In this document: piece after piece, positions 1 to 64,000 of the stretch
Position numbering within the stretch: the stretch's first letter is position 1
How the letters are laid out: each line of letters opens with the position of its first letter
Source of the DNA: Acidimicrobiales bacterium
Lineage (GTDB): Bacteria > Actinomycetota > Acidimicrobiia > Acidimicrobiales > Aldehydirespiratoraceae
Direction of reading: 5' to 3'
NCBI GenBank assembly: GCA_965207755.1
Contig: OZ242297.1
Coordinates: 2,789,816-2,853,815, forward strand
Length of the DNA: 64,000 bases
Position numbers and translations under genes: made by a program
The notes under the pieces: model-generated
What the model saw: only the letters and a program-made list of their open reading frames with translations
Told to the model about the DNA's origin: nothing
Databases searched by the model: none

Positions 1-2104
1 CGAAGTCGATTCCGCAGATGACAGTTTCGGTTGGAAACGTAAAGGGAGGGTTCCTGCCTTCTGGCTTGCGCAGGCGGGAGATGTTGCTTGGCTCGATGAT
101 GAGAGCGGCACCCCACGCAAGCCAGCTGAGTTACGCGTTCGAACGCCGGGTACCGAGGCAATCTATGGCCCCAACTCCCGGGACTACCTGCATGCTGACC
201 TCGATCAGCCAATTCGTCGCGTGGTCTTGACGGCGCTTGGAGTCTCAAGTGATCCCAGTCGATCCGAACTCGTAGCACGGCTTCGGGAACTTCGCAGTGC
301 CTCAGACGAGGACGAGATCTCTTCTGAGGACCTGCGACGCGACGCTGCGCTCATCTACCGGGCGATCGCACGAGGCCTCAACGATGCGGACAGCGACGCT
401 GACCTGAACGCAAGTCAACTGAGAGCTGAATTCACGCGTCATCGTCTCGTACTAACGAATCTCGGCTGGTTGTCTCCCCAGAATGTGCTCGCGGGGCCAC
501 CGATCTTTGGACATTATCGCGCGTTCGCCCCCGCAATTTCGGATTGCGGGCCGCTGTGGCTCGCGCTGCGTCTGCGGCGACCCTCCGCGAGCGACTGCCT
601 GGAGGTCCTCGCGAAGATCGCATACCGTCGCCGAGACGCACCTGATCGTGCCGAGGAGGCGATTCTGCTTGAGACGCTGCGCACACTCGCCAAGCACCTC
701 GCGAAACAGAACACAATCGAGCGCCGGAAGCTGACAAGATTGGCTCTGTGGACGAGCGCAGGGTGGACGCGTGCCCGCCCTGTTTACGCGACCGACGACC
801 CGGTCCTCGCCGCCGGGCTCGGTGATCGCCTTCCCATTTGGCGACCGGGCGGCGGGATTGAACAGTTCCGTTCGCTGCTCGGACCGTTGCGCGTCACGAG
901 AATCCGAGCCGACGAAGCCCGAGTGATCGATCCTGAACTTGCGGAAGAAAAACAGGACTTAACGGAGCTTTTTCGCGAGTCGCTTGAACTGCTGCACGAC
1001 GACCTACAACGCCACGACCCAGCACTCGGCCAGGGCCTCACCGTGCCATGGGACAGGCTGGCGCTGTACGCCGTCAAAGTACTCCCGTCTCTTTCGCTCG
1101 AGATTAGCGCTGCAGGACGAGAATACGACTGCGAGGTGACCGCCAAGGTCGATACCACCTGTGCCACGGTCTTCGTCAGAGAAGCAGCGGCGCTCTCTCG
1201 CGTGGATGGGGGAGGCAGAGCGTTAGCAGCGCTCTTCGAGGGCGAAGCGCGGCTCGTCGCACAAGCATGGCGAGCCGCGTGCGATCAAGCCGAGGAAGGG
1301 ATCAAGGCGCGACGCGTTCCGCTCGCCAGCGAACTCGCTGCGCGGGAGAGGGCGGAACTTGATGCTCGACTTGCGGAGTGGGGAGAGAACGTCGCGAAGA
1401 AGCACCACTCGCCTCAAGGTCCCGCCGGAGAGAGGACAAAGAAGGCTCCTCAATCCGGCTCCGGAGCAGACAAGCACGAAAAGCGAGGGCAGTCTTCACC
1501 CGTGACCGCTCTCCGAGTACTCGTGGACCCTCAAGCACTCATGCTTGTCGACCCGAAGGGACGCACTGACCATAAATCCTCCGATATCGAGAACCGCACC
1601 GGTGAGAGCGCAACTTCCGACCGCGTTCTCAAGGAACCTAAGGGCAGCTCCCGCAGACCGCAGAATAGGTCTGCCTTGCGCGGCTACTCCGACCTGGACA
1701 AGGAAAACGTAGGATTCGAGCTTCTGCAGGTGCTGTTGGGCACGGACCAGGACGAACTCGTCGACCTGCGCACCCAGCGTGGGGTCGGTGCCGATGCCAT
1801 CGATCAGCTGAAGAAGTACTACGAACTAAAGGTCTTCGCTGGTGCCGAACCGGACCGAGTGACACTAACGGACTCCGAAGTACAGCGAGCACTCACCACG
1901 GCTGACTTCTTTCTCGTAGTCGTATCCAACGTTGAGGAGAGCGATGAAGCCCAGCCCACCATCCGCGTTGTGATCGATCCCCTGGAGCAGTTGCGTCCGA
2001 CCGACCGAGGTGCAATCACCCTCTCGGGACTGCGCGACGCTACGAGCCGCGTCTATAGGTTCGCTTCGACCGATGACGAGCAGCAGTTGATCGACGACGA
2101 GTAG
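1..2104 (+). CDS. C-terminal 700 aa of a large protein (5' end outside the window) ending in a DUF3883-like, restriction-endonuclease-fold domain
   Basis: The frame of the 221..2104 ORF stays open without a stop back to nt 2 and gives a protein-like translation (EVDSADDSFGWKRKGRVPAFWLAQAGDVAWLDDESG...). The GTG at 221 is therefore probably internal. The C-terminus (GFELLQVLLG...RGVGADAIDQLKKYYELKVFAG...LTDSEVQRAL..FFLVVVSNVE) fits the DUF3883 pattern of GxDI, then ExK, then a trailing hydrophobic strand. Confidence 0.6.
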   Translation, partial: EVDSADDSFGWKRKGRVPAFWLAQAGDVAWLDDESGTPRKPAELRVRTPGTEAIYGPNSRDYLHADLDQPIRRVVLTALGVSSDPSRSELVARLRELRSASDEDEISSEDLRRDAALIYRAIARGLNDADSDADLNASQLRAEFTRHRLVLTNLGWLSPQNVLAGPPIFGHYRAFAPAISDCGPLWLALRLRRPSASDCLEVLAKIAYRRRDAPDRAEEAILLETLRTLAKHLAKQNTIERRKLTRLALWTSAGWTRARPVYATDDPVLAAGLGDRLPIWRPGGGIEQFRSLLGPLRVTRIRADEARVIDPELAEEKQDLTELFRESLELLHDDLQRHDPALGQGLTVPWDRLALYAVKVLPSLSLEISAAGREYDCEVTAKVDTTCATVFVREAAALSRVDGGGRALAALFEGEARLVAQAWRAACDQAEEGIKARRVPLASELAARERAELDARLAEWGENVAKKHHSPQGPAGERTKKAPQSGSGADKHEKRGQSSPVTALRVLVDPQALMLVDPKGRTDHKSSDIENRTGESATSDRVLKEPKGSSRRPQNRSALRGYSDLDKENVGFELLQVLLGTDQDELVDLRTQRGVGADAIDQLKKYYELKVFAGAEPDRVTLTDSEVQRALTTADFFLVVVSNVEESDEAQPTIRVVIDPLEQLRPTDRGAITLSGLRDATSRVYRFASTDDEQQLIDDE

Positions 2105-2334
2105 ACCCCGCGCTGGGCTCAGCTTGCAAGCACAAGGGCACGGCTACCCGTCGTCGCAACTGTGTCGGCGAACACCGCGAGCACCTGATGTATGGACTCC
2201 GCCGTGCTCCTCTGAGCGGACGTTGGGTGTGCTAGGGCAGAGGACGACAGACCTGGTTGCACGATACCGATCTCTCCGTGCCTCAAGGCTGGCCTGCACT
2301 CCCAGCTAAGCCCTCGACGCTTCATCCCCGAACG

Positions 2335-3210
2335 TTATGAGCCGAGGTAGACCAACAGCCGCGCGAGACCATCGCTCCCGTCGACCACGGTCGCGGCGGG
2401 GGACTCTTGGCCGGTCAGGCGACGGCGGAGACTCGCCCAGAGTTGCGGGTCGTGGTAGCGAGACCGACTGCGGAGAGCTTGGCCGACGACAACCTGAAGG
2501 TCATTCACCCTCAGAGACGGAGCGCCACCAGCTGCTTTAGAGTGCCACAGCGACAGGTGCACTACTCCGCCTGGCGTGTGCTCGATGACAATGTGATCGG
2601 CGATCTCCCCAGAGCCATCGTTGCACAGGATCCAGCGGTGCTCAGCGCGACGAGGTTGCTGTCGCAGGTACTCCTCGACGCCCTCGTGAATTGAGACACC
2701 GAGCCCCTTGCGCGCGGCGGTCTCGCGGGTCTCCGACTCGATGTCTACGCCCCGAGCCTTCCAATTGATCGTCTCGATGTCTCGATGATCGAAGCGGCCC
2801 GCATTCCCTCCGTTCACATCGAAAATCTCGCGGCCCTGGACCGCTTCGCCCGAAGCAAAATAGACTATCGGTGGGTAGCGGTCCAGGAACTCCGTGAAAG
2901 CAAAATCTTCGCTGTATCCGTGCTTGACGCGGATTCCTGTCCCACGGTCCTCGGCTCCCCCGCCACAGATCAGCACTCCCGTCCAACACACGGTCTGAGT
3001 GCCGAGGCTTCGATCTGTCATCAGTGCGACAATGGGGAGTTCCCGAGCGGTGGTATTCGGCAGGGTCAACCCGCCTGTGGGATCGACGCCAGCGTGAAGT
3101 TCAAGGTCCTCCACAGAACCGATGAGCGTGTTCAACGGCGTCACCAACTGTAAGCCCCCAACAGCGACCGCTTGGTTCATCTCGACTGCGATCGGATCGA
3201 TAGCGGCCAT
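2335..3210 (-). CDS. helicase-coupled protein with a putative Mrr-like PD-(D/E)xK-type nuclease core
   Basis: The ORF lies directly downstream of the helicase. An alternative in-frame ATG at 3180-3178 overlaps the helicase stop (3179-3177) as ATGA. The C-terminal segment ILCNDGSGEIADHIVIEH..VHLSLWHSKAAGGAPSLRVNDLQVVVGQALRS resembles the Mrr-cat layout (DGGID ... QCK ... V..V..L.G) with HSK in place of QxK. This assignment is pattern recognition only. Confidence 0.55.
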   Translation of the reverse strand: MAAIDPIAVEMNQAVAVGGLQLVTPLNTLIGSVEDLELHAGVDPTGGLTLPNTTARELPIVALMTDRSLGTQTVCWTGVLICGGGAEDRGTGIRVKHGYSEDFAFTEFLDRYPPIVYFASGEAVQGREIFDVNGGNAGRFDHRDIETINWKARGVDIESETRETAARKGLGVSIHEGVEEYLRQQPRRAEHRWILCNDGSGEIADHIVIEHTPGGVVHLSLWHSKAAGGAPSLRVNDLQVVVGQALRSRSRYHDPQLWASLRRRLTGQESPAATVVDGSDGLARLLVYLGS

Positions 3211-5201
3211 TCGCTAATCGCTCTCCCCCGCGGGACTTGAGGCAGGAGCGGCGAGCCGTCGCCGCTTCGGGGGAACCAGAGCAGTTCCGCAGCCTCGGTC
3301 ACCCACGCGGCGTAATCGACCAGAGTCTTGTATCGACGCTGCCAAATCTTGCCCTTCTCCAAGGCGGCCCCAACGGTCGTCGAACCCTGACTCACGCGGA
3401 TCTGCATCATCACGTGCCCTAGGGCAGTTTGAGTTGTCTCGATTGAGCCGAGATCGATATAAGTGCTGCTGCCCGCTCTGGTCTTGTAGGCCGTGCCTCT
3501 CGTGCCTGCAAGGATGTTCCGCATTCCAATCGACGACACCGATATCCGCGGGAGACTCTGGAGATAGCCGTCGAGTCGCTCAGGATCGACAACGGAGGCG
3601 TTCTCCGGGACGTTGAGAATCTTGACGACTGCGTCCCCGATGCGTTTGTCCTCCGCGTCGACGAAGAGAAGCGATGGCAGACCGATTCGAGGAGCCGCTC
3701 GATACGAAATCACGGTCAGGCCGTACTCGATCGACTCGACCGATGAGTCAGTGCACCACCTTGGCGTTGAGCGACGGCGAGTTACCAGCACAATGAGTCT
3801 GCCGTGGTCGGCGACGAGTGCCGTGAGTATCTCAGCGCCGCCGAGAGAGCGCCCTACATCAAGCTCGGCCGGTAACGAGGTACCTTCGGCGACGGGCTTC
3901 CAGAGCGGTTCAGCTACCTCGAAGACCGTGGGCGTTGGCATCGGCTGAAGATGCATGGGATCGATGCGCCCCTGCCTGAGTTCAAGCGCATCAGCGAAGT
4001 CACGAGCCGCCTTGTCCGCCTCAATCTCAGCGTCGACGATCCCCGGCAGGATCGTTGCCCAGTCTGCATCCTCCTTATAGAGGTCGCGCACGACCGACTG
4101 AAGTTCCGGATACACATCTCCATCGTCAACGGTCACTAGGACGGACTCTTGGGGGTATTCCTCACTAACCCGGGCGAGACGACCGACCAGTTGAACGGTC
4201 GCAGGCAACGACTTGTGCTTGTCGTGGTATGCAACCAGGCGGAGACGTGGTAGGTCGTATCCCTCACCAAGCATCCCCACGACGCTGACCGCCTGCAGAG
4301 ATCCGTCCTTGAGCCTCCCTGTAATCGACTCGTAGTCGGAGGAAGATGTCTTCTGCGTCAGCGGCTCGATGTTGATACCTGCCTCTCGATGCAGATCAGC
4401 AAGCTCACCTGCCCGCTGGATGGAAGAGGCGCGGACCATCAGAGCACTTGATCGATGTTCAGGCCGCGCCGCGATCCGCACGACCTCATCGAGGATCATT
4501 CGGTCCTTCGTCTCGTGCGTAAGGGGCTCGGGCCGCGGAAGGACAAGTGGCCGTACGGGCCTGTAGAAGCTCTGATCGATTGCCTGCCGAAGCGGGAAGT
4601 GGAAGATGTTCGTTCCTGGCAGACGTTTATTGTCGAGCCTGAACGGGGTGGCTGTCAGAAGCAACGCAGAGCGAGAGTCGAGATGCTCAAGAATCGCGCT
4701 CCAAGTCCGCGAGGGAACGTGATGAGCCTCGTCCACGATCACAAGATCGAACATCCCGCTCGGAGGGACTGACACGTCGGCAGCGGAGGCTGGACTAACT
4801 GACTGCGGGATGGCAACAACGACATCCGCAGCAGCCGCTGCGTCCCAGTCGGTCGAGGTCCCGGTGACCTTATGAACTCGAAGCCTCGGACGACGACGCC
4901 TGTGGGGAAGGGCGCCAATGCTCCGCAGAAGATCCAAGTCCGCGAACTGAGGAACGGTCTGTTCTCGCAGCGCCCTCGACGGGACCAGCACTAGGACACG
5001 CTTCGGGGGCTCCGGTGTCACGAAGGGCGCTGCGAGGGCTACGCCAGTCTTGCCGGTGCCCGTTGGTAGGGAGATGAGAGCAGGTTCAGCGGGCGTCAAT
5101 GTCCAATGAGCTAGAAGCGCACCGAGTGCTCCACGCTGCGGAGCTCGCCAGCCATCAGCTGCGATCCGAAACGAAGTCCTTCCCGACTCGAACAGGCTCA
5201 T
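3177..5201 (-). CDS. SF2 DEAD/DEAH-box helicase (ResIII/XPB-like core) with an uncharacterised C-terminal region of about 270 aa
   Basis: Helicase motifs are present: I LPTGTGKTG, Ia VLVPSRALREQT, II VIVDEAHH, III LLLTATPF and VI QLVGRLAR. The ATG is at 5201. Confidence 0.85.
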   Translation of the reverse strand: MSLFESGRTSFRIAADGWRAPQRGALGALLAHWTLTPAEPALISLPTGTGKTGVALAAPFVTPEPPKRVLVLVPSRALREQTVPQFADLDLLRSIGALPHRRRRPRLRVHKVTGTSTDWDAAAAADVVVAIPQSVSPASAADVSVPPSGMFDLVIVDEAHHVPSRTWSAILEHLDSRSALLLTATPFRLDNKRLPGTNIFHFPLRQAIDQSFYRPVRPLVLPRPEPLTHETKDRMILDEVVRIAARPEHRSSALMVRASSIQRAGELADLHREAGINIEPLTQKTSSSDYESITGRLKDGSLQAVSVVGMLGEGYDLPRLRLVAYHDKHKSLPATVQLVGRLARVSEEYPQESVLVTVDDGDVYPELQSVVRDLYKEDADWATILPGIVDAEIEADKAARDFADALELRQGRIDPMHLQPMPTPTVFEVAEPLWKPVAEGTSLPAELDVGRSLGGAEILTALVADHGRLIVLVTRRRSTPRWCTDSSVESIEYGLTVISYRAAPRIGLPSLLFVDAEDKRIGDAVVKILNVPENASVVDPERLDGYLQSLPRISVSSIGMRNILAGTRGTAYKTRAGSSTYIDLGSIETTQTALGHVMMQIRVSQGSTTVGAALEKGKIWQRRYKTLVDYAAWVTEAAELLWFPRSGDGSPLLPQVPRGRAISEWPLSIRSQSR

Positions 5202-5299
5202 CTCTCAGGACACTCCAGACATCCGGCTTCGCCGATTCGCCTCGCACGCTGAGCACAATTCTTGGGAGACGCGGCACCCCCTGTCGTTCGCGTGCTTCA

Positions 5300-5608
5300 C
5301 TACAACGCCTCTGACAAGCGATGCAGCGTCTGCGGTAGGGGCGGTCCATGGAATTGGTGCCTGGCAACAACTGCGCGGGCCCTAGCCGCCAACAGATCAA
5401 GTTGTTCCGCGAATTGCGTCGTCCCAAGATTCCGGTAGTGGTCAGCATTGGCCCGCAGTGCCGCGTAGACATCGGTCCACGCCTTCGCCCCTCCTTTGCG
5501 GTAGCCCTGTTCAAGACGTTCGATGACCGATGCTGCTCGGTCGAAGACGGTGCGCCGCTCCCACTCCTCCGCCATTGGTGGTGAGTCTGGTTTGAACAAC
5601 TGGTCCAT
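5300..5608 (-). CDS. hypothetical small helical protein upstream of the helicase
   Basis: A 102-aa ORF lies on the same strand about 100 nt upstream of the helicase start. An alternative start is at MAEEWERR (about 5575). I recognise no motif. Confidence 0.3.
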   Translation of the reverse strand: MDQLFKPDSPPMAEEWERRTVFDRAASVIERLEQGYRKGGAKAWTDVYAALRANADHYRNLGTTQFAEQLDLLAARARAVVARHQFHGPPLPQTLHRLSEAL

Positions 5609-5986
5609 GGGCTATCTCCTGGCAGCAGCGGCGCGCCCGACTGAGATCTCCGGCCCGCCAATGAGGTGACAGGAGTGCAACTACACCAGTGTCAGATCCA
5701 CCTTAGTGACTCAGGCGTTTCGGTTGATTCCCTTCGCCAAAGCATCGACATCACGAGCCACCAGCCGGCCAATGCTGCTTCTCACGGCAAAAAGTTGGCC
5801 CGACGATCGTTCGCCCCGGATCGCTCGCAGCCTCGTCGCGATGGCCTTCTCAGAACCGTTCTGACATGTCGGATAACGAAGCTTCACAGATCGTCCGTTA
5901 GAATTCTCGTTAGAAGTTTGGCCGATTCTGGAGTTATCCACAGGTTAGCCTAGATCAGAAATGTGCTCTGACCTTGGCTTTTTTTG

Positions 5987-6061
5987 TCGGGCTGGGGAGA
6001 TTTGAACTCCCGACCTTCGGTCCCCCAGACCGACGCGCTAACCAAGCTGCGCCACAGCCCG
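5987..6061 (-). tRNA. tRNA-Pro (anticodon GGG)
   Basis: The reverse complement folds as a cloverleaf: CGGGCTG TG GCGC AGCTTGGTTA GCGC G TCGGT CTGGGGG ACCGA AGGTC GGGAG TTCAAAT CTCCC CAGCCCG A. It has a 7-bp acceptor stem, GGG at positions 34-36 and G37. CCA is not encoded. Confidence 0.93.
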
Positions 6062-6079
6062 CAGAGGCGAGGTTAGCGG

Positions 6080-6292
6080 CTACAGCAGGAGGGCGACACC
6101 CTGCACCGCCCGCCACACGAGGTAGACCGCGGCGCCGCCCACAAGCAGCCAGAAGTGCCACGGGATGCGCTCCGCGGCCGCCGCCGGGCGCTCATCCGGG
6201 TGCTGGACCTCGCGGCCGCAGGCCGGGCACCCGCCCTCGGCGGTGAGCGTGGCCGGAGTCAGGTACCGCTCGCAGGACCGGCACCAGGCCAT
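6080..6292 (-). CDS. small zinc-ribbon (CxxC...CxxC) membrane protein
   Basis: The 70-aa ORF begins MAWCRSCERY...GGCPACGREV and ends in a hydrophobic helix (WHFWLLVGGAAVYLVW). It lies immediately downstream of the phosphatase gene. Confidence 0.5.
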   Translation of the reverse strand: MAWCRSCERYLTPATLTAEGGCPACGREVQHPDERPAAAAERIPWHFWLLVGGAAVYLVWRAVQGVALLL

Positions 6293-6296
6293 GGGC

Positions 6297-7376
6297 TCAG
6301 TCTCGGCGGATGGCCATAATGGCGGTGTCGTCGCCGATCGAGCCGCCCGCGAAGTCCTTGGCCGCGTCCAGCAGCGACTTGCACAGCACGTCGGGGGCCG
6401 CGTTGAGGTCGCGCTCCACCGAGCGGATGATCCGGTTCTCGCCGAACATCTGGCGACCGGCGCGGGCCTCGGCCAGGCCGTCGGTGTACATCACCACCAG
6501 ATCGCCCGACGCCATCGGGATCTCCCGCGAGAAGTACGTCGCCCGCGGGTCGAGCATCAGCAGGGGGCCGGTAGAGCGCAGCGGCCTGGTGCCCTCCCCA
6601 TGGAACAAGAACGCGGCCGGGTGCCCCGCCGACGAGTAGCGCAGCGTCCCGGCCTCGGTGTCGAACACCACCACGCACGCCGATATGAACTCCTCGTTGC
6701 GGTCCCCCGCCGACAGCTGCGCGTTGATCTCCTCGAAGGCCTGGGCCGGGTCGCGGAACTGGCGCAGGAACACCCTCAGCAGGTACTTGGCCTGGAACGC
6801 GGTGATCGACGACTCGATGCCGTGGCCGGCCACGTCTCCGATGACCGCGGCCACCCGGTGGCGCCCCACCCGGTGTACGTCGAAGAAGTCGCCCGCCATC
6901 AGCCCCGAGCCCGCCTGGTAGACCCGGCCGATCTCGAACCCGCTGAAGTCCGGCACCTCCTCGGGCGCCAGCCGGGCCGCCCACGCCTTGGGCGCCAGCT
7001 GCTCCTGCTCGAGGGCCTGCTCGGCCCGGCGCTCCAGCGCGTAGCGGTTGCGGGCCATGCGTACCTCTTCGAGCGCGGAGCGCCCCCACCACACCGACAT
7101 CACCGCGGGCACTCCCAGCACGCCCAGCACGACGGTGATGTTGTCGAGGCCCGCCCGGCCCACCAGCAGCGCCACCGGCACCAGCAGGCCGTAGACGACG
7201 GCGCCGTGGACGTCCTTGCGGTAGCCGGCCTCGGCCAGGGCCAGCGCCTCGGGGTGGGTGCCGGCGTCGCCCTCGATCAGGCGGACGAACCGCTGGCGGT
7301 GGCGGGACGAGCGGATGTAGAACACCGTGGCCAGGGCGCAGCTCAGGGCCAGAAGATCGAGAACGATCGTCACCAC
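6297..7376 (-). CDS. membrane-anchored PP2C/SpoIIE-family serine phosphatase
   Basis: N-terminal TM segments are followed by PP2C-like motifs: GDFFDV, AAVIGDVAGHG, YSSAGHP, MYTDGL and DDTAIMAIR. Confidence 0.85.
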   Translation of the reverse strand: MVTIVLDLLALSCALATVFYIRSSRHRQRFVRLIEGDAGTHPEALALAEAGYRKDVHGAVVYGLLVPVALLVGRAGLDNITVVLGVLGVPAVMSVWWGRSALEEVRMARNRYALERRAEQALEQEQLAPKAWAARLAPEEVPDFSGFEIGRVYQAGSGLMAGDFFDVHRVGRHRVAAVIGDVAGHGIESSITAFQAKYLLRVFLRQFRDPAQAFEEINAQLSAGDRNEEFISACVVVFDTEAGTLRYSSAGHPAAFLFHGEGTRPLRSTGPLLMLDPRATYFSREIPMASGDLVVMYTDGLAEARAGRQMFGENRIIRSVERDLNAAPDVLCKSLLDAAKDFAGGSIGDDTAIMAIRRD

Positions 7377-7500
7377 GGGCGCCCCTCCCCTCGGTCTCGT
7401 GGCCCACTGCCGCTCCCATCGTACCGCCTCGGAGCGACGCCAGGGGTGCGGAACCCGCTCAGGACTCCGCCCGGGCCGCCGACCGGCCCCGGACGGCGGG

Positions 7501-8859
7501 CTACTCGTCGCGGCGGCGGACCCGGAACTTGAGCGCGGTGGCGCCCAGGTCGAAGCTCTCGCGCAGCCTGCGCTCGATGTAGCGCAGGTACGTGCGGGGC
7601 AGGGCGCGGTTGGCGAACAGCGTGAACGTCGGCGGGTCGGTGGCCACCTGCGTGGCGTACAGGATGCGGGCCCCCGCCGGCGCGGGCTGGGCGCTCTGGG
7701 CGGCCCGCACCGCGTCGTTGACCCTCCTGGTGGGGATGCGGGTGCGGTACCCGGCCACCGCCGCGCTCAGCGACGGCCACAGCCGGGACACGCCCTTGCC
7801 GCTGAGGGCGCTGATGCGCAGCACCGGCGGGTCGCCCAGGAAGCCCAGCCGGTCCTGGACGTCGCGGCCCAGGTCGAGGCGGGTCCCGGTGTCGGCCAGA
7901 TCCCACTTGTTGAGCAGGATCACGACCGGGCAGCCCGCGGCATCGACCCGCTCGGCCAGGCGCTGGTCCTGATGGGTCACACCCACCGACGAGTCGATCA
8001 CCAGCAGGGCCACGTCCGCGGTGTCGACCGCCCGCAGGGCCCTCACCAGCGAGTAGTACTCGGTGCCGGAGTCGATCCGGGCCCGGCGGCGCATCCCGGC
8101 GGTGTCGATGAACCGGACCGGTCCCTCGTCGGTCTCGACGAGAGTGTCGATGGCGTCGCGGGTGGTGCCCGGCAGGTCGTGCACGATGGCGCGGTCTTCG
8201 CCTGTCAGCCGGTTGAACAGCGTCGACTTCCCGGCGTTGGGCCGGCCCACCAGCACCACCGAGAACGCCTCGGCCGCAGCGGCCGCCAGGCCCCCGCCGG
8301 CCGGGTCGGCGGCCGGTCCGGGCGGCGCGTCCGGCGCGGTCGAGGCACCGGCCGCGTCGAGGCGGGCGACGAGCTCCTCCAGCAGGTCGCCGGTGCCGCG
8401 GCCGTGCAGCGCGCTGACCTGGTGGGGCGTGCCGAGACCGAGCCCCAGCAGCTCCCACACCGAATCGGCCTGCGCCGCGTGGTCGACCTTGTTGGCCACC
8501 ACCATCACCGGCACGTCGGCGGAGTGCAGCACCCGGGCGACCTGCTCGTCGTCGGCGGTCGGCCCCACCGACGCGTCCACCACGAACAGCACCGCGTCAG
8601 CCTCGCGCACCGCCCGCTCCGCCTGGGCGCTGACCTTGGCGTCGAGGTCGTCGCGGGAGGCGCTCCAGCCGCCCGTGTCGAGCAGCGTGAAGCAGCGGCC
8701 CTGCCACTCGGCGTCGACCGCCTTGCGGTCCCGGGTGACGCCGGGGCGCTCCTCGACGATCGCCTCGCGGCGACCCAGGATGCGGTTCACCAGCGTCGAC
8801 TTGCCGACGTTGGGCCGGCCGACCACGGCCACCACCGGGTTCACGACGGCGCCGGACAT
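7501..8859 (-). CDS. der: ribosome-associated GTPase Der/EngA (two tandem GTPase domains plus KH-like C-terminus)
   Basis: The protein starts MSGAVVNPVVAVVGRPNVGKSTL (ATG at 8859). A second P-loop VVLVGRPNAGKSTL is present, plus DTGG and DTAG motifs. The upstream part of the 1,000-aa ORF 7501..10503 is a shadow frame over the DUF512 gene. Confidence 0.95.
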   Translation of the reverse strand: MSGAVVNPVVAVVGRPNVGKSTLVNRILGRREAIVEERPGVTRDRKAVDAEWQGRCFTLLDTGGWSASRDDLDAKVSAQAERAVREADAVLFVVDASVGPTADDEQVARVLHSADVPVMVVANKVDHAAQADSVWELLGLGLGTPHQVSALHGRGTGDLLEELVARLDAAGASTAPDAPPGPAADPAGGGLAAAAAEAFSVVLVGRPNAGKSTLFNRLTGEDRAIVHDLPGTTRDAIDTLVETDEGPVRFIDTAGMRRRARIDSGTEYYSLVRALRAVDTADVALLVIDSSVGVTHQDQRLAERVDAAGCPVVILLNKWDLADTGTRLDLGRDVQDRLGFLGDPPVLRISALSGKGVSRLWPSLSAAVAGYRTRIPTRRVNDAVRAAQSAQPAPAGARILYATQVATDPPTFTLFANRALPRTYLRYIERRLRESFDLGATALKFRVRRRDE

Positions 8860-8891
8860 CTCCGGCGGACGGCACCGGCCCGCGCCCCGGC

Positions 8892-8997
8892 GTCGTGTTC
8901 CCCGCTCCTGTTCGCTTCGCTCGCGGGCCGCTCGGGCCACGGCCTCGCCGGGCGCCCCGCCGCACTCCTCCCCACTGGCCCCTACCCGCTCGGCCTC
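8892..8997. repeat. intergenic repeat, copy X; related to 30315-30419
   Basis: The 45-nt core at 8904-8948 matches 30327-30371 with 5 mismatches (hand alignment). A second shared block reads ggccc.a.ccgctcgg.c. Confidence 0.6.
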
Positions 8998-10397
8998 TGG
9001 TCCAGCGCCTGTCGCAGCGCCCGCCCGTGGGTGGCGACCACCTCCACCGGGCGGGGAAGCTCCTGCGTGGTCATCCCGTCGAGGAAGCGGCCCCGGCTGA
9101 GGCACACGTCGGGCAGCAGGTAGCGGTGGCCCTCGGGCTCGCCGGCCAGGGCCCGGGCCGCGTCCTCGCCCACCATCAGCCCGGTCACGCCGATGTTGCC
9201 GCCGAAGAAGCGGTTCTCGACCGGTACCACGCGCGCGTCGCTGCGGCCCAGCGACTCCACCAGCGGCGACACCACCGCCGCGCCCAGGGTGCCGGTGAGC
9301 ACCGCCACGGGCGCGGTCCGGCCGGCGCGGCGCGGACCGAGCGACACCTGCACGGGCGAGCCGCCGGGACCGGCCACCACCTCGGCGGGCGAGCCCCGGC
9401 GGGGGGCGCGGTAGCCGTCGGCCGGCGCGCCGTCCACCCAGGCGAAGAAGCCCGGACGCGGCGGGGTGGGCGCGTGGCCCACCTCCGAGAACTCGATCTC
9501 GAAGGCTCGGGCCATGCCGATGCCGTCCTCGTGCATGTCGAAGCCCTCGTAGTGCTCCGCGGCCGGGAAGCTGCGCCCGCACATGAGGTAGTACTCGTCG
9601 GCCACGAACGCCAGGCGGCGACCGAGCAGCCGCAGGAACACGGCCTGCCAGCCCTCTACGAGGTCGACGACGGCGGCCGCCTCGGCCCGGGTGTGGCGCC
9701 GCATCCTGGGCTGGCGGTTGAACCTCGACAGCCCTAGGGGCACCACGCACAGCGTTCGCAGCTCCGGGAAGCGGTCGAGCACGCCCGCGAGGGTGTCGGC
9801 CAGCACGTCGCCGTCGTTGACCCCGGGGCACACCACCACCTGGCCGTGAACCTCGATGCCGGCGTCGAGCAGGAGCCGCAGCCAGCGCAGCGACACCGCG
9901 CCGCGGCGGTTCTGGAGGATCGCGGCCCGCACGTCGGGGTCGGTGGAGTGGATCGACACGTACAGCGGCGACAGCCGCTCGGTCACCACCCGCTCGTAGT
10001 CGAGCTCGGTGAACCGGGTGAGGGTGGTGAAGTTCCCGTAGAGGAACGACAGCCGGTAGTCGTCGTCCTTGAGGTACAGCGAGCGGCGCATGCCCCGCGG
10101 CAGCTGGTGCACGAAGCAGAACTCGCAGTGGTTGTCGCAGGTCTGCACCCCGTCGAACACGGCCGAGTCGACCTCCGCTCCGAGAGGCTCGCCCTCCTGC
10201 TTGGCCACCACGACGGTGAATCTCCCGCCGCCGCGCCGCACTTCGAGGGGGACCTCGGCCCCGTCGCTCAGAAGCTGCCAGCGGATCACGTCGCGGGGCG
10301 CCTCCCCGGCGATGGCCGCGACCTCGTCTCCGGGCCTCAGCCCCGCCCGCTCGGCCGGAGATCCCGACGCGACAGCCACGATCTGCGGTCCGGCCAC
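8982..10397 (-). CDS. DUF512-family radical-SAM-related protein with an N-terminal PDZ domain
   Basis: A PDZ-like N-terminus (VASGSPAERAGLRPGDEV) is followed by CDNHCEFCF and then YLKDDDYRLSFLYGNFTTLT. The start is GTG at 10397. Confidence 0.85.
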   Translation of the reverse strand: MAGPQIVAVASGSPAERAGLRPGDEVAAIAGEAPRDVIRWQLLSDGAEVPLEVRRGGGRFTVVVAKQEGEPLGAEVDSAVFDGVQTCDNHCEFCFVHQLPRGMRRSLYLKDDDYRLSFLYGNFTTLTRFTELDYERVVTERLSPLYVSIHSTDPDVRAAILQNRRGAVSLRWLRLLLDAGIEVHGQVVVCPGVNDGDVLADTLAGVLDRFPELRTLCVVPLGLSRFNRQPRMRRHTRAEAAAVVDLVEGWQAVFLRLLGRRLAFVADEYYLMCGRSFPAAEHYEGFDMHEDGIGMARAFEIEFSEVGHAPTPPRPGFFAWVDGAPADGYRAPRRGSPAEVVAGPGGSPVQVSLGPRRAGRTAPVAVLTGTLGAAVVSPLVESLGRSDARVVPVENRFFGGNIGVTGLMVGEDAARALAGEPEGHRYLLPDVCLSRGRFLDGMTTQELPRPVEVVATHGRALRQALDQRPSG

Positions 10398-10560
10398 CGT
10401 CCAAGGCTACCGGCCGGGCCCGGCCCAGCAGTGCCGTCACCACATTTCGCAGCACCTCAGTTGCAACATCGTTCCATGTCGTGTATTTTACTGCTATGTG
10501 CATGATTGAAGGTCTACTGCGGGACTACGACACGGAAGTCGGGAGAGACTGGGGCGGGCC

Positions 10561-11847
10561 GTGGCCGCGGTGACGGTCAGCCGGTCCGAGCGGGGGCTGA
10601 TCGCGGTCAAGCAGGTCCCGGTGGAACGGGCCGCAGAGATCCAGCGGGAGGCGGATCTTCTGAAGCGACTGGACCATCCGGGCCTGGTGCGGTTCGTCGA
10701 CCTCGTCGACACCGCGGACGGCGGCCGGGCGCTCCACACCGAGTTCGTCAACTCCGACACCTGGGCCTCCCGGCCGCTGACCGACCCGGCCGAACGGGCC
10801 GCGGGTATGGCCGCCCTGGCCGCGGTGGTGGCCGACCTCCACCAGCTGGGCGTCGCCCACCTCCAGCTCACCCCGCCCCACATCCTGCACGGCGAGAACG
10901 ATCTCCCCGTGCTGTGCGGTCTGGCCTCGGCGGCCGACGCCACCCCCGAGAACCGCGACGCCGACCTGGCCGCGCTGGCCGACCTCTGCCACGACCCGGC
11001 GCTGGGCAGGGGAGCACTCGCCGGGAAGCTGTTCTCACTGGCCGACGCGGCTCGGACTGGAACGCTCAGCGCCCGCGAACTGTCCCGGCGGCTCGACACG
11101 CTCGCGACCAGGCGACCGGCCCGAGCCGCGCCGGTCCGGGTCGCGGGCGGTGGCGTCCTCGATGGCGTCAGGCGGCTCTGCCGGCCCAAGCTGCTCCTCA
11201 GGGCCGCCGCGGCAGCGGCCGCAGTCTGCGCGGCCTTCGTGATCGGGGCCCGTGGCGGAGACCCGGAGCCACCCCTGCCGGACCCGGCACCGGCACAGGA
11301 CGAGGCCCCTGGCGAGGTCGCCGGCGCGAGTCGACAACGGACCGAGGGGCACGACCCGGTCGACGGAACGAGCCGTCCCGCCGAGTCCGGGCCGGACCGG
11401 GGGCGGAACCCGGTCACCGATCCTGGCCCGGTCGCCGAGCCGGGCCCGGTCGCCCTGCCAGACCCGATCACCGAGCCGGTTCCCGGCCCGGCAGGCCTGC
11501 CAGGCCCGACCGCCGGACCGGGTCGGACCGCCGTGTCGGTGCGGGAGGCGGCCGCCGTCGTCGAGCACGGCGGGCGCCGCTACGCCATAGGCGCCACCGG
11601 CGACTTCGTGGAGGTCGGCGACTGGGACTGCGACGGGCAGGCCACCGCGGCGATCGTTCGTCCCAGCACCGGCGGGGTCGTGCTGTTCGACGCCTGGCCG
11701 GACCCGGGCGAGACCATCTCGCTGCCGGAGCGCTGGAGCGTGGACTCCCCTACCGGCGCCGACGCGGTCGCCCACGGCCGGTGCGATCTGCTGAGGGTCT
11801 ACACCACAGCAGGCTCCAAGCTCCTCAACCCCGGCGAGTCGTCATGA
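10561..11847 (+). CDS. protein-kinase-like protein, probably a pseudokinase, with a TM segment and an uncharacterised C-terminal domain
   Basis: The VAIK-like IAVKQV and the alpha-C Glu (EADLLKRLDHPGLV) are present. HRD is replaced by AHLQLTPPH and DFG by LCG. A hydrophobic stretch (AAAAAAVCAAFVI) follows. Confidence 0.6.
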   Translation: MAAVTVSRSERGLIAVKQVPVERAAEIQREADLLKRLDHPGLVRFVDLVDTADGGRALHTEFVNSDTWASRPLTDPAERAAGMAALAAVVADLHQLGVAHLQLTPPHILHGENDLPVLCGLASAADATPENRDADLAALADLCHDPALGRGALAGKLFSLADAARTGTLSARELSRRLDTLATRRPARAAPVRVAGGGVLDGVRRLCRPKLLLRAAAAAAAVCAAFVIGARGGDPEPPLPDPAPAQDEAPGEVAGASRQRTEGHDPVDGTSRPAESGPDRGRNPVTDPGPVAEPGPVALPDPITEPVPGPAGLPGPTAGPGRTAVSVREAAAVVEHGGRRYAIGATGDFVEVGDWDCDGQATAAIVRPSTGGVVLFDAWPDPGETISLPERWSVDSPTGADAVAHGRCDLLRVYTTAGSKLLNPGESS

Positions 11848-12119
11848 CCGACTCCACCGGCGCAGCACGCGCGGCAGGACGCCCGGCCTCGGGCCCCAGG
11901 ATCATCCCGGCAGGCCTGCGCCGGCTGGTGGCCGGCGCCTGGCTGGCGGCCCTGCTGGCAGCGACCGCCGCCGCCGGCACAGCATCGGCCTCGTCCGGCG
12001 CCGCCCCCTACGCGATCACTGAGATCGGCCCCGCGCCGGCGACCGGGTTCAAGATCAGCGACATCGGCGCCGTCCCGACCCCGACAGCCACTCCCCCGAC
12101 GCAGACGACGCACCGCTGA
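11844..12119 (+). CDS. small secreted protein (91 aa) translationally coupled to the kinase-like gene
   Basis: ATG 11844 overlaps the upstream stop 11845-11847 (ATGA). The signal-like N-terminus is RRLVAGAWLAALLAATAAAGTASA, and the tail is Pro/Thr-rich. Confidence 0.4.
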   Translation: MTDSTGAARAAGRPASGPRIIPAGLRRLVAGAWLAALLAATAAAGTASASSGAAPYAITEIGPAPATGFKISDIGAVPTPTATPPTQTTHR

Positions 12120-12120
12120 G

Positions 12121-12305
12121 CACAGACGACGCGGACGACGCAGACGACGCACCGGCGAACACAGACGAACGCGGACGACGCAGACGACGCACCGGCGAAC
12201 ACAGACGACCCAGACGACGCAGACGACGCACCGGCGAACACAGACGACGCGGACGACCCAGACGACGCACCGGCGAACACAGACGAACGCGGACGACGCA
12301 CCGGG
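12121..12305. repeat. tandem repeat, about 4.7 copies of 39-40 bp, between convergent genes
   Basis: Units beginning cacagacga start at 12121, 12160, 12200, 12239 and 12278. The last codons of the upstream CDS (gacgcagacgacgcaccg) already resemble the unit. Confidence 0.9.
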
Positions 12306-12319
12306 CGAGGTCGGCGGCA

Positions 12320-13039
12320 TCAACCCCCGCTGACAGTCCCCGCCCCGGGCAGGTGGCCGCTGCGGCGGGCGGCCAGCACGGCCGCCGCAGCGATGGCCGC
12401 CGTCTCGGCTCGCATGATGTGCGGGCCGAGAACCACATGGCGCGGCACCGCGGCCGTCTCCGCCTCCGTCCATCCGCCCTCGGGACCGACCAGCACGAAG
12501 TTCTCATCCGCCCTCAGTCGCCTACCGGCTGACAGCGCCAGCACAGCCCCGCCCAGGTCGAGCGCACCGAAGTCACGCACCGGCTCGACCTCCGGCAGCC
12601 ACAGACGGCGGCACTGCATCACCGCCTCGCGAGCCACCCGCCGCCACCGCTGCAGGCGCCGGGCCGACTTGACCCCGTCCCAGCGCACCACCGACCGAGC
12701 GGCCACGAACGGCACGATCCGGTCCACCCCCAACTCGGTGAGCTTCTGCACGACCGTCTCGGAGCGCCCGCCCTTCAGCACCGCGAAGCCGACAGCAAGC
12801 ACCGGCCTCGGGGCAGCCACCGCCACAACCCCGCCGACCGGCTCGACCCCGCCGGAGAAGCGGCACGGCCGCCACCGGCCGGCTCCGTCGCCGACGGTCA
12901 GAGGGTCGCCGGGGCGCAGGCGCAGGACCCGCTCGAGGTGATGGCGGTCGTCGCCGGCCAGCACCGGCGCATCCACGTCGGAGACCAGCACATGCGGGCC
13001 CGACCGGGCGTCGCCAGCGGCCGGCTCCGGGCCGCTCAC
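12320..13039 (-). CDS. rsmE: 16S rRNA (uracil1498-N3)-methyltransferase RsmE
   Basis: Diagnostic segments are HHLERVLRLRPGD, LKGGRSETVVQKLTELGV, LVGPEGGW and MRAETAAIAA. The start is uncertain: GTG 13039 is preferred, and the ORF is open up to GTG 13129. Confidence 0.85.
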   Translation of the reverse strand: MSGPEPAAGDARSGPHVLVSDVDAPVLAGDDRHHLERVLRLRPGDPLTVGDGAGRWRPCRFSGGVEPVGGVVAVAAPRPVLAVGFAVLKGGRSETVVQKLTELGVDRIVPFVAARSVVRWDGVKSARRLQRWRRVAREAVMQCRRLWLPEVEPVRDFGALDLGGAVLALSAGRRLRADENFVLVGPEGGWTEAETAAVPRHVVLGPHIMRAETAAIAAAAVLAARRSGHLPGAGTVSGG

Positions 13040-13142
13040 CCGGCCGCCGCCACCGGCGCCACCACACCCGCCCCCGAGTCGTCGGGTGCCTCTTGTGGAG
13101 TCACTCCACGAGTCCGGCCCGAGCTCCACGCAGGCGTGCGGC

Positions 13143-14258
13143 TCACCGGAACGCGGTGCGGATCCGGCCCAGCAGGCCCTCGCTCGGCGCGGCGACCTCC
13201 TCGCCCCGCAGCTCGGCCAGCCGGCGCACCAGATCCTCCTGCTCGCCGGTGAGATCGTCGGGCACGTCCACCACCAGCTGCACGAGCAGATCGCCGCGGC
13301 CCCGGCTGCGAACGTGGGGCACGCCGCGGCCCCTCAGCCGCACCACCGCGCCCGTCTCGGTCCCCTTGGGGACCACGATGCTCTCGGCGCCGTCGAGGGT
13401 CTCGTACTCCAGCCGGGCCCCCAGCGCCGCCTGGGTGAACGGCACGTGCAACTCGTGGACCAGGTCGCTGCCGTTGCGGTGGAACCGCGGATGGGGACGG
13501 ACCCTGGTGTGCACGTAGAGGTCGCCGTGGGCGCCGCCGCGGGGACCGGCCGCTCCCCTGCCGCTCAACCGCAGCGTCGTGCCGTCGTCCACCCCCACCG
13601 GCACCTGCACGCTGTAGGTGCGCTGCTCCAGCTTGCGGCCGTGCCCCTCGCAGTCGCCGCACACCTGCTCGATCATCTCGCCCAGACCCCCGCAGAGGTC
13701 GCAGGCCGCGGCGGTGACCATCTGGCCGAGCATCGACTGGCGCACCCTGCGGACCTGCCCCGAGCCGCCGCACTGGGAGCACCTCACCGGCGAGGTGCCC
13801 GCCTCGGCGCCGCTGCCGTCGCACGACTCGCAGCGCACCGCGGTGCGCACCGTCACCTCCCGCTCGGCCCCGAACACCACGTCGTGAAGATCGAGGTCGA
13901 CGTGGGCCTCCAGGTCCTCGCCGGGAGGCGGGCCCTGAGGGCGCGCCGAGCCGAAGCCCCCGAAGGGCGAGTCGCCGGCGAAGAACGCGTCGAAGATGCT
14001 GCCCAGGCCGCCGCTGAACGGGTCGGCCATGCCGGCCGCCCTGACGTCGTCGGTGCCGAAGCGGTCATACAGCGAGCGCCGCTCCGGATCCGACAGCACC
14101 TCGTAGGCCGCCCTCACCTCCTTGAAGCGGCTCTCTGCGGTCGGATCGTCGGGATTGGCGTCGGGATGGTACTGGCGGGCCATCTTGCGGTAGGCCCGCT
14201 TGAGCTCCTCGTCGGTGGCGCCGCGCTCCACCCCCAGCGTCTCGTAGTGGTCGGCCAT
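13143..14258 (-). CDS. dnaJ: chaperone DnaJ
   Basis: The J-domain reads YETLGVERGATDEELKRAYRKMARQYHPD. CxxCxGxG zinc-finger repeats are present (CESCDGSG, CSQCGGSG, CDLCGGLG, CGDCEGHG). Confidence 0.95.
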   Translation of the reverse strand: MADHYETLGVERGATDEELKRAYRKMARQYHPDANPDDPTAESRFKEVRAAYEVLSDPERRSLYDRFGTDDVRAAGMADPFSGGLGSIFDAFFAGDSPFGGFGSARPQGPPPGEDLEAHVDLDLHDVVFGAEREVTVRTAVRCESCDGSGAEAGTSPVRCSQCGGSGQVRRVRQSMLGQMVTAAACDLCGGLGEMIEQVCGDCEGHGRKLEQRTYSVQVPVGVDDGTTLRLSGRGAAGPRGGAHGDLYVHTRVRPHPRFHRNGSDLVHELHVPFTQAALGARLEYETLDGAESIVVPKGTETGAVVRLRGRGVPHVRSRGRGDLLVQLVVDVPDDLTGEQEDLVRRLAELRGEEVAAPSEGLLGRIRTAFR

Positions 14259-14376
14259 CTACAGCAGCTAGGTCTTCTGGGACGCGAGCCGGACACGTTC
14301 AACGTGCTCGTGGCACTCGCGGAGTTCGACCCCATGCTCGCTCAGAGCCGGCCGCGGCTCCCAGCGACCGGCCATC

Positions 14377-15369
14377 TCAGACCTCGTTCAGGGCCGGGCC
14401 GAGGCGCCGGCTCACCGCCGCCACTGCCGACAGCGCCTGCGGGTAGTCCATCCGGGTGGGTCCGATGACGCCGATCGTCCCGCCGCCGGCGCCCCCGGTG
14501 CTGTAAGGGGCCAGCACGAGCGAGCACTCGGCCAGCGAGGGCACGCCGGTCTCCTCGCCGATGGCCACCCTGCGGCCCCCGTCGATCACCCTGCGCATCA
14601 GCGTCACCACTGCCAGCTGCTGCTCCAGCAGGCCCAGCACCTCGCGGAGATGCTCCACCGCGTCGAAGGCGGCCGCCAGCTTGGACGTGCCGCCCACGAA
14701 CACCTCGTGGTGGGCGCGGGCCTCCCGCAGCGCGGCGATGGCCGCGGCCAGCAGCCTGTCGTCGGGCTGATCGCAGTCGTCGATGTCGGCCAGGGTCCGG
14801 CCCACCACCCGGCGGGCCAGCCGCCCCGACGCGTCGGCCACCACCTCCGGCGAGGTGTCGGAGGGCACGTCGAGGGTGCGCTTCTCGATCACGCCGTTGG
14901 ACATGACCGCCACCACCATGACCGTGCCGGCCGACAGTTCCACCAACTGGGCCGAGCGCACGGTGGCCGCCGCGGGGCTGGGCGCGACCACCACCGCGGT
15001 CCAGTCGGTGAGATCCGACAGCAGCCCGGTGGTGTCGCTGAGGATCGACTCGAACCCGCCGTGGGAGACCGAGAAGAAGTCGTTGACCTGGAGGCGGTCG
15101 GCGGGATCGAGGGTGGGCGAAGGCGAGCGCCGGCGCCACTGGTCGACGAAGAAGCGGTAGCCCTTGGCGGTGGGCACCCGTCCGGCGCTGGTGTGGGGCT
15201 GGACCAGGTACTGCTGGTCGGACAGCGCGGCCATATCGCTCCGCACCGTGGCCGGCGAAGCGTCGATGCCCTGCGAGCGCGCCACGCGGCCCGAACCGAC
15301 CGGCAGGGCGGTGCGTATGTACTCCTGAACGACGGTGTAGAGGATGGCGGCCTTGCGGTCGTCGAGCAT
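14377..15369 (-). CDS. hrcA: heat-inducible transcription repressor HrcA
   Basis: The N-terminus reads MLDDRKAAILYTVVQEYIRTALPVGS...ASPATVRSDMAAL...HTSAGRVPTAKGYRFFVD. Confidence 0.93.
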   Translation of the reverse strand: MLDDRKAAILYTVVQEYIRTALPVGSGRVARSQGIDASPATVRSDMAALSDQQYLVQPHTSAGRVPTAKGYRFFVDQWRRRSPSPTLDPADRLQVNDFFSVSHGGFESILSDTTGLLSDLTDWTAVVVAPSPAAATVRSAQLVELSAGTVMVVAVMSNGVIEKRTLDVPSDTSPEVVADASGRLARRVVGRTLADIDDCDQPDDRLLAAAIAALREARAHHEVFVGGTSKLAAAFDAVEHLREVLGLLEQQLAVVTLMRRVIDGGRRVAIGEETGVPSLAECSLVLAPYSTGGAGGGTIGVIGPTRMDYPQALSAVAAVSRRLGPALNEV

Positions 15370-15380
15370 GGGTGAAGATG

Positions 15381-15467
15381 CTACCCGTCCAGCGCGAGGG
15401 CCGAGATGCCCGGCAGCCCCATGCGCGAGGGCCGAGATGCTACCCGTCCAGCGTGAGGGCCGAGATG
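15381..15467. repeat. duplication of the lepA 3' end in the lepA-hrcA spacer
   Basis: The sequence ctacccgtccagcg[c/t]gagggccgagatg occurs at 15381-15408 and again at 15440-15467, which is the true lepA end including the TAG stop. A partial copy gcgcgagggccgagatg lies at 15423-15439. Confidence 0.85.
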
Positions 15468-17224
15468 AAGGCCTCCTGGGGGATGTCGACCCGACCGATG
15501 CTCTTCATGCGCTTCTTGCCCGCCTTCTGCTTCTCGAGCAGCTTGCGCTTGCGGGTGACGTCGCCGCCGTAGAGCTTGGCGGTGACGTCCTTGCGGTAGG
15601 CCTTGACCGTCTCACGGGCGATGATCCGCCCGCCGATGGCGGCCTGGATGGGCACCTCGAACTGCTGGCGCGGTATCAACTCCCGCAGGCGCCCGACCAT
15701 GGCCCGGCCGTAGGCGTAGGCCTTGTCGCGGTGTACGACGGCGGAGAAGGCGTCCACCGCCACCCCCTGCAGCAGCACGTCGACCTTCACGAGGTCGGCC
15801 GCCGCGTAGCCGTCGGTCTCGTAGTCGAGGCTGGCGTAGCCCTGGGTGCGGCTCTTGAGCTGGTCGAAGAAGTCGATCACCACCTCGGCCAGCGGCAGCC
15901 GGTAGCGCAGCTCGACCCGCTCCGGCGACAGGTACTCCATGCGCACCAGCTCGCCCCGGCGCGACTGGCACAGCTCCATCAGCGTGCCGGTGTAGCCGGC
16001 GGGCGTGATCAGCGCGGCGGCCAGCATGGGCTCGGCGACATCGGAGATCTGGCCGGCCTCCGGCATCTCCGAGGGGTTGGACACCGCCACGACTTCGCCG
16101 CTGGTCATGGTCACCCGGTACTCCACCGACGGGGCGGTCGAGATCAGCGACAGGTCGAACTCGCGCTCGAGGCGCTCCCGGACGATCTCCATGTGCAGCA
16201 GGCCCAGGAAGCCGCAGCGGAAGCCGAAGCCGAGCGCGCCGGAGGTCTCGGGCTCGTAGTTGAACCCGGCGTCGTTGAGGCGCAGCTTGGACAGGGCGGC
16301 CCGCAGGCTGGTGAAGTCGTCGCCGTCGGTCGGGTACAGGCCGGAGAACACCATCGGCTTCGGCTCCGAGTAGCCCTCCAGCGGCTCGGAAGCCGGCCGG
16401 GCCTCGTCGGTGACGGTCTCGCCCGAGCGGGCCTCGCCGACGTCCTTGATCCCGGCGATCAGGTATCCGGTCTCGCCGGGGCCGAGGCGGCCGACGACCT
16501 CGTCGGCCGGGGTGCGCACGCCGACCTCGTCGGCACCGTGTACCGTCCCGGCCTGCATGAACCGCACCCGGGAATCGGCCGCCAGCACGCCGTTCACCAC
16601 CCGCACCGACGACACCACCCCCCGGTACTGGTCGAAGTGGGAGTCGAATATCAGCGCCTGGAGGGGCGCGTCGGCCGACCCCTGCGGGGGCGGGGTGCGC
16701 TCCAGCACCGCGTCGAGCAGGTCGGCCACGCCGTCGCCGGTCTTGGCCGAGATCCGGAGGATGTCGGCGGCGTCGATGCCGAGCACCCGCTCCATCTCCT
16801 CCGCGCAGCGGTCCGGGTCGGCCGCGGGCAGGTCGATCTTGTTGACGGCGGCCACCACGTCGAGGTCGCTCTCGATGGCCTGGTAGCAGTTGGCCAGGGT
16901 CTGGGCCTCGATCCCCTGGGCCGCGTCCACCACCAGGATCACCGACTCGCAGGCGGCCAGCGACCGGCTGACCTCGTAGCTGAAGTCCACGTGGCCGGGC
17001 GTGTCGATCAGGTTGACGACGTGGTCGCGCCAGTTCAGGCGGACCGACTGGAGCTTGATGGTGATGCCCCGCTCGCGCTCGAGGTCCATCGAGTCGAGGT
17101 ACTGCTCGCGCATCTCGCGGGCCTCCACCGCGCCGGTCAGCTCCAGCATCCGGTCGGCTAGCGTGGACTTGCCGTGGTCGATGTGGGCGATGATCGACGT
17201 GTTGCGGATGCGGTGCAGGTCCAT
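15440..17224 (-). CDS. lepA: elongation factor 4 (LepA)
   Basis: The N-terminus reads [20 protein letters not shown], with DTPGHVDF further on. Full-length similarity continues to the LepA C-terminus. Confidence 0.97.
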
Positions 17225-17388
17225 GGGGCTCTTGCTGGGGCTCTCGGCCGGCGCCCGCAGGCGGGACGCGGCGGCAGGAAACGGTGGGGCGACGGCCCCG
17301 CAACGCTAGCCTCGACCGCCGGCCCTACGGCCCGAGACGACCGGCAGCCCCAAGGCGGCCGGAGGCCCGAGACGACCGGCAGGTGATT

Positions 17389-17661
17389 GTGGCCAACATC
17401 AAGTCCCAGATAAAGCGCAACCGGCAGAACGAGAAGCGCCGCCTGCGCAATCGCACGGTCCGTTCCGAGGTGAACACCCGGACCAAGGCGGCTCTGGCCG
17501 CGGTCGAGCACGACGACGAGGGCGCGGATGAGACGCTGCGGCTCGCCGTCAAGCGGATCGACAAGGCCGCGGCCAAGGGCGTCATCCACAGGAACACCGC
17601 CGCCCGTCGCAAGAGCCGCCTGGTGCGGCAGATAGAGCGCCTCCGGTCCGAGGAGGGCTGA
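17389..17661 (+). CDS. rpsT: 30S ribosomal protein S20
   Basis: The protein begins (V)ANIKSQIKRNRQNEKRRLRNRTVRSEV. GTG 17389 is preceded by AGGTGA. The ORF-track start at 17284 is probably too far upstream. Confidence 0.9.
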   Translation: MANIKSQIKRNRQNEKRRLRNRTVRSEVNTRTKAALAAVEHDDEGADETLRLAVKRIDKAAAKGVIHRNTAARRKSRLVRQIERLRSEEG

Positions 17662-17736
17662 CCTCCCCGAGTCTGGCGACCCGACGGGCCGCCGGCGCCC
17701 GATCCGTCGCCAGCCCCGGCGCTCGACGGCCGCCGG

Positions 17737-18753
17737 TCAGCGGGCCGACAGCTGCGCCAGCCGGGCGACCAGAACCTCCAGCACCAGTTCGTCGGGCCAG
17801 TCGACCGTTCCCCTGAGGGCGAGGTCGGCAGCGGCCAGCAGCCGGACGGCCCGGGCGATCCTCTCCGAGCCCAGCCTGCGGGTCTGGCCCAAGATCTTGC
17901 GGGCCGGGAACGTCGATCCCTTCATGCCGAGGATCTCCGCGGCCTGGCGCTCGTCGGCCGCGCCCGCGCCGTCGAGGCGCAGCATCCTCTGGTAGCGGCC
18001 GTGCAGCGCGGCCAGCAGCTGGAGAGGATGGCGCGACGGCAGCAGGCGGTGCAGCACCCTCAGCGCCCCGGCGATGTCGCCGCGGTCGACGGCGTCGTCG
18101 AGATCCCAGGGCAGCACGGAGCCCGGATCCCCGCCGTAGAGGGCCACGTCGCCGGCGGTTACGGCCGCTCCCGGGCCCAGCGCACCCTCCAAGGTCCGCA
18201 GCAGCCCGACGATGTTGCCGCGGTCGGCCCCCACGAGGTCGTCGACGGCGGCCGCCGCGGCCGGCTCGAAGCTCAGGCCCGACTGCTCCAACTGCTTCTT
18301 GAGCCACTTGTGGGCCTCGGACCGGCCCCTGGGCGGGGTCACGTCCAGCGAGACGCCCCCGGCCGCCTGCACGGCGTCCTTGAGCGCCTTGGGCACCGCC
18401 GGCAGGCGGCCGCCCATCACGGGGTCCACACCCCGCTCCCACACCAGCACCAGATCGGTGGTGGCGGGCAGCGTCCCGAGCAGGCGCACCAATCCGTCGC
18501 AGTCGCGGGAGCGGGCGAACCGGGTCAGATGGCGTCCCACCACCACCCGGCGGGAGGTCAGGAACGGCTGCGTCTGGGCCGCGTCCACCAGCGGGGCGAG
18601 ACGCCACCCGCCGTCGGGGTCCCGGAGGCCGGCCTCGTCGATCTGTTCCAGGGCCAGGCTGCGGTCCTGGTCGCCCAGCGTCTCCTTGACGATCCTCGCC
18701 ACCGCCTCGGCCACCAGCACGGGGTCGTCGCCGGTGACGAGTCGGACGCTCAT
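17737..18753 (-). CDS. holA: DNA polymerase III delta subunit (HolA)
   Basis: The protein begins MSVRLVTGDDPVLVAEAV and contains PFLTSRRVVV. ATG 18753 overlaps the comEC stop (ATGA). The position in the comEA-comEC-holA synteny supports the call. Confidence 0.8.
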   Translation of the reverse strand: MSVRLVTGDDPVLVAEAVARIVKETLGDQDRSLALEQIDEAGLRDPDGGWRLAPLVDAAQTQPFLTSRRVVVGRHLTRFARSRDCDGLVRLLGTLPATTDLVLVWERGVDPVMGGRLPAVPKALKDAVQAAGGVSLDVTPPRGRSEAHKWLKKQLEQSGLSFEPAAAAAVDDLVGADRGNIVGLLRTLEGALGPGAAVTAGDVALYGGDPGSVLPWDLDDAVDRGDIAGALRVLHRLLPSRHPLQLLAALHGRYQRMLRLDGAGAADERQAAEILGMKGSTFPARKILGQTRRLGSERIARAVRLLAAADLALRGTVDWPDELVLEVLVARLAQLSAR

Positions 18754-20534
18754 AGTGGCCGGATGATACGGCCACCCGGCCCGCCGCCGCGGGTGATCTC
18801 GACAACCAGTCCGGGAGCGTCGGACACGACCTCCACATGCACTGCGCCGACCCGGACAGTGTCGCCCGCCCGGACGGTGCGCGCTCCCGGCACCCGGTGC
18901 ATGGGCGGGGCCACCGCCGCCGCCGTCCGGTAGCGGTCCGTGAGCGCCAGCACCGCGTGGGCGTCGGACGCGCCGCCGCTGGAGGCCACCACCAGGTCGA
19001 CGCGCCGCACGCCCGCGAGCCGAAGCGACTGCAACAGATCCCGGGGCCGGGCCTGCTCGTCGAGGACGACCACCACCGCGGACTCGTGCCGGAACAGCCG
19101 AGCACCGCCGGCCTCCGACCAGCCCAGCGGGGGCGACGCCGCCGCCAGCACGCTGACCGCCATGACGACCGTCACCATCACCGCACCCCCGGCACCCAGC
19201 GGCCCGGCTCGCTCCAGCCTGCGGGACACCAACACCAGAGCCACCCCGGCTCCCACCAAGGCAGCGCTGCCCGCACCGAGCATCGCGGGGGGCGCGGCCG
19301 CGGCGGCCGCGGCGACGCTTCGCACCCACCACAGCAGCGCGGCGGTGGGCCGGTGAATCAGCCATGCGACCGGCTCGCCGGCCAGACCGGCGCCCAGCCC
19401 GCCGGTGAGGCCCCACATCATCACCGGCGCGGTCGCGGGTCCCGCGATCACGTTGGCAGGCAACGAAGCCACGGGAACGACGCCGAACACAGCCACCAGC
19501 AGTGGCATCACCGCCAGCTGGGCCCCGGCGGTAGTGGCCGCGGCCAGTCGCAGCGGGCGGGGGCCGGGCAGCATCTCGGCCAGCGGGGGCGTGATCCACA
19601 GCAGCCCGCAGGTGGCGCAGACCGAGAGCTGGAAGGCCAGGACGCGTATCAGGAAGGGGTCGGCCACCAGCACCGCGGCCACCGCCCAGGCCAGGGTCCG
19701 CCGTCCGGTCTCGGGCTGTCCGAGCGCCGCGCTGGTTACGGCCACCCCCGCCATGGTCACCGCCCGCAGCACCGACGGCTCGAAGCGGGTCAGCACCGCG
19801 AACACCGCCAGCAGCGCCAACAGCACGATCAGGCGGACACCGGGACGGGCCCGCACGGCCAGCGGCGACGCCAGCGCCAGCACGAAGGCCACGTTCTGGC
19901 CCGACACCACCAGCAGGTGCCCCAGCCCGGCGGCGCGGAAGTCGTCGTAGAGGCGGGGCGACTGGCTGCGGTCGTCGCCGTAGACCATCCCCGCGAACAT
20001 GGCCCGGCTGTCGTGGGGCAGGCCGGCGGCGCCCGACTCCAGCAGCCGCCGCACGCGGTTGGTGAACGCTCCCAGGGGCGCGGCGCCGGCCCGGTCTCCG
20101 ACGGCGTCGACGTTCAGGGTCGCGGCCACGTGCCGCCAGCGGTGCCAGTCGCCGGCGGCGGGCCGGGCGGCGCCCGAGACGTACACACGCTCGCCGGCCA
20201 GGGCGTCGTCCAGCCGGGCGGCCACCGCTCCGTACGCCCGGGCCTCGACGCGGGCGTCGCCGTGGCGGACCGTGACCCGGATCCCGTGGGCGCCCAGCGG
20301 CCTGGGATCGTCGAGCAGGGTGACCCACCCCTCCAGCGGACCGTCGGGCGGATCGGCGAGCCCGTCCAGCGCCTTGGAACCGAAGAAGCCGGCGAAGGCC
20401 GCGAAGGCGACCATCACGAGAAGCGGGCTCGGCCGCCACAGGCAGGCCCCGGCGAGCACCACCGCCACAGCCGGCGGGACGCCGACCAGCAGCCACGACC
20501 CCAGCGCGGCGCCAGCCGCGGCCGCGTAGGGCAT
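18750..20534 (-). CDS. comEC: competence protein ComEC/Rec2 (DNA internalisation channel)
   Basis: The protein is polytopic (MPYAAAAGAALGSWLLVGV...GLGHLLVVSGQNVAF...). The start is ATG 20534. The frame stays open upstream through the 75-bp array to GTG 20996. Confidence 0.85.
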   Translation of the reverse strand: MPYAAAAGAALGSWLLVGVPPAVAVVLAGACLWRPSPLLVMVAFAAFAGFFGSKALDGLADPPDGPLEGWVTLLDDPRPLGAHGIRVTVRHGDARVEARAYGAVAARLDDALAGERVYVSGAARPAAGDWHRWRHVAATLNVDAVGDRAGAAPLGAFTNRVRRLLESGAAGLPHDSRAMFAGMVYGDDRSQSPRLYDDFRAAGLGHLLVVSGQNVAFVLALASPLAVRARPGVRLIVLLALLAVFAVLTRFEPSVLRAVTMAGVAVTSAALGQPETGRRTLAWAVAAVLVADPFLIRVLAFQLSVCATCGLLWITPPLAEMLPGPRPLRLAAATTAGAQLAVMPLLVAVFGVVPVASLPANVIAGPATAPVMMWGLTGGLGAGLAGEPVAWLIHRPTAALLWWVRSVAAAAAAAPPAMLGAGSAALVGAGVALVLVSRRLERAGPLGAGGAVMVTVVMAVSVLAAASPPLGWSEAGGARLFRHESAVVVVLDEQARPRDLLQSLRLAGVRRVDLVVASSGGASDAHAVLALTDRYRTAAAVAPPMHRVPGARTVRAGDTVRVGAVHVEVVSDAPGLVVEITRGGGPGGRIIRPL

Positions 20535-20580
20535 CGCCGCCCCGCCCCAACTCCGGCGGAGCCGCTCGACGGTCGAGGAT

Positions 20581-21030
20581 CGCCCACCGCCGCCCGATCC
20601 CCGACCTCGCCCCGCCCTCACGGGCCGCCCACCGTGGCCAGAGGACGGATCTGATCGCCCACCGCCGCCCGATCCCCGACCTCGCCCCGCCCTCACGGGC
20701 CGCCCACCGTGGCCAGAGGACGGATCTGATCGCCCGCCGCCGCCCGATCCCCGACCTCGCCCCGCCCTCACGGGCCGCCCACCGTGGCCAGAGGGCGGAT
20801 CTGATCGCCCGCCGCCGCCCGATCCCCGACCTCGCCCCGCCCTCACGGGCCGCCCACCGTGGCCAGAGGGCGGATCTGATCGCCCACCGCCGCCCGATCC
20901 CCGACCTCGCCCCGCCCTCACGGGCCGCCCACCGTGGCCAAGGGGCGGATCTGATCGCCCACCGCCGCCCGATCCCCGACCTCGCCCCGCCCTCACGGGC
21001 CGCCCACCGTGGCCAGAGGGCGGATCTGGT
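20581..21030. repeat. tandem repeat, 6 copies of 75 bp, spanning the comEA stop and the comEA-comEC spacer
   Basis: Units start at 20581, 20656, 20731, 20806, 20881 and 20956. The copies are nearly identical, and each contains ctcacgggccgcccaccgtggccagagg.cggatctg, which is the last 12 codons plus the stop of comEA. Confidence 0.95.
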
Positions 21031-21739
21031 CGAGCTTGGCCGGGCCGATGCCGGAGACCTCGACCAGCTCGTCGACCGTGGTGAACGGGCCTGACTGCCG
21101 GCGGTGCTCGACTATGGCGGCCGCCAGCGCAGGGCCGATGCCCGGCAACTCTTGCAGCGCGGCAGCGTCTGCGGTGTTGACGTTCAGCGGTGCGCCCGCC
21201 CGTCCACTTCCCGCTCCGGCGCCTCCCGCTCCGGCGCCGCCGCCCGCTCCTGCGCTGGCCGAGACGACCTCGGGTCCCGCCGACTCCCCGACAGCCGGCA
21301 CCCACAGGCGCGCTCCGTCGCTCAGCGGCTCTGCCAGGTTGAGCCGCATCCGGTCGGCCTCGGCGGTCAGCCCGCCCGCGGCCTCGACTGCGTCGGCGAC
21401 GCGGCTGGTGGCGGGCAGTTCGTGCAGGCCGGGCCTGACCACCGCCCCGACGACGTCCACCGCTATGCGTGCCGGGTCCGCCACCGGCGACGGACCCGGC
21501 ACGGGGATCTCCACCGAGCCGGCCATCGGCAGGATCTCGGCCGGGTCCGGGCCGGCAGGCGGGCGCAGCGCCCACCAGCCCCCGAGCGCGGCGGCAGCCA
21601 CCGCGAGCGCGCCGAGGACCACCGTCACCGGGGACACGCCCAGCCGATCGGCCAGCGCTCCCGGGGATGGCACCGCGAGCCGGCGGCCGCGGCCGCCGGC
21701 GGGTGGCGTACCCATTGCCTGTCCCCACGTCGCCTGCAA
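20993..21739 (-). CDS. comEA: competence protein ComEA (SLBB domain plus helix-hairpin-helix DNA binding)
   Basis: Diagnostic segment: LNVNTADAAALQELPGIGPALAAAIVEHRRQSGPFTTVDELVEVSGIGPAKLDQI. The start is uncertain (21739 or 21715). Confidence 0.85.
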   Translation of the reverse strand: MQATWGQAMGTPPAGGRGRRLAVPSPGALADRLGVSPVTVVLGALAVAAAALGGWWALRPPAGPDPAEILPMAGSVEIPVPGPSPVADPARIAVDVVGAVVRPGLHELPATSRVADAVEAAGGLTAEADRMRLNLAEPLSDGARLWVPAVGESAGPEVVSASAGAGGGAGAGGAGAGSGRAGAPLNVNTADAAALQELPGIGPALAAAIVEHRRQSGPFTTVDELVEVSGIGPAKLDQIRPLATVGGP

Positions 21740-21840
21740 TCAGGCCGACACAACTAAGGCGGCCGGCTAGCCGACAGTGAGAATAGCGCTCCCCGGCGCA
21801 GACCAGCACAGGGCGACTCGTGGCCTCCGGCCATGCGGCC

Positions 21841-21889
21841 GAACTTCAATGACTTAACCACCCCTGAGGTGGTCAACCCATTGAAGTTC
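21841..21889. terminator. 49-nt two-tier hairpin abutting the stop codon of the thioredoxin-like gene
   Basis: The outer 11-bp stem is GAACTTCAATG / CATTGAAGTTC and the inner stem is ACCACC-cctga-GGTGGT. There is no U-tract. The architecture matches the GAATTGGCAGC hairpins elsewhere in the window. Confidence 0.5.
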
Positions 21890-22613
21890 AGAACAGGGCT
21901 GTCGAGAGCCGCTTGCGCCAGGCCGAGGTGCGGGGGTCGTCGGGCCCGAGCACCTCCAGCAAGTCGACGAAACGCCGCCGAGCGTCCTCGTCGGCCTTGA
22001 CGGCGGCCAGCAGCCCGGCCAGCTCGTCCTCGATCTCCGGTGCGCCGCCGGCCGGAGCATCGCCCGAATCCTGAACCCGGGCTAGGGCGACCAAGCGACG
22101 GGTCTCCGGCGTCTCGGGGACCCGTTCCAGCAAGCCGACCGCCTCGGCGGCGCGGCCGTCGTCGACGAGGAGCGCGGCCAGGGCAGTCACCGCGGCCGCG
22201 TTGTCGGCCTCGATCTCGAGGGCAGCCCGCAGGGACGCCTCGTCCCCGGCGGCGATCAGCCCCTCCATCTCGGTCGTCTCCGGCGTGGGCAGCAGTCGCT
22301 GCACGAACTCGCGCACCGCGGCCTCGCCCTGGGCGCCGAGGAAGCCGTCGGCCACCTGGCCGTCCACCATGGCGTATACGGCCGGGATCGACTGGACCCG
22401 GAACGCCTGGGCCACGCCCGGGTTCTTCTCGATGTCCACCTTGGCCAACTCGACCGCGCCCCGGGTCTCGGCCACCACCCTTTCGAGCAGCGGGGTCAGC
22501 TGCCGGCACGGCTCGCACCAGGAGGCCCAGAGGTCCACGATCACCGGGACGGTCCGGGACCGGTCGACCACTTGGGCTTGGAACGTGGCGTCGGTAACGT
22601 CGGCCATCGTCAT
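21888..22613 (-). CDS. thioredoxin-domain protein with a TPR-like C-terminus (YbbN/CnoX-like)
   Basis: The thioredoxin segment is VIVDLWASWCEPCRQLTP...VDIEKNPGVAQAF.VQSIPAV, followed by a helical Ala-rich C-terminal half. Confidence 0.85.
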   Translation of the reverse strand: MTMADVTDATFQAQVVDRSRTVPVIVDLWASWCEPCRQLTPLLERVVAETRGAVELAKVDIEKNPGVAQAFRVQSIPAVYAMVDGQVADGFLGAQGEAAVREFVQRLLPTPETTEMEGLIAAGDEASLRAALEIEADNAAAVTALAALLVDDGRAAEAVGLLERVPETPETRRLVALARVQDSGDAPAGGAPEIEDELAGLLAAVKADEDARRRFVDLLEVLGPDDPRTSAWRKRLSTALF

Positions 22614-22684
22614 CGCAACGTATCGGCCACCGCGCCGGATTCAGCCCACCGCCAATTCAGCCACCCCCACACCCGGAGGCAGCC

Positions 22685-23713
22685 ATGAAGATCGACGCCT
22701 GGATCGGACTCCCCGAGGCGTCCAGCAGCCACGAGCTCGCCGCCGTCGGCGGCCGGGCCCGGATGATGGAGCAGGACGGCTACAGCGGGCTGCTGTCGGC
22801 CGAGACCAGCCACGACCCCTTCCTGCCCCTGGCGCTGGCGGCCCAGCACACCGAGCGGATCGAGTTGATGACCGCCGTCGCGGTGGGCTTCGCCCGCAAC
22901 CCGATGGTGCTGGCGCACGTCGCCTGGGACCTGCAGGCGCTGTCGCGGGGGCGGTTCCTGCTCGGGCTGGGCAGCCAGATCCAGGCCCACATCACCAAGC
23001 GCTTCTCGATGCCGTGGTCGCGTCCGGCGGCCCGCATGGAGGAGATGATCCAGGCGATCCGGGCCATCTGGGACGCATGGCAGACCGGGGAGCGCCTCGA
23101 CTTCCGGGGCGAGTTCTACCGCCACACCCTGATGACCCCCATGTTCAGCCCCGGACCCATCGACGCGCCGCCGCCGCCCATCCTGATCTCGGCGGTGGGG
23201 CCGCTGATGACCAGGGTGGCGGGCCGGGCCGCGGACGGGCTGGTGTGCCACGCCTTCCAGACGGCCGAGTACCTGCGGGACGTGACGATGCCGAACGTGC
23301 ATGCCGGGCTGGCCGAGGCGGGGCGGGACCGGTCCGGCTTCCAGATCTCGATGCCGGTGTTCGTGGTGTCGGGATTCCACGAGGAGGAGGTCGCCGCCCA
23401 GGCGGCCCGGACCCGCCAGCAGATCGCCTTCTACGGATCGACGCCCGCCTACCGGGGCGTGCTGGAGCACCACGGCTGGGGCGAAGCCCAGACCGAGCTC
23501 AACCGCCTGTCGAAGCGGGGCCAGTGGGTCGAGATGGGCAACGTGATCGACGACGGCATGCTCGGCGCCTTCGCTGTCGTGGCCGAGCCCCACGAGGTGC
23601 CGGAGCGCATCGCCGAGCGCTTCGGCGGCAGGCTCGACCGGCTCCAGTTCTACGCCGGCGTGAGGGACAAGGACCGCTGGGGCCCCATCATCGAGGAGAT
23701 CAAGGCCGCCTAG
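22685..23713 (+). CDS. luciferase-like monooxygenase family, probable F420-dependent oxidoreductase
   Basis: Family-typical segments are RIELMTAVAVGFARNPMVLAHVAWDLQALSRGRFLLGLGS and FRGEFY. Confidence 0.8.
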   Translation: MKIDAWIGLPEASSSHELAAVGGRARMMEQDGYSGLLSAETSHDPFLPLALAAQHTERIELMTAVAVGFARNPMVLAHVAWDLQALSRGRFLLGLGSQIQAHITKRFSMPWSRPAARMEEMIQAIRAIWDAWQTGERLDFRGEFYRHTLMTPMFSPGPIDAPPPPILISAVGPLMTRVAGRAADGLVCHAFQTAEYLRDVTMPNVHAGLAEAGRDRSGFQISMPVFVVSGFHEEEVAAQAARTRQQIAFYGSTPAYRGVLEHHGWGEAQTELNRLSKRGQWVEMGNVIDDGMLGAFAVVAEPHEVPERIAERFGGRLDRLQFYAGVRDKDRWGPIIEEIKAA

Positions 23714-23763
23714 GCCCCTCGGTGGGTTCGCCCACGCCCGACCGCTAGCCTGTCGGCATCCTC

Positions 23764-23836
23764 GGGGCTATAGCTCAGTTGGTAGAGCGCTTCCATGGCA
23801 TGGAAGAGGTCAGGGGTTCAATTCCCCTTAGCTCCA
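23764..23836 (+). tRNA. tRNA-Ala (anticodon GGC)
   Basis: The cloverleaf is GGGGCTA TA GCTC AGTTGGTA GAGC G CTTCC ATGGCAT GGAAG AGGTC AGGGG TTCAATT CCCCT TAGCTCC A. The G3:U70 identity pair is present. CCA is not encoded. Confidence 0.95.
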
Positions 23837-23871
23837 CGGATCCGGGCAGCTGAACGCATCCGTCATGCGGA

Positions 23872-24891
23872 TCACGGTTTCTCCGACATACCACTAGTGT
23901 CGGCTTCCCGGCCGGGGTGGATCCTGGTGCCGGTGCGCAGGTCATGGACGGCGACGGTGCCGTCGGCGAGTTCGACGATGTGTCGGGCTCGTGTGACCTC
24001 TGGGGCTCCTGGCGCCAAGGCATCGAGTTCGCCAGCAGCGATGGCTGTCACCGATGTCGCGGCCTGCGCGATGCGCGGCGCCATCGCCGCGACGGTGTCC
24101 AGGTCGATGTCGGGACGGTCTGCGATGTAGGTGCCGGCAGCGCGCCAGATACTGAGATCTCCATAGGGCTCGTCGCCGCGGGCGACGGTGTTGGTCTCTA
24201 GGTCGGCCAGCGCGCTGTGGACGTCATCGGTGCGGGGGCCCGCCAGCGGCACCAGCAAGTCGATGCGATGCTTGTGCGGTGCCGGGGTTCCCTGGGAAGC
24301 CGCCAGGGCCTTCAGGGCGGTCTCGGCAGCCATCGCGCCGGCTGCGCAGACATCGATCAGCCGCCAGCGGGTCGCGTGGTCGTTGGGGGGCTCCAAGGCC
24401 TCCCAGTCTTCGGGCAGCATCCGGGCTCGCATCGAATGCAGCGCCTTGCTGGCCTCGTCCAAGCGGCCTAGGGCCTCGTCAGTGTTGTTGTCAGCCAAAC
24501 CGATCTCCTTGTCCCATCGCACCGCCCCGGCGGGACAGTCCACCAACATGACCGCCGACGATGCGATCCCGGCCTCAAACGACGCCGACACCTCCTTGGT
24601 GCGGCGGCGCCACTCGGCCCGATCGGTAACGAACACCTCCACGGGACTGTCCACCACACCCTCAGCAGCAGCACGCAAAGCACTGCGAACGCCGAGCCGT
24701 TCGCGGTAGTCGAGGTCATCGAATATGGCCACCAAATCGATGTCGCTGCCAACCTTCGCGCTGCCGCGGGCCACCGACCCGAACAACAGCACCTGTCCCA
24801 CACCAGCCGCAGCCAGACACTCAGCAACTCGCTGAGCCTCTTGGGCAGTCGGTGCCGACGCGGTCGCGGCGGTCGCGGTGGCCACGATCAC
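23872..24891 (-). CDS. fused minimal nucleotidyltransferase (MNT) + HEPN-domain protein with an uncharacterised C-terminal extension of about 100 aa
   Basis: The NTase motif is VLLFGSVARGSAKVGSDIDLVAIF. The HEPN-like helix pair is AAETALKALAASQG...HKHRIDLL. The gene ends 36 nt from tRNA-Ala. Confidence 0.7.
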   Translation of the reverse strand: MIVATATAATASAPTAQEAQRVAECLAAAGVGQVLLFGSVARGSAKVGSDIDLVAIFDDLDYRERLGVRSALRAAAEGVVDSPVEVFVTDRAEWRRRTKEVSASFEAGIASSAVMLVDCPAGAVRWDKEIGLADNNTDEALGRLDEASKALHSMRARMLPEDWEALEPPNDHATRWRLIDVCAAGAMAAETALKALAASQGTPAPHKHRIDLLVPLAGPRTDDVHSALADLETNTVARGDEPYGDLSIWRAAGTYIADRPDIDLDTVAAMAPRIAQAATSVTAIAAGELDALAPGAPEVTRARHIVELADGTVAVHDLRTGTRIHPGREADTSGMSEKP

Positions 24892-25106
24892 AGCCTACTC
24901 GGCTGGCAATCTCCGTTCGGGCGCTGACGGCGCTCGGCATCACCCTGCCGAGACTCGAACTCTTTATGGGCGCGGCCCTGATCCTGGCCGTCGATGTCCG
25001 GATCCAGATGTCCGGATCCAGCTGAGGCGCGAGTCGATCCATGGGACTCGATAGCGCTCGCGGCTACGGTTCGGGCACCAGTCCTGGTCCTGGGAGCAGG
25101 ACACGG

Positions 25107-25221
25107 CGCCCGAGGAGATCTGTTGGCTGACCGCAAGTCGTTCTGGGCTTCGTGCATGGAATCCGAGGAGCCCTCCCATGCCGACCGGGCCGCGCTGGCG
25201 GCCAAACTGTCGAAGCGGTAC
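25107..25221 (+). pseudogene. orphan copy of the ribosome-binding site plus first 33 codons of the FAD-oxidase gene (paralogous to 28645-28759)
   Basis: Hand alignment over 115 nt gives about 10 mismatches. The copy retains GAGGAG and the TTG start (25123). It encodes (L)ADRKSFWASCMESEEPSHADRAALAAKLSKRY and then diverges into the antisense of the permease gene. Confidence 0.65.
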
Positions 25222-25247
25222 TGGACGTCGCCAGCACAGGCCCATGT

Positions 25248-27761
25248 TCACTGGGTGGCGATGGCGTCCAGTACTTCCAGACGTCCGGCCCGGCGGGCGG
25301 GCAGGACCCCGGAGAGGAGGCCGGCAACCAGTCCGGCAGCGCCGATGGCGATCAGCGCGGCCCACGGGATGGCGAAGTCCGAGTAGGCCAGACCGAGCGC
25401 GTCGAAGGCGGCCCATCCGAAGAACAGGCCCAGCACCAGGCCGGCCAGCGTCCCGATGAGGGCGATGATGGCCGCTTCGTAGCGCACCGTCCGCCGCAGC
25501 TGGCGGGTGGTCATTCCTACCGCCCTCAGCAGACCCAGTTCCCGGGTGCGCTCGTGGATCGACAGGGACATCGTGTTCACGATGCCGATTAGAGCCACCA
25601 CGACCGACATGCCCAGCAGGGCGTACAGCAGGGTCAGCAGATCGGTGATCTGGCCCGCCTGATCGTCGATGAATTCCTGGCGGGTGCTGATCTTGGCGGT
25701 CGGGTCGCCCGCTAGGGCGGCGCCGATGCTGGCGATCAGCGCTTGGTCCGCATCGTCGGCGCTCACCAGGATCCTCGTATCAAGGCTGCGGCTCAGGCTG
25801 GCGTCCAACGACGAGTTGTCGACCAGCCACTCGCCGACGAGCTGGTATCCCCCGTCGAAGATGCCGGCCACGGTCACGGTGGCTGCTCCCTGCTGGAAGC
25901 GCATGTCGACGGTGTCGCCGATGTTGAGGCCCTCGTCCCGGGCAGTGGGCTCGCGCACGGCCACCTCGTCCGGGCCGAGGCCCGAGACCGTGCCCGCCAC
26001 CACCCCGAGATCGGCCACCGCCGCGAGACGCGCTGTGTCCGCGCCGGAGACCGGCGCGAAGCCGTCGCCGACCTGCGCGAAAGCCGTCCGGGTGCCGACC
26101 GCCGCGTCGACGCCTCCGAGGCCCCCGATGGAAGCCGCGATGGCGGGATCCAGGCCGCCGCCCGCGCCCGCCACTGCGTCGCTGACGGTCACCACATGGT
26201 CGGCGAGGAGCTCCTCTTCGAGGTCGCCGGCGATGAGTTCGCTGAGGGTGGCCGCGAAGACCGTGGCGGTGACCACCAACGCCACACCGATCATCAGCGT
26301 CAACGAAGTGGTGGAACTGCGCTTGGGATTGCGGGAGGCATTCTCGCTGGCCAGCTCGCCGGTGATCGAGCCTCGCCGCACCGCGGGAGCAGCCAGCAGC
26401 CGGCTGATGGGCCGCACGATCGTCGGACCGAGCAGCACCACCGCTATCACGACCAGCGGCAGACCCGCGTACAGGATGCGCTCCTCGCCGGAGACCGACG
26501 ACCAGGCCGTGGCCCCGGCACCGGCGGCCAGCACACTCAGCCCCCCGTACAGGCGGCCCCTCGCCGGCCCGCCCGGCTCGGCGGCCGCGTCCCGCATGGC
26601 CTCGATGGGGTCGACTCTGGCGCCCCGGCGCGCCGGAATGTAGGCGGCCGCCACCGTGATCACCGTGCCGAGCACAACGCCCTGGATGAGCCCGCCCGCC
26701 GGGACCGAAAGGCTCAGACCGAGGTCCCCGATGAAGGATCCGAGCAACTGAAGGAGCCCCCAACCGATCCCGATACCGGCGGCCGCGCCCACGGCCGAGG
26801 CGACCACGCCGATGGCGGCCGACTCGACCACGACGCTCACCGCGACCTGCCGGCCCGTGGCGCCGATGGCTCGCAGCAGGGCCATCTCCCGGGTGCGCTG
26901 GGCCACGGTGATGGTGAACGTGTTGTAGATCACGAATGCGCCCACGAAGAGCGCCACGCCGGCAAAGACCTGCAGGGCGATCTCGATGATGTTGGTGAAC
27001 GTCCCGACGACCTCCTGGAACTCGTCGGTGAGGGTGGCGCCGGTCACGGCCTCGAGGTCGGCGCCGATCCGCAGGTTGAGCCGCTCCGCCAACTGGTCGG
27101 GGGTGATCCCCGCGGCCGCCCCAGCGAAGATCTGGTCGACCTCGCTGCCGCCGAACACCGTCGCCGCGCCGGCGAAGCTCAACGAGAGGACCTGGCCGCC
27201 GAAGGTGCCGCCGTCGTCGATGGCGCCCACCACATCGAACCGCTGCTGAGGCCCCAGGGGCAGCACCTGGACGGAGTCGCCCAGACTGAAGCCGCCATCG
27301 TCGAAGGTGTTCACGTCGATGACCACCTCATCGGGCGCAACCGGGGCGCGACCCGCCACGACCGTCAGCGGATTGACCTCGTCGTCGTCGATCCAGGCGA
27401 TCGCCTGGGCGTTGGCGTCGGCGCCGCCGACGGTCTTTCCGTCCGCCGCGACCACCTGCGCATAGCCCGCCAGGAAAGGAAAGACCCACGCCACGCCGTC
27501 GACCTCGGCGATCTCGTCGGCCACCGACGGCGGGATGCGCTCGCGGATGTCGATGATCGGCGTCTCGATGATCTCGGCTGAGCGCACCGCGACGTCGACG
27601 TCCACGAAGGCCTCGGCGATGGAGTCGTTCAGCGAGTCCTCGAACGACGTGGTCATCACCGACGTGGCGGTGAAGAAGGCGATGCCCAGCACGATGGCCA
27701 GCGCGGTGGCGGCATAGCGGAAGGGGTTGCCGGCGATCCCCCGCAGCGCGATGGTCAGCAT
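25248..27761 (-). CDS. ABC transporter permease, FtsX/MacB-like (two FtsX modules, large extracytoplasmic domains)
   Basis: The 837-aa protein carries a duplicated motif: REMALLRAIGATGRQV and RELGLLRAVGMTTRQL. Confidence 0.9.
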   Translation of the reverse strand: MLTIALRGIAGNPFRYAATALAIVLGIAFFTATSVMTTSFEDSLNDSIAEAFVDVDVAVRSAEIIETPIIDIRERIPPSVADEIAEVDGVAWVFPFLAGYAQVVAADGKTVGGADANAQAIAWIDDDEVNPLTVVAGRAPVAPDEVVIDVNTFDDGGFSLGDSVQVLPLGPQQRFDVVGAIDDGGTFGGQVLSLSFAGAATVFGGSEVDQIFAGAAAGITPDQLAERLNLRIGADLEAVTGATLTDEFQEVVGTFTNIIEIALQVFAGVALFVGAFVIYNTFTITVAQRTREMALLRAIGATGRQVAVSVVVESAAIGVVASAVGAAAGIGIGWGLLQLLGSFIGDLGLSLSVPAGGLIQGVVLGTVITVAAAYIPARRGARVDPIEAMRDAAAEPGGPARGRLYGGLSVLAAGAGATAWSSVSGEERILYAGLPLVVIAVVLLGPTIVRPISRLLAAPAVRRGSITGELASENASRNPKRSSTTSLTLMIGVALVVTATVFAATLSELIAGDLEEELLADHVVTVSDAVAGAGGGLDPAIAASIGGLGGVDAAVGTRTAFAQVGDGFAPVSGADTARLAAVADLGVVAGTVSGLGPDEVAVREPTARDEGLNIGDTVDMRFQQGAATVTVAGIFDGGYQLVGEWLVDNSSLDASLSRSLDTRILVSADDADQALIASIGAALAGDPTAKISTRQEFIDDQAGQITDLLTLLYALLGMSVVVALIGIVNTMSLSIHERTRELGLLRAVGMTTRQLRRTVRYEAAIIALIGTLAGLVLGLFFGWAAFDALGLAYSDFAIPWAALIAIGAAGLVAGLLSGVLPARRAGRLEVLDAIATQ

Positions 27762-27767
27762 CGCCGA

Positions 27768-28547
27768 TCAGTTCCCCAGCGTCTTCATGTGATCGAGCAC
27801 CGCTTCGCTGGTGGGGTCGAGCATCTCGTTGACGATCTTGCCATCGACCAGGAAGATCACCCGGTGCGCGTAGGCGGCCGCCGAGGGATCGTGAGTCACC
27901 ATCACGATGGTCTGGGAGAGCTCGTCCACCGCGCGGCGCATGAAGGTCAGGATCTCGTCGCTGGTGGTGCTGTCGAGGTTTCCGGTGGGCTCGTCCGCGA
28001 ACACCAGCTTGGGCTTGGACACCAGGGCCCGGGACACGGCCACGCGCTGCTGCTGCCCGCCGGAGAGCTCGTTGGGCCGGTGGTCGAGGCGGTGGCCCAG
28101 GCCGACGGTGGCGACCACCTCGTCGAGCCAAGCCTCGTCGGGGGCGCGCCCGGCGAGGCGCTGGGGCAGCACGATGTTCTCGCGGGCGTTGAGGGTGGGC
28201 ACCAGGTTGAACGCCTGGAAGACGAAACCGAGCTTGTCGCGCCGCAGCATCGTGCGCTCGCGGTCCGACATCTCGCTCACGTCCTCGCCGTCGATGACGA
28301 CCCGACCCGAGGTGAGGGTGTCCAGTCCGGCCATGCAGTGCATCAGCGTCGACTTGCCCGACCCCGACGGTCCCATGATGGCCGTGAACTCTCCGGTCCC
28401 GAAGGAGACGTCAACGCCGTCGAGGGCGCGCACCTCGGCGGCGCCGCTCCCGTAGTGCCGGGCCGCGTTCTCGGTGTAGGCGACGCCCGGATCGCTGCCG
28501 GAACCCGTGTCAGGTCCGGCCGCTGGTGCAGGTTCAGTCTCAGGCAT
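27768..28547 (-). CDS. ABC transporter ATP-binding protein (MacB/LolD-like)
   Basis: Walker A is GPSGSGKSTL, the signature is LSGGQQQRVAVSRAL and Walker B is LVFADEPTGNLD. Confidence 0.95.
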   Translation of the reverse strand: MPETEPAPAAGPDTGSGSDPGVAYTENAARHYGSGAAEVRALDGVDVSFGTGEFTAIMGPSGSGKSTLMHCMAGLDTLTSGRVVIDGEDVSEMSDRERTMLRRDKLGFVFQAFNLVPTLNARENIVLPQRLAGRAPDEAWLDEVVATVGLGHRLDHRPNELSGGQQQRVAVSRALVSKPKLVFADEPTGNLDSTTSDEILTFMRRAVDELSQTIVMVTHDPSAAAYAHRVIFLVDGKIVNEMLDPTSEAVLDHMKTLGN

Positions 28548-28660
28548 CAGGCGAGCCTACGTCCCCAGTCCTGATCCGCGATGAGATGCTCCGGACTGGC
28601 GAGGCCCGGCACCGCACGCCTACCGTGGCGCCGGCACGCCGCGACGCCCGAGGAGCGCCG

Positions 28661-30262
28661 TTGACTGACCGCAAGTCGTTCTGGGCTTGGTGTATGGAGT
28701 CCGAGGAGCCCTCCGACGCCGACCGGGCCGCGCTGGCGGCCAAGCTGTCGAAGCGGTACGGCACCGAGATTGTCGCCAGGCCGGTGCCGTCGCTGGACGA
28801 CGCCGAACTTAGGGCGCCCCGCATCCCGGTGCCGGACTCGGTGGCCGGCTGGTGCTCGACCACCACCTACGACCGGGCCCGTCACGCCTACGGCGCCCAC
28901 TTCACCGAACGGGTGCGGGCATTCAACCTCGACTTCGGCAACCCGCCCGACGTGGTGGCCCACCCCCGCGACGAGACAGAGGTGGAGGCCACCCTCGACT
29001 GGTGCGACGCCAACGGCTACGTGACCGTCCCCTACGGCGGCGGATCCTCGGTGGTGTGGGGCGTCACCCCCCACGACGACCTGGGACCCACCGTGGTGGT
29101 CTCCCTCGACCGGCTCGACCGGGTGCTGGAGATCGACGACGTGTCCCGGGCGGCCCGCATCCAGGCCGGAGTGTTCGGGCCGCACCTCGAGGACCAGCTC
29201 CGCCCCAGCGGCCACACGCTCAGACACTTCCCGCAGTCGTTCCGGTTCTCCACCCTCGGCGGCTGGATCGCCACCCGCTCCGGGGGCCACTACGCCACCA
29301 ACCACACCCACATCGACGACTTCGTCGAGTCGGTGCGCATGATCACCCCGGCCGGGTGGTGGGAGTCGCGCCGGCTGCCCGGATCGGGCGCGGGCCCGAG
29401 CCCCGACCGCATGGTCATCGGCTCCGAAGGCGTCTACGGCATCATCACCGAGGCCTGGATGAGGGTCCAGCGCCGGCCGACCTTCCGGGCCACCGCCGGG
29501 GTCACGTTCGAGTCGTGGCGGGCCGGCTGCGATGCCGTGCGCCGTATCGTGCAGGCCAAGCTGTGGCCGGCCAACCTCCGCATCCTCGACCCCGCCGAGG
29601 CTCGCCGGGCCGCGGGGCTCGACGGCGAGCAGGCGCTGGCGATCGTGTCGTTCGAGTCGGCCGAGCTCAGCCAGCGCCACAACATCGCGGCCGCTGTGGA
29701 GATCGCCCGCGACAGCGGCGGCCGCGTCGACGACGACGACATCCGGGTCGACGACGGGACGGGCAAGCCCACCGGCCGCGGCGGCGCGGTCGGTGCCTGG
29801 CGCAACGCCTTCATCGGTGTCGGCAACGGCGTGGAGACCTCGCTGGGCCTGATCAACGACACGTTCGAGACCGCCGTCACATGGGACCGCTGGCCCGACT
29901 TCGACGACGAGATCCGCACCCGGGTGGGCGCCGCCCTCGCCGACACGTTCGGGCCGCACCACTCGCTGTCGTGCCGGTTCACCCACGTCTACACCGACGG
30001 CCCCGCCCCCTACTACACATGGTCGGGCATGGGCGCGGTGGGCAGCGAGATCGCCCAGTGGCAGATCGTCAAGGACGCAGCCAACCAGGCGGTCGTCGAT
30101 GCGGGCGGCACCGTCACCCACCACCACGCGGTGGGCCGCATGCACCGGCCCGGCGGCTACGACCGCCAGCGCCCCGAGCTGTTCGCCGAAGCCGTCCGGG
30201 CCGTCAAGCAGCGCCTCGACCCCAACGGCATCCTCAACCCCGGCGTGCTCATCGACCCCTGA
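28661..30262 (+). CDS. FAD-linked oxidase (alkyldihydroxyacetone-phosphate-synthase-like)
   Basis: TTG 28661 lies 5 nt after GAGGAG. The FAD-binding PCMH-type region is VTVPYGGGSSVVWGV. The C-terminus (HHHAVGRMH...DPNGILNPGVLI) is typical of the family. Confidence 0.85.
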   Translation: MTDRKSFWAWCMESEEPSDADRAALAAKLSKRYGTEIVARPVPSLDDAELRAPRIPVPDSVAGWCSTTTYDRARHAYGAHFTERVRAFNLDFGNPPDVVAHPRDETEVEATLDWCDANGYVTVPYGGGSSVVWGVTPHDDLGPTVVVSLDRLDRVLEIDDVSRAARIQAGVFGPHLEDQLRPSGHTLRHFPQSFRFSTLGGWIATRSGGHYATNHTHIDDFVESVRMITPAGWWESRRLPGSGAGPSPDRMVIGSEGVYGIITEAWMRVQRRPTFRATAGVTFESWRAGCDAVRRIVQAKLWPANLRILDPAEARRAAGLDGEQALAIVSFESAELSQRHNIAAAVEIARDSGGRVDDDDIRVDDGTGKPTGRGGAVGAWRNAFIGVGNGVETSLGLINDTFETAVTWDRWPDFDDEIRTRVGAALADTFGPHHSLSCRFTHVYTDGPAPYYTWSGMGAVGSEIAQWQIVKDAANQAVVDAGGTVTHHHAVGRMHRPGGYDRQRPELFAEAVRAVKQRLDPNGILNPGVLIDP

Positions 30263-30314
30263 ACCTGTCCTTCGGAGCAGGCGCAAGCAGGTGGAAGCCT
30301 GTCGCGTCGCAGAG

Positions 30315-30419
30315 GTGTCGTTTCGCGCTCATGTTCGCCGCGCTCACGGGCCGCTCGGGCCACGGCCTCGCTCTGCATCTCGTCGCGATCCCCGCCGTGA
30401 AGGCCCATCCGCTCGGTCC
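30315..30419. repeat. intergenic repeat, copy Y; related to 8892-8997
   Basis: See copy X for the shared sequence. This copy contains a 36-codon ORF (ATG 30331 to TGA 30439-30441) that overlaps the GTG start (30434) of the downstream CoA-transferase. Confidence 0.6.
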
Positions 30420-30433
30420 TTACACTGACCGCC

Positions 30434-31675
30434 GTGACTGACGAGCGGGTGCCGGGCCCGCTGGCCGGGGTTCGGGTGATCGAGTCGAGTCTGCTGGGAC
30501 CCGGACACCTCGGAACATTCCTGGCCGACCTTGGCGCGGACGTGATCAAGGTCGAGTCGCCCGCCGGCGACTACATCCGCCAGATGACCTGGCCCATCGT
30601 CGAGGGGGTGTCGCTGCTGCACCTGCACACCCACCGGGGCAAGCGCAGCATCACCCTCGACCTCAAGAACCCGGCCGGCCGGCAGCTCTACATCGACCTG
30701 GCCGCGGGTGCCGACGTCGTGGTGGAGGCCATGCGGCCCGGCACGCTGGCCCGGCTCGGCCTCGGCTACGACGTGCTCAGCGCAGCCAACCGGAGCCTCG
30801 TGTTCGCCACCCTGTCGGGCTACGGGGCCACCGGCCCCTACAAGGACATGCCCAGCCACGGAATTGCCTACGACACCTGGTCGGGGATCGTGCAGCCCGT
30901 CGTCGACGACGAGGGCTTCACCCGCATCCCGCCGGACATGCCCAATGTGGGGATCAACGTGGGGCCGATGCTGGCCGCGCTGGCCGTGCTGGCCGCGGTG
31001 ATCAAGGCCCGCGACACCGGCGAGGGCTGCCAGATCGAGGTGGCCCAGTCCGACGCGTCGGCCTACATGGACTGGTACCGCATCGAGACCGAGCGTGCCT
31101 ACCTGCGGCCCGCCGACGAGGTGACCGGCAACCCGTCCGACGGCTACGAGCGCCGCCCTGCGGGGCTTGCCGGGATGTGGGAGGGCGTGCGCTACCAGGC
31201 CTACGCCACCGCCGACGGCCACGTGCTGTTCATGGCGTCGGAGCAGGCCTTCTGGCGCAACTTCTGCGAGGGCGTGGGCCGCATGGACCTGTACGAGCGC
31301 TGGCCCGGGTCCACCTACGCCGACCACGCCCGGGGCAACACCGAACTGCAGCACGAGCTCAAGGCCATCTTCGCCACCAGGACCTGCGCCGAGTGGCTCG
31401 CGTTCAGCAACGAGGTCAACACCCCCATCGCGCCGTTCAACACGGCCGCCAACATCGGCGACGACCCCCAGTTCCAAGCCCGCATCGGCTTCCTGCCCAC
31501 CGAGTCCATGGGCTGCGAGCAGCTCCCCCTGCCCGTCTTCGTCGACGGCGACAAGCCCCCCACCCCCTCCAAAGCCCCCACAGCAGGCCAGCACACCGAC
31601 GAAGTCATGGAGCAGATCTTGAACTTCAGCGAGGCCGGGATCGCCGCCCTCCGCACCGAAGGCGCCTTCGGCTAA
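30434..31675 (+). CDS. family III CoA-transferase (CaiB/BaiF type)
   Basis: The N-terminal region reads LAGVRVIESSLLGPGHLGTFLADLGADVIKVESPAGD and YDTWSG lies further on. The length and overall sequence fit the family. Confidence 0.9.
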   Translation: MTDERVPGPLAGVRVIESSLLGPGHLGTFLADLGADVIKVESPAGDYIRQMTWPIVEGVSLLHLHTHRGKRSITLDLKNPAGRQLYIDLAAGADVVVEAMRPGTLARLGLGYDVLSAANRSLVFATLSGYGATGPYKDMPSHGIAYDTWSGIVQPVVDDEGFTRIPPDMPNVGINVGPMLAALAVLAAVIKARDTGEGCQIEVAQSDASAYMDWYRIETERAYLRPADEVTGNPSDGYERRPAGLAGMWEGVRYQAYATADGHVLFMASEQAFWRNFCEGVGRMDLYERWPGSTYADHARGNTELQHELKAIFATRTCAEWLAFSNEVNTPIAPFNTAANIGDDPQFQARIGFLPTESMGCEQLPLPVFVDGDKPPTPSKAPTAGQHTDEVMEQILNFSEAGIAALRTEGAFG

Positions 31676-31678
31676 CCC

Positions 31679-31726
31679 GAATTGGCAGCAGAAAGCACGC
31701 ATACCGTGCAAAACGCTGCCAATTCC
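31679..31726. repeat. 48-nt two-tier hairpin repeat (GAATTGGCAGC family) 3 nt after the stop codon
   Basis: The fold is GAATTGGCAGC agaaa GCACG catac CGTGC aaaac GCTGCCAATTC. Confidence 0.8.
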
Positions 31727-31897
31727 GGCTAGACCCGGGTGACGACTGCTTCGACGGCGATCCCGACCTCACAGCCGACATCTCGCCCAGCCGACCCGAC
31801 GGGGCCTGAGCACGTTCGGGACGAGTGACGCCGGGTGCTCCTCGTCGACGACCACCTGGCAAGGGTAGCGCTGGGAGCGACCGCCCCGGAACTTTGG

Positions 31898-31915
31898 AGC
31901 GGGCGCGTGCCCGCT
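31898..31915. terminator. short GC hairpin downstream of the dehydrogenase gene
   Basis: The fold is AGCGGGC gcgt GCCCGCT, a perfect 7-bp stem with no U-tract. Confidence 0.3.
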
Positions 31916-31972
31916 AGCCCGAGCGGGTCACACCTGAATCCGTTTGCGCTCCTGTCTCACGCGTCCCGCATC

Positions 31973-32968
31973 TCATTGGGGCAGCCGGCCGCGGGAGACC
32001 ACCACCTCGCGGCCGGGGAGCTCGGGCTCGTCGTCGATCATCTGGGCCGGGAACCCGGGAGCCAGCACCGACGTGCCCACGGCCTCCTCCAGGCGCCGGA
32101 CCACGTTCGGAGACCACTCCCGGGACCCGTAACGGGCCGCGGCGTCGTCGAAGATGTCGATCAGCACCGGCGACAACTCCAGCGGGACGCCGGCCCGCTC
32201 GGCCACCGCCGCGAACAGCGACAGGTCCTTCTGCACCAGATCCATGGTGAAGTTGATGTCGCGGCTGCCGTTGAGGATGACCTGGCTCTCGGTCTCATGC
32301 ACGAACGAGTTGCCCGACGAGATGCGGATGGCCTCGTAGGCGGTGTTCAGGTCGATCCCGGCCTGCTTCGACGTGACCAGCGCCTCGCACAGCGACACCA
32401 GGTTGGCGGTGGCCAAATAGTTGGTGACCACCTTGAGGATCGACGCCGAGCCGAGTGGGCCGGCGTGCAGGATGTTGCGGCCCATGGCGGTGAGCACCGG
32501 CAGGGCTCGCTCGAAAGTCGGCCGGTCGCAGCCCGCGAGAATCGAGATGTTGCCGGTGGCGGCCCGGTGGCAGCCACCCGACACGGGACAGTCGACCGCC
32601 GAACCGCCCGCAGCGGCCACCAGCTCCCCCAGACGGCGCACCTCGGCCTCGTCGGTGGTGCTCATCTCGGCCCAGATGACCGGCTCAGCATCGTCGCCGC
32701 GGCCCGCCCGAACAGCCAGTCCGGCCAGGATGCCGTCACCGGCCTCCATCACCGCCGCGCTGGCAGCGGGGCTGGGCAGGCAGGTGATCACCACCTCCGC
32801 GGTGGCGGCCATCGCCGCGGGGCTGTCGGCCCAGCCCGCGCCGGCGGACTCGAGCGCGGCCGCGGCCGAGCGGTCCAGATCCCGCACGACCAGATCGAAG
32901 CCGTTGCGCAGCAGGCTCCCCGCCAGCTTCGACCCCACATTGCCCAGTCCGATGAAGCCCACTCTCAT
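31973..32968 (-). CDS. NAD(P)-dependent dehydrogenase, 3-hydroxyisobutyrate/6-phosphogluconate dehydrogenase family
   Basis: The Rossmann N-terminus is MRVGFIGLGNVGSKLAGSLL. ASILKVVTNYL lies further on. Confidence 0.8.
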   Translation of the reverse strand: MRVGFIGLGNVGSKLAGSLLRNGFDLVVRDLDRSAAAALESAGAGWADSPAAMAATAEVVITCLPSPAASAAVMEAGDGILAGLAVRAGRGDDAEPVIWAEMSTTDEAEVRRLGELVAAAGGSAVDCPVSGGCHRAATGNISILAGCDRPTFERALPVLTAMGRNILHAGPLGSASILKVVTNYLATANLVSLCEALVTSKQAGIDLNTAYEAIRISSGNSFVHETESQVILNGSRDINFTMDLVQKDLSLFAAVAERAGVPLELSPVLIDIFDDAAARYGSREWSPNVVRRLEEAVGTSVLAPGFPAQMIDDEPELPGREVVVSRGRLPQ

Positions 32969-33070
32969 GAACTACCCCTCTCCCGGCGGTTCGGCGGCGG
33001 CCATGCCAGGCCCGCTCGAACCAGAGCAGCCATGCCAGGCAGCTGCGCCGACGCAGCTTCGGCGGCGTCG

Positions 33071-33384
33071 CTATGCCGACGCGGTCATGGCGGCATCGTA
33101 GTCGGGCTCGTCGGCGATCTCCTCCACGGACTGCGAGTGCAGCACCGTGCCGTCGCGCCGATCACGACCACCGCTCGGGCGCACAGCCCCGCGGCCGCGG
33201 AGCGTTCCAGGCGGCTCGACTGGGCCGTCACCGCCGAGAGACAGGCGCCGCTGCCGGACCGCGGCGGCCTCGAATCGCTCCAGGAGTCCCTGCCCGACAC
33301 GCGAGTCGCCCGGCAGGCGCCGGCGAGCGCGCCCGGTGCGCCGCTCGGGCAGTGTTTGACCGGGTGCCGGGGGGATGCCATCAT
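33071..33384 (-). pseudogene. decayed thiol-peroxidase (tpx-like) paralogue: 5'-truncated, internally deleted and frameshifted
   Basis: Position 33094-33121 is almost identical to 40759-40786 of tpx, and 33161-33187 matches 40826-40852. Translation gives GLCARAVVVI and then, after a 1-nt deletion relative to tpx, VLHSQSVEEIADEPDYDAA. The catalytic TPTC region is not conserved. Confidence 0.6.
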
Positions 33385-36300
33385 CGTGGTCGGTGGGTGT
33401 GGGTCGATGGAGGTTCGAGCGCCTGAGGGCGGTACCGGAGGGCTCGGGGCGCGGTCGGGAGTTCGGGGCGGCTTCGCTGGAGCTGGTGTTGTTGGTGCCG
33501 GCGTTGACGGCTCTGGTGTTGTTCGTGGTGTGGGCGGGCGCCGGGGGGCGTGCGGGTCTGGTGGCTGATCTCGCCGCGGAGGAGGCGGCTGCGGCGGCGG
33601 GGATGGCGTGTGATCCTGCGGACGCGGCCGGGGATGCGCAGTGTCTGGATTCGGTGGCTCGGGAGGTTCTGGGGGCGCGCCCGGGTCTCGGGGAATTGTG
33701 CGTGGGAGGCGCAGCGCCGTCGCGGCCCGGGACGGGTCTCGCCTCCCGGCAGGGCGATGCGGTGTCGGTGGGGGTGCTGTGCCGCGCGGCAGGGGCGGCT
33801 GCGCCGTTGGGGGGTCTCGCCCCGGCGGTGGACTTCTACGGCGAGGGCACCCACGTCGTTGTGCTGCCCGACCGCTCCGTGACCGTCGCCGCCGTCTCCT
33901 CCGGCGTCACCGAGGGCTCAGACGCCGAGTTCGCGGTGACGGTGGCGCCTCCGCCCGCGGGGGCACTCGAGTTGGTGGTGACGTTGAGCGAGGACGGCGG
34001 TTTCGTGGACGGCGGCTACCTGGGCGGCCACCCGCTGGCAGTGCCCCCCTTCCCGGTCACCGAGGCGCCCAAGATCGACTTCGGTGACGGCACCCGGCTG
34101 GACGCCGACGGCGCCGTGGTCGGCGCCGACGACGCCGCCGACAGCGTGGTGTACAGGTTCGCGGTGCCGACCGTCGACGACGGCGCGGTGGAGCCAGACG
34201 GTTGGGTCCAGGCCGCCGTGGCGGTCGCGGCCGGCGACGGCTACCGGCCCGGCGCGCCGGCGCGTGTCGCCGTGCTCGACGACGACGTGCCCACCGTGAC
34301 CGTCGCCGCCGCCGACCACGACCCCGCCACACCCGGCGCGCAGACCGCCGTCACCGAGGGCGACGTCGGCGACCCGGCCGTCTACGCGGTGTTCACCGTC
34401 ACCGCGGACCAGTCGCCCGCCGAGGACACCACCATCCGGCTGTCGGTCACTGAGACCGGCGACCAGATCGCCGCCGCCGCCGAAGGCCCCAAGACAGTCA
34501 CCATCGCCAAGGGCGCCACTGCAGCCACCTACCGCGTCCCCGTCGCCGCCGACGACCGAGTCGAGGCCTCCAGCACCGTGACCGCCGCCATCACCGCGGA
34601 CGCCGCATACGCCGTGGGCGCGCCGTCGTCGGCGCCGGTGACCGTGCTCGACGACGACGTGCCCACCGTGACCGTCGCCGCCGCCGACCACGACCCCGCC
34701 ACACCCGGCGTGCAGACCGCCGTCACCGAGGGCGACGCCACCGAGTTCACCGTGTCGGTCCCCTCCCAGCACGCGCCCCTCACCGACCTCACCGTCAACC
34801 TCACCGTCACCCAGACCGGCCAGTACGTCCCCGCCGCAGGACTCGGCGCCCGCAGCGTCACCATCGACAAGGGCGCCACCACGGCCCGATTCGCCGTCGC
34901 CACCGTCGACGACAGCACCCCGGAGCCCCCGGGCGCGGTCACCGCCACTGTCACCGCCGCCCCAGATTATGCCGTGGGCGTGCCGTCATCGGCGTCGGTG
35001 GACGTGCTCGACGACGACGTGCCCGAAGTCACCGTCACCGCCGGAGCGGACGTCACCGAAGCCGACCCCGGCGACGCGGCGGTGTTCGCGGTGTTCACCG
35101 TCACCGCGGACCACGCCCCGGTCATAGACACCGCGGTGAGCCTGTCGGTCACGGAGACCGGCGACCAGATCGCCGCGGCCGCCGAGGGCGAGCACACGGC
35201 CACCATCGCCAAAGGCGCCACCACCGCCGTGCTGCGCGTCGCCGTCGCCGCCGACGACAGAGTCGAGGCCTCCAGCACCGTGACCTCCGTTATCGAGCCC
35301 GCCTCGGGGTATTCGGTGGGCGTTCCCGCCAGCGCCTCGCTGCAGGTGCTCGACGACGACCTGCCAGAAGTGACCGTCGCCGCCGGCCCCGACGTCTATG
35401 AGGGCTCCCCGGCGAAGTTCACCGTCGCCGCGGACCAGCCGCCCATCGCGGACACCGCAGTCACCCTGACAATCGCTGAGACCGGCAGCGAACTGCGCTC
35501 AGGCCAGACCGGCGCCCACACCGTCACCATACGGAAGGGCACCACCACCGCAACCCATCCGGTGCTGACCCGCGCCGACGACAACCGAGTCGAAGCAGGC
35601 AGCCGGATCACCGCCACCGTCGCAGCCGTCACCGTCGCCTCCGGCTATGGCGTCGGCGTTCCCGGGTCGGCAGAGCTGTCGGTCAAAGACAACGACAGGC
35701 CCGCAGTGTCGGTATCGCCCGGCCCGGCCATCACCGAAGGCCAGACCGCGGAGTTCACCGTGTCGGTGCCCATCCAGCACGCGCCCCTCGCCGACCTCAC
35801 CGTGCAGGTTGACGTCACCCAGACCGGCCGATACGCCGCGTCTGGCCAGACCGGCGCCCGCAGCGCCACCATCGCCAAGGGCGCCACGACAGCCAAACTC
35901 GCCGTCGCCACCATCGACGACACCACCCCGGAACCCGCAGGCGCGATCACCGCTGCAATCACCAGCGTCACCGCCGACGCCGACTACACCGTCACCGCGC
36001 CCTCCACCGCAACCGTCGCCGTCAACGACAACGAACCCACCGTCACCATCACCGCCGACACCCCAGCCGTCACCGAAGGCGACAGCGCCGCGTTCACCGT
36101 CCGCGCCGACCCCGCACCCAGCGCCGACCTCACCGTGCGAGTCAACATCACCCAGACCGGCCAATACGCCGCCGCCTCCGCCCTCGGCGCCCGCAGCGTC
36201 ACCATCACCAAGAACACCACCACCGCCAAACTCGCCGTCGCCACCGTCGACGACACCACCGTCGAACCCGCCGGAACCGTCACCGCCACCATCAGGACCG

Positions 36301-37529
36301 CAGCCGCCACCCCCCACACCGTCAAGAATCCATCCACCGCCACAATCACCGTCAACGACAACGAACCCGCTGTCACCATCACCGCCGACACCCCAGCCGT
36401 CACCGAAGGCGACAGCGCCGCGTTCACCGTCCGCGCCGACCCCGCACCCAGCGCCGACCTCACCGTGCGAGTCAACATCACCCAGACCGGCCAATACGCC
36501 GCCGCCTCCGCCCTCGGCGCCCGCAGCATCACCATCACCAAGAACACCACCACCGCCAAACTCGCCGTCGCCACCGTCGACGACACCACCGTCGAACCCG
36601 CCGGAACCGTCACCGCCACCATCAGGACCGCAGCCGCCACCCCCCACACCGTCAAGAATCCATCCACCGCCACAATCACCGTCAACGACAACGACCAGGT
36701 CGTCACCGTCACCGCCGACGCCACGGCGGTCACCGAAGGAGCCGACGCCGCCTTCACTGTCCGCGCCGACCCCGCACCCGGCAGCGACCTCACCGTCAAC
36801 ATCACCGTCACCCAGACCGGCGAATACGTCGCCGCCGCCAACCTCGGAACCCGCAACATCACCATCGCCAAAGGTGCCGCCACCGCCAGACTAGCCGTCC
36901 CGACCGTCGACGACCGGCGGGACGAACACCCCGGAACCGTCACCGTCACCGTCAACACCGCAGCCGGCTACACCCGAGGCACCCCCGACACCGCCACAAC
37001 CACAGTCAACGACAACGACCCACCGCTGTCCGGTATCATACCGGGCTACAGAGGATGCAACAGCGGCTATCTCCTGTACGAAGGCACCAGCACCAACTTC
37101 TGCGTGTTCAGCATGCCGCGGTACGGGCTGACCGCCGACGTCGACTACACGATCTACTTCGCCCAACTTGACTGGAGCACTCTTCCAATCGGGTGGACGG
37201 TGGACAGCGAGCGTCTCATTCTGCGGAATCTCAACGAGGCCGTGGCGGGCACGAGCTGCGGGTCGGGCGTCGACATCGTCATGTTGGACTGGGTGGACGG
37301 CACCTTCGGCAAGGATGCGGAATTCGATGCCGCCGTCGAGGGAGCCGGCGCCCTGCGGGGAACGGTCAAGGAGGGCAAGAGCATCCATCTGGCATGGGAC
37401 ATCAGAGTATGCAACGACTATGTGAAAGAAGGATGGGAACTGACCGCAATAAGGATCACATTCGAATCCGGAGGTCAAACCCGGACCTACAAAATCCCCA
37501 CGCTGTTGTTGGTGAGAGACAACGACTGA
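33375..37529 (+). CDS. giant surface protein: TadE-like pseudopilin N-terminus, 9 Calx-beta-like repeats and a novel Cys-containing C-terminal domain
   Basis: The N-terminus REFG|AASLELVLLVPALTALVLFVVWA fits a prepilin-type G|xxxxE site and the TadE family. Nine repeats of about 110 aa follow (VTEGD.A.FTV...LTV.V.VTQTG.Y....GARSVTI.KG.TTA.LAV.TVDD...EP.G.VTA). The last 170 aa or so are unrelated and have lower G+C. Confidence 0.8.
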   Translation: MPSSWSVGVGRWRFERLRAVPEGSGRGREFGAASLELVLLVPALTALVLFVVWAGAGGRAGLVADLAAEEAAAAAGMACDPADAAGDAQCLDSVAREVLGARPGLGELCVGGAAPSRPGTGLASRQGDAVSVGVLCRAAGAAAPLGGLAPAVDFYGEGTHVVVLPDRSVTVAAVSSGVTEGSDAEFAVTVAPPPAGALELVVTLSEDGGFVDGGYLGGHPLAVPPFPVTEAPKIDFGDGTRLDADGAVVGADDAADSVVYRFAVPTVDDGAVEPDGWVQAAVAVAAGDGYRPGAPARVAVLDDDVPTVTVAAADHDPATPGAQTAVTEGDVGDPAVYAVFTVTADQSPAEDTTIRLSVTETGDQIAAAAEGPKTVTIAKGATAATYRVPVAADDRVEASSTVTAAITADAAYAVGAPSSAPVTVLDDDVPTVTVAAADHDPATPGVQTAVTEGDATEFTVSVPSQHAPLTDLTVNLTVTQTGQYVPAAGLGARSVTIDKGATTARFAVATVDDSTPEPPGAVTATVTAAPDYAVGVPSSASVDVLDDDVPEVTVTAGADVTEADPGDAAVFAVFTVTADHAPVIDTAVSLSVTETGDQIAAAAEGEHTATIAKGATTAVLRVAVAADDRVEASSTVTSVIEPASGYSVGVPASASLQVLDDDLPEVTVAAGPDVYEGSPAKFTVAADQPPIADTAVTLTIAETGSELRSGQTGAHTVTIRKGTTTATHPVLTRADDNRVEAGSRITATVAAVTVASGYGVGVPGSAELSVKDNDRPAVSVSPGPAITEGQTAEFTVSVPIQHAPLADLTVQVDVTQTGRYAASGQTGARSATIAKGATTAKLAVATIDDTTPEPAGAITAAITSVTADADYTVTAPSTATVAVNDNEPTVTITADTPAVTEGDSAAFTVRADPAPSADLTVRVNITQTGQYAAASALGARSVTITKNTTTAKLAVATVDDTTVEPAGTVTATIRTAAATPHTVKNPSTATITVNDNEPAVTITADTPAVTEGDSAAFTVRADPAPSADLTVRVNITQTGQYAAASALGARSITITKNTTTAKLAVATVDDTTVEPAGTVTATIRTAAATPHTVKNPSTATITVNDNDQVVTVTADATAVTEGADAAFTVRADPAPGSDLTVNITVTQTGEYVAAANLGTRNITIAKGAATARLAVPTVDDRRDEHPGTVTVTVNTAAGYTRGTPDTATTTVNDNDPPLSGIIPGYRGCNSGYLLYEGTSTNFCVFSMPRYGLTADVDYTIYFAQLDWSTLPIGWTVDSERLILRNLNEAVAGTSCGSGVDIVMLDWVDGTFGKDAEFDAAVEGAGALRGTVKEGKSIHLAWDIRVCNDYVKEGWELTAIRITFESGGQTRTYKIPTLLLVRDND
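36021..36680 (+). repeat. near-identical 330-bp tandem duplication inside the giant gene (two Calx-beta-like units)
   Basis: The anchor gtcaacgaca recurs at 36021, 36351 and 36681. By eye, units 36021-36350 and 36351-36680 differ at only a few positions. Confidence 0.9.
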
Positions 37530-37541
37530 CCGGCACACCGG

Positions 37542-38630
37542 ATGACTCTCCCGCCCGTCCGCCCCGTCAGCAAGGTGCGCTCCGGCGACACTCGCGCCGT
37601 GGCCCGAGCGCCGAAGGGAATCGATCCGGAGCCGGTCACTGCCTGGCTGGCGGCCGAAGTGGGCACGGTGCCGCCCCTCGACTTCGATCCCATCGCCGGG
37701 GGCGCCTCCAACCTCACGTTCGTGGTCACCGATGCCGCCGGCCGCCGGGTCGTTCTGAGGCGCCCGCCCACCGGCCATGTGCTGGCCAGCGCCCACGACA
37801 TGGGCCGCGAGCACCGGGTCATCTCGGCTCTGGCCCCCACCCCGGTGCCGGTTCCGCCCGCGCTGGGATTGTGTACCGACCCGGCCATCAACGGCGCCGA
37901 CTTCTACGTGATGGACTACGTCGAGGGCTCGGTGGTGTTCGACCGGGACGACGCCACAGCGGTGGACGAGGCGGTGCGTCCGGTGATGGCCCGCTCGATC
38001 GTCGACACCCTTGCGGACCTTCACTCCCTGGATCCCGACGACGTCGGACTGGGCGACCTCGGCCGCCGCGAGGGCTACTGCGCCCGCCAACTGCGACGCT
38101 GGCAGCGCCAGGTGGACGAGGGCTCCGACCGCGACCTGCCCCTGGTGCGGGCCCTGCACGACCGGCTGGTGGCGACGATCCCCGAGCAGCAGGGCACAGG
38201 CATCGTGCACGGCGACTACCGCCTCGACAACTGCATCATGGCCGCCGACGGATCGGTGGCCGCGGTGCTCGACTGGGAGCTGTGCACCCTCGGCGACGTG
38301 CTGATCGACGTGGCCGGGCTGGTGACCTGGTGGGGCGACACGGAGAGGGGCGAGGGCCGGCTGGCCGACATGCCCACCACCGTCGACGGCTTCGGCAGCC
38401 CTGATGACGTGCTGGAGCGCTACAGCCGGCGATCCGGCCGGGACCTGTCGTCGCTGGACTGGTACGTGGCGCTACAGTTCTGGCGGATGGCCTGCATCAT
38501 CGAGGGCGTGAGGGTGCGCCACACCTCGGGTGCCATGGGCGACAACCAGCAGTACGACGACACCGGTGCCCGGATGTTCATCGACTACTCCTTGGCGCGC
38601 TGCACCGAAGCCCTCGATTCGGCGTCCTGA
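37542..38630 (+). CDS. phosphotransferase-family kinase (APH/choline-kinase-like)
   Basis: The catalytic segment is IVHGDYRLDNCIM, followed by VLDWELCTLGD. GASNLTFVV lies in the N-lobe. Confidence 0.85.
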   Translation: MTLPPVRPVSKVRSGDTRAVARAPKGIDPEPVTAWLAAEVGTVPPLDFDPIAGGASNLTFVVTDAAGRRVVLRRPPTGHVLASAHDMGREHRVISALAPTPVPVPPALGLCTDPAINGADFYVMDYVEGSVVFDRDDATAVDEAVRPVMARSIVDTLADLHSLDPDDVGLGDLGRREGYCARQLRRWQRQVDEGSDRDLPLVRALHDRLVATIPEQQGTGIVHGDYRLDNCIMAADGSVAAVLDWELCTLGDVLIDVAGLVTWWGDTERGEGRLADMPTTVDGFGSPDDVLERYSRRSGRDLSSLDWYVALQFWRMACIIEGVRVRHTSGAMGDNQQYDDTGARMFIDYSLARCTEALDSAS

Positions 38631-38635
38631 CGCCC

Positions 38636-40714
38636 ATGCGCGACCCCGCCTACGACGTGCTGTTCGAGCCGGTGCCGATCGGCCCGCTGGTGGCCAAGAA
38701 CCGGTTCTTCCAGGTGCCCCACTGCAACGGCATGGGCTACCGGGACCCCAGAGCCTGCGCCGAGATGCGGGCGGTCAAGGCCCAGGGCGGCTGGGCGGTG
38801 GTGTGCACCGAGGAAGCCGAGATCCACTACACGTCCGAGGTCACGCCCTACATCGAGGCCCGCATCTGGGACGACGCCGACATCCCCGCGCTGGCGGTGA
38901 TGGCCGAGCGGGTCCACGACTGCGGGGCGCTGGCCGGCATCGAACTCGCCTACAACGGACTCGACGGCACCAACCTCCACTCCCGTGTGGTCCCGCAGGC
39001 GCCGTCGGCGCTGCCGGTGATCTCCGGTTCCTGCCACCCCGTCCAGGCCCGGGCCATGACCAAGCGGGACATCGCCAACCTGCGGCGCTGGCACCGCCAG
39101 GCCGTGGACCGCTCGCTGCGGGCCGGTTTCGACCTGGTCTACGTGTACTCGGGCCACTCCCTCGGCGCGACCCATCACTTCCTGTCGCGGCGCTACAACC
39201 ACCGCAGCGACGAGTACGGAGGCAGCGTCCGCAACCGGATGCGGCTGCTGCGCGAGCTGCTGGAGGACGCCGTCGACGAGGTCGCCGGACGGGCCGCGGT
39301 GGCCTGCCGGATCACCGTGGACGAGACCATGTACCGCGACGGCATCGACCGCGCCGAGATCGAGGAGGTGATCGGCGAGCTGGGCGAGATCCCCGACCTG
39401 TGGGACTTCGTGCCCGGCGCATGGGAGGACGACAGCGTCACCTCGCGCTTCAGTGCCGAGGCCCACGAGGAGCAGTGGGTGCGGGGCCTGAAGGCCCTGA
39501 CCTCCAAGCCGGTGGTAGGGGTCGGCCGCTTCACCTCCCCGGACACCATGGTCCGCATGATCCGGCAAGGGATCCTGGACTTCATCGGCGCGGCCCGGCC
39601 CTCCATCGCCGACCCGTACCTTCCCCTCAAGATCGAGGAGGGCCGGCCGGAGGACATCCGCGAGTGCATCGGCTGCAACATCTGCGTGACCGGCGACTAC
39701 ACGATGTCTCCCATCCGCTGCACCCAGAACCCGTCGATGGGCGAGGAATGGCGACGGGGCTGGCACCCCGAGGACTACCGACCCCGCCACGCGGCCGAGA
39801 AGGTGCTGGTGGTGGGCGCCGGCCCGGCCGGCCTGGAGGCGGCCATGGCGCTGGGCAAGCGGGGCTACGAGGTGGTGCTGGTCGAGAAGTCACGCACCCT
39901 CGGTGGCCGGGTGGCGGCCGAGGCCCGCCTGCCGGGGCTGGCTGAGTGGATCCGGGTGGCGGACTACCGACTGGGCCAGATCTCGCGGCTCGACAACGTC
40001 GAGCACTACCTGGAGAGCGACATGACCGCCGCGGAGGCCCTCGCCTACGGCTTCGACCACATCGCGGTGGCCACAGGCTCGGTCTGGCGCCGCGACGGGG
40101 TGGCCCGCTGGCACACCCGGGCCGGCGCCATGCCCATAGGCGGCCTGCCGGTGTACACGCCCGACGACATCCTGGCCGGAACCCGTCCCCCCGCCGGTGC
40201 TCGGGTGGCCGTCTACGACGACGACCACTACTACATGGGCGGCGTCCTGGCCGAGCTGCTGCAAGGCGAGGGTTACGAGGTGGTGCTGGCCACGCCGGAG
40301 CCGCTGGTGTCGGGGTGGACGGTCAACACCATGGAGCAGCACCGCATCCAGGCCCGGCTCATGGAAGCGGGCGTCGGACTGCACACGTCGACCGCGGTCT
40401 CGGCCGTGCTCGACGACGGGCTGCGAGCCGAGTGCGCCTTCACCGGCCGCGAGCGCCGGATCGGCGCCGACGCGGCTCTGCTGGTCACTGCCCGCCTGCC
40501 CGTCGACGGGCTGGTCCAGGATCTGCTGGCCCGCCGCGACGAGTGGGCCGACAACGGCCTGCGCAGCGTCCGGGCCGTGGGAGACGCCCTGGCCCCCGGG
40601 ACTGTCGCGGCCGCGGTTTGGGACGGTCGCCGCTACGCGGAGGAGTTGGAAGCCCCCACCGACGACTCCGACGCCACCCCCTACCGCCGCGAGATCGCCG
40701 CTCTGAGCCCCTGA
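38636..40714 (+). CDS. NADH:flavin oxidoreductase of the OYE/2,4-dienoyl-CoA-reductase/TMADH type (FMN + 4Fe-4S + NAD(P)/FAD-binding domains)
   Basis: The TIM-barrel N-terminus contains NRFFQVPH. The Cys cluster is CIGCNICV...CTQNP. The dinucleotide fold is VLVVGAGPAGLEAA. Confidence 0.85.
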   Translation: MRDPAYDVLFEPVPIGPLVAKNRFFQVPHCNGMGYRDPRACAEMRAVKAQGGWAVVCTEEAEIHYTSEVTPYIEARIWDDADIPALAVMAERVHDCGALAGIELAYNGLDGTNLHSRVVPQAPSALPVISGSCHPVQARAMTKRDIANLRRWHRQAVDRSLRAGFDLVYVYSGHSLGATHHFLSRRYNHRSDEYGGSVRNRMRLLRELLEDAVDEVAGRAAVACRITVDETMYRDGIDRAEIEEVIGELGEIPDLWDFVPGAWEDDSVTSRFSAEAHEEQWVRGLKALTSKPVVGVGRFTSPDTMVRMIRQGILDFIGAARPSIADPYLPLKIEEGRPEDIRECIGCNICVTGDYTMSPIRCTQNPSMGEEWRRGWHPEDYRPRHAAEKVLVVGAGPAGLEAAMALGKRGYEVVLVEKSRTLGGRVAAEARLPGLAEWIRVADYRLGQISRLDNVEHYLESDMTAAEALAYGFDHIAVATGSVWRRDGVARWHTRAGAMPIGGLPVYTPDDILAGTRPPAGARVAVYDDDHYYMGGVLAELLQGEGYEVVLATPEPLVSGWTVNTMEQHRIQARLMEAGVGLHTSTAVSAVLDDGLRAECAFTGRERRIGADAALLVTARLPVDGLVQDLLARRDEWADNGLRSVRAVGDALAPGTVAAAVWDGRRYAEELEAPTDDSDATPYRREIAALSP

Positions 40715-40735
40715 CTCGCCGGGGCCCGGCTAGGT

Positions 40736-41236
40736 TCAGCCCAGGGCGGCCAGGGCGGCGTCGTAGTCGGGCTCGTCGGCGATCTCGGAGACCATCTCGG
40801 TGTGCAGCACGCTGCCGTCGGCGTCGATCACGACCACCGCCCGGGCGCACAGTCCGGCTAGCGGGCCGCCCCCGATGCCGATCCCGTAGTCGTCGAGGAA
40901 CTCCGAGTTGCGGAAGGTCGAGCCCGTGGTCACGTTCTCGATCCCCTCGGCGCCGCAGAACCGGCCCGAGGCGAACGGCAGGTCGGCCGACACGCACACC
41001 ACAGTCGTGTCGTCCAGACCGGCGGCCCGCTCGTTGAACGTGCGCACGCTCTGAGCGCAGGTCGGGGTGTCGATCGACGGGAAGATGTTCAACACCACCC
41101 GGCCGCCGAGCAGGCCCTCGGAGGTCACCGCGTCGAGGTCGCCTCCGGTCAGGGCGAAGGCAGGGGCGGGCCGGCCCACCGGCGGCAGATCGCCCACGGT
41201 CTTGAGGGGATTGCCCCGGAACGTGATCTCAGCCAT
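40736..41236 (-). CDS. tpx: thiol peroxidase Tpx
   Basis: The protein begins MAEITFRGNPLKTVG and contains IFPSIDTPTCAQS (peroxidatic Cys) and VVCVSADLPFA. The ATG at 41236 is preceded by AAGGAGA. Confidence 0.9.
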   Translation of the reverse strand: MAEITFRGNPLKTVGDLPPVGRPAPAFALTGGDLDAVTSEGLLGGRVVLNIFPSIDTPTCAQSVRTFNERAAGLDDTTVVCVSADLPFASGRFCGAEGIENVTTGSTFRNSEFLDDYGIGIGGGPLAGLCARAVVVIDADGSVLHTEMVSEIADEPDYDAALAALG

Positions 41237-41302
41237 TTGCGTCTCCTTTGGAAGCTGGGGGAAGGCTCGCACCCGACGGGTCGCCACATCAGTGCGTGAC
41301 GG

Positions 41303-42784
41303 ATGATCCGTATGCACACCGGAGGCTACAACCGCTCGCCGTTACCATCCCCTCCGATGGCGCCCGAACCTGCACCACCGCCCGACCCGCTCGACCTCGA
41401 GGCGTTCCGCCGCAACGCCCACGCCCTGGTCGACTGGGTGGCCGACTACCTCGCCGGACTCGGCGCCAGGCCGGTCCGCGAGCCGGTGGCGCCCGGTGAG
41501 GTGCGAGCCAAGCTGCCCGACCGAGCACCCGAGGGGCCCGAGCCCTTCGACGCGGTGCTGGCCGACCTCGACCGGGTGGTGGTGCCGGGGCTGGCCCACT
41601 GGCAGCATCCCGGCTGGTTCGCCTTCTTCCCGGCCCAGACCTCGCCGCCGGCGGTGCTCGGCGAGTTGGCCGCGGCCGGCATCGGCGTGCAGGGGATGAT
41701 GTGGGCGACCTCGCCGGCGTCCACCGAGCTCGAGTCCCACATGCTCGACTGGCTGGTCGACCTGCTCGACGTGCCCCAGTCGTGGAAGACGACCGGACCC
41801 GGCGGCGGGGTGCTGCAGGCCGGCGCCTCGACCGCCACCCACACCGCCATGATGGTGGCCCGCGAGCTCTGCCGCGAGCGCACCGGGGCACCGGCCGAGC
41901 AGATGGTGGCGTACACGTCCAGCCAGGCCCACTCGTCGCTGGAGAAGGGCGCCATGCTGACGGGGTTCGGCCACCTCCGCCTGCTGGACGTCGACTCGGA
42001 CTTCGCGGCCCGGCCCGAGGCGCTGACCGGAGCGATCGAGGCCGACCGCCGCGACGGCCTGATACCGGCCTTCCTGGGCTCGAACATGGGCACCACCGGG
42101 ACCGCGGGGGTCGATCCGCTGCGCGCCCTCGGCAGGATCGCCCAGGCCGAGCAGATGTGGCACCACGTCGACGCGGCCTACGGAGGGTCGGCCATGATCT
42201 GCGAGGAGTTCCGCCACCACCACGACGGGCTGGAACTGGTCGACAGCTACACCTTCAACCCCCACAAGTGGCTGGCCACCAACCTGGAGTGCTCGGTGAT
42301 GTGGGTCGCCGACCGGCGGCCCCTGATCGACACCCTCAGCGTTACACCCCCCTACCTGCGCAACCCGGCCTCGGAGTCGGGCCTGGTGATCGACTACCGG
42401 GACTGGCACGGCCCGCTGGGGCGGCCGTTCCGGGCGCTCAAGCTGTGGTTCGTGCTGCGCGGCTTCGGCGCCGAGGGCCTGCGGCGCATGATCCGCAACC
42501 ATGTCGGTTGGGCACGCGAGCTGGCCGAGCGCGTCGACGACCACCCCCGGCTGGAGCGCATCGCGCCGGTACACTTCGCGCTGGTGTCGTTCGTACACCG
42601 CGACGGCGACGCGGCCACCGGCGCCCTGGCCGAAGCCATCAACGCCGACGGCCGGTTCTACGTCACGACCTCGGAGATCGACGGTCGGCGGTTCGTGCGG
42701 ATCTCGGTCGGCTCCACCTGGACCACCGCCGACGATGTCGAGGCCCTATGGGACCTCATCGAGGCCCGCTCCTCCGTTCTGTGA
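41303..42784 (+). CDS. PLP-dependent group II decarboxylase (aromatic-L-amino-acid/DDC-like)
   Basis: Diagnostic segments are HWQHPGWFAFFPA and the PLP-lysine motif SYTFNPHKWL. The start is possibly at ATG 41357 (MAPEPAPP). Confidence 0.85.
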   Translation: MIRMHTGGYNRSPLPSPPMAPEPAPPPDPLDLEAFRRNAHALVDWVADYLAGLGARPVREPVAPGEVRAKLPDRAPEGPEPFDAVLADLDRVVVPGLAHWQHPGWFAFFPAQTSPPAVLGELAAAGIGVQGMMWATSPASTELESHMLDWLVDLLDVPQSWKTTGPGGGVLQAGASTATHTAMMVARELCRERTGAPAEQMVAYTSSQAHSSLEKGAMLTGFGHLRLLDVDSDFAARPEALTGAIEADRRDGLIPAFLGSNMGTTGTAGVDPLRALGRIAQAEQMWHHVDAAYGGSAMICEEFRHHHDGLELVDSYTFNPHKWLATNLECSVMWVADRRPLIDTLSVTPPYLRNPASESGLVIDYRDWHGPLGRPFRALKLWFVLRGFGAEGLRRMIRNHVGWARELAERVDDHPRLERIAPVHFALVSFVHRDGDAATGALAEAINADGRFYVTTSEIDGRRFVRISVGSTWTTADDVEALWDLIEARSSVL

Positions 42785-42896
42785 GCAGATATGCCGACTG
42801 AGGCGGCTCTGTTGCGCACAGAACGCTGGGATCGAGTTCTGTGAGCAGATATGCCGACTGAGGCGGCTCTGTTGCGCACAGAACGCTGGGGGGGCT
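42777..42896. repeat. tandem repeat, 2 copies of 60 bp, starting in the last codons of the decarboxylase gene
   Basis: The sequence ttctgtgagcagatatgccgactgaggcggctctgttgcgcacagaacgctggg occurs at 42777 and 42837. Each copy contains the stem GTTCTGTG...CACAGAAC. Confidence 0.9.
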
Positions 42897-43660
42897 CAGC
42901 GGCCGAGCGACTCCAGGTAGCGGCGAGCCGTCTCGCGCGACTCGGGATCGCGCCTCGCCGCGGCCAGCGAGTCGGCGTCGTTCCAGGCGCCGCCGGTGGG
43001 AACCAGGGCCTCCGCGGCCGCGTCAACCGCTCGCAGGGTGGCTCGCAGGGTGTAGGCCGACTTGGACGCCAGGAGGCGGGCCAGTTCCGTGGCGGCCTCC
43101 TCCAGTTCCGGCGCGGGCACGACCCGGTTGACGAAGCCCAGAGCCCGCGCCTCGGCCGAGCCGAACGGACGGCACGTCATCACCAGGTCGCGGGTGGCCG
43201 CGGGGCCGATCTCCCGCACCAGCCGGGGGATCCCGCCCCACGCCAGCGGTATGCCCAGATCGACCTCGGGTATCACGAAACGCGCATCCTCCGCGACCAC
43301 TCGCAGGTCGCAGGCCGCGGCCAGCACCACGCCGCCGCCCACGCAATGACCGTGTATGGCCGCCACCGTCACCGCCTGCATGGCCGTCACCGCCTCGGCC
43401 ATCACCCGCCCGGCGTCGGTGCCGGCCCGGCCCGGTCCGCGACCGTCGGCGAACGCGGCCAGGTCCGCGCCCGCGGTGAAGGCCCGCCCGTTGCCCCGAA
43501 CGATCACCGCCTTGACCTCGGCGTGGGAGTCGAACCATCCGGCTGCGTCGGTCAACTCCCGAATACACGCCACCGACAGCGGGTTGAGTTTGGCCGGCCT
43601 GTCCAGCAACAGGGTGCCCACCGCCCCGTCGACGCTGACTGTGATCGTGTCGTAGTCCAT
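42896..43660 (-). CDS. enoyl-CoA hydratase/isomerase (crotonase family)
   Basis: The protein reads MDYDTITVSVDGAVGTLLLDRPAKLNPL...RAFTAGADL...IHGHCVGGG. The ATG at 43660 is preceded by GGAAGGA. Confidence 0.9.
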   Translation of the reverse strand: MDYDTITVSVDGAVGTLLLDRPAKLNPLSVACIRELTDAAGWFDSHAEVKAVIVRGNGRAFTAGADLAAFADGRGPGRAGTDAGRVMAEAVTAMQAVTVAAIHGHCVGGGVVLAAACDLRVVAEDARFVIPEVDLGIPLAWGGIPRLVREIGPAATRDLVMTCRPFGSAEARALGFVNRVVPAPELEEAATELARLLASKSAYTLRATLRAVDAAAEALVPTGGAWNDADSLAAARRDPESRETARRYLESLGR

Positions 43661-43896
43661 CGATCCTTCCCGTTCCGCCGATTCCGTCGAGAGCCGAGCC
43701 GGTAGACCCGAACCGCTCGTCGGTGCAGCGAGTCCGTTGAGCGACGCCGTGACCCGAGCGGCCCTCAGGTCGCCGCGAACAAGAGCAGAAATCGTAACAC
43801 TCCGCCGCGAGACGCCCCGGATCCGCCCGCGCTCGGCCGCGGCCACGACGCAACCGATGGCGGCTCGGCGGCAAACGGCTGATAGAAGAAGCCGCC

Positions 43897-44685
43897 ATGA
43901 GAAGAAACCCCATGCGAGAGCGCTGGGCCGCGGGCGAGGCCGCTCTCGGCGGCTGGCTGGGCATCCCCAGCGCCTACTCCGCAGAGATCGTGGCCCGCTG
44001 CGACCTCGACTACGTCTGCGTCGACATCCAGCACGGCATCCTCGACTACAGCGACGCTTGGAAGATGCTGCAGGCCATCAACCTGGGCTCGGGCACGCCG
44101 CTGGTTAGGGTGCCGTGGAACGAGCCGGGTATCATCGGCAAGAGTCTCGACGCCGGTGCCAGGGGGATCATCATTCCCATGGTCGACACCCGGGCCGAGG
44201 CCGCGGCCGCGGTGCGAGCCTGCCGGTACGCGCCCGACGGCAGCCGCAGCTACGCCGGGACCCGGGTGGTGCGCCAGGAGGGCTCCGACTACTTCGCCAA
44301 CGCCAACACCGACGTGGCCGTTGTCCCGATGGTGGAGACGGTCGAAGCGGTGGAGAACCTCGACGGCATCCTGTCGGTGCCGGGAGTGGACGCCATCTAC
44401 GTGGGGCCCTCGGACCTGTCGGTCAGCCTCGGTCTGCATCCGGGCAACAACGACGGCGAGCCCGCCTTCGACGAGGCGGTGGCCCGGATCCTCGAGAGCT
44501 GCGCCCGCCACGGCGTGATCGCGGGATGCCACACGGTGTCGGAACTGTGCCGGCGCCGCATCGAGCAGGGCTTCCGCATGATCACCATCACCTCCGACAC
44601 GGTGGCCCTCACCAGAGCGCTCGACGACGAGCTGCGCCGCGCCCGGGGCGAGGAGCCGGTGGTCCGCTCCAGCTCCATGTACTGA
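43897..44685 (+). CDS. HpcH/HpaI-family aldolase
   Basis: Diagnostic segments are DYVCVDIQHG, LVRVPWNEPGIIGKSLDAGARGIIIPMV and MVETVEAVENLDGI. Confidence 0.85.
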   Translation: MRRNPMRERWAAGEAALGGWLGIPSAYSAEIVARCDLDYVCVDIQHGILDYSDAWKMLQAINLGSGTPLVRVPWNEPGIIGKSLDAGARGIIIPMVDTRAEAAAAVRACRYAPDGSRSYAGTRVVRQEGSDYFANANTDVAVVPMVETVEAVENLDGILSVPGVDAIYVGPSDLSVSLGLHPGNNDGEPAFDEAVARILESCARHGVIAGCHTVSELCRRRIEQGFRMITITSDTVALTRALDDELRRARGEEPVVRSSSMY

Positions 44686-44960
44686 CGGTCCGCGGGACCA
44701 GCCGACACCGCCAACCGGGCCGCAGGACGCCAACCCGGCCACGACACGCACCGTCACCCCGCGGGACCAGCCGGCACCGCCAACCGGGCCGCAGGACGCC
44801 AACCCGGCCACGAGACGCACCGTCACCCCGCGGGACCAGCCGGCACCGCCAACCGGGCCACACACCGCCATCCCGGCCACGACGACACGCACCGTCACCC
44901 CGCGGGGCCGGCCGGCACCGCCAGACGGGCCGCAGGACGCCGGTACGCTGACCCCGTCCG
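44686..44960. repeat. tandem repeat, about 4 copies of 69-72 bp, in the aldolase-ACAD spacer
   Basis: The anchor cgcgggaccagcc (or ggggccggcc) recurs at 44691, 44760, 44829 and 44901. Confidence 0.9.
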
Positions 44961-44998
44961 CCCGGCCCGCCCGCAGCCGCCGGCACCGAGGAGCCGCC

Positions 44999-46222
44999 AT
45001 GGACTTCGAGTTCTCCGACGACCAGAAGGCGTTCGCGGCCGAGGTGGAGGCATTCCTCGACGCCAACCACGACCCCGACGTGTTCGACCTGACCCGCGAG
45101 AACATGGCCCAGCTGGTCGACACCCCCGAGCGCCGGGCGTTCATGAAGGAGATGGGCCGGAAGGGATGGCTGGGCATCACCTGGCCCGCCGAGTACGGCG
45201 GCAGCGAGGGCGAGGGCGTCTACGAGTACCTGCTGAACGAGGCTCTGGCCGCCCGGGGCGGTCCCCAGATCGGCAAGGGGGTCGGCATCGTGGGCAAGAC
45301 GATCATCGCCCACGGCTCCGAGAAGCTGAAGGCCGAGTTCCTGCCCATGATCCTGGAGAACGACGTGGAGTTCGCGGTTGGCTACTCCGAGCCCGACGCC
45401 GGGTCCGACGCCGCCTCCATGCGGCTGCGGGCCGAGCGGCACACCGCGGAGGACGGCACCAGGGGCTGGCTGCTCAACGGCCAGAAGATCTGGACCACGT
45501 CCGCCCATTTCGCCGAGTGGTACTGGCTCGGGACCCGCACCGACCCCGACAACAAGCACATGGGCATCACCCTGATGCTGGTGCCGATGGACCAGCCCGG
45601 CATCACCGTCGACGGCATCTGGACCATGGGCGACGAGCGCACCAACTCGGTGTTCCTAGACAACGTGTTCGTGCCCGACGACTACGTGGTGGGCGAGGTC
45701 GACCACGGGTTCCGCTACATCAGCCAGGCACTCGACCTCGAACGCTTCACGATGTTCACGTTCTCGCCCATCAAGCAGCGCCTCGACCTGCTCACCGATT
45801 GGGTCAAGGACGCGGAGCGCGACGGCGAGGCGGTGCGGTCCGATCCCCGGGTGCGGGCCCGTCTCGCCAACCTGCACGCCGAGGCCGAGGTGGCGCGGGT
45901 GCTCGGCCTGAAGTTCGTGGCCGAGGCGGTGATGGTCGAGCAGGCGGTGCGCGACGGCAGGGAGGGTTTCCAGCCGCCGACGGTGGCCGCCTCGGAGTAC
46001 AAGCTCTACGCCACCGAGCTGTCCAAGCGTCTGGCCGACGCGTCCATGGACATCGCCGGGCCCGGGGCGCAGCTGCGGGTCCACACCAACGACGCCCCCA
46101 TGGACGGCCGGGCGGAGTCGACCTACCGCTTCACCGTGATCGACACCATCGGCGGCGGCTCCTCGGAGATCCAGAAGAACATCATCGCCCGCCGGGGACT
46201 CGGCCTCCCCAAGAACTTCTGA
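44999..46222 (+). CDS. acyl-CoA dehydrogenase (FadE-like)
   Basis: The protein begins MDFEFSDDQKAF and contains GWLGITWPAEYGG, GYSEPDAGSD and GGGSSEIQKNIIA. GAGGAG precedes the ATG. Confidence 0.9.
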   Translation: MDFEFSDDQKAFAAEVEAFLDANHDPDVFDLTRENMAQLVDTPERRAFMKEMGRKGWLGITWPAEYGGSEGEGVYEYLLNEALAARGGPQIGKGVGIVGKTIIAHGSEKLKAEFLPMILENDVEFAVGYSEPDAGSDAASMRLRAERHTAEDGTRGWLLNGQKIWTTSAHFAEWYWLGTRTDPDNKHMGITLMLVPMDQPGITVDGIWTMGDERTNSVFLDNVFVPDDYVVGEVDHGFRYISQALDLERFTMFTFSPIKQRLDLLTDWVKDAERDGEAVRSDPRVRARLANLHAEAEVARVLGLKFVAEAVMVEQAVRDGREGFQPPTVAASEYKLYATELSKRLADASMDIAGPGAQLRVHTNDAPMDGRAESTYRFTVIDTIGGGSSEIQKNIIARRGLGLPKNF

Positions 46223-46224
46223 GC

Positions 46225-46431
46225 GTGCAGGCCATGACGGCGACAGCCCCTGACGGGCGTCGCGGCGCGGTGAGGGGCAGCCCTCGCGCTTCCGGCGCCC
46301 GCAACGGAGTTCGCCGCGGCGCGCCGGTTCGCGCCGGCGACCGCGTCCGCACGGACGGAGTGGCCGCTACTCGCAACGGCGCTCGCCGCGGCTCGCCTGT
46401 TCGCGCCCGTCCCGGGGGCGTGGGAGCGTGA
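46225..46431 (+). repeat. intercistronic segment with 2 copies of a 72-bp repeat and a bridging small ORF
   Basis: The anchor gcaacgg recurs at 46301 and 46373. The ORF runs from GTG 46225 or ATG 46234 to TGA 46429-46431, which overlaps the GTG 46428 start of the next gene. Confidence 0.7.
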
Positions 46432-47618
46432 CGTCCTCCGAGGCGCAGGCCGCCCCGGCGGGCGCGCTCGACGGGGTCAGGGTGCTGGACCTGTCGTCGG
46501 TCGGGCCCGCGGCCCGGGCCACCAGGCTTCTGGCCGACTACGGCGCGGAGGTGGTGAAGGTCGGTCCGGTGCCGCGACGGGCCGGGGCCGCCACCGTTCC
46601 CCCCGCCTACGCCTACAGCGGCCACCGGGGCATGAGGCGGGTGCTGCTCGACCTCAAGTGCGACAGCGGGCGGGACGCCTTCCTCGACCTGGCCCGGGGC
46701 GCCGACGTGGTGGTGGAGAGCTTCCGTCCCGGCGTGGTCGACCGCCTCGGCATCGGCCACGGCGCGGTGCGGGCCGTCAATGAGGGTGTCGTCTACTGCT
46801 CCACCAGCGGCTACGGCCAGAGCGGCCCGAGGCGGAACTGGGCCGGCCACGACCTCAACTACCTGGCCGTCTCCGGCTACCTGCACTGCAGCGGACGCGA
46901 CGCCGGCGGCGTCCCCGCGCTGCCCGGCGCCACGGTGGCCGACATCGCCGCCGGCGGGATGCACGCCGCGCTGGCGGTCACGGCCGCCCTGCTGCGCCGG
47001 GAGCGCACCGGCCACGGCGAGCACCTCGACGTTTCGGTGGCCGACGGGGCGCTGGGGATGATGGCGCTGTACGCCGACGAGCACCTGGCCACCGGCGCCG
47101 AGCCCGGTCCGGGCCACTACATCCTCACCGGCCGCTATGCCTGCTACGGCGTTTACGCCTGCGCCGACGGCGAGTATCTGTCGGTGGCCGCCATCGAGCC
47201 CGCATTCTGGGCCAACCTGTGCCGTGCGCTGGGCTTCGAGCGCTACATCGACGCCCAGACCGATGACGATGCCCAGGACGAGATCCGCGCCGCTGTCTCG
47301 GCCGCACTGGAGACGGCCGACCGCGACGAGTGGGTGCGTCGACTCGGCCCCGCCGACTGCTGTGTCGCCCCGGTCAACAGAATCTCCGAAGCCGTCCGCG
47401 ACGAGCAGTACCTGGCCCGGGGTGCGGTGGTCGATGCCGAGCACCCCCAGGCAGGCGCCGTCGAGCAGATCAGCTCGCTGTGGGCCGGAACGGCAACGCC
47501 GGAGAGCCCGCACCGGCTGCCCGACCCCGGGGCCACCGACACCGCCGCGCTCCTGGCCGAGGCCGGCTACGACGAGACCCGCCTGGCCGGACTGACCGCG
47601 GAAGGAGCCATCGCGTGA
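46428..47618 (+). CDS. family III CoA-transferase (CaiB/BaiF, alpha-methylacyl-CoA-racemase-like)
   Basis: The N-terminal region is LDGVRVLDLSSVGPAARATRLLADYGAEVVKV. GHDLNYLA lies further on. Confidence 0.9.
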   Translation: MTSSEAQAAPAGALDGVRVLDLSSVGPAARATRLLADYGAEVVKVGPVPRRAGAATVPPAYAYSGHRGMRRVLLDLKCDSGRDAFLDLARGADVVVESFRPGVVDRLGIGHGAVRAVNEGVVYCSTSGYGQSGPRRNWAGHDLNYLAVSGYLHCSGRDAGGVPALPGATVADIAAGGMHAALAVTAALLRRERTGHGEHLDVSVADGALGMMALYADEHLATGAEPGPGHYILTGRYACYGVYACADGEYLSVAAIEPAFWANLCRALGFERYIDAQTDDDAQDEIRAAVSAALETADRDEWVRRLGPADCCVAPVNRISEAVRDEQYLARGAVVDAEHPQAGAVEQISSLWAGTATPESPHRLPDPGATDTAALLAEAGYDETRLAGLTAEGAIA

Positions 47619-47790
47619 TGTCCGCCGAACCGGCAAGCCCAACAGGCGGACGGCGGCGCCGAGTTGGATGCCGCCAATCTGATCGCGTGATGTCCGCCGA
47701 ACCGGCAAGCCCAACGGGCGGACGGCGGCGCCGAGTTGGATGCCGTCAATCTGATCGCGTGATGTCCGCCGAACCGGCAAGCCCAACAGA
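47615..47790 (+). repeat. tandem repeat, about 2.4 copies of 72 bp, each beginning GTGATG and so re-creating the upstream stop codon
   Basis: Units start at 47615, 47687 and 47759. The first GTGATG contains the CoA-transferase TGA (47616-47618). Confidence 0.9.
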
Positions 47791-47847
47791 CCCAAGACGG
47801 CCCCCACTCCCCCTGTTCACGGCGCCCTCGACCGCCACCCGATTCAC

Positions 47848-47896
47848 GAACTGGCAGCAGAATGCGCCCCATACGGGGCACCACGCTGCCAATTCC
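47848..47896. repeat. 49-nt two-tier hairpin repeat (variant of the GAATTGGCAGC family)
   Basis: The outer stem is GAACTGGCAGC...GCTGCCAATTC. The inner stem GCCCC-atac-GGGGC replaces GCACG/CGTGC. Confidence 0.75.
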
Positions 47897-47922
47897 CGGA
47901 GTGACGGGGAGGCGGCGACCGC

Positions 47923-48984
47923 ATGACCGGCGAACTGCCTGCCGGCATCGGCGAGCTGATCGGCCGGCCCGTGTACCCGCAGACGGCCGACTTCCCTGCC
48001 GAAATGGGCTACGGCTGGAACACGCTGGCCGCCACCGAGAACGGCAACCCGCTGTACTGGGAACCGGCCGTGGCCGGGATGGTCGCCGGGGACCGCATCC
48101 TGCCCCTCAGCACGCTGTCGCTGTGGATGCGGCCCCACCGCTGGGCGCCCGGCGCCACCACCGAGCAGGTCGCGCTCGGGGTCCACTTCGACCTCAAGGA
48201 GGGTCTGGGGCTCCCCGAGGCCATCATGAGCGACAACACGGTCGTGTTCCACGAGCCCGTGCGCCCCGGCGACGTGATCAGCCACCACCAGGTTCTGCGG
48301 TCGGTGAGCGGGCCCAAGACGACCCGGCTCGGCTCCGGACGGTTCTGGGTGATCGACGTCGAGTACCACAACCAGCACGCGACGCTGGTCGGTGTGGAGT
48401 CCTACACCGGTTTCGGCTACCGCCGGAGCGACCCGGCCCCAGCCGGGCAGCCTCGGGCGCCCCGTCCGACGGAGCCCCCGTCGCCGGACGAGGCTTCCGG
48501 CCCGCGGGCCAAGCCGGACCCCGCCCACGACCAGGTCCGGGTGGGCGACGCCCTGCCCGTGCTCACCCACGACGTGACCGCCACCACCGTCGTGCTCGGC
48601 GCCCTGGCCAGCCGCGACTGGCGGCCGATGCACCACGACTACCGCTTCGCCACCGAGCGAAACGGGGCCCGCGACATCTTCCTGAACACGCCCAACCAGC
48701 TCGCCTGGATCGAGCGGGCCGTCACCGACTGGACCGGGCCCCGCGGCCGGCTGGGGCGGGTCTCGTTCCGCATGCAGGATCCGGTCTTCCCCGGCGACAC
48801 CATGACCATCTCGTCGGTGGTCACGGCGGTGCCCGTCGACGACTCCGGCTGCGGCTGGGCCGAACTCGACCTGGTGCTGCGGGCCGGCGACCGGGTCTGC
48901 ACGACCGGGAGGGCCAAGGTGGCCCTGCCGATGTCGGCGGCCGACAATCCGTGGCAGCGCCGCGGCGAGGACTGGAACCCGTGA
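47923..48984 (+). CDS. double hot-dog-fold (MaoC-like) enoyl-CoA hydratase/dehydratase
   Basis: The N-terminal hot-dog ends FWVIDVEYHN. A linker follows, then the MaoC-type C-terminal half (RPMHHDYRFATERNGARDIFLNTPNQ...FPGDT). Confidence 0.8.
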   Translation: MTGELPAGIGELIGRPVYPQTADFPAEMGYGWNTLAATENGNPLYWEPAVAGMVAGDRILPLSTLSLWMRPHRWAPGATTEQVALGVHFDLKEGLGLPEAIMSDNTVVFHEPVRPGDVISHHQVLRSVSGPKTTRLGSGRFWVIDVEYHNQHATLVGVESYTGFGYRRSDPAPAGQPRAPRPTEPPSPDEASGPRAKPDPAHDQVRVGDALPVLTHDVTATTVVLGALASRDWRPMHHDYRFATERNGARDIFLNTPNQLAWIERAVTDWTGPRGRLGRVSFRMQDPVFPGDTMTISSVVTAVPVDDSGCGWAELDLVLRAGDRVCTTGRAKVALPMSAADNPWQRRGEDWNP

Positions 48985-49021
48985 TGCTCCAGTCCTCCGA
49001 CCAGGCTTGCGGGAGGCGTTG

Positions 49022-50167
49022 ATGCTCGACCTCGACTTCACCCAGGAACAGGAGATGCTGCGCGGCATGGTGCGCGGCCTGTGCAGCGAGCTCTCGCCGC
49101 TGGAGCGTGTGCGGGAGCTCGAGGACGACCCCGACGGCGTCCACCGGGAGCTCTGGCAGCGTTTCGGGGAGCTGGGCCTGTGCGGCCTGATGGTCCCCGA
49201 GAGCGCCGGCGGCTCCGGCATGAGCCTCCTCGACGGGGTCGTGCTCTACGAGGAGTTGGGGCGCTCGCTGGCCCCGCTGCCCCACTTCGTCAGCTGCGTG
49301 CTGTCCGCCGCGGCGATCACCGAGGCCGGGTCGCCGGCCCAGCAGGCCGAGCTGCTGGGCGGCATCGCGTCGGGCGAGACCATCGCGACCGTCGGGTGGC
49401 TGGAGCCGGGCGGGGGCTACAAGCCCCGCGGCGTGCAGCTGGCCGCCCGCGCCGACGGAGACGGCTTCGTGCTGGACGGCGCCAAGGAGCATGTCCCGTT
49501 CGCGGCGGCCGCCGACCTCGTCGTCGTGCTGGCCCGCAGCGGCGACGACGACACCGATATCGACCTGTTCGTGGTGGAGGCGGGCGCCCCGGGCCTGAGC
49601 CTCGACCAGCGGATGTCGATCTCGTCGGACACCCAGTACCGGGCCACCCTCGACGGCGTACACGTCGGTGCCGGCGCCCGCCTGGGCACCCCCGACGCTG
49701 CTGCGGGCGCCGGCTGGGAGGCCTGGCAGCGCGCCATGCACGCCGGCGCGATCCTGGCCGCGGCCCAGGCCGTCGGCGGCGCCTCGGCCGCCCTCGAGAT
49801 GACCGTCGAGTACGCCAAGGAGAGGCGCCAGTTCGACAAGGCCCTGGCCGAGTTCCAGGCCGTCTCGCACTACCTGGCCGACGCCCGCACCGCCCTCGAC
49901 GGCGCCGAACTGCTGGTGTACGAGGCGGCCTGGGCCCACAGCACGGGCCGCTCCACCGAGCGGCTGGCCCCCATGGCCAAGATGTTCGCCTGCCGCACCT
50001 ACCGGGAGATCACCGCCATGTGCCAGCAGGTGTTCGGCGGCATCGGCTTCACTGTGGAGTACGACATCCAGCTCTACTTCCGCCGAGCCAAGCAGCTCCA
50101 GCTCTCCTGGTGGGACCAGGCGACCTGCGAGGACCGCATCGCCGACGCCGTCCTGGGCGCCCGCTAA
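49022..50167 (+). CDS. acyl-CoA dehydrogenase
   Basis: The protein begins MLDLDFTQEQEMLRGMV and contains EYAKERRQFDKALAEFQAV. ATG 49022 follows GGGAGG. The ORF-track TTG at 49007 is probably too early. Confidence 0.9.
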   Translation: MLDLDFTQEQEMLRGMVRGLCSELSPLERVRELEDDPDGVHRELWQRFGELGLCGLMVPESAGGSGMSLLDGVVLYEELGRSLAPLPHFVSCVLSAAAITEAGSPAQQAELLGGIASGETIATVGWLEPGGGYKPRGVQLAARADGDGFVLDGAKEHVPFAAAADLVVVLARSGDDDTDIDLFVVEAGAPGLSLDQRMSISSDTQYRATLDGVHVGAGARLGTPDAAAGAGWEAWQRAMHAGAILAAAQAVGGASAALEMTVEYAKERRQFDKALAEFQAVSHYLADARTALDGAELLVYEAAWAHSTGRSTERLAPMAKMFACRTYREITAMCQQVFGGIGFTVEYDIQLYFRRAKQLQLSWWDQATCEDRIADAVLGAR

Positions 50168-50505
50168 GCGGCCCCGGTTGCGCCCTCGAGTGCGGCTATC
50201 CGCTCGCCGTGGTCCGCCATCGAGGTGAGCAGACGACCATGCTCCTCCAGAGTGGCCTCGATCCTGGCAAGACGACGGCCATGCTCCTCCAGAGTGGCCT
50301 CGATCCTGGTCAATCGACGGCCATGCTCCTCTTGGACGGTCTCAATCTTGGTCAATCGCTCAAGCACCTTGACCAAGATCGCCTCGTTGCGATCGAGGCG
50401 CGCGCCGAGGGATCGAATGTCCGACTTGATTACGGACAGGGAAAAGCCGAGCAGCCCCAAGATGCCCGCACCCAATACTCCGATGATCGCTTCTGCCACG
50501 GTCAT
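50164..50505 (-). CDS. small single-TM coiled-coil protein with 3 copies of a 14-aa (42-bp) repeat
   Basis: The TM segment is MTVAEAIIGVLGAGILGLLGF. The repeats are TKIETVQEEHGRRL, TRIEATLEEHGRRL and ARIEATLEEHGRLL (nt 50237-50362). GGAGGA precedes ATG 50505. G+C is lower than in the flanking sequence. Confidence 0.5.
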   Translation of the reverse strand: MTVAEAIIGVLGAGILGLLGFSLSVIKSDIRSLGARLDRNEAILVKVLERLTKIETVQEEHGRRLTRIEATLEEHGRRLARIEATLEEHGRLLTSMADHGERIAALEGATGAA

Positions 50506-50572
50506 GTCCTCCCAAGTATAGCATGTCCAACCGTCGAGGCCATTCGGCAATAGTTATATAGATCAATATAGC
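50506..50572. promoter_or_regulatory. AT-rich divergent intergenic region with a direct repeat
   Basis: This is the only strongly AT-rich stretch in the core region. TATAGCATG occurs at 50517-50525 and 50567-50575, exactly 50 bp apart, and the second copy contains the ATG of the downstream gene. Confidence 0.3.
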
Positions 50573-51568
50573 ATGATAGTTACCAAGTGTCTCACCCCCC
50601 GGCGGGTCGATCTGCTGCTGGGCGGGGCGGTGACGGTGGCCGCGGTGACCGGCCTGGTGTCCTGGGGCGTCGGCAGCGGCTGGGCCCGCTGGGTGACGGT
50701 CGTCCATGCTCTGGCCGGCCTGAGCCTTCTGGCGCTGGCCCCGGCCAAGCTCCGCGGCTCGGTGCGCACCGGGCTGAAGCGTCGCCGGGCCACCCGGTGG
50801 CTGTCGATGCTGTTGGGCTTGCTGGTGGCAGCCACCGTCGTCCTTGGCATCCTGCACGCCACCGGCCTGTGGCACGGGGTGGGCTACTGGTCGGCGCTGT
50901 GGACCCATTTCCTGCTTGCCGCGCTGCTGGCCCCGCTGGTGGTCTGGCACATCGCAAGCCGGCCCGGCCGTCCCCGCGTGGCCGACCTCGACCGCAGGAC
51001 CCTTGTCGGCGGCAGCGCCGCGGTCGCGGCCGCCGGCATCGCCTACGGGGTCCAGCAACTCGTGGTCGGCGACAACCGGCGCTTCACCGGCTCCCACGAG
51101 ATCGCCTCGTTCAACCCGGCGGAGATGCCGACCACCATGTGGCTCAACGACCGCTCCCCGAGGGTGCCGGCCTCGGGGTGGGAGTTGGTGGTCGCCGGCC
51201 GGACGGTCCCGCTGGAGGATCTGCACGCCCGAGCCGCTCCCGTCGAGGCCGATCTCGACTGCACCGGCGGATGGTGGAGCCGCCAGTCGTGGGACGCGGT
51301 GCCGCTGGCCGAGCTGATGCCGACGGTGGACGCGGCCACACTCGAAGTCACATCGCTGACCGGCTACAGCCGGCTGTTCCCGGCCCGCGACGCCGCCAAC
51401 CTGTACCTGGCCGTCGGCTACAACGGCGAGCCCCTGCGCCGGGGCCACGGCGCGCCCGTCCGTCTGGTGGCGCCGGGGCGCCGGGGCTTCTGGTGGGTGA
51501 AGTGGGTGAGCCGCATCGACCCCGTCGACCGCCCGTGGTGGCTCCAACTGCCGTTCCCGCTGGAGTGA
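50573..51568 (+). CDS. membrane-anchored molybdopterin-binding oxidoreductase (sulfite-oxidase/YedY-like domain)
   Basis: Four N-terminal TM helices are followed by DCTGGWWS, GYNGEPLRRGHGAPVRLVAPGRRGFWWVKWV. Confidence 0.75.
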   Translation: MIVTKCLTPRRVDLLLGGAVTVAAVTGLVSWGVGSGWARWVTVVHALAGLSLLALAPAKLRGSVRTGLKRRRATRWLSMLLGLLVAATVVLGILHATGLWHGVGYWSALWTHFLLAALLAPLVVWHIASRPGRPRVADLDRRTLVGGSAAVAAAGIAYGVQQLVVGDNRRFTGSHEIASFNPAEMPTTMWLNDRSPRVPASGWELVVAGRTVPLEDLHARAAPVEADLDCTGGWWSRQSWDAVPLAELMPTVDAATLEVTSLTGYSRLFPARDAANLYLAVGYNGEPLRRGHGAPVRLVAPGRRGFWWVKWVSRIDPVDRPWWLQLPFPLE

Positions 51569-51689
51569 CCCGCACCAAGCCGGCGGCCGCGTTCGAGTTC
51601 TTCGAGAAGTCGGGCGTGCTGTTCGTGCTTCCGCGACCACGACATCGCCCCGGAGGGGTCCGGCGGCGCGATACTGGGCGCCACCACCG

Positions 51690-53474
51690 ATGCGACTCGC
51701 TTGTCTATTAGTGGCGGCCGCGCTGGCGGCTACGGCGTGCTCGGATGAGCCGCCCGCGGGCGACGGCCTAACCGACGAGAGCGTTCAGGCCGAGCCGGCC
51801 GCCACCGACGACGGCGCAAGCGCCGGGGCGCCCGACCAGTCGACGCCTCCGCCGGTCCCGGGGACGTTCACCGCGGTGGCGGCCGGGTTCTGGCACACCT
51901 GCGCGATCCGCTCCGACGGCCGGATCGAATGCTGGGGCGTCAACCGGGACGGGCTGCTGGACGCGCCCGTGGGTCGGTTCAAGGCGATCTCTGCCGGGCC
52001 CGGCCACAACTGCGCCATCCGCACCGACGGCGGCATCGAGTGCTGGGGCGAGGAGTTCCCAGGAATGGCCGACGCGCCCGTCGGCGAATTCGTCGCGGTG
52101 TCCGCGGGCGCCGGATACACGTGCGCGCTGCGTGACGACGGAGACGTCGACTGCTGGGGCGGTTCCGACACTCAACTCTTGACCCCGCCCGGTGGGCACT
52201 TCACCGCGGTGGCCGCGGGGCACCGTCACGCGTGCGTGCTGCGCGAGGGTGGAACGGTGCTCTGCTGGGGCGCCAACGAAGAAGGCCAGGCCGAAGGGCG
52301 CACCCAACGCTTCAGTGACATCGCCGCCGGGGCCGACCACACCTGCGGGGTGAAACTCGACGGCACCGTCGAATGCTGGGGATCCGACTACCTGGCCAAG
52401 TCCGACGCGCCCGGCGGGACCTTCACGACGCTCGCGGCCGGGGTAGACCACACGTGCGCGGTGAGCACCGGCGGCACAGCCGAGTGCTGGGGATCGGACG
52501 CCTTCGGTGCGACTCCGGCACCCGACGGCCAATTCCAGTCGGTCGCGGCCGCGGCCGACCACAGTTGCGGGCTGCGCACAGACGGCACCATCCAGTGCTG
52601 GGGCAGGCGCTTCATCGCGGGCGCCGAACCTCCCGGCGAGCAGCTTGCATCCCTGGTTGCCGGCGGCAACCACACCTGCGGGCTGCGCCCCGACGGCACC
52701 GTCGAATGCTGGGGCACAGACCTCGTGGGTCGGATGGAACCGCCCGGTGGACGCTTCGATTCGATGGCCACCGGGAACTACTTCGCCTGCGGGCTGCGCC
52801 CCGACGGCACCGTCGAATGCTGGGGATTCGACCGCTTCGGCGTGCTCGACGTCCCCGACGGAGCGTTCCATGCCGTGACGGCCGGCGTCGGCCACGCCTG
52901 CGCCCTGCGAGGCAACGGCACCGTCGAATGCTGGGGTTCCAACTCGCACGGACAGGCCGACACCCCCGCAGACACCTTCGCCGCCATCTCGGCAGGGAGC
53001 TCGCACACCTGCGGCATCCTCCTCGACACCGGTTGGGCCGAGTGCTGGGGAAACCCGTACGCGGGGAGGCTGGATGCCCCAGCGGGGGCCTTCATCGCCG
53101 TCGCAGCCGGCGGCCAGGAGCAGCCTCCTCCAGAGCGCCAACTCCGCGGCCCTCAGGAGTCCGTCGCAGCCGGTGACAGCCACACCTGCGGGCTGCGCCC
53201 CGACGGCGCCGCCGAGTGCTGGGGATCCAACTCGCACGGGCAGAGCGAGGCCCCCGCAGGCGCCTTCACGGCTGTCTCGACCGGCGTGCATTCCTGCGGC
53301 TTGCGCCCCGACGGCGCCGTCGAGTGCTGGGGAACCGACGAAGCGCCCTCCGCAGGGGAGTTCGCCGCCGTGGAGGTCGGCCAGGGCTACACCTGCGGGC
53401 TGCGTCCCGACGGCGCCGCCGAGTGCTGGGGAACGCTGCGGGCGCCGCCCGAGGGAGTGACCTACACCGGCTGA
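51690..53474 (+). CDS. RCC1-repeat (beta-propeller) lipoprotein
   Basis: The lipobox is LAATAC. About 11 repeats of the form HTCAIRSDGRIECWG follow. Confidence 0.85.
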   Translation: MRLACLLVAAALAATACSDEPPAGDGLTDESVQAEPAATDDGASAGAPDQSTPPPVPGTFTAVAAGFWHTCAIRSDGRIECWGVNRDGLLDAPVGRFKAISAGPGHNCAIRTDGGIECWGEEFPGMADAPVGEFVAVSAGAGYTCALRDDGDVDCWGGSDTQLLTPPGGHFTAVAAGHRHACVLREGGTVLCWGANEEGQAEGRTQRFSDIAAGADHTCGVKLDGTVECWGSDYLAKSDAPGGTFTTLAAGVDHTCAVSTGGTAECWGSDAFGATPAPDGQFQSVAAAADHSCGLRTDGTIQCWGRRFIAGAEPPGEQLASLVAGGNHTCGLRPDGTVECWGTDLVGRMEPPGGRFDSMATGNYFACGLRPDGTVECWGFDRFGVLDVPDGAFHAVTAGVGHACALRGNGTVECWGSNSHGQADTPADTFAAISAGSSHTCGILLDTGWAECWGNPYAGRLDAPAGAFIAVAAGGQEQPPPERQLRGPQESVAAGDSHTCGLRPDGAAECWGSNSHGQSEAPAGAFTAVSTGVHSCGLRPDGAVECWGTDEAPSAGEFAAVEVGQGYTCGLRPDGAAECWGTLRAPPEGVTYTG

Positions 53475-53480
53475 CCTTCC

Positions 53481-53600
53481 GAATTGGCAGCACAATGCAC
53501 GCCACCCGTGCATCACGCTGCCAATTCCCTGGTGGCGCCAACCGGCGCTCTCGAATTGGCAGCACAATGCACGCCATCCGTGCATCACGCTGCCAATTCC
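53481..53600. repeat. two copies of the 48-nt GAATTGGCAGC hairpin, 72 bp apart
   Basis: The copies lie at 53481-53528 and 53553-53600. Each folds as GAATTGGCAGC acaa TGCACG cca[c/t]c CGTGCA tcac GCTGCCAATTC. Confidence 0.85.
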
Positions 53601-53644
53601 CTTTGGCCGGGGCGTGGGGGGCGGGGGGCGGGGCATACTGAGGC

Positions 53645-55900
53645 GTGTCCTGGTGGCGGAGGCTCGATCCGGGCCGGATTGCGATCCTGGCGGTGATGGT
53701 GCTGGGAGTGGCCGCGTTCCTGACCCGGGGACAGTGGCTCGGAACCGTCGAGACCGCCGTGGACGTGGCCGTGGACGCCGTCGACGTCGCCGTGGACGGC
53801 GAGATCGATCACGACGACCTGGTGACCGGGGGCGAGGTGGTCGCTCCCCCGGTCGTGGACGTGGAGGATCCCGAGGACTTCGACGTCGAGACCGAGCGGC
53901 TGTACCGGATCGTTCCCGGAAGCGGATCCCGGGCCAGCTACCACATCGAGGAACGCCTCGGCGGGCTGTCGCGCACCACGGTGGGCACCACCTCGGTCAT
54001 GGCCGGCGAGATCGCGGTGAACCTCGTCGATCTCGCCGCCAGCCGGGTCGGCGAGATCGTGGTCAACGTGGAGATGTTCCAGTCCGACTCCGCCCTGCGC
54101 GACAAGCGCATCCGCCACGACTACCTGGAGTCGAGCCACTGGCCCTTCGTGCGGTTCCGGCCCGCTCAGATCGAGGGCCTCGACGCCGGCTTCGCCGACG
54201 GCCTGTCCTACGAGATCGCCGTCACCGGCGAACTCACCGTCAAGGAGACCACCCGCACCGAGACCTTCGCCGGCGCCGTCACCGTCACCCCCGACGCCCT
54301 CGTCGCGACGATGTCGGCCACCGTGCTGACCAGCCACTACGACGTCGGTCCCATCAACATCGCCCGCCTCGTCCACACCTCCGACGAGGTGATCCTGACC
54401 TTCGAGCTGGTCGCCGACCGGGTCGAGTTCGGCTCGGCGCCGGCCGGCGACCTGCGCCGCGAGATCCCGGCGCCCGAGTTCGCCGGCGGCCGGTTCGCGG
54501 CCACAGTGCAGCCCATCCTCGAGACACGCTGCGTGAGCTGCCACACGTCGAACGGCCCGGCCTGGAGCACCCTCGCCCTCGACACCGCCGGCGACGCGGC
54601 CGCCATCGCCGGCGACATCGCCTTCGTCACCGGGATCGGCTTCATGCCCCCATGGCTGCCCTCGGACCTGAGCCCGCAGTACATGCACGACTGGTCGCTC
54701 AGCGACGCCGAGAAGGCCGCCATCAAGCAGTGGGCCGACGCCGGCGGCGGTCTCGACGTGCGGCCCGACACGCCGCTGGTGGCCCGCGTCCAGGCCATCC
54801 TGCCGGTGGAGGAGGACCAGAAGATCGGGCCCCGCGACGGCCTGTACACCGGCTACTCACGCCCCGACGGCCGGCCGGTCAAGAAGGACGACTACCGCTG
54901 CCAGGTCCACGAGGTGGCCGATCCCGAGGGCGACGGCACCTGGGTCAAGGGCTTCGAGTTCCGGCCCGACCAGGTGGAGGTGGTGCACCACGCCATCGTC
55001 TACCGGGTGCCGGCCGCGGCGGCTTCCGAGATCGCGGCCAGGATCGCAGCCGAGGACCGCATCGAGGCGGCCGAGGGCTTCTCCGACGAGCCGGGCTGGA
55101 CGTGCTTCGGCCTGTCGGGGCTCAACTCCCAGGGCGTGTACTCGATCCAGGGCTGGGCGCCGGGCCAGTCGCCGACCATCTACCCCGAGGGTTACGGCAT
55201 ATACCTGTGGCCCGGCGACATGATCGTCAACCAGATCCACTACCACTACGACCACGACACCCCGCCCGACGGCTCCTGGATCATCCTCGACACCGCCACC
55301 GGCGCCGAGGTCGCCGCGGGCATCACTCACATCACCGGCGACAGCTACCTCACCCCGGCCGAGGTCCCCTGCACACCCGAGGAGGCTGCAATCGCGGCCG
55401 AGCGGACCGCCACTATCGACGGCTACGTCAACCTGTGCCTGCGTTCCAACGTGCTCGACGAGATCGCCGAGAAGTACGACGCGTTCGCCCGCTTCATCCC
55501 CGACGCCCTCCTGGCGGTATGCAGAGGCACCGTCGACGACTACGACGACCTCGACGGCAGCGTCGGCTACAGCTCCTGCGACCTGCCGGCCCGGGACACC
55601 GGCACCATCCACACCGTGCTGGGCCACATGCACGAGTTCGGCGCGGCCTACCGGATGACGCTGCATCCCGACACGCCGGAGGAGCGGATCCTGCTCGACA
55701 TCCCGGTGTGGGACTTCGAATGGCAACTCAACTACGAGCCGGTGGAGCAGATCCGCATCGAGCGGGGCGACACGGTGCGCTTCGAGTGCTGGTGGGACCG
55801 CACGCTGCAGTTCATGCCCGAGCCCCGCTACATCACCTGGAACGAGGGCACCGTCGACGAGATGTGCTTCTCCAGCATCTCGGTGATCCCCGACGTCTAA
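53645..55900 (+). CDS. membrane-anchored fusion of a YceI-like domain, a CxxCH (PSCyt1-like) module and a PHM/DBH-like copper monooxygenase
   Basis: The N-terminus has a TM segment. FAATVQPILETRCVSCH carries the CxxCH motif. The PHM-type ligand pattern is VVHHAIVY, IHYHYDH, GHMHEFG and DEMCF. Confidence 0.7.
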   Translation: MSWWRRLDPGRIAILAVMVLGVAAFLTRGQWLGTVETAVDVAVDAVDVAVDGEIDHDDLVTGGEVVAPPVVDVEDPEDFDVETERLYRIVPGSGSRASYHIEERLGGLSRTTVGTTSVMAGEIAVNLVDLAASRVGEIVVNVEMFQSDSALRDKRIRHDYLESSHWPFVRFRPAQIEGLDAGFADGLSYEIAVTGELTVKETTRTETFAGAVTVTPDALVATMSATVLTSHYDVGPINIARLVHTSDEVILTFELVADRVEFGSAPAGDLRREIPAPEFAGGRFAATVQPILETRCVSCHTSNGPAWSTLALDTAGDAAAIAGDIAFVTGIGFMPPWLPSDLSPQYMHDWSLSDAEKAAIKQWADAGGGLDVRPDTPLVARVQAILPVEEDQKIGPRDGLYTGYSRPDGRPVKKDDYRCQVHEVADPEGDGTWVKGFEFRPDQVEVVHHAIVYRVPAAAASEIAARIAAEDRIEAAEGFSDEPGWTCFGLSGLNSQGVYSIQGWAPGQSPTIYPEGYGIYLWPGDMIVNQIHYHYDHDTPPDGSWIILDTATGAEVAAGITHITGDSYLTPAEVPCTPEEAAIAAERTATIDGYVNLCLRSNVLDEIAEKYDAFARFIPDALLAVCRGTVDDYDDLDGSVGYSSCDLPARDTGTIHTVLGHMHEFGAAYRMTLHPDTPEERILLDIPVWDFEWQLNYEPVEQIRIERGDTVRFECWWDRTLQFMPEPRYITWNEGTVDEMCFSSISVIPDV

Positions 55901-55910
55901 GGGCAGAGAG

Positions 55911-56789
55911 ATGACCGGCGCGCCGGTGGGAGCGGTGGAGGCCGGCGGGACCAAGTTCCGGTGCGCGGTGGTGTCGTCGGACTTGACGATCGTCGACTCC
56001 CGCTATTTGCTGACAGCCGACCCCGACACGACGCTGGCAGCCGTCGCGGAGTTCTTCGAGCGGTCCGAGCCGGTGGCCGCGCTGGGAATCGCCTCGTTCG
56101 GGCCGGTCGACCTCGATCCTGGCTCGCCCGGTTTCGGTTCGATCACCGACACTCCCAAGCCGGGATGGTCGGGAGCCAAGATCCGGAGCCGGCTCTCGGA
56201 GGCCATCGGCGTGCCCGCCGGCATCCAGACCGACGTGGAGGCGGCCGCGGTGGCCGAGCAGGCCCTGGGACCCGAGCCCGAACCGCAGCGGCTCGCCTAC
56301 GTCGCCGTCGGCACCGGGGTCGGGGCCGCGGTGGCGGTCGACGGCCGGCCATGGCGGGGGCGTCACCACAGCGAACTGGGGCACATCCCGGTTCGCCGTG
56401 CGGCGGGCGACGACTACCCGGGCCGCTGCCCGTTCCATCGCGACTGCCTGGAGGGCATGGCCTGCGGACCGGCCGTCGCCGAGCGCTGGGGCATCGACCC
56501 GCCCGGCGCCGGCGGGCGCGCCGACATCTGGCAGTTGGAGGCCTTCTATCTGGCCCAACTCGTGCGGGTGCTCGCCTACTCGTTCGCCCCCGACCGGGTC
56601 GTGTTCGGAGGCGGCGTCGGCGCCCGCCCCGGCCTGGCTGAGATGATCCAGGCCGCGGCCCGCACAGAACTCGCCGGCTACGCCGACTACAGCTCCGGAG
56701 ACGACCGGTTCGTGACCGCCCCCGCCCTAGGAGACGACTCCGGACTGCTGGGCGCGGCTCTCCTCGCCCGCTCCCTGATCGACCGCTGA
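55911..56789 (+). CDS. ROK-family sugar kinase (fructokinase/Mak-like)
   Basis: The N-terminus is VEAGGTKFRCAVV. The zinc motif is GHIPVRR...CPFHRDCLEGMACGPA. Confidence 0.85.
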   Translation: MTGAPVGAVEAGGTKFRCAVVSSDLTIVDSRYLLTADPDTTLAAVAEFFERSEPVAALGIASFGPVDLDPGSPGFGSITDTPKPGWSGAKIRSRLSEAIGVPAGIQTDVEAAAVAEQALGPEPEPQRLAYVAVGTGVGAAVAVDGRPWRGRHHSELGHIPVRRAAGDDYPGRCPFHRDCLEGMACGPAVAERWGIDPPGAGGRADIWQLEAFYLAQLVRVLAYSFAPDRVVFGGGVGARPGLAEMIQAAARTELAGYADYSSGDDRFVTAPALGDDSGLLGAALLARSLIDR

Positions 56790-56890
56790 TCCCCGGAGGG
56801 GACGGGGACCGCGGCGTCGAGTCGGGAACTTGGTCCGCTTCGTGCAAGCCACGCGGAATAGTCGCAGCGAGGCGTGTAGCTTGGCGGCCC

Positions 56891-59449
56891 GTGACGCAGC
56901 CGAGACCACTGTCCTCGGCTCGCAAGGTTGCAGGTGCGGTTTGGGTTGCCGTTGTTGTCGCACTCCTTGCGGGCGGCTGCGCTCAAGACGATCACAACCC
57001 AGACGCGACCCGGGCCAGGGCGACAGGCGCCGAGGGCGCCGCGTCGCCGTCCTCCACGAGCACTTCAAGACCCGTCGTGGACATGCCGAGCCGGACGGCC
57101 GCCGAGGAGACAGCCACCGGGGAGCGCGAACCCGGGTCGGCGACTGCGGTGGCGTCCCCCACTCCCTTCGAGGCCGACGACCTCTCGGAGACCGATGACG
57201 GCACTCAGATTGATGCCCCCATAGACGGACTCGACGATGAGGCTCCCCCGGAGTCTCCGGAGCCCACGAGCCCGGAGATCGCCGACCCGTTCCCATGGCT
57301 CATCCAGCGCCGCCTCGGACCCGATCCGACCGGCTGTGGATTGTCGTTCGTCGTGCCCGGGGAGAGCGTCGGACTGTCGGCCGGAGGGTTCGCTCCCCAT
57401 TCGGAGGTGAGCTTCACCGCCCGTGGGGCATCGCTCACGGGGACCGAGTTGCCCCCGCCGACGATTCCGCCGACGACAGCCGACGGCGAGGGCCTCATCG
57501 ACGTGGTGTGGACCGTCCCGGAGGCGCCGCCGGCCGGGGAGGATCCGGAGCCCAGGGCCTACATCGCCGAAGCCGTCGGCGTCGGGCGGGGCGGCGAGGA
57601 GTACGTGGCGTACATGGTGCAGCCGCTGGTGGCCTATCCGGGCACGACGATCTGCGCGCTGGCCGACGCGGCCGCCACCACCTTGGGGCAGCCGGTCCGC
57701 ATCCCGGTGCTGGACAACGACGTCGCCCCCGAGGGCGGCTGGCTGGATCCGGCGTCGGTGAGTACCCGGCCGGTCGCAGGAGGCGAACTGGCCGTAGACC
57801 CCACCGACGGGTCGCTGACGTTCACGCCCGACCCGGGCTTCGCGGGAACGGCCACGGCGACGTACGCGGTCTACGACAACTGGCAGATCGGGATGGAGGG
57901 CGAGGTCACCGTGACCGTAGACGCCGGATGCACGATCGAGATCCCCCCGGACACCAGGGAGATCCATGGCACCGAGGGCGACGACGTGATCTGCGCCGAC
58001 GATCTGGGCGACACATCCGGTTGGGATCGGAACCGGTTCCACGTCATCTACGCCCTAGGCGGCGACGACATCATCCTCGGAAGCAACGGAGTGGACTGGA
58101 TCTACACCGGCGAGGGAACCGACGTCGTGTACGGACGGGGCAGTGACGATCGGATAATCGTGTACGGCGAGGACAGGGTCTACGGCGGCTCCGGTTTCGA
58201 CACCATCTACTCGGTGGACCTCTTGATGGAGGTCTTCGACGACGATGACGGCTACCTCATCGAGTTGTCCTCGACGACCCTCTTCGAGCAACGCGCGCCC
58301 ATTGCAGCCGACGACCACCGGCATCTGAACCCGTTCGCGACGCAGGTCATCGAAGTGCTCGAGAACGACTACAGCCCCATGGACAGTCTCGATTGGGAGA
58401 CCATGTCCATCACCAAGCCTCCGACGCTCGGCTCAGCGCGGGTCGTCGACTCGCCGTGGTTCGGCAACGCCATCGAGTACGCACCCATGGGTGCCTCGGG
58501 CACCGACGAACTCTCCTATTCGATCTGCGACATCCTCTCGCGATGCACTACCGCCGAGGTTCACATCACCCTCGGCACGGACCACTGCACCATCATGGGC
58601 ACCGCGGGGCCCGACACGCTCACGGGCACGCCGGGCGACGACATCATCTGCGGGCTCGGAGGAGACGACCGGATCGACGGCCTGGGCGGCAACGACGTGA
58701 TCATCGCCGGCCCGGGCGACGACACGGTCGTGGGAGGTGCGGGCGATGACCGGATCTGGGGCGGTGACGGCGACGACACGCTCGACGGCGGCTCGGAGGA
58801 CGACATGCTCTGGGGCGGACCCGGAGACGACACCCTCAACGGGGGACCCGGCCACGACACGCTCCTTGGAGGCGACGGCGGTGACAGCCCCAACGGCGGC
58901 GAAGGAAGCGACCGTCTGTGGGGCGGTGACGGCGACGACACGCTCAATGGCGGCTCGGGCGACGACATGCTCTGGGGCGGACCCGGCTCGGACGATCTCA
59001 ACGGTGGGCCCGGCCACGACACGCTATGGGGTGATGCCAGTACAGGCGTGGGCGACGACACCATCGACGGCGGCGACGGCAACGACATAATCCTCGGTGA
59101 TTTCGGCCGCGACACGCTCATGGGCGGAGCCGGCGACGACCTGATCTGGGGAGGCTCGGGCGACGACACGATTCGCGGGGGCTCGGGCGACGACGAGATC
59201 CTGGACAACCGCGGCGACAACCGGCTGGAGGGCGGGGTCGGAGACGATCGCATACACGGCGGCAACGGCGACGACACGCTCGACGGCGGCGACGGGGACG
59301 ACTACCTCACCGGCGACGACGGCGACGACACGCTCGACGGCGGCGAGGGATCCGACTATCTCACCGGCGACGACGGCACCGACACCTGTCTCGGCGGCGA
59401 GATCACCGCTCTGTGCGAGTCCTTCAGCACCGATTCGACCGAGCCCTGA
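56891..59449 (+). CDS. RTX-like calcium-binding repeat lipoprotein with cadherin/VCBS-like modules
   Basis: The lipobox is LLAGGC. The motifs VLDNDVAPEG and VLENDYSPMD are present. The C-terminal 280 aa or so consist of more than 25 GGxGxDxhx nonapeptides. Confidence 0.85.
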   Translation: MTQPRPLSSARKVAGAVWVAVVVALLAGGCAQDDHNPDATRARATGAEGAASPSSTSTSRPVVDMPSRTAAEETATGEREPGSATAVASPTPFEADDLSETDDGTQIDAPIDGLDDEAPPESPEPTSPEIADPFPWLIQRRLGPDPTGCGLSFVVPGESVGLSAGGFAPHSEVSFTARGASLTGTELPPPTIPPTTADGEGLIDVVWTVPEAPPAGEDPEPRAYIAEAVGVGRGGEEYVAYMVQPLVAYPGTTICALADAAATTLGQPVRIPVLDNDVAPEGGWLDPASVSTRPVAGGELAVDPTDGSLTFTPDPGFAGTATATYAVYDNWQIGMEGEVTVTVDAGCTIEIPPDTREIHGTEGDDVICADDLGDTSGWDRNRFHVIYALGGDDIILGSNGVDWIYTGEGTDVVYGRGSDDRIIVYGEDRVYGGSGFDTIYSVDLLMEVFDDDDGYLIELSSTTLFEQRAPIAADDHRHLNPFATQVIEVLENDYSPMDSLDWETMSITKPPTLGSARVVDSPWFGNAIEYAPMGASGTDELSYSICDILSRCTTAEVHITLGTDHCTIMGTAGPDTLTGTPGDDIICGLGGDDRIDGLGGNDVIIAGPGDDTVVGGAGDDRIWGGDGDDTLDGGSEDDMLWGGPGDDTLNGGPGHDTLLGGDGGDSPNGGEGSDRLWGGDGDDTLNGGSGDDMLWGGPGSDDLNGGPGHDTLWGDASTGVGDDTIDGGDGNDIILGDFGRDTLMGGAGDDLIWGGSGDDTIRGGSGDDEILDNRGDNRLEGGVGDDRIHGGNGDDTLDGGDGDDYLTGDDGDDTLDGGEGSDYLTGDDGTDTCLGGEITALCESFSTDSTEP

Positions 59450-59625
59450 CAGGAACAGAGCCCCCGCGGGAATCCGGGACGGCGAGCCTCTAGAGGGCGC
59501 GCCGCCGGGCTGCGGCTTGCCACAGTTCAGCCCGGCAACCGAGAGTTCCGGCTGGATGACCCCAGATTAGGATCAAGGCCAACGGCACCGCCACGAACCG
59601 TGGCAGGCAGTGTGGGCAGGGAGCG

Positions 59626-60828
59626 ATGCACATCGGGTACACGGCTGAGCAGGAGGCTCTGCGGGACGAACTGCGGGCCTACTACGACGGGCTGCTCACC
59701 GACGACGTGCGGGCCGAGTTGGGGAACGAGCCCGGCGTGGGTGCGGCTCATCGCCGGATCGTGCGCCAGATGGGCGCCGACGGCTGGCTGGCGGTGGGCT
59801 GGCCGGTCCAGTACGGCGGGCGAGGCCTCTCCGCGGTGGAGCAGTTCATCGTGTTCGACGAGTCGGTTGCGCTGGGCGCGCCGATCCCGATGCTCACCAT
59901 CAACACTGTCGGCCCGACGATCATGCAGTACGGCACCGACGAGCAGAAGGACTTCTTCCTGCCCCGCATCGCCGGCGGCGAGATCACCTTCTGCATCGGC
60001 TACTCCGAGCCCGACGCCGGCACCGACCTCGCCTCGCTCACCACCCGGGCGGTGCGCGACGGCGAGACATACGTGCTCAACGGCCAGAAGACCTGGACGT
60101 CACTGGCCGCCGACGCCGACTACATCTGGCTGGCGGCCCGCACCGACCCCGACGTGCCCAAGCACAAGGGCATCTCGCTGTTCTGCATCCCGATGGACAC
60201 GCCCGGCATCAGCATCGAGCCCCTCGACCTGCTGTCGTCACACAACATCAACCACACCTTCTTCGACGACTGCCGGGTGCCGGCGTCCACCCTCATCGGC
60301 GAGGAGAACCGGGGCTGGGGACTGATCACCAGCCAGCTCAACCGGGAGCGGGTGACGATCTGCTCGTCGGGCATGGTCACCAAGCGCTTCGAGGAGTGCG
60401 TGGAATGGGCCAGGTCGGCCAAGCGGGCCGACGGCTCCTACGTGATCGACGAGCCGTGGGTGCAGCGCAACCTGGCTGAGGTGGCCGCCAGGCTGGAGTT
60501 CCTGCGGCTGGCCAACTGGAAGGTGGCCTGGACGGCGGCCAACAGGATCGACGGCGCCGAGCCCGACATGGACACCATCGCCGGGTTCGTGGCCGACTCC
60601 TCCGCGGTGAAGGTGTCGGGCACCGAGTTCTACGTCGACGCCTACCGCAGGCTGATGCAGGTCTACGGCCAGCGCTCCTACGTGGTGGAGGGCTCGCCCG
60701 GATACCTGACCCGCCTGGAGATGATGTACCGCTCGACCGTCATCCTGACCTTCGGCGGCGGCACCAACGAGATGCAGCGCGACCTGATCTCGCAGTTCGG
60801 CCTCGGCTACCCCCGAGCCTCCCGCTAG
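59626..60828 (+). CDS. acyl-CoA dehydrogenase (FadE-like)
   Basis: Diagnostic segments are GYSEPDAGTDLASL and GGGTNEMQRDLISQ. GGGAG precedes the ATG. Confidence 0.9.
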   Translation: MHIGYTAEQEALRDELRAYYDGLLTDDVRAELGNEPGVGAAHRRIVRQMGADGWLAVGWPVQYGGRGLSAVEQFIVFDESVALGAPIPMLTINTVGPTIMQYGTDEQKDFFLPRIAGGEITFCIGYSEPDAGTDLASLTTRAVRDGETYVLNGQKTWTSLAADADYIWLAARTDPDVPKHKGISLFCIPMDTPGISIEPLDLLSSHNINHTFFDDCRVPASTLIGEENRGWGLITSQLNRERVTICSSGMVTKRFEECVEWARSAKRADGSYVIDEPWVQRNLAEVAARLEFLRLANWKVAWTAANRIDGAEPDMDTIAGFVADSSAVKVSGTEFYVDAYRRLMQVYGQRSYVVEGSPGYLTRLEMMYRSTVILTFGGGTNEMQRDLISQFGLGYPRASR

Positions 60829-60842
60829 CAGGGGACCGACCG

Positions 60843-62009
60843 ATGGACTTCGAGCTGGGCGAGGAGGAGCAGGCCATACGGGACCTGACCGCTCAGGTCC
60901 TGGCCGACATGTCCTCGCACGAACGTCTGAAGGCTCTGGCCGCCGAGGGCGACCACGTCGACCGCAAGGCGTGGGCCGCGCTGGCCGGCACCGGCGTCGC
61001 CGGAGCCGTCGTGCCCGAGGCGCACGGCGGCCTCGGTCTGGGATTCCTGGCCACCGCGGTGGCCCTGGAGGAGGTAGGTCGCCACGCCTCGCCCGTGCCG
61101 CTGCTGACCACCGCTGTGATGGGAGCCATGCCGATCGCCACCTACGGCACCGAGGCCCAGCAGGCCTCCTGGCTTCCGGGCCTGGCCGACGGGTCGGTGC
61201 TGGCGTGCGCCGCCCTGGCCGAGGACGGCTCCGCCCCGGATGAGCCGACCACGTCGGCGCGGGCCGGCAACGGCATCTTCACGCTCGACGGCACCAAGGA
61301 CCTGGTCGCGGGAGGCCTCGACGCCGATGTCGCGCTGGTTCCGGCCCGTCTCGACAACGGCGAGGTCGGCATGTTCCTGGTGCCCACCGGCGCCGAAGGC
61401 CTCGAGCGCTTGGCGGTGGAGGTGACGACCGGCCGCCCGGAGGCCCGCTTCGAACTGTCGGGAGTGCGGGTCGGCGCTGAGGCGCTGCTCGGTGGCGGGG
61501 CATCCGACGGCGCGGCATCCGAAGGTGCGGAGATCGTCCGCTTCATCGAGCGGCACGCCAATGTGGGGCTGTGCATGATGATGGCCGGATCGGCCCGGGC
61601 CGCCATCGAGATGACCGCCGGCTACGCCAAGCAGCGCCACCAGTTCGACCGGCCCATCGCCACCTTCCAGGCGGTGAGCCAGCGGGCGGGCGACTCCTAC
61701 ATCGACTCCGAGGCGATCTGGCTGACCGCCTGCCAGGCTGCCTGGCGCCTCTCGGCCGGCCTGCCCGCCGACCGGGAGATCGCCATCGCCAAGTACTGGG
61801 CCTGCGAGGGCGGCTTCCGGGTGGTACACGCCGCGGTGCATGTCCACGGCGGTGTGGGAGTCGACCGCGACTACCCGCTGCACCGCCACTTCCTGGCCGC
61901 CCGCCACATGGAGCTCACCCTCGGCCACGCCGAGGAGCAGTTGGCCGATCTGGGCCGCCAGATCGCTACGCGGGGGCAGAACCGTGGCCGGACGAGACGC
62001 TATTCGTAG
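60843..62009 (+). CDS. acyl-CoA dehydrogenase-family protein, paired with the upstream ACAD
   Basis: The protein begins MDFELGEEEQAIRD and contains GYAKQRHQFDRPIATFQAV. It starts 14 nt after the previous ACAD. Confidence 0.85.
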   Translation: MDFELGEEEQAIRDLTAQVLADMSSHERLKALAAEGDHVDRKAWAALAGTGVAGAVVPEAHGGLGLGFLATAVALEEVGRHASPVPLLTTAVMGAMPIATYGTEAQQASWLPGLADGSVLACAALAEDGSAPDEPTTSARAGNGIFTLDGTKDLVAGGLDADVALVPARLDNGEVGMFLVPTGAEGLERLAVEVTTGRPEARFELSGVRVGAEALLGGGASDGAASEGAEIVRFIERHANVGLCMMMAGSARAAIEMTAGYAKQRHQFDRPIATFQAVSQRAGDSYIDSEAIWLTACQAAWRLSAGLPADREIAIAKYWACEGGFRVVHAAVHVHGGVGVDRDYPLHRHFLAARHMELTLGHAEEQLADLGRQIATRGQNRGRTRRYS

Positions 62010-64000
62010 CGGGTTCCGTTGGCTTTGATGTAGTCGAGCCACAGAGAGCCCGCGTCGGGGGCCAGCTCACCGGGCCGGTAGGTCACCGCCTCCAGCCGGC
62101 CCGAGTACGGGTACGGGCCGTGGCGCTCGTAGACGTCCCAACTGACCGGCGAGCGGCGGTCGACGCCGACGTCGATGCCCTCGAAGGGGGCCATCGCCAT
62201 CAGCGACACCAGCCCGGGAGCCTCCCCCACCGTGTCGCCGTCCACGTTGACGGAGGCGTTCCACACCAGATTGCCGGGATTCTCCATGGTCAGACGCACG
62301 CTCGACGCGCCCTCGGCCAGCGGGCCGCAGTCCAGCACCGTCATGTCTCCGTAGGCGTTGTGGGCCAGGAACAGCCGCTCGTGCTCCACGTACAGCATGT
62401 AGCCGCCGCCCTGGTCGCCGTGGGCCACCAGCACACCGGCGTCGCCAGGCCGCCAGCTAAGGGCAACATCGATGTCGAAGCTCTTCTGGAAGATCAGCTG
62501 CTGGGACCGCCACCGCTCCAGCGTCGGCGTTCCCGGCCTGAGCGTCGTCTCGGCCGCCAGATCGTCGTACCACGGCGGACGCAGGATCCTCACCAGTTGG
62601 TTGCCCTCGTCGAGGGGGAACACCTGGTTGGCCCACGCGGCCCGGTCCCAGGCCTGCTGCATGTCGTCCAGCTTCTCCGGGTGCTCGGCGGCCAGATCGC
62701 GGGTCTCGGTCGGGTCTTCGGCCAGGTTGTGCAGCTCCCAGCGGTCCTGGCTGAAGGGCCTCCGGGGCCGGTGGCAGGTCACCACCGACCAGCCGTCGCG
62801 ATAGAAGCCCCTGTGCCCGAAGTTCTCGTAGTACTGCTCGGGATGGGTGGACGGCGTGGCCGCGTCGGTGATCGTGGACGCGAAGCTGGCCCCGGCCGGG
62901 TCCGGCGCGGGCACGCCGTGACGTGCGGTCGGGACGGTCACGCCGCAGAGTTCGGCCAGGGTCGGGAACACGTCGGTGACGTGCTGGTACTGGGTGCGGA
63001 TGCCGCCGGCCAGCCCCACGCCGGCGGCGCCGAACCGGGCCGGCCAGTTCACGATGAACGGCACGCTGTGGCCGCCCCGGTGGGTGTTGATCTTGTAGAG
63101 CCGGAACGGGGTGCACGACACCATGGCCCAGCCCATCGGGTAGTGGGCCAGGGTTCGGGGCCCTCCCAGCAGGTCGAGGCGGGCGTAGTCGGTGTCGACC
63201 ACCTCCAGGTCGGTGGTGCGCACCTGCGAGAGCAGCGTCCTGAAGTAGGCCGACGTGCCGGTGTACTGGCCCTCCCGGGAGCCGCCGTTGTCGCTGGTGA
63301 ACAGCACGATGGTGTTGTCCCACTCCCCGATGGCCTCGAGGTGGCGGCGCAGGCGGCCGAAGTTGCGGTCGACGTTGTGCACCATCCCCGCGTACACCTC
63401 CATGTACCGGGCGAACAGCTCCTTGGACCGGTCGTCGAGATCGTCCCAGGGGCCGACCTCGTGGAGCTCCTCGGTGTTGCGCGGCGGCAGCACCGCGCCG
63501 GGCGGCACCACGCCCAGCTCCTGCTGGCGCTCGAACCGCTGCTCCCTCAGCGCGTCCCAGCCGGCGGCGTAGCGGCCCCTGAACCGTTCGATGTCGGCGG
63601 CGGGGGCCTGCAGCGGGGCATGGACCGCGCCGTGGGCGAAGTACATGAAGAACGGCCTTCTCGGGTGCGAGGTCCGCAGCTCGTCCACCATCCGGATCGC
63701 CTGGTCGGTCAGGTCGTCGGTGAAGTAGTAGCCGTCCGGGTAGCGCTCGACGTCGATGTGATGGTTGTCCGCGAAGAGGCGGTGGGGATGGTGGAAGTTG
63801 GTGAAGGCCTCGAGGATCCCGTAGTAGCGGTCGAAGCCCCGCTGCAGGGGCCAGCTGGCCTTGGGAGCACCGTCGCTGAGGTGGGCCTCCTTGGTGAGGT
63901 GCCACTTGCCGAGCATGAACGTCGCCCAACCCGCGTCGCGGAACGTCTCGGAGACAGTGACCGCGTTGTCCCGCAGCTCGTGGCTGTAACCCGGGAATCC
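62000..64000 (-). CDS. arylsulfatase-family protein (N-terminus outside the window)
   Basis: Diagnostic segments are GKWHL, HGAVHAPLQAP and LFTSDNGG. The frame stays open upstream of the track start (63916) to the window edge (..GFPGYSHELRDNAVTVSETFRDAGWATFMLGKWH). Confidence 0.85.
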   Translation of the reverse strand, partial: GFPGYSHELRDNAVTVSETFRDAGWATFMLGKWHLTKEAHLSDGAPKASWPLQRGFDRYYGILEAFTNFHHPHRLFADNHHIDVERYPDGYYFTDDLTDQAIRMVDELRTSHPRRPFFMYFAHGAVHAPLQAPAADIERFRGRYAAGWDALREQRFERQQELGVVPPGAVLPPRNTEELHEVGPWDDLDDRSKELFARYMEVYAGMVHNVDRNFGRLRRHLEAIGEWDNTIVLFTSDNGGSREGQYTGTSAYFRTLLSQVRTTDLEVVDTDYARLDLLGGPRTLAHYPMGWAMVSCTPFRLYKINTHRGGHSVPFIVNWPARFGAAGVGLAGGIRTQYQHVTDVFPTLAELCGVTVPTARHGVPAPDPAGASFASTITDAATPSTHPEQYYENFGHRGFYRDGWSVVTCHRPRRPFSQDRWELHNLAEDPTETRDLAAEHPEKLDDMQQAWDRAAWANQVFPLDEGNQLVRILRPPWYDDLAAETTLRPGTPTLERWRSQQLIFQKSFDIDVALSWRPGDAGVLVAHGDQGGGYMLYVEHERLFLAHNAYGDMTVLDCGPLAEGASSVRLTMENPGNLVWNASVNVDGDTVGEAPGLVSLMAMAPFEGIDVGVDRRSPVSWDVYERHGPYPYSGRLEAVTYRPGELAPDAGSLWLDYIKANGTRYE

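Follow-up and report, generated by a model that had tools for sequence, protein, structure and literature searches.

What fills the gene junctions of this fatty-acid operon, and do the small open reading frames that cross the filling have a meaning of their own? The locus lies in a 64-kb stretch of DNA, referred to here as the window, from an uncultured lineage of sponge-associated Acidimicrobiia, to which 'Candidatus Aldehydirespirator' MAGs are the closest relatives with a name. A first-pass annotation had read the spacers on either side of a CoA-transferase gene as tandem repeats with the architecture of mycobacterial interspersed repetitive units (MIRUs). Its calls of the three genes concerned, acyl-CoA dehydrogenase (ACAD), family III CoA-transferase and MaoC-like hydratase, were confirmed by Pfam, homologue lengths and tblastn starts (Table 1). 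The CoA-transferase shares 99% identity with P0001 of an Acidimicrobiaceae MAG and has, with 396 aa, the commonest homologue length; the MaoC start is conserved in tblastn alignments beginning at residue 1. The gene order ACAD / CoA-transferase / MaoC hydratase / ACAD is conserved too. The operon was found at about 45 loci, across which the ACAD gene upstream of the first junction (GC3 = 0.96) is conserved at 61-94%. No promoter or terminator consensus was found within the operon.

Table 1. Positions, in the window, of the genes, spacers, repeats and reading frames discussed in the text.
Feature	Position	Strand	Remarks
Single palindromic element copy	31678-31726	+	2 nt after stop of another CoA-transferase gene; convergent intergenic region
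Third, unrelated 69/72-bp array	44690-44941	+	TRF; 3.6 copies, C-rich; HpcH to ACAD spacer, same operon
ACAD gene	44999-46222	+	Pfam Acyl-CoA_dh_N, _M and _1; upstream of junction 1
Junction 1 spacer	46223-46427	+	205 nt; about 20 nt or less in most relatives
Relic of ancestral ACAD/CoA-transferase junction	46223-46242	+	TGA, 11 nt, then ATG 46234 ACG GCG
Bridging ORF 1	46225-46431	+	68 aa from GTG 46225, 65 aa from ATG 46234; ends TGA 46429-46431
72-bp minisatellite 1 (array 1)	46300-46407	+	full unit 46300-46371, 36-nt partial 46372-46407
Family III CoA-transferase (CaiB/BaiF-like) gene	46428-47618	+	GTG start; Pfam CoA_transf_3, E = 1e-90
72-bp minisatellite 2 (array 2)	47610-47789	+	TRF period 72, 2.5 copies, 97% matches, score 346
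Bridging ORF 2	47615-47926	+	103 aa from GTG 47615, 102 aa from ATG 47618; ends TGA 47924-47926
Decayed third hairpin unit	47770-47846	+	5' arm-like CGAACCGGCAAG and interior cccaacagacccaagacggcccccac retained; 3' arm eroded
Intact palindromic element copy	47847-47896	+	CGAAYTGGCAG-N27/28-CTGCCAATTCC; covariance-model score 65 bits; fold z = -3.6
Shine-Dalgarno-like GGGGAGG	47906-47912	+	read from sequence; 10 nt upstream of MaoC ATG
MaoC-like double hot-dog hydratase gene	47923-48984	+	ATG start; Pfam FAS1_DH_region and MaoC_dehydratas
Two palindromic element copies, 72 nt apart	53480-53600	+	fill spacer between RCC1-repeat gene and YceI-domain gene

In most of the related operons these genes lie close together. 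The CoA-transferase and MaoC genes overlap by 4 nt (-4, ATGA) in about 25 of the roughly 45 loci, and the ACAD and CoA-transferase genes are mostly separated by about 20 nt or less. These compact junctions are the commonest and presumably the ancestral state, and related genomes have empty sites at both positions. In the window, the CoA-transferase to MaoC spacer (junction 2, 47619-47922) measures 304 nt. The window's clade accounts for most of the long spacers (≥129 nt at either junction), and shorter expansions of 44-101 nt occur at a few distant loci. Sequence comparison showed the long spacers to be split junctions: the junction is present twice, with the extra DNA in the middle. The upstream copy retains the old start of the downstream gene, ATG 46234 for the CoA-transferase and GTGATG at 47615 for MaoC, whereas the downstream copy provides the working Shine-Dalgarno sequence and the new start codon and, at junction 2, additionally bears a duplicated CoA-transferase 3' end. 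The upstream edge reads ..GC(A/G)TGA with ATG or GTG at position -1; the downstream edge encodes a G-A/V-I-A-like end followed by ATGACC. At junction 1, relatives read TGA, 7-10 nt, then GTG ACN (V-T-A/T...), and the window's upstream copy reads TGA, 11 nt, then ATGACGGCG, that is ATG ACG GCG ACA (M-T-A-T), with GTG 46225 as an alternative start in the same frame as ATG 46234. The relatives' equivalent of the tail at 47906-47912 consists of GGAGG/GGGGG and the duplicated G-A/V-I-A-stop-like CoA-transferase end.

The DNA inserted at junction 1 (spacer GC = 0.80, no frame with a coding signature) contains a 72-bp repeat. The claim of two 72-bp units held for the period but not for the number, since the window carries only 1.5 copies: 46300-46335 and 46372-46407, 36 nt each and 72 nt apart, are 89% identical (BLAST E = 7e-5), and TRF did not report the array even at score 30. 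Two assemblies with 98-99% nucleotide identity to the window, L001 and L002, carry 2.7 copies with 88% matches in a spacer of 277 instead of 205 nt. Because these close relatives carry the additional copies, array 1 is a real copy-number polymorphism. Some of the copy numbers may be unreliable where short-read assembly has partly collapsed a repeat. The large length differences between the window and these assemblies fall at junction 1 and at 60-bp arrays; the copy number of array 2 is the same in all three. Array 1 showed no detectable relation to any other sequence. We infer that it is a locus-specific repeat whose unit number rises and falls through slippage or unequal recombination.

At junction 2 the roughly 2.4 units of 72 bp claimed earlier were recovered by TRF, and a 29-nt core occurs three times against 0.00 expected. 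GTGATG is repeated at 47615, 47687 and 47759. The unit begins inside the CoA-transferase gene, 9 nt short of its end, and therefore includes its last two codons (6 nt) and TGA. Within each unit this TGA, overlapped by the GTG/ATG of the old MaoC start, is followed by a degenerate palindrome with the arm-like sequences CGAACCGGCAAG ... GCCGCCAATCTG. Comparison of the units of arrays 1 and 2 agreed with the first reading that they are unrelated to each other. The third array of the operon, which is 72 x 3.5 in L001 with indels relative to the window, was found at its own locus only and has no bridging ORF.

A search for further copies in the window and in related DNA separated two kinds of sequence. 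Neither 72-bp unit had a second locus in the 64-kb window or in 1.45 Mb of fetched related DNA, nor did unit 2 in the JGI metagenomes, which were scanned for this unit only; the units are thus not interspersed. The hairpin noted at 47848, on the other hand, is real and belongs to a dispersed palindrome. Its pattern occurs four times in the window against 0.07 expected, covariance-model matches score 65-74 bits, and the window together with 92 metagenome stretches contains 137 copies. The pair at 53480-53600 has an orthologous pair in L002; the genes neighbouring the copy at 31678-31726 were assigned by Pfam. Arrays of the palindrome lie almost all between predicted genes (5 of 97 are inside a crude gene call). 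They are direct repeats with a period of 71 nt (21 cases) or 72 nt (11 cases), made of the palindrome and a C-rich, locus-specific linker of 22 nt (27 cases) or 23 nt (5 cases). A unit length in multiples of three, part of the original claim, is therefore no rule of this family. We know of no mechanism that fixes a period of 71-72 nt with locus-specific linkers. The element is apparently undescribed.

The two kinds of sequence meet at junction 2, where the insert in relatives is the 49-50-nt palindrome itself, with two hairpins in the array of L012 and three in that of L086. The array 2 region is colinear with the arrays of L178 and L179, which have four hairpins each and measure 300 and 301 nt: arm-like motifs stand at 47626, 47698 and 47770, and the intact hairpin at 47847. 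Array 2 thus appears to be the decayed, locally re-amplified remnant of a four-unit palindrome array. The third unit, 47770-47846, shares about 76% identity with the L179 hairpin units, as counted by eye on the alignment, gives three 17-nt BLAST matches of 94% to their interiors and a weak nhmmer match in register (E = 2.6), and its eroded 3' arm leads into a linker homologous to those of relatives. Units 1 and 2 were not detected by the covariance model and profile HMM of the palindrome family; their kinship to it rests on position and partial matches, without statistical support.

The two bridging ORFs exist exactly as the first-pass annotation described them, with TGA 46429-46431 overlapping GTG 46428 and TGA 47924-47926 overlapping ATG 47923. 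They start at relic starts of the downstream genes and end at an xTGA created by the real start. The repeat units do not carry them, and we take them not to be genes but leftovers of a relic start and of stop-poor repeat DNA that reaches the xTGA of the real start. That they encode real small proteins of 65 and 102 aa, built of repeated 24-aa modules, is very improbable. It is true that they overlap the neighbour on either side with their start and stop codons, the way tightly coupled genes of an operon do, and that gene callers annotated equivalent ORFs of 99 and 102 aa in L178 and L179. ORF 2, however, was left uncalled in L001 and L002, and neither ORF has the codon-position signature of the flanking genes: GC1/2/3 is 0.83/0.78/0.75 in ORF 1 and 0.68/0.72/0.64 in ORF 2 against 0.66-0.77/0.43-0.55/0.92-0.97 in genes (GC3 of 0.64-0.75 and GC2 of 0.72-0.80 for such ORFs). 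Pfam gave no match for either ORF, and a search of 5.8 billion proteins gave no homologue of ORF 2. The peptides of orthologous ORFs are not conserved, most related operons lack the ORF, and the 71-nt arrays switch frame, so that one DNA element is read in differing frames within a single ORF. The peptides, rich in Arg, Gly, Pro and Ala, are as expected of translated GC-rich non-coding DNA.

Our preferred explanation, to which we give a probability of about 0.6 as a whole, is that the arrays are young, strain-variable minisatellites in split junctions whose relic starts act as a relay. Two junctions have been split, with extra DNA lying between the duplicated copies. Ribosomes ending the upstream gene would probably reinitiate at the relic start and translate the spacer, which would melt its hairpins, and would then terminate on top of the real start codon. 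Since ribosomes would be relayed to the real start, the insertion would cost little translational coupling and such insertions would persist. This logic is the one proposed for MIRUs, reached with different sequences; MIRU insertion, too, is thought to cost little expression (Supply et al. 1997; reviewed in PMC3184786 and PMC12548453).

The evidence for selection on such relay translation is suggestive, and it has to be weighed against a purely neutral origin, in which slippage or unequal recombination builds minisatellites in a dispensable spacer, nothing is translated or selected, and the ORFs are by-products of a GC content of 70-80% with few stops, of leftover starts and of the automatic xTGA at (A/G)TG-ACN. 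The repeats go far beyond what chance would give, the open frames do not. In dinucleotide shuffles with spacer length fixed, the bridging frame was open in 24% (spacer 2) and 73% (spacer 1) of cases, and with random phase in 7% and 25%. Within the flanking genes, too, these frames run on without a stop for hundreds of nucleotides (45166-46431 and 47330-47926). Neutrality further accords with the missing codon-position signature, with the predominance of 71-nt periods, by which unit length is unconstrained to multiples of three, and with the Shine-Dalgarno-like sequence of MaoC, from which this gene could also initiate without coupling. About half of the expanded junction 1 relatives have no bridging ORF (L003, L004, L014, L016, L021, L033, L047, L178-L180). 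Against it stand the 17 distinct expanded junction 2 spacers (≥44 nt; 13 semi-independent ones scored in shuffles plus L086, L178, L179 and L180), none of which is blocked: 14 have a relay ORF and three an in-frame extension, where the null expectation for either is about 0.14-0.7 per locus. Null probabilities multiplied by hand over the 13 scored spacers gave about 5e-5 if independent, and about 0.03-0.04 for the six palindrome-free lineages. The loci are not independent, and this test is weaker than it looks because many spacers share one stop-poor palindrome. At junction 1, all five scored lineages with a start next to the upstream stop have an open relay ORF (hand-multiplied null about 0.002). 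Many loci keep GCA-TGA (ATGA) at the CoA-transferase stop, even though GCA is rarely used where GC3 exceeds 0.9, and the palindrome is depleted of stop codons over all six frames (55 against 123 ± 9 in shuffles). On balance we consider a wholly neutral origin rather unlikely.

A role of the repeats as structured RNA or DNA elements of the REP/BIME kind seems unlikely as well, and slightly more so. Hairpins could stabilise upstream mRNA, pause ribosomes or RNases, or bind protein, in which case copy number would adjust how strongly ACAD, CoA-transferase and MaoC are expressed relative to one another. The intact palindrome does fold far better than shuffles (z = -3.6 at 47847, -5.7 at 53474), it adjoins gene ends at a distance of 2-20 nt at many loci, and its 11-nt arms hardly vary between species whose proteins share only 77-85% identity, in contrast to the diverging interiors and linkers. 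Unit 2 folds into two hairpins (z = -1.8), but 10 of 200 shuffles equalled or beat it, and unit 1 is not unusually structured (z = +0.2 to +0.7). Stem covariation was found in only one of 12 pairs, which suggests that the sequence, and not an RNA structure, is what is recognised; in co-oriented gene pairs the palindrome takes both orientations, 30 opposite and 19 same. An Rfam search gave no family match, and there is no terminator-like T-run. Least credible of all is that the arrays arose as an artefact of assembly or are a degenerate CRISPR-like array. Repeats can be collapsed or mis-joined when MAGs are assembled from short reads, and a weak Rfam match to CRISPR-DR20 exists at 46298-46331 (18.1 bits, E = 1.8). 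This match is far below the family gathering score of 42, the 'spacers' are mutually identical, the copies number only 1.5-2.5, and no cas genes are nearby. Array 2 is present in three assemblies (window, L001, L002), array 1 recurs in two of them with 2.7 copies, where the window has 1.5, and with distinct SNPs, and homologous arrays occur in long-read contigs such as L179.

How far, then, does the comparison with MIRUs carry? According to reviews, these are intra-operon tandem units with ORF ends overlapping the flanking genes (PMC3184786, PMC12548453). Much of this architecture is found here: a high-GC actinobacterium, direct tandem arrays of units in the 40-100 bp range (here 72 bp) at a two-gene boundary inside a co-oriented, co-transcribed operon, empty sites in relatives, copy number polymorphic between strains, and ORFs through the repeats whose ends overlap the flanking stop and start codons (-4 type coupling). 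In other points the two differ. The two 72-bp units were found at their own locus only and no consensus is common to the arrays; the ORFs start at a relic of the downstream gene's start, not at a unit-borne one; the flanking direct repeats are duplicated junctions of about 10-17 nt (read by eye), not tetranucleotides; and the dispersed element associated with the arrays is nearly a perfect palindrome, its linker being locus-specific. The host belongs to Acidimicrobiia instead of Mycobacterium, and for such a genome membership by sequence in the mycobacterial family is implausible.

In form the dispersed palindrome is closer to REP than to MIRU. Several traits of the 49-nt element at 47847 are shared with the REP/BIME elements of Enterobacteriaceae and Pseudomonas: it is short and GC-rich, its palindrome is imperfect but has conserved stems, and its many copies, single or clustered, nearly all lie outside predicted genes, often in operons just after stop codons. 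BIMEs have alternating orientation and conserved linker motifs, whereas the clusters here are direct, in the same orientation, with a fixed 71-72-nt period and C-rich, locus-specific linkers of 22-23 nt. No transposase, RAYT/IS200-like or other, was seen in the 64-kb window, and the 72-bp units of arrays 1 and 2 are poor palindromes. A generic VNTR or minisatellite arising by slipped-strand mispairing shares with the arrays the head-to-tail copies of 88-100% identity, the whole-unit gain or loss between 98-99% identical strains and the locus-specific unit sequence. It differs in that here three adjacent junctions of one operon each have their own array, all with a 69-72-bp period that matches the dispersed palindrome family, and in that units contain the stop and start codons of flanking genes. 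All in all, the operon adds a new lineage to the MIRU/REP-like cases and does not amount to a new kind of system.

The two spacers flanking the family III CoA-transferase gene carry mutually unrelated 72-bp tandem units, array 1 in junction 1 (46223-46427, behind the acyl-CoA dehydrogenase gene, ACAD) and array 2 in junction 2 (47619-47922, ahead of the MaoC-like gene). The first-pass annotation, which had described them as MIRU-like intercistronic repeats with bridging small open reading frames (ORFs) inside an acyl-CoA operon, was largely right as an observation. The novelty lies less in these two arrays than in a dispersed palindrome family and in the recurrent splitting of operon junctions. 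The operon consists of four co-oriented genes recognized by Pfam (44999-50167). All four have a GC3 of 0.92-0.96 and a GC2 of 0.43-0.55, the codon-position signature of genuine genes in this genome (GC content of the window, 70-75%), and no promoter or terminator consensus was found within the operon. Acidimicrobiaceae MAGs contain a protein with 99% identity to the CoA-transferase, which has thousands of relatives at 70-87%, mostly of 396 aa; an exact-protein look-up returned no record of the window's CoA-transferase and MaoC proteins. In a scan of GTDB representative genomes the nearest named relatives were 'Candidatus Aldehydirespirator' and sponge-derived Acidimicrobiaceae MAGs, the Aldehydirespirator lineage being known for sponge symbionts (PMC11706023).

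Coordinates of the operon genes, repeats and other features of the window
Feature	Coordinates	Strand	Basis or domain
Lower-GC block	1-6000
Helicase gene in lower-GC block	3177-5201	-	ResIII/DEAD-box
tRNA gene	5987-6061
39-bp array	12097-12300
comEC	18750-20534	-	Competence
75-bp array	20578-21032
comEA	20993-21673	-	HHH_3/SLBB
Second tRNA gene	23764-23836
ORF following second tRNA gene	23872-24891	-	Nucleotidyltransferase domain
Palindrome, single copy	31678-31726
1376-aa ORF	33399-37529		Weak sub-threshold LapA/Calx-beta matches
60-bp array	42776-42890
69/72-bp array	44690-44941
Acyl-CoA dehydrogenase (ACAD)	44999-46222	+	Pfam
Family III CoA-transferase	GTG 46428-47618	+	Pfam
72-bp array 2	47610-47789
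MaoC-like double hot-dog hydratase	ATG 47923-48984	+	Pfam
Second ACAD (ACAD2)	49007-50167	+	Pfam
Small ORF with 42-bp repeats	50164-50550	-	No Pfam match
RCC1-repeat protein	51690-53474
Palindrome, pair	53480-53600
RTX nonapeptide/Big_9/cadherin-like protein	57077-59449

Array 2 was recovered as first described, with 2.5 copies of 72 bp at 97% identity (TRF score 346) and a 29-nt core, GTGATGTCC..., that occurs three times against none expected. Its unit starts 9 nt inside the CoA-transferase gene, so that each copy re-creates ATC GCG TGA overlapped by GTG and ATG. For junction 1, two units had been claimed; a full unit and the 72-bp period were indeed found, but the second copy extends over only 36 nt (89% identical, 72 nt away), and TRF made no call for array 1 in the window. 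The strain comparison that had been proposed could be carried out with two assemblies obtained independently from what is essentially one organism, L001 (a sponge-metagenome re-assembly from ENA) and L002 (GCA_028819505.1), both 98-99% identical to the window at the nucleotide level. Array 2 was constant at 2.5 copies in all three assemblies, whereas array 1 counted 1.5 copies in the window (spacer of 205 nt) as against 2.7 in both L001 and L002 (277 nt). The absence of the arrays from independent assemblies had been named as grounds for giving up the reading; since both assemblies contain them, the arrays are no artefacts, array 1 has a genuine 72-bp period, and its copy number is polymorphic. 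The large length differences between the window and these strains were located at the junction 1 array and at the 60-bp array, with only a few small gaps elsewhere. A head-to-tail unit of 10-100 bp at one locus, gained or lost as a whole between close strains, is what defines a bacterial VNTR or minisatellite, and this is what was found.

Three neighbouring operon junctions carry unrelated units, all 69-72 bp long. The most upstream, between the HpcH and ACAD genes, has its 313-nt spacer filled by a C-rich array of 3.6 copies of 69/72 bp, which in L001 reads as 3.5 copies of 72 bp with indels and in the related locus L003 is replaced at the same position by a different array of 7.9 copies of 35 bp; no bridging ORF reaches the ACAD start from this spacer. 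A pyridoxal decarboxylase gene and an enoyl-CoA hydratase gene converge on the spacer with the 60-bp array (1.9 copies), whose unit folds into a strong hairpin (GTTCTGTG...CACAGAAC, z = -2.3). The array is 89% conserved in L003; judging by alignment coordinates, L001 has about 155 nt more in this region. The 39-bp array (5.2 copies, 92% identical), in another convergent intergenic region, is A/C-rich and without notable structure.

Several features of the window lie apart from the operon. The block at its left end has 60-62% GC as compared to 70-75%, adjoins a tRNA gene and encodes, besides the helicase, ORFs without a Pfam match. The block was probably acquired as an island, which may be related to defence. 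For the stretch with the ORF behind the second tRNA gene, the GC3 filter found no gene. The 1376-aa ORF contains 3.6 repeats of 330 bp. Large repeat proteins such as this one, the RCC1-repeat protein and the RTX protein are typical of sponge symbionts. Between ACAD2 and a molybdopterin oxidoreductase gene, the small ORF with three 42-bp repeats may be a variable repeat protein or another non-coding array; the same site in the relatives L003, L004, L011 and L178 holds repeats of 21, 33, 42 or 105 bp.

The GTDB scan returned 80 loci, about 45 of which carry the ACAD/CoA-transferase/MaoC/ACAD operon. The CoA-transferase stop and the MaoC start share a 4-nt overlap (ATGA) in about 25 loci, and in most relatives ACAD and CoA-transferase are no more than about 20 nt apart. 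Spacers of at least 129 nt at either junction were found mainly in the window's clade (77-87% CoA-transferase identity); a few distant loci had shorter expansions (44-101 nt). Within the close clade, junction 2 spacers measure 22, 79, 97, 145, 148, 151, 197, 219, 300, 301 and 304 nt. Given the compact relatives and the concentration of long spacers in one clade, the spacers are recent, recurrent and fast-changing insertions into junctions normally set for translational coupling.

The edges of the spacers are those of a split, duplicated junction. The upstream edge of junction 2 still reads ...ATC GC(A/G) TGA, so that the ATG or GTG from which MaoC starts in compact relatives has been preserved; in several loci the first MaoC codons (ATGACCGG...) are retained behind this relic start. 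The downstream edge consists of a second CoA-transferase 3' end (G-A/V-I-A-stop-like: GGGGCGATTGCATGA, GGGGTGATCACATGA, GGCGACCGCATGA), followed by the working MaoC start. In junction 1 of the window, the spacer opens with TGA, 11 nt and ATG ACG GCG ACA, a copy of the ancestral arrangement seen in relatives (TGA, 7-10 nt, GTG ACN GCN). ATG 46234, first proposed as a small-ORF start, is by this comparison a relic CoA-transferase start codon. The duplicated flanking segments are, by our reading of the sequences, roughly 10-17 nt long and not tetranucleotides. Tandem duplication of the CoA-transferase 5' end including its start codon was also observed, in the related loci L004/L005 (5001-5090) and L178 (2847-2961), with an in-frame period of 72 nt in L004 and a period of 47 nt (2.4 copies) in L178. 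The in-frame duplication accounts for the 420-aa CoA-transferase predicted in L004, and, together with ORFs of 99 and 102 aa in L178 and L179, it illustrates that gene callers yield false N-terminal extensions or small genes at repeat junctions.

Both bridging ORFs reported earlier exist, from 46225 or 46234 to 46431 and from 47615 or 47618 to 47926. Each ends on the xTGA at the next gene's start codon, and the overlaps with the flanking genes are of the types GTGATG, GTGA and ATGA. The anatomy of the split junctions explains them structurally: a bridging ORF would be composed of a relic start, of inserted DNA that is by chance free of stops in this frame and of the TGA inherent to an (A/G)TG-ACN start. 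Judged by their sequence, the bridging ORFs are not genes. They have a GC3 of 0.64-0.75 and a GC2 of 0.72-0.80, contain no Pfam family and show no peptide conservation between orthologous ORFs; the second one, used as a protein query, had no homologue among 5.8 billion proteins. In arrays with a 71-nt period, the same DNA element is even read in different frames within a single ORF.

They are not obviously pure noise either. At the observed phase, the bridging frame would be open by chance in 24% of dinucleotide shuffles for junction 2 and in 73% for junction 1. Yet all 17 distinct expanded junction 2 spacers of at least 44 nt keep continuity: 14 have a relay, i.e. an ORF from the relic start ending on, or within 12 nt of, the real start, three run in-frame into MaoC and none is blocked. 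With a chance per locus of 0.14-0.7 for relay or in-frame (dinucleotide shuffles, random phase), the hand-multiplied null for the 13 scored junction 2 spacers is about 5e-5 if they are independent, and about 0.03-0.04 for the six lineages with palindrome-free spacers. That spacer length is never 0 mod 3 holds true in the GTDB set and is contradicted by L086, a metagenome stretch, and L178, where a relay ORF is obtained via a second TGA at -7 in the duplicated CoA-transferase end. Two observations count against selection on the relay: about half of the expanded junction 1 spacers lack a start codon close to the upstream stop and therefore a bridge, and MaoC has its own GGGGAGG, 10 nt 5' of its start. 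On balance, these comparisons leave relay translation across the spacers plausible but only mildly supported. A logic like that of array 2 was observed between comEA and comEC, where an array of 6.1 copies of 75 bp (97% identical) has a unit containing the comEA stop as GTGA; this GTG frame is open across six units and in-frame with the comEC start, with a GC3 of only about 0.68 by hand count.

The hairpin first noted at 47848 is, by sequence comparison, an intact copy, starting at 47847, of a dispersed palindrome, CGAAYTGGCAG-N27/28-CTGCCAATTCC. The window holds four copies (31678, 47847 and the pair 53480 and 53552, spaced 72 nt) against 0.07 expected, and a covariance model built from 14 copies scored them at 65-74 bits and detected no further site in the window. 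At the CoA-transferase/MaoC junction, relatives have two to four copies. A metagenome scan found the palindrome in 92 stretches (L086-L177), giving 137 copies together with the window; the stretches come largely from contigs of the LXNJ, LXNI and MKWU series, which we take to be sponge metagenomes. Almost all copies lie between predicted genes, often 2-20 nt from a gene end, and only 5 of 97 arrays fall inside a crude gene call. Neighbouring same-strand palindromes are spaced by 71 nt (n = 21) or 72 nt (n = 11), a palindrome of 49-50 nt alternating with a linker of 22 nt (n = 27) or 23 nt (n = 5). The linker is C-rich (48% C), identical within an array and different between loci; target-site duplication was rejected as a general source of the fixed 22-nt linkers, the outer flanks being usually unlike them. 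The 11-nt arms are nearly invariant and the stems almost without covariation, a pattern that speaks for recognition of the sequence, or for a recent spread, and not for a conserved RNA structure. All six frames of the palindrome copies contain less than half of the stop codons of shuffled versions, a depletion that is only suggestive, given that the copies are not independent of each other by descent and that mononucleotide shuffles served as the null. The palindrome had no Rfam match, the literature searched contained no description of it or of palindromic or intergenic repeats of this lineage, and the window ORFs that were scanned included no transposase gene.

Array 2 itself may descend from such palindromes. 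The 304-nt junction 2 spacer of the window is colinear with the spacers of the related loci L179 (301 nt) and L178 (300 nt), which are arrays of four palindromes with a 72-nt period. Arm-like CGAACCGGCAAG motifs remain in the window at 47626, 47698 and 47770, ahead of the intact palindrome at 47847 (spacings of 72, 72 and 77 nt). From this colinearity and these remnants, we take array 2 to be a decayed descendant of a four-unit array of this palindrome family. The third unit is about 76% identical to an L179 hairpin unit by our count on the alignment, BLAST and profile support being weak. Units 1 and 2 have kept only arm-like ends (...GCCGCCAATCTG), their 'linker' being a copy of the CoA-transferase end and stop, and the two full copies are 97-100% identical; the first unit and its upstream flank would have been re-amplified recently. 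Neither the covariance model nor a profile HMM of the palindrome detected units 1 or 2, and the link for array 2 is therefore one of colinearity with L178 and L179, not of statistical homology.

Other origins and classes fit less well. A single interspersed family covering all arrays of the window was rejected, as no unit (39, 42, 60, 69/72, 72, 72 and 75 bp) had a BLAST match outside its own or an orthologous locus when compared with 1.45 Mb of fetched DNA. Further copies had been expected to be worth searching for genome-wide; the search, run on the 64-kb window, the fetched DNA and, for the core of the array 2 unit, JGI metagenomes, gave no second locus for either 72-bp unit. Array 1 is not a simple junction-spanning duplication: only the spacer edges are duplicated junction, and the unit is without similarity to the adjacent coding ends. 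CRISPR arrays have identical repeats with unique spacers, usually in many units and with cas genes nearby. Here the segments in between are repetitive too, the copy number is just 1.5-2.5, Pfam found no cas domains in neighbouring genes, and an Rfam match to CRISPR-DR20, at 18 bits, stayed far below the gathering score of 42. The locus was also rejected as a riboswitch or known sRNA, since Rfam gave only tRNAs elsewhere and two chance matches below threshold, whether searched with gathering thresholds or, across the locus, with E <= 10.

REPs are imperfect palindromes of 21-65 nt with a conserved stem, present in many extragenic copies. Only the element at 47847 is of this kind, in form and in distribution, whereas the 72-bp units do not qualify as such (fold z = -1.8 for array 2 and +0.2 to +0.7 for array 1). 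BIMEs are clusters of alternating orientation with conserved linker motifs, associated with RAYT transposases; the palindrome arrays differ in being direct and same-strand, with a fixed period and locus-specific linkers of 22-23 nt. MIRUs are described in reviews as 40-100-bp units that occupy operon spacers at about 40-50 loci, contain ORFs overlapping the adjacent genes and are accompanied by tetranucleotide direct repeats; they appear to have inserted at start codons, the MIRU ORF thereby being coupled at -4 (PMC3184786, PMC12548453). Their arrays are direct tandems that follow the orientation of the genes. The present arrays resemble them in having 72-bp tandem units in both spacers of a co-oriented operon, ORFs through the arrays whose starts and stops overlap flanking stops and starts, empty sites in relatives (a -4 overlap or a short gap in most) and, for array 1 but not array 2, strain copy-number polymorphism. 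They differ in that the bridging start codons are relics of the downstream genes and not part of a mobile unit, that the flanking repeats read as duplicated junction segments instead of tetranucleotides, and that the units of arrays 1 and 2 are not interspersed in the DNA searched. The host being an Acidimicrobiia MAG lineage, strict membership, which would call for a Mycobacterium host and similarity to the MIRU class I-III consensus, is implausible, and so is the view of the arrays as sequence members of MIRU, to which they are likened by architecture as described in the reviews. The analogy first drawn is apt for how the locus may work but does not extend to membership. The safest filing is as locus-specific VNTRs in split operon junctions, at least one of them seeded by a new REP-like or MIRU-like repeat family of sponge-associated Acidimicrobiia.

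A wider reading, to which we give as a whole a probability of only about 0.15, is that sponge-associated Aldehydirespiratoraceae-like Acidimicrobiia carry an undescribed class of translatable repeat. Such a repeat, made up of a stop-poor 49-nt palindrome and a C-rich linker of fixed 22-nt length, would colonize overlapping-gene junctions by junction duplication and would thereafter expand by 71-72 nt at a time. Relay ORFs initiated at relic starts would be selected for handing ribosomes to the downstream gene, and strain-variable copy number would act as a heritable dial on translational coupling and on the stoichiometry of the operon products.

Strains of 98-99% identity differ in structure mainly by these arrays, which could therefore serve as strain markers for uncultured sponge symbionts. 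The natural empty, one-, two-, three- and four-unit alleles allow coupling to be tested against distance. If relay translation holds true, the MIRU logic, by which repeats can invade the tightest spots of operons because a ride-along ORF preserves the ribosome hand-over, would have arisen a second time and independently in a distant class of actinobacteria.

Follow-up and report, generated by a model that had tools for sequence, protein, structure and literature searches.

Positions 53,481 to 53,600 carry two hairpins, and similar hairpins lie elsewhere in the window, by which the whole 64-kb stretch of DNA analysed here is meant. The question raised by this locus is whether such hairpins serve the transcript, as terminators or mRNA stabilisers, or belong to a repeat that is recognised by a protein. 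An earlier note on this DNA had described five hairpins of one architecture and had left these options side by side. The analysis described here favours its REP-like option: the hairpins are dispersed, present in high copy, found at gene 3' ends, polymorphic in number and oriented with the replication strand. We think it probable that the window holds four copies of a non-coding, REP-like palindromic DNA element, here called E, and one copy of a sister family, and a non-HUH partner protein is proposed.

Hairpins in the window

A search for hairpins 45-52 nt long with GAAnT...AnTTC termini returned exactly five sites in the 64-kb window. All five hairpins of the earlier note were present where it had placed them, and no others, and the GAAyT...ArTTC termini it had described are indeed common to the set. 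The motif TGGCAGC-N18-34-GCTGCCA was found four times, against 0.04 expected. Covariance model R1, trained on 150 E copies that all came from other genomes, gave exactly four matches in the window, with 64-70 bits and all on the + strand. Assignment of the five hairpins to one family therefore holds for those at 31679, 47848, 53481 and 53553, which R1 matches, and fails for the one at 21841, where R1 is silent even at E <= 10. The features are as follows.

17668..17716, + strand: decayed or diverged E-like hairpin, GAGTCTGGCGAC...GTCGCCAGC; -25.7 kcal/mol, z-score -2.3
21841..21889, + strand: family-2 hairpin, foot GAACTTCAATG/CATTGAAGTTC; GAAnT/AnTTC termini, E-like geometry
31679..31725, + strand: E, singleton; foot GAATTGGCAGC/GCTGCCAATTC, inner AGAAAGCACGCATACCGTGCAAAAC (type A); 69.8 bits, -24.3 kcal/mol
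47848..47895, + strand: E, singleton; foot GAACTGGCAGC/GCTGCCAATTC, inner stem GCCCC/GGGGC; 64.0 bits
53481..53527, + strand: E, copy 1 of a doublet; 66.5 bits
53528..53552, + strand: doublet spacer of 25 nt, CCTGGTGGCGCCAACCGGCGCTCTC; member of the 23-25-nt spacer class
53553..53599, + strand: E, copy 2 of the doublet; 66.8 bits

The singleton at 31679 follows a CoA-transferase gene (30434-31675), 3 nt past its TAA, and on the other side a dehydrogenase gene on the minus strand (31973-32968) converges on it. The one at 47848, whose foot has a C.A mismatch at position 4, is 229 nt past the previous gene; a MaoC-like dehydratase gene (47923-48984) starts with ATG 27 nt further on. A gene for an RCC1-repeat protein (51690-53474) ends in TGA 6 nt ahead of the doublet, and 45 nt downstream of the second copy a gene for a YceI-domain protein (53645-55900) begins. 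The family-2 hairpin at 21841 overlaps by 2 nt the TGA stop codon of a minus-strand thioredoxin-TPR gene (21888-22613); together with 31679 and 53481 it makes up the three copies for which the reported position, 3-7 nt after a stop codon, holds. Direct reading of the sequence bore out the absence of a U-tract at every copy: the hairpins are followed by cggctaga, ccggagtg or cctttggc, without a T-run. The definition of an intrinsic (Rho-independent) terminator does not apply, as the hairpins are present and the U-tract is missing.

Related genomes differ at the same sites. The site orthologous to 31679 carries a doublet of a different inner type in L060. That orthologous to 53481 has a single copy in L035 and L109 and a doublet of another inner type in L102, whose spacer is homologous to 53528..53552.

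The hairpin at 21841 has a predicted energy of -22.9 kcal/mol. A relative at L026:5350 differs from it by compensatory changes in the inner stem, and by its sequence the 21841 hairpin belongs to a separate small sister family with a foot distinct from that of E. Scanning metagenomes with the family-2 foot gave two matches; one was rejected as an unrelated low-GC palindrome, and in the other, a high-GC hairpin, a T likewise stands before the foot and gives TGA. At 17668 the foot is still paired, two adjacent pairs having been swapped by way of four substitutions, and the orthologous position in L077 holds an intact E.

When the 64-kb window was compared with Rfam, the only matches at the gathering score were two tRNAs, and permissive E-values added just chance hairpin matches to miRNA models. 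The literature search found no account of the E family, nor of DUF559/AbiEi proteins tied to repeats.

Structure, distribution and orientation of element E

The consensus of E is GAAyTGGCAGC-N25/26-GCTGCCAATTC, with a length of 47-48 nt. It consists of an 11-bp foot (GAAyTGGCAGC), an internal loop of about 5x5 nt, an inner stem of 5-6 bp and an apical loop of 4-5 nt. The two-tier fold claimed earlier was matched by the predicted folds of the hairpins, with energies of -23.9 to -27.3 kcal/mol and z-scores of -4.6 to -8.0. A third tier was rejected, since pairing of one flank with the other equalled that of the permuted control. The ends are GAAyT...ArTTC, the flanks are weakly C/S-rich, and a GTAG or CGTC tag is absent.

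The compensatory inner-stem changes that had been noticed in the window were upheld on the 150 copies. At pair 21-28, 72 of them have CG and 65 have GC; at pair 19-30, 46 have AU and 29 have GC. None of 500 shuffles reached the covariation score of the inner helix. Foot positions 6-11 covary between families, with seven pairs altered on both sides (0/500 shuffles of equal score), and foot positions 1-3 and 5, the GAA.T/A.TTC base, are invariant across families. Both stems of E are thus preserved through compensatory change.

E matched at least 109 loci, which together with the window hold at least 211 copies; among the matches listed, all are in metagenome-assembled genomes of Acidimicrobiia. 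E is a high-copy repeat of sponge-associated Acidimicrobiia. About 20 related genomes contribute many of the loci as orthologues, and for this reason neither the copy counts nor the context statistics are independent. Viral contigs contained zero E copies.

Among the matches listed, E copies are almost all intergenic and lie at a median distance of 16 nt from the adjacent stop codon. Of the sites with both neighbours close, 20 lie between convergent genes, 33 between tandem genes and none between divergent ones. Many copies sit inside likely operons, 16-45 nt ahead of the next start codon. Genes between close E arrays are all housekeeping genes, with the one exception described in the next section. 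E was also seen at rearrangement breakpoints.

Of the arrays listed, 71 are single copies, 50 are doublets and 11 are larger, with 1-5 units each. Neighbouring copies are everywhere separated by spacers of 23-25 nt (exactly 24 nt in 64 of 81 gaps among the matches listed) and are direct, not inverted; for a doublet a long hairpin of 119 nt is predicted. Spacers are identical inside one array, and their sequence is locus-specific. At orthologous sites the copy number is 1, 2, 3 or 4, and inner types are swapped while the flanks are conserved.

The local amplification unit of 71-72 nt consists of E and a further 24 nt, which are the 5' flank in the clearest recent arrays. At L101:2888 a 24-nt flank is perfectly duplicated on both sides of E and is followed by a truncated second E. 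Duplication of the flank explains the spacer just in a minority of recent-looking arrays. Transposition of a 71-nt unit together with its 24-nt flank was rejected, as flanks are not shared among non-orthologous loci, and the idea that spacers are degenerate inner cassettes or hairpins was dropped because they scored no better than shuffles. No target-site duplication of 4-8 nt was present at 65 singles, where identity of the 24-nt flanks equalled the permuted control.

The orientation of E goes with local GC skew and chromosome half, not with transcription. In 72 of 110 arrays (Mann-Whitney p = 0.0018) the C-rich strand carries E in forward orientation, and E has no preference for either sense of the adjacent gene (28 sense, 31 antisense), both counts being among the matches listed. 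In OZ220743.1 and OZ220747.1 the orientation flips with the chromosome half, in step with the local skew. The replication strand was deduced from the GC skew of 8-kb pieces, not from mapped origins. The unpaired positions of E are A/C-rich on one DNA strand irrespective of which strand is transcribed, and these A/C-rich loops and the C-rich spacer track the orientation of E, not transcript sense.

The AbiEi/Vsr-like gene

The exceptional gene between E arrays codes for an AbiEi/Vsr-like protein and is flanked by E arrays in four syntenic genomes. It is absent from the 64-kb window. In further contexts, with homologues of 40-71% identity, hairpins with a GAAnT foot were found at the gene (no more than 300 nt upstream or 450 nt downstream) in nine of ten cases; the tenth, L114, had no hairpin. 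Such hairpins number 19 in 7.5 kb near the gene versus 9 in 138 kb elsewhere, a density about 39-fold higher, and in L120, L121 and L122 those in 21 kb are confined to the nuclease gene. R1, trained without the homologue loci, matched mainly right beside the gene or, in arrays, some 0.84-1.05 kb upstream; one match, in L117, lay 2.8 kb downstream. The gene is bracketed in eight lineages, and the foot sequence of the bracketing hairpins is lineage-specific. It is usually seen once per locus. At one orthologous locus, in L036, the gene is missing and an E doublet is retained. An upstream 318-aa gene in L115, considered as a paralogue of the nuclease, proved not to be one.

The protein matched AbiEi models with E = 1e-28 and also Pfam AbiEi_4. 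Matches to REase_MTES_1575 were weak and occurred in 11 of 17 members (best E = 3.3e-05), the first member scoring below Pfam's cut-off. A profile search of the sequences of solved structures with this protein matched nothing, so a fold comparison was needed. In the AlphaFold model (pLDDT 86.8) the N-terminal half matched the folds of AbiEi 6y8q and Rv2827c, and the C-terminal domain matched Vsr and the catalytic domain of the homing endonuclease I-Bth0305I, the latter type with a TM-score of 0.77 (normalised to the target) and a probability of 1.0. Residues D, E, S, H, D and R of this domain are invariant, and its candidate catalytic residues are so in 30 homologues. Sequence and fold point to an AbiEi-like winged-helix half, of a DNA-binding type, joined to a C-terminal domain of the Vsr-like PD-(D/E)xK nuclease kind, whose activity is predicted.

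Across lineages, then, a nuclease gene is bracketed by hairpins of a dispersed family, as in a REPtron-like unit. The association is positional and suggests a cognate protein, a candidate for the option in which the hairpins are recognised by a protein. Alternatively, the upstream hairpin could be an autoregulatory operator and the downstream one the terminator of the gene, both unrelated to dispersal.

A REP-like element and its possible partner

In the REP-like reading, the base of E would be recognised, as a hairpin or cruciform, by the AbiEi/Vsr-like protein, and the nuclease, acting on DNA in a manner dependent on the replication strand, would create, convert and maintain E copies. This would mirror the REPtron arrangement (a RAYT gene and flanking REPs) with a different enzyme. 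Transcripts of the hairpins would fold into stable stem-loops, at 3' ends or between cistrons, and these might protect mRNA or promote termination as a secondary effect; an effect of E on mRNA 3' ends is plausible.

That the RNA is instead the primary site of action, E being a host factor-dependent or I-shaped terminator or a 3' stabiliser whose repetitiveness is incidental, appears rather unlikely to us. REPs of E. coli stabilise the mRNA upstream of them, and a U-tract is often missing from actinobacterial terminators. The options of terminator and mRNA stabiliser are retained because the hairpins are strong (-24 to -27 kcal/mol) and just past stop codons, and the short distance to stops and the avoidance of divergent promoter regions among the matches listed are in their favour, as is the decayed 17668 hairpin, which stays paired through compensatory changes. 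They are not taken as the organising principle because, among the matches listed, orientation is independent of the adjacent gene, the A/C-rich loops, like the C-rich spacer, are fixed to a strand of E and not to the transcript, and many copies occur in what are likely operons. Instead, orientation goes with GC skew and chromosome half, U-tracts are absent, a terminator needs no identical 11-bp foot at hundreds of loci in many species, and clustering around one nuclease gene would be unaccounted for. It is also improbable that E is a classical REP or REPIN mobilised by a RAYT (HUH Y1, IS200/IS605 superfamily) encoded elsewhere. Extragenic location, gene 3' ends, fixed-spacing doublets, tandem clusters and lack of target-site duplications are all REP-like (PMC3116915), and the strand bias would suit single-strand transposition. 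However, the conserved end of E is GAAnT, and the GTAG or CGTC tag is missing (PMC3733652); doublet copies are direct, not inverted, and the gene bracketed in eight lineages codes for a different enzyme. The RAYT/IS200-like partner envisaged in the earlier note was not encountered: tblastn with E. coli RayT against 0.93 Mb of E-rich sequence, which covers a few per cent of each genome, gave no match at E < 5. Single-strand transposition with a replication-strand bias is established for IS608.

AbiEi proteins bind inverted repeats, and the antitoxins autoregulate through those in their own promoters (PMC7319586). E could by analogy be the duplex operator of an AbiEi-like transcription factor with a large regulon, the hairpin being irrelevant and the nuclease-like domain inactive. 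Hairpins 44-145 nt upstream of the protein's own gene and the regular phasing of array half-sites (about 36 bp) would fit such an operator. This explanation seems quite improbable, as the inner stem covaries though it would not be contacted as a half-site, foot positions 6-11 vary freely by lineage but always in a compensatory manner, and the sites listed avoid divergent promoter regions and follow stop codons. Polymorphic copy number, tandem amplification and the invariant candidate catalytic residues of the Vsr-like domain in the 30 homologues also speak against it. Finally, E can hardly be a MITE of a DDE transposon, an orphan CRISPR-like mini-array or an integron attC site. The 11-bp foot resembles the terminal inverted repeat of a MITE, but a target-site duplication is absent. 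Spacers of fixed length recall CRISPRs, but those of E are identical within arrays and flank-derived in recent cases. The two-tier hairpin just past stops recalls folded attC, but the GTTRRRY/RYYYAAC core is absent from the consensus, and the neighbours are syntenic housekeeping genes, not cassettes. Neither CRISPR nor integron agrees with hundreds of dispersed loci, cas or intI are absent from the contexts examined, and Rfam has no match for a known class.

Compared with known systems, the REP-like element proposed here shares most features with REP/REPIN-RAYT. By definition, a REP palindrome carries the conserved tetranucleotide GTAG (or CGTC) at one of its ends (PMC3733652), and fixed-spacing REP doublets and REPtrons are on record (PMC3116915, PMC3733652). 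Like REPs, E is a short extragenic palindrome present in hundreds of copies at gene 3' ends, free of target-site duplications, with doublets and tandem clusters of fixed spacing around a poorly conserved spacer; inheritance is vertical and the repeat sequence lineage-specific. As in REPtrons, the bracketed gene usually occurs once per locus, even where the repeats have not spread. E differs in its GAAnT...AnTTC ends, its greater length (47-48 nt), its two tiers, its direct doublets (REP doublets are inverted and form a long hairpin) and its hosts, which are Actinobacteriota and not Proteobacteria, and the bracketed gene codes for an AbiEi-like/Vsr-like PD-(D/E)xK protein, not an HUH tyrosine transposase. 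E. coli BIMEs and Neisseria NIMEs are likewise regular intergenic arrays of palindromic units with linkers of defined length; BIME linkers, however, are conserved motifs between alternating REPs, whereas the 24-nt linker of E is locus-specific and the copies are direct. Mycobacterial MIRUs, tandem units of 50-100 bp at many intergenic loci with strain-variable copy number, are an actinobacterial precedent for such tandem units. They differ in being oriented with the flanking genes and in carrying small coupled ORFs, whereas the orientation of E hairpins is gene-independent.

IS200/IS605 elements have imperfect subterminal hairpins, direct and on one strand, that flank an enzyme gene, lack target-site duplications and show a replication-strand bias, all as with E. 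The cleavage site of IS608 is offset 5' of the left-end hairpin, and the amplified unit of E similarly reaches a fixed 24 nt 5' of its hairpin. Unlike in IS200/IS605, no Y1 transposase was found at E in the 0.93 Mb, nor a conserved target tetranucleotide, and the 24-nt flank of E does not move with it to new loci. The N-terminal half of the partner resembles AbiEi in sequence and fold; unlike AbiEi it has no adjacent AbiEii toxin gene and carries a fused nuclease domain, and its putative sites form hairpins, lie also downstream of the gene and are dispersed genome-wide. The C-terminal domain shares its fold with I-Bth0305I (Vsr-fold, EDxHD) and DUF559, but the gene is outside an intron or intein, no homing-type target was found, and the DNA that accompanies it is a family of dispersed hairpins.

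REP elements rank with the commonest repeats of bacteria. To our knowledge, the RAYT family is the sole dedicated class of REP enzyme, and we know of no partner for whole REP groups, such as those tagged with CGTC. The GAAnT hairpins and the AbiEi-winged-helix/Vsr-like nuclease may form a second, independently evolved REPtron-type system, vertically inherited, strand-specific and with a 24-nt ruler, a proposal made tentatively, as a serious possibility short of probable. In it, a site-specific PD-(D/E)xK nuclease would take the place of the HUH transposase and would produce, convert and multiply in tandem its own cognate hairpin. If a Vsr-fold nuclease with an AbiEi module does maintain a REP-like family, REP-type systems arose more than once. 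The widespread uncharacterised actinobacterial protein type that combines AbiEi_4 with a DUF559-like nuclease domain would then have a function, and it would perhaps provide a compact, programmable nuclease recognising hairpins. In practical terms, E supplies hundreds of intergenic marks in sponge-symbiont genomes, whose strain-variable copy number is useful for typing, and it can fragment or mislead short-read assemblies as well as programs that predict CRISPRs or terminators. If the proposal is true, this would be the first PD-(D/E)xK-based REPtron-type system in Actinobacteriota, grown to hundreds of copies in sponge symbionts.

Hairpins of the window

All five two-tier hairpins (outer stem or foot, internal loop, inner stem) that an earlier note had described were found in the window, and a detector for GAAnT...AnTTC hairpins 45-52 nt long returned exactly these sites in 64 kb.

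31679, + strand: element E, single copy, inner type A
47848, + strand: element E
53481, + strand: element E, doublet with the next copy
53553, + strand: element E
21841: hairpin of family 2

The first four share the foot GAAyTGGCAGC/GCTGCCAATTC, as had been claimed, and this foot pattern occurs four times in the window (0.04 expected). Their predicted folds (-23.9 to -27.3 kcal/mol) fit the proposed architecture, with an outer stem of 11 bp and an inner stem of 5-7 bp separated by an internal loop, and 4-5 nt in the apical loop. A covariance model, R1, was built from 150 E copies, all from other genomes. Run on the window, it detected exactly the four foot-sharing copies (64-70 bits) and nothing else in the 64 kb. 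Rfam contained no family matching the hairpins. The earlier observation was thus largely correct, but the proposed single family of five consists of four copies of one family, the 47-48-nt palindromic element E, and one member of a sister family. The 21841 hairpin does have the common geometry and the GAAnT...AnTTC termini, but its foot (GAACTTCAATG) differs and R1 did not detect it. A family-2 relative with an identical 5' foot was found at L026:5350 (L-numbers denote loci fetched from other Acidimicrobiia genomes). The inner stems of the two are compensated (ACCACC/GGTGGT to GCCACA/TGTGGC), at both sites a T before the foot creates a TGA stop codon overlapping it, and the L026 hairpin is adjoined by a truncated paralogue of the nuclease gene described below. 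Neighbours of the window hairpins are metabolic genes (CoA-transferases, dehydrogenase, MaoC dehydratase, RCC1-repeat, YceI-domain and thioredoxin-TPR proteins).

Some other features of the window were recorded. Positions 1-6061, ending at a minus-strand tRNA gene (5987-6061), have a G+C of ~0.60 vs ~0.71 in the remainder and may be an integrated island. A G-run tract of quadruplex type, GGGGCGTGGGGGGCGGGGGGCGGGG (53609-53633, + strand), begins 10 nt past the E doublet, directly ahead of the YceI-domain gene start. A 400-nt intergenic gap contains a perfect, AT-rich inverted repeat of 11 bp, ATCTTGGTCAA-N13-TTGACCAAGAT (50345-50379), which looks like an operator with no relation to E. Several large genes contain in-frame tandem repeats.

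In-frame tandem repeats in window genes
12097-12300: 39-nt acidic repeat
20503-21102: 75 nt, six units
34255-37021: 330-360-nt modules, gene of a 1384-aa protein
44690-44968: 69 nt, four units
58640-59388: 27-nt period, GGxGxD-like
Gene immediately upstream of the 53481 doublet: 111-nt RCC1 repeats

Distribution, arrays and turnover of E

An exact-foot scan with one genome per species gave at least 109 loci. Among the loci listed, 100% are from Acidimicrobiia metagenome-assembled genomes, whose record names (such as 'Candidatus Aldehydirespirator', SB06xx, APA bins) suggest a sponge microbiome origin; several fetched loci are 86-94% identical to the window (G+C ~70%). With up to four foot mismatches tolerated, the loci listed and the window contain at least 211 E copies. 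The inner 25-26 nt are highly variable, with at least three types, and a small hairpin is kept there despite this variation.

Inner types of E
Type A: AGAATGCACGCATACCGTGCACAAC
Type B: AGAATGCCCCCTATAGGGGC...
Type C: CCAGGACGCCCAAACGGGCACCCACC

The compensatory inner-stem changes reported earlier were borne out by covariation of the inner helix in 150 distinct copies: 72 have CG and 65 have GC at pair 21-28; at pair 19-30, AU occurs in 46 and GC in 29. The covariation score was reached by none of 500 shuffles and collapsed in slid controls. Across the GAAnT-foot families foot positions 6-11 strongly covary, and G1, A2, A3, T5 and their partners do not change. Position 4 is often mismatched in the folded form (C.A or T.G). 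About one quarter of the E copies in all loci have GAACT opposite AATTC (C.A), some have GAATT with AGTTC (T.G), and in doublets often just one copy carries the mismatch.

A rough GC3-based gene call places E in narrow gaps between genes. With both neighbours no more than 120 nt away, 20 gene pairs are convergent, 33 tandem and none divergent; the median distance from array edge to adjacent stop codon is 16 nt (10 nt or less in 42 of 115). No target-site duplication was found at E singles. Because the foot is a perfect palindrome, orientation was defined by the unpaired parts, forward being the strand on which these are A/C-rich. So defined, orientation does not follow the direction of the neighbouring gene (28 sense, 31 antisense). 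It correlates with local GC skew: in 72 of 110 arrays the forward strand is the C-rich one (p = 0.0018). In the complete OZ220743.1 chromosome, every clearly oriented array at 1.15-1.99 Mb (skew positive or near zero) is reverse, and the arrays at 2.76-3.66 Mb (negative skew) are forward with one exception; another array at 3.76 Mb, likewise in negative skew, is mostly reverse. The same pattern recurs on OZ220747.1, with two switches. Judging from GC skew, we infer that the bias follows the replication strand, and this suggests a process at the DNA level.

The loci listed and the window contain at least 71 singles, at least 50 doublets and at least 11 larger arrays of up to five copies. Of 81 gaps between adjacent copies, 64 measure 24 nt, 9 measure 25 nt and 6 measure 23 nt, so that copies recur every 71-72 nt; the spacing also holds between copies of unlike inner type or orientation. 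The spacer is locus-specific, unstructured, unrelated to the inner sequences and C-rich on the forward strand regardless of transcription direction. The clearest recent arrays are tandem duplications of the 24-nt 5' flank plus E: at L101:2888 E lies between two identical copies of its 24-nt flank, beyond which stands another, truncated E, and L010 and L017 show the same kind of duplication. No flank was found to have accompanied E to another locus among the loci. Since the flank stays behind, dispersal moves the 47-48-nt E alone, and local amplification proceeds by the 71-72-nt unit. The palindromic foot also allows a doublet to fold, by prediction, into a single 119-nt hairpin (-69 kcal/mol), which is reminiscent of REPINs, although the E copies are direct. 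At one orthologous site (L008, L011, L017, L057, L063, L082), direct copies of an 18-nt motif, GACCGTCATCGCGGCATC, flank the E doublet on both sides, 6-22 nt away.

Many fetched loci are orthologous, and E changes while the flanks remain aligned; one orthologous site can hold 1, 2, 3 or 4 copies. L035 and L109 have one copy where the window has the 53481 doublet, and L102 has a doublet too; the inner type is A in the window and L035 and C in L109 and L102. Where the window has the type A single at 31679, L060 has a type B doublet. Window positions 17668-17716 are a decayed E copy, intact in L077, in which four substitutions swapped two adjacent foot pairs with pairing retained. E copies were also seen at breakpoints of rearrangement and presence/absence; upstream of the nuclease gene, L058 differs from L101/L071/L087, with E at the breakpoint.

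A predicted nuclease gene flanked by hairpins

Genes between close E arrays are all housekeeping genes with one exception, a gene outside the window with atypical codon composition and a 319-aa product. In four syntenic genomes it has E arrays close by on both sides; in L036 it is absent and an E doublet with a 24-nt spacer stands in its place. The N-terminal ~175 residues match AbiEi models (E = 1e-28) and Pfam AbiEi_4, and the C-terminus matches REase_MTES_1575 weakly (11 of 17 homologues at E <= 0.01). In the AlphaFold model (mean pLDDT 86.8) the first ~200 residues match the AbiEi antitoxin 6y8q and Rv2827c, and the last ~100 match the homing endonuclease I-Bth0305I in its catalytic domain (TM-score 0.77), as well as Vsr and a DUF559-type protein. 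Within the C-terminal domain, D, E, S, H, D and R residues do not vary among 30 homologues.

Another ten homologues (40-71% identity) were retrieved, each with flanks of up to 10 kb; they represent two conserved syntenic positions and several others. Nine are adjoined upstream (44-187 nt), downstream (-9 to +98 nt) or on both sides by two-tier GAAnT-foot hairpins of 47-50 nt with lineage-specific feet; none was found beside the homologue in L114.

Feet of hairpins beside nuclease homologues
L116, L117, L118: GAAyTGGCAGC; arrays, period mostly 71-72
L119: GAAyTGGCAC
L113: GAACTGGAAGG
L115: GAAsTGCAGGG; four copies in 9 kb
L120: GAACTCTGACC
L121: GAAGTGCCGTC; upstream and downstream copies inverted relative to each other
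L122: GAAGTGACGCG

There are 19 hairpins in 7.5 kb beside the gene vs 9 in the other 138 kb of these loci, and in L120-L122 those at the gene are the sole ones in 21 kb. Most matches of R1, which was built without these loci, adjoin the gene; the others are arrays ~0.84-1.05 kb upstream, past the neighbouring gene, in L116 and L118, and, in L117, a single copy 2.8 kb downstream. L117 also contains another intergenic tandem palindromic repeat, GGTCTGTGCGC...GCACACAGACC (16895-17046, period ~70 nt), and therefore more hairpin-array families may exist in these genomes.

Interpretation of E and the nuclease gene

REPs and REPINs are extragenic, lie at gene 3' ends without target-site duplication, form fixed-distance doublets and tandem clusters, are polymorphic between strains and bracket the gene of a RAYT (REP-associated HUH Y1 transposase) (PMC3116915, PMC3733652). 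E matches them in all these population features, including a bracketed gene, and differs in having no GTAG or CGTC tag. A search for RAYT-like sequences, as the earlier note had advised, found none in 0.93 Mb near E, a small part of any genome, and the gene bracketed by E encodes an enzyme of another kind. From the population features and this different enzyme we therefore read E as a REP-like element, in support of the earlier option of a REP-like element recognised by a protein; the evidence connecting this protein with the hairpins is positional. The literature search found no description of the E family and no AbiEi- or DUF559-type protein linked to dispersed hairpins.

The terminator option is secondary. 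From their position and stability, the transcribed hairpins could plausibly act in mRNA 3'-end formation or stability, but such a role fails to account for the orientation data. More modestly, the hairpins flanking the nuclease gene could be just its operator and terminator. This reading is kept alive by the statement, in PMC7319586, that AbiEi proteins bind inverted repeats of their own promoters; the same statement makes it plausible that the AbiEi-like protein would recognise the invariant GAA.T/A.TTC base of the hairpins. Binding and cleavage by the candidate nuclease, and a mechanism of spread based on it, are what we infer for the REP-like element. Gene and hairpins together are read as a unit resembling a REPtron (a RAYT gene flanked by its REPs), built on a predicted sequence-specific nuclease of Vsr fold with an AbiEi-type DNA-binding module.

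What the first reader, a model, noticed from the sequence alone, without database searches (positions are those of the whole stretch)
53645..55900. Bacterial PHM/DBH-like copper monooxygenase fused to YceI-like and CxxCH modules
The 751-aa protein has four parts:
- an N-terminal TM anchor;
- a YceI-like region (..RASYHIEERLGG..TSVMAGEIAVNL..);
- a PSCyt1-like segment with a haem-c-type CVSCH motif (FAATVQPILETRCVSCH);
- a C-terminal half with the full ligand pattern of peptidylglycine alpha-hydroxylating monooxygenase, namely HH (VVHHAIVY), H (IHYHYDH), HxH (GHMHEFG) and M (DEMCF).

If real, an electron-donating haem domain tethered to a two-copper monooxygenase on the cell surface would be an unusual self-contained redox enzyme. 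The substrate is unknown. It is flanked by secreted repeat proteins (RCC1 upstream, RTX-like downstream).
Basis: partly seen in the sequence, partly recalled or inferred. Interest (0 to 1): 0.55.

Follow-up and report, generated by a model that had tools for sequence, protein, structure and literature searches.

The report
Haem-wired bacterial PHM-like copper monooxygenase
A membrane-anchored surface protein of an acidimicrobial bacterium joins a lipid/quinone-binding barrel and a haem-c electron carrier to a two-copper oxygenase of the type that makes noradrenaline and amidated hormones in animals; this enzyme family is widespread in bacteria, and I found no paper that studies it.

Summary

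- **YceI domain:** it passes Pfam's cutoff and matches YceI crystal structures.
- **Catalytic half:** by single-sequence Pfam it is only weakly PHM-like (below cutoff). A profile of 83 distant relatives hits human DBH (5e-12) and rat PHM (4e-9). A pLDDT-96 model retrieves only PHM/DBH as its top 31 PDB hits.
- **Copper ligands:** HH448/449, H532, H661/H663 and M740 align with the PHM/DBH ligands and are kept in 81-83 of 83 relatives.
- **Haem module:** CxxCH plus an MPPW methionine is invariant. In 38 of 80 acidimicrobial species the gene directly follows a ccmABCDEFGH cytochrome-c maturation operon.

The haem-copper fusion is not rare: about 5,300 50%-identity clusters carry the catalytic domain, mostly with CxxCH (Chloroflexota, Deinococcus, Actinomycetota). 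The added YceI barrel and membrane anchor mark an Acidimicrobiia-centred subfamily that databases call only "YceI family protein".

PHM's peptide-carboxylate anchors are absent, so it is not a peptide amidase. The substrate is unknown.

Best model: quinol or another donor reduces haem c, which passes electrons to CuH and then CuM, where O2 is activated outside the membrane. It is a new, uncharacterised variant of a known enzyme kind.

The parts
53645..55900 (+). Whole gene: 751-aa TM-anchor / YceI / cytochrome c / PHM-DBH-like two-copper monooxygenase
53669..53725 (+). Single N-terminal hydrophobic segment (aa 9-27, PGRIAILAVMVLGVAAFLT) preceded by RR/R. Inferred signal-anchor with the rest of the protein outside the cytoplasm.
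   Evidence: Kyte-Doolittle maximum 1.96 and the only such segment; helix 9-26 in the model; topology is inferred
53741..53890 (+). Acidic Val/Asp/Glu-rich, length-variable, disordered tether (aa 33-82)
   Evidence: pLDDT below 50 for aa 27-59; composition; indel-rich in the alignment
53894..54421 (+). YceI-like beta-barrel (aa 84-259)
   Evidence: PF04264 E=2.7e-13, 51 bits against a cutoff of 23.7; PDB YceI sequences at 9e-5; Foldseek 1wub/7bwl/1y0g/2x32 at 1e-8 to 1e-6, TM 0.7-0.77
54494..54739 (+). Mono-haem class-I-like cytochrome c module (aa 284-365). CxxCH at aa 296-300 (nt 54530-54544). Candidate axial Met334 in FMPPW (nt 54644-54646).
   Evidence: PF13442 E=0.0017 (below cutoff) for this protein, but 32/32 homologues match, best 3.9e-6; invariant C296, C299, H300, M334-P-P-W; kept in 64/83 distant relatives; QcrC hit at 7e-4
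54818..55354 (+). Cu monooxygenase N-terminal beta-sandwich (aa 392-570) with the CuH-type site H448, H449, H532. It carries a family-specific helix at aa 457-476.
   Evidence: PF01082 E=0.023 here, 66/83 relatives up to 9e-10; the vvHH and QvHY motifs align to PHM H107/H108 and H172; model pLDDT 96
55370..55579 (+). Family-specific helical insertion between the two sandwiches (aa 576-645), bracketed by invariant C576, C598, C626 and C645
   Evidence: helices at aa 578-590, 600-611, 613-625 and 630-633; all four Cys are 83/83; the PHM alignment leaves this region unmatched
55562..55897 (+). Cu monooxygenase C-terminal beta-sandwich (aa 640-751) with the CuM-type site H661, H663, M740
   Evidence: PF03712 E=0.14 here, 77/83 relatives up to 5e-14; gHmHelG aligns to DBH LHTHLTG and DEMC to PHM/DBH M314/M487
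53479..53602 (+). Context: two tandem ~50-nt hairpin elements between the RCC1 stop and the gene start (REP-like or U-less terminator)
   Evidence: RNA fold -78.5 kcal/mol, z=-8.4; diverged copy at 31680 after another gene's stop; same element at the same place in L008 and L031
55911..56789 (+). Context: ROK-family kinase starting 11 bp after the stop, possibly co-transcribed; no evident functional link
   Evidence: PF00480 E=1.6e-49; follows the gene in 23/80 related loci at variable distance

Best explanation
The gene encodes an extracytoplasmic, membrane-tethered, self-wired copper monooxygenase. Its C-terminal half is a homologue of the PHM/DBH non-coupled two-copper enzymes. One site, of CuH type (H448, H449, H532), would receive electrons. 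The other, of CuM type (H661, H663, M740), would bind O2 and hydroxylate a C-H bond of a substrate. Bacteria lack the ascorbate / cytochrome b561 supply used in animal secretory vesicles. Here the reductant is built in: a covalently bound haem c (C296-x-x-C299-H300, axial M334) is fused directly upstream and would pass single electrons to CuH. In this Acidimicrobiia-centred subfamily an N-terminal signal-anchor, an acidic tether and a YceI barrel are added. The most likely role of the YceI barrel is to hold an isoprenoid quinol from the membrane as the electron entry point (quinol to haem c to CuH to CuM). This would compensate for the lack of a soluble periplasmic cytochrome c pool in actinobacteria. 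Shown here: the domain identities, ligand conservation, fold, family size and ccm linkage. Inferred: topology, metal and haem loading, direction of electron flow and the role of YceI. Unknown: the substrate. It is not a C-terminal glycine peptide.
For: Fold: Foldseek top 31 PDB hits are PHM/DBH only, E down to 5.8e-13, probability 1.00, and the next fold is at 2e-5. The catalytic-half model has pLDDT 96.2 and pTM 0.91. Sequence: profile against the PDB gives DBH 5.1e-12 and PHM 3.8e-9, with the HH, H, HxH and M motifs aligned to the known ligands and two PHM disulfide cysteine pairs aligned. Conservation: six ligands kept in 81-83/83 relatives at 25-50% identity, and eight Cys kept in 83/83. 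Pfam: PF03712 in 77/83 and PF01082 in 66/83. Haem: CxxCH+MPPW invariant, present in 64/83 and 114/114 further relatives. The gene lies directly downstream, on the same strand, of ccmABCDEFGH plus a TPR gene in 38/80 species-level genomes. Copper context: a cytochrome-less relative sits directly downstream of a CopC-CopD gene. YceI. Precedents from the literature: YceI barrels carry UQ-8 or octaprenyl ligands and are fused or operonic with cytochromes (PMC9113575). The YceI-containing protein Cbp2D has a c-type cytochrome domain that reduces the Cu(II) of a copper monooxygenase (LPMO) in place of ascorbate (PMC8981238).
Against: The window protein alone scores below Pfam's curated cutoffs for PF01082 (15.3 vs 30 bits), PF03712 (12.1 vs 23) and PF13442 (19.1 vs 27). 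No metal, haem or activity data exist. In the window itself the gene is not next to ccm; that operon is absent from the 64 kb. No YceI protein is known to act as a quinol dehydrogenase. Most family members lack YceI (63/83), so YceI cannot be essential to the core mechanism. Neighbourhoods give no substrate clue.
Confidence: 0.68

Rival explanations
1. The enzyme core and haem wiring are the same, but the YceI barrel is a substrate-presenting module. It would extract a membrane isoprenoid lipid (menaquinone, polyprenol, carotenoid or hopanoid-like lipid) and offer it to CuM for hydroxylation. The haem would be reduced by some other donor.
For: YceI barrels bind octaprenyl-type lipids in most crystal structures (PMC9113575). 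The membrane anchor and flexible acidic tether would let the barrel shuttle between the membrane and the active site. PHM's peptide-binding residues are replaced by hydrophobic or small residues (F742, S744, L659). A family-specific helical insertion could form a hydrophobic lid.
Against: Most relatives (63/83) lack YceI yet keep the same active site and insertion, so the substrate is probably shared and does not depend on YceI. No lipid-biosynthesis genes are linked.
Confidence: 0.25
2. The copper domain does not hydroxylate an organic substrate. It would act as an oxidase or peroxide/radical-detoxifying terminal electron sink at the membrane surface, for example quenching lipid peroxyl radicals or reducing O2/H2O2, analogous to the BcnA (YceI) - LcoA (cytochrome b561) system.
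For: A YceI plus cytochrome pairing has been tied experimentally to lipid-peroxidation defence (PMC9113575). The genes are stand-alone with no pathway partners. Uncoupled PHM-type and LPMO-type coppers can reduce O2 to H2O2 (PMC8981238).
Against: The full His3 / His2Met two-site arrangement, which is dedicated to substrate-coupled O2 activation in every characterised member, is strictly conserved. A simple oxidase would not need both sites or the conserved cleft insertion.
Confidence: 0.12
3. It is a true bacterial orthologue of peptidylglycine alpha-hydroxylating monooxygenase that amidates secreted peptides.
For: PHM is the top structural hit.
Against: The residues that anchor the glycine carboxylate and backbone in PHM (R240 two residues before HxH, and N316 and Y318 after M314; identities from my own knowledge of PHM) are L659, F742 and S744 here and are not conserved in the family consensus. 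No lyase (PAL) partner or precursor-peptide genes are nearby. Identity to PHM is only 13-15%.
Confidence: 0.03
4. Artefact: the motifs are chance matches, or the copper/haem domains are degenerate, so the protein is simply a YceI lipocalin with a long C-terminal extension, as databases name it.
For: Public annotation is 'YceI family protein'. The single-sequence Pfam hits for the other domains are sub-threshold.
Against: Profile E-values are 5e-12 and 4e-9 to DBH and PHM. Structural probability is 1.00. Ligand conservation is near-total over 83-197 relatives. The gene is linked to the ccm operon.
Confidence: 0.01

Closest known systems
Peptidylglycine alpha-hydroxylating monooxygenase (PHM domain of PAM) and dopamine beta-hydroxylase / tyramine beta-monooxygenase / MOXD1 (Pfam PF01082 + PF03712)
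   Same: Two-beta-sandwich fold. CuH-type His3 site (HH...H) and CuM-type His2Met site (HxH...M), aligned motif for motif. Two disulfide cysteine pairs align (C419/C487 to PHM C81/C126, and C715/C741 to PHM C293/C315). Extracytoplasmic or lumenal location.
   Different: Bacterial. Only 13-15% identity. About 60-aa cysteine-stapled helical insertion between the domains, plus an extra helix after the HH motif. The PHM substrate anchors R240/N316/Y318 are not conserved. No DOMON domain or PAL partner. The reductant is presumably a fused haem c rather than ascorbate / cytochrome b561.
Uncharacterised bacterial two-domain 'monooxygenase' proteins (cytochrome c + Cu2 monooxygenase, about 470-490 aa; e.g. 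Deinococcus yavapaiensis and Chloroflexota MAGs; UniRef name 'Copper type II ascorbate-dependent monooxygenase...')
   Same: Same CxxCH+MPPW haem module fused to the same catalytic domain, with the same eight cysteines and helical insertion. 25-50% identity.
   Different: They have a cleavable-looking signal peptide, no YceI and no membrane anchor. Databases recognise their Cu domain, whereas the window's subfamily is labelled only YceI. They are not linked to ccm in the four loci sampled.
Cellvibrio japonicus Cbp2D/Cbp2E (CBM2 - YceI-like X158 - FN3 - c-type cytochromes X183/X132), candidate electron donors to LPMOs
   Same: A secreted protein combining a YceI (UQ-8-binding type) domain with a mono-haem c-type cytochrome. 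The cytochrome reduces a copper monooxygenase and replaces ascorbate (PMC8981238). The S. degradans X158 structure 2x32 is among the model's structural hits.
   Different: There the copper enzyme (LPMO, a single histidine-brace Cu) is a separate protein and the partner carries a carbohydrate-binding module. Here the copper enzyme is PHM-type, has two coppers and is fused in cis. No CBM is present.
BcnA (YceI lipocalin) - LcoA (cytochrome b561) system; lcoA-bcnA fusions in alphaproteobacteria
   Same: A YceI barrel physically or genetically coupled to a membrane-associated cytochrome on the outer face of the membrane, with a quinone proposed as the bound redox ligand (PMC9113575).
   Different: It uses a b-type transmembrane cytochrome, has no copper domain, and its assigned role is lipid-peroxyl detoxification.
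Fungal cellobiose dehydrogenase cytochrome domain to LPMO
   Same: A tethered haem domain delivers single electrons to a copper oxygenase (as summarised in PMC8981238).
   Different: Haem b, a flavin dehydrogenase as the electron source, unrelated folds, eukaryotic.

Membership tests
PHM/DBH copper type II monooxygenases (PF01082 + PF03712) | Two consecutive beta-sandwich domains with the PHM fold | tested here: met
   Foldseek top 31 PDB hits are all PHM/DBH, E 5.8e-13 to 1e-9, probability 1.00, TM (target) 0.50-0.67; the next fold is at 2e-5. Model pLDDT 96.2.
PHM/DBH copper type II monooxygenases (PF01082 + PF03712) | CuH site: HH motif plus a third His in the N-domain | tested here: met
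   H448/H449 align to PHM H107/H108, and H532 to PHM H172 (chain offset worked out from the alignment). Conserved in 82/83, 83/83 and 83/83 relatives.
PHM/DBH copper type II monooxygenases (PF01082 + PF03712) | CuM site: HxH plus Met in the C-domain | tested here: met
   gHmHelG aligns to DBH LHTHLTG. DEMC aligns to PHM DEMC (M314) and DBH EEMC. Conserved in 81/83, 81/83 and 82/83 relatives.
PHM/DBH copper type II monooxygenases (PF01082 + PF03712) | Scores above Pfam's curated gathering cutoffs | tested here: not met
   Window protein: PF01082 15.3 bits (cutoff 30), PF03712 12.1 bits (cutoff 23). Relatives reach E=9e-10 and 5e-14. The family profile reaches DBH/PHM at 5e-12 and 4e-9. It is therefore a divergent branch and not a core Pfam member.
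PHM/DBH copper type II monooxygenases (PF01082 + PF03712) | Copper-site geometry (three-ligand sites about 11 A apart across a solvent cleft) and actual Cu binding | not testable with these tools
PHM/DBH copper type II monooxygenases (PF01082 + PF03712) | Ascorbate-dependent two-electron supply | not testable with these tools
   Inference only: the fused haem c is proposed to replace ascorbate.
PHM sensu stricto (peptide amidation) | Glycine-carboxylate and backbone anchors (R240, N316, Y318; residue identities from my own knowledge of PHM) | tested here: not met
   The equivalent positions are L659, F742 and S744. They are not conserved in the family consensus.
YceI-like (PF04264) | Profile match above cutoff and the 8-stranded lipocalin-like barrel | tested here: met
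   51 bits against a cutoff of 23.7, E=2.7e-13. PDB YceI sequences at 9e-5. Foldseek 1wub/7bwl/1y0g/5ixh/2x32, TM 0.66-0.77. The LRDKRIRHDFLES...WPF motif is invariant.
YceI-like (PF04264) | Bound isoprenoid or quinone ligand | not testable with these tools
   Known for other members (PMC9113575, PMC8981238). Not assessable for this protein.
Class-I-type c cytochromes (PF13442/PF00034) | CxxCH haem-attachment motif and a distal Met ligand, conserved | tested here: met
   C296, C299, H300 and M334-P-P-W are invariant in 32 homologues. CxxCH occurs in 64/83 relatives, with the MPPW Met, Pro, Pro and Trp each kept in 65-67/83, and CxxCH in 114/114 further relatives.
Class-I-type c cytochromes (PF13442/PF00034) | Scores above the Pfam gathering cutoff | tested here: not met
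   19.1 bits against a cutoff of 27 for the window protein. 32/32 homologues match at E<=0.1, best 3.9e-6. The profile hits QcrC at 7e-4.
Class-I-type c cytochromes (PF13442/PF00034) | Access to a cytochrome c maturation system on the extracytoplasmic side | tested here: inconclusive
   The gene directly follows ccmABCDEFGH+TPR in 38/80 related species. No ccm genes lie in this 64-kb window, and the rest of the genome was not available.
   No PF07635 hit at E<=1 for the protein, and none among 32 or 83 relatives. A motif resemblance (F..V.PIL...C..CH...L.LDT) remains.

The most novel reading that the evidence does not exclude
This would be a self-sufficient, quinol-driven extracellular C-H hydroxylase. 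A YceI-bound menaquinol taken from the membrane reduces a fused haem c, which feeds the CuH/CuM pair of a PHM-type enzyme. That would make it the first characterised prokaryotic member of the PHM/DBH class and the first in which the electron supply is hard-wired in one polypeptide. It would also imply that the animal neuroendocrine copper monooxygenases descend from an ancient, widespread bacterial haem-copper enzyme family with a still-unknown envelope or environmental substrate.
Probability: 0.3. Interest if true: 0.8.

Novelty: new variant of a known kind. Interest (0 to 1): 0.6.

Why it matters
PHM and DBH are textbook enzymes. Their central puzzles are how electrons reach CuH and how they cross about 11 A to CuM, and these have been studied only in animal proteins that depend on diffusible ascorbate. 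A comparative metalloproteome review lists PHM and DBM only in the eukaryotic column (PMC7435645). Every paper in the held library that cites PF01082 or PF03712 concerns eukaryotes.

This work shows a large bacterial family: about 5,300 50%-identity clusters, 301 of them at E<=1e-30. In it the reductant is a covalently attached haem, so the electron transfer steps would be triggerable and spectroscopically visible in a single polypeptide.

The Acidimicrobiia subfamily adds a quinone-type lipocalin and a membrane anchor. Together with Cbp2D-LPMO and BcnA-LcoA, this supports a recurring design in which a YceI barrel and a cytochrome power extracytoplasmic redox chemistry.

It also exposes an annotation gap. 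Hundreds of these proteins are named only 'YceI family protein'. A cultured carrier of the two-domain form, Deinococcus yavapaiensis, makes experiments feasible.

Tried and rejected
- A single-sequence search of the PDB found nothing relevant, and a profile of close homologues reached PHM only at E about 0.35. Significance needed the profile of distant relatives.
- Model coordinates are not exposed, so copper-site geometry, haem-to-CuH distance and inter-domain PAE could not be checked.
- Four literature searches found no paper on bacterial PHM/DBH-like or cytochrome c-fused versions. Absence from this library is not proof of absence.
- Substrate inference from gene context failed. The window flanks are acyl-CoA dehydrogenases, a CoA-transferase, MaoC, enoyl-CoA hydratase, a PLP decarboxylase and a sulfatase. 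Seven neighbourhoods of distant relatives share no recurring partner, apart from CopCD next to one cytochrome-less member.
- RCC1 and Mo-oxidoreductase upstream are conserved only within the window's own clade (24-25/80 loci), and the RTX protein in none, so I rejected a functional unit with the secreted repeat proteins.
- The PSCyt1 assignment is rejected.
- I looked for the ccm operon in the window and found only a generic ABC ATPase at 37% identity.
- No sigma-70-like promoter or canonical terminator lies near the gene.
Full report
**Observation.** The ORF 53645-55900 (+) exists as described: GTG start, 751 aa. It is the true coding frame in this ~70% GC DNA, with GC3 0.95 and GC2 0.46. Homologues start at the same MSWWRRLD. 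The only strongly hydrophobic segment is aa 9-27, which is preceded by arginines. It is followed by an acidic, low-confidence, length-variable tether at aa 33-82. One correction concerns the neighbours. The gene immediately downstream is a ROK-family kinase, 11 bp after the stop, and the RTX/Big_9 protein is one gene further on.

**Domain tests on the protein alone.** Pfam gives YceI at E=2.7e-13, above its cutoff. It also gives three sub-threshold but collinear hits: Cytochrome_CBB3 (aa 287-346, E=0.0017), Cu2_monooxygen (aa 411-534, E=0.023) and Cu2_monoox_C (aa 657-743, E=0.14). No PSCyt1 hit appears. NCBIfam sees only a weak YceI match. A single-sequence PDB search is uninformative.

**Close homologues.** The protein has 291 homologues in the word-indexed search. 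The top 120 are full length at 55-93% identity, come from Acidimicrobiia/Actinomycetota MAGs, and are named at most 'YceI family protein'. In 32 of them, C296/C299/H300, M334-P-P-W, H448/H449, H532, H661-M-H663, E739-M740-C741 and eight further cysteines are invariant. Scanned one by one, 32/32 match YceI, 32/32 Cytochrome_CBB3 (best 3.9e-6), 31/32 Cu2_monooxygen (best 6.4e-6) and 15/32 Cu2_monoox_C.

**Size of the family.** A profile of the C-terminal half (aa 385-751) was run exhaustively against 1.84 billion cluster representatives. It found 5,346 clusters at E<=1e-3, 2,353 at E<=1e-10 and 301 at E<=1e-30, with match positions that imply varied N-terminal architectures.

**Distant relatives.** I examined 83 relatives at 25-50% identity.
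- PF03712 matches 77 (best 5e-14), PF01082 matches 66 (best 9e-10), a cytochrome c family about 50-57, and YceI 20.
- Proposed copper ligands: H448 82/83, H449 83/83, H532 83/83, H661 81/83, H663 81/83, M740 82/83.
- Eight cysteines are kept in 83/83.
- CxxCH plus MPPW is present in 64/83.
- In 114 further relatives of a two-domain member, CxxCH and EMC are present in 114/114.

The haem-copper fusion is therefore the norm for this bacterial family and not a curiosity of this gene.

**Link to PHM/DBH.** The profile of the 83 relatives hits human dopamine beta-hydroxylase at 5.1e-12 and rat PHM at 3.8e-9 among PDB sequences (confirmed with a 96-sequence profile). The printed alignments show these correspondences:
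- family vvHH on PHM TVHH (H107/H108, chain offset +44 derived from the alignment) and DBH LVHH;
- QvHY on PHM QVHY (H172);
- gHmHelG on DBH LHTHLTG;
- DEMC on PHM DEMC (M314) and DBH EEMC;
- C419/C487 and C715/C741 on the cysteines that form the C81-C126 and C293-C315 disulfides in PHM (pairings from my own knowledge).

**Structure.** The full-length AlphaFold2 model has pLDDT 78. A model of the catalytic half built on 96 sequences has pLDDT 96.2 and pTM 0.91. Both retrieve only PHM and DBH as the top 31 PDB hits, at E down to 5.8e-13 and probability 1.00. The next fold, generic jelly-rolls, is at 2e-5. The full-length model also matches YceI crystal structures at 1e-8 to 1e-6, including the UQ-8-binding S. 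degradans X158 domain 2x32. Compared with PHM the family has extra helices: aa 457-476, and a ~60-residue insertion at aa 576-645 bracketed by four invariant cysteines.

**Not a peptide amidase.** The residues that hold the glycine carboxylate and backbone in PHM are R240, N316 and Y318 (my own knowledge of PHM). They correspond here to L659, F742 and S744, and they are not conserved in the family. No PAL-like or precursor-peptide genes are nearby.

**Haem-c evidence from context.** In two relatives at about 60% identity the gene lies directly downstream of a complete System I operon, ccmA-B-C-D-E-F-G-H plus a TPR/CcmI-like gene. I fetched 80 species-level genome loci, all Acidimicrobiia-type MAGs, many titled Candidatus Aldehydirespirator(aceae) or Microthrix (taxonomy).
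- 38 have this ccm operon immediately upstream on the same strand.
- 24-25, the window's own clade, instead have acyl-CoA dehydrogenase, a membrane Mo-oxidoreductase and RCC1 upstream, and ROK downstream.
- None has the RTX protein.

Inherited synteny inflates the count. Even so, retention across 51-85% protein identity is strong contextual support that the protein is a Ccm client, which means a real extracytoplasmic c-type cytochrome. The window itself contains no ccm genes.

**Copper context.** A cytochrome-less relative and its tandem paralogue sit directly downstream of a CopC-CopD gene and near a MauG/CCP di-haem peroxidase. The other distant relatives sampled are stand-alone genes without recurring partners. 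The window flanks encode unrelated acyl-CoA metabolism. The substrate therefore cannot be inferred.

**Mechanism.**
- Shown: the domain identities, ligand conservation, family size and ccm linkage.
- Inferred: N-in/C-out topology from the single signal-anchor; haem attachment at C296/C299 with H300 and M334 as axial ligands; electron flow from haem c to CuH to CuM, where O2 is activated and a C-H bond hydroxylated, as in PHM/DBH.

The fused haem plausibly replaces the ascorbate / cytochrome b561 supply of animal vesicles.

**Role of YceI.** The literature gives a direct precedent.
- YceI barrels usually contain UQ-8 or octaprenyl ligands and are operonic or fused with cytochromes (PMC9113575).
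- The YceI-containing Cbp2D has a c-type cytochrome domain that reduces the copper of LPMOs in place of ascorbate (PMC8981238).

I therefore favour YceI as a quinol-holding electron entry point. This also fits the absence of a soluble cytochrome c pool in actinobacteria (my own knowledge). The main rival is that YceI presents an isoprenoid lipid as substrate. Because 63/83 relatives lack YceI, it is an accessory to a shared core chemistry.

**Novelty.** Databases already recognise the catalytic domain in the two-domain relatives: NCBI names them 'monooxygenase', and UniRef 'Copper type II ascorbate-dependent monooxygenase...', including in cultured Deinococcus yavapaiensis. I found no paper characterising any bacterial member. 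A metalloproteome review lists PHM/DBM as eukaryotic only. The three-domain, membrane-anchored form is annotated only as YceI. I rate it a new variant of a known kind, of real interest to copper-enzyme specialists, with interest 0.6.

Noticed in passing
window 53479-53530 and 53551-53602; diverged copy at 31680-31701: Two tandem copies of a ~50-nt element with nested 11-bp and 7-bp inverted repeats (AATTGGCAGCACAATGCACGCCAYCCGTGCATCACGCTGCCAATT) fill the gap between the RCC1 stop and the target gene. The RNA fold is -78.5 kcal/mol, z=-8.4. A third, diverged copy lies just after the stop of ORF 30434-31675. The same element sits at the same place in relatives L008 and L031. It is probably a REP-like element or a U-less terminator.
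   Followed up: partly
window 1-6000, with tRNA at 5987-6061 (-): The first 6 kb have GC 0.60-0.62 against about 0.71 elsewhere, and they end at a tRNA gene. This suggests a horizontally acquired island integrated at a tRNA. A second tRNA lies at 23764-23836 (+).
   Followed up: no
L001 1050-7910; L004 410-7507; 38 of loci L006-L085: Acidimicrobiia carry a complete System I (ccmABCDEFGH + TPR/CcmI) cytochrome c maturation operon. From my own knowledge most Actinomycetota are described as using System II (ResBC/CcsBA), so this lineage may be an exception worth checking.
   Followed up: partly
window 50573-51568 (+): A 331-aa protein with about four N-terminal hydrophobic segments fused to a sulfite-oxidase/MsrP-type molybdopterin domain (PF00174, E=3e-17). 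It is conserved two genes upstream of the target in 24/80 related loci. It could be a membrane-anchored MsrP/YedY-like fusion.
   Followed up: partly
window 51690-53474 (+) and 56891-59449 (+): A lipoprotein-like protein with 12 RCC1_2 repeats, and an 852-aa Big_9/cadherin-like plus RTX nonapeptide-repeat protein. These are eukaryote-like or adhesin-type repeat proteins. They fit the sponge-associated lineages reported for Aldehydirespiratoraceae/UBA11606 (PMC11706023). The RTX gene is absent from this position in all 80 relatives.
   Followed up: partly
L088 5217-9305 and L089 332-4420: In a distant cytochrome-less branch, two tandem paralogues of the Cu monooxygenase domain lie directly downstream of a CopC-CopD fusion. 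A YtkA-like protein and a MauG/CCP di-haem peroxidase lie upstream. This could be a copper-delivery and redox-partner cluster for this enzyme family.
   Followed up: no
catalytic-half model ma8087ebde23c against the PDB: The best global superpositions are with PHM H108A-citrate chain 6ala_A (TM 0.67, rmsd 4.1 A) and DBH chain 4zel_A (TMq 0.58). As I recall, these are 'closed' conformers with the two copper sites brought together, so the predicted resting conformation may be closed. This was not verified.
   Followed up: no
window 44999-50167 and 59626-62009: There is a dense cluster of four acyl-CoA dehydrogenase paralogues, with a family III CoA-transferase, a MaoC-type hydratase, an enoyl-CoA hydratase and an HpcH/HpaI aldolase, surrounding the locus. 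This suggests a lipid, steroid or aromatic side-chain degradation region that the target gene and its neighbours interrupt.
   Followed up: no
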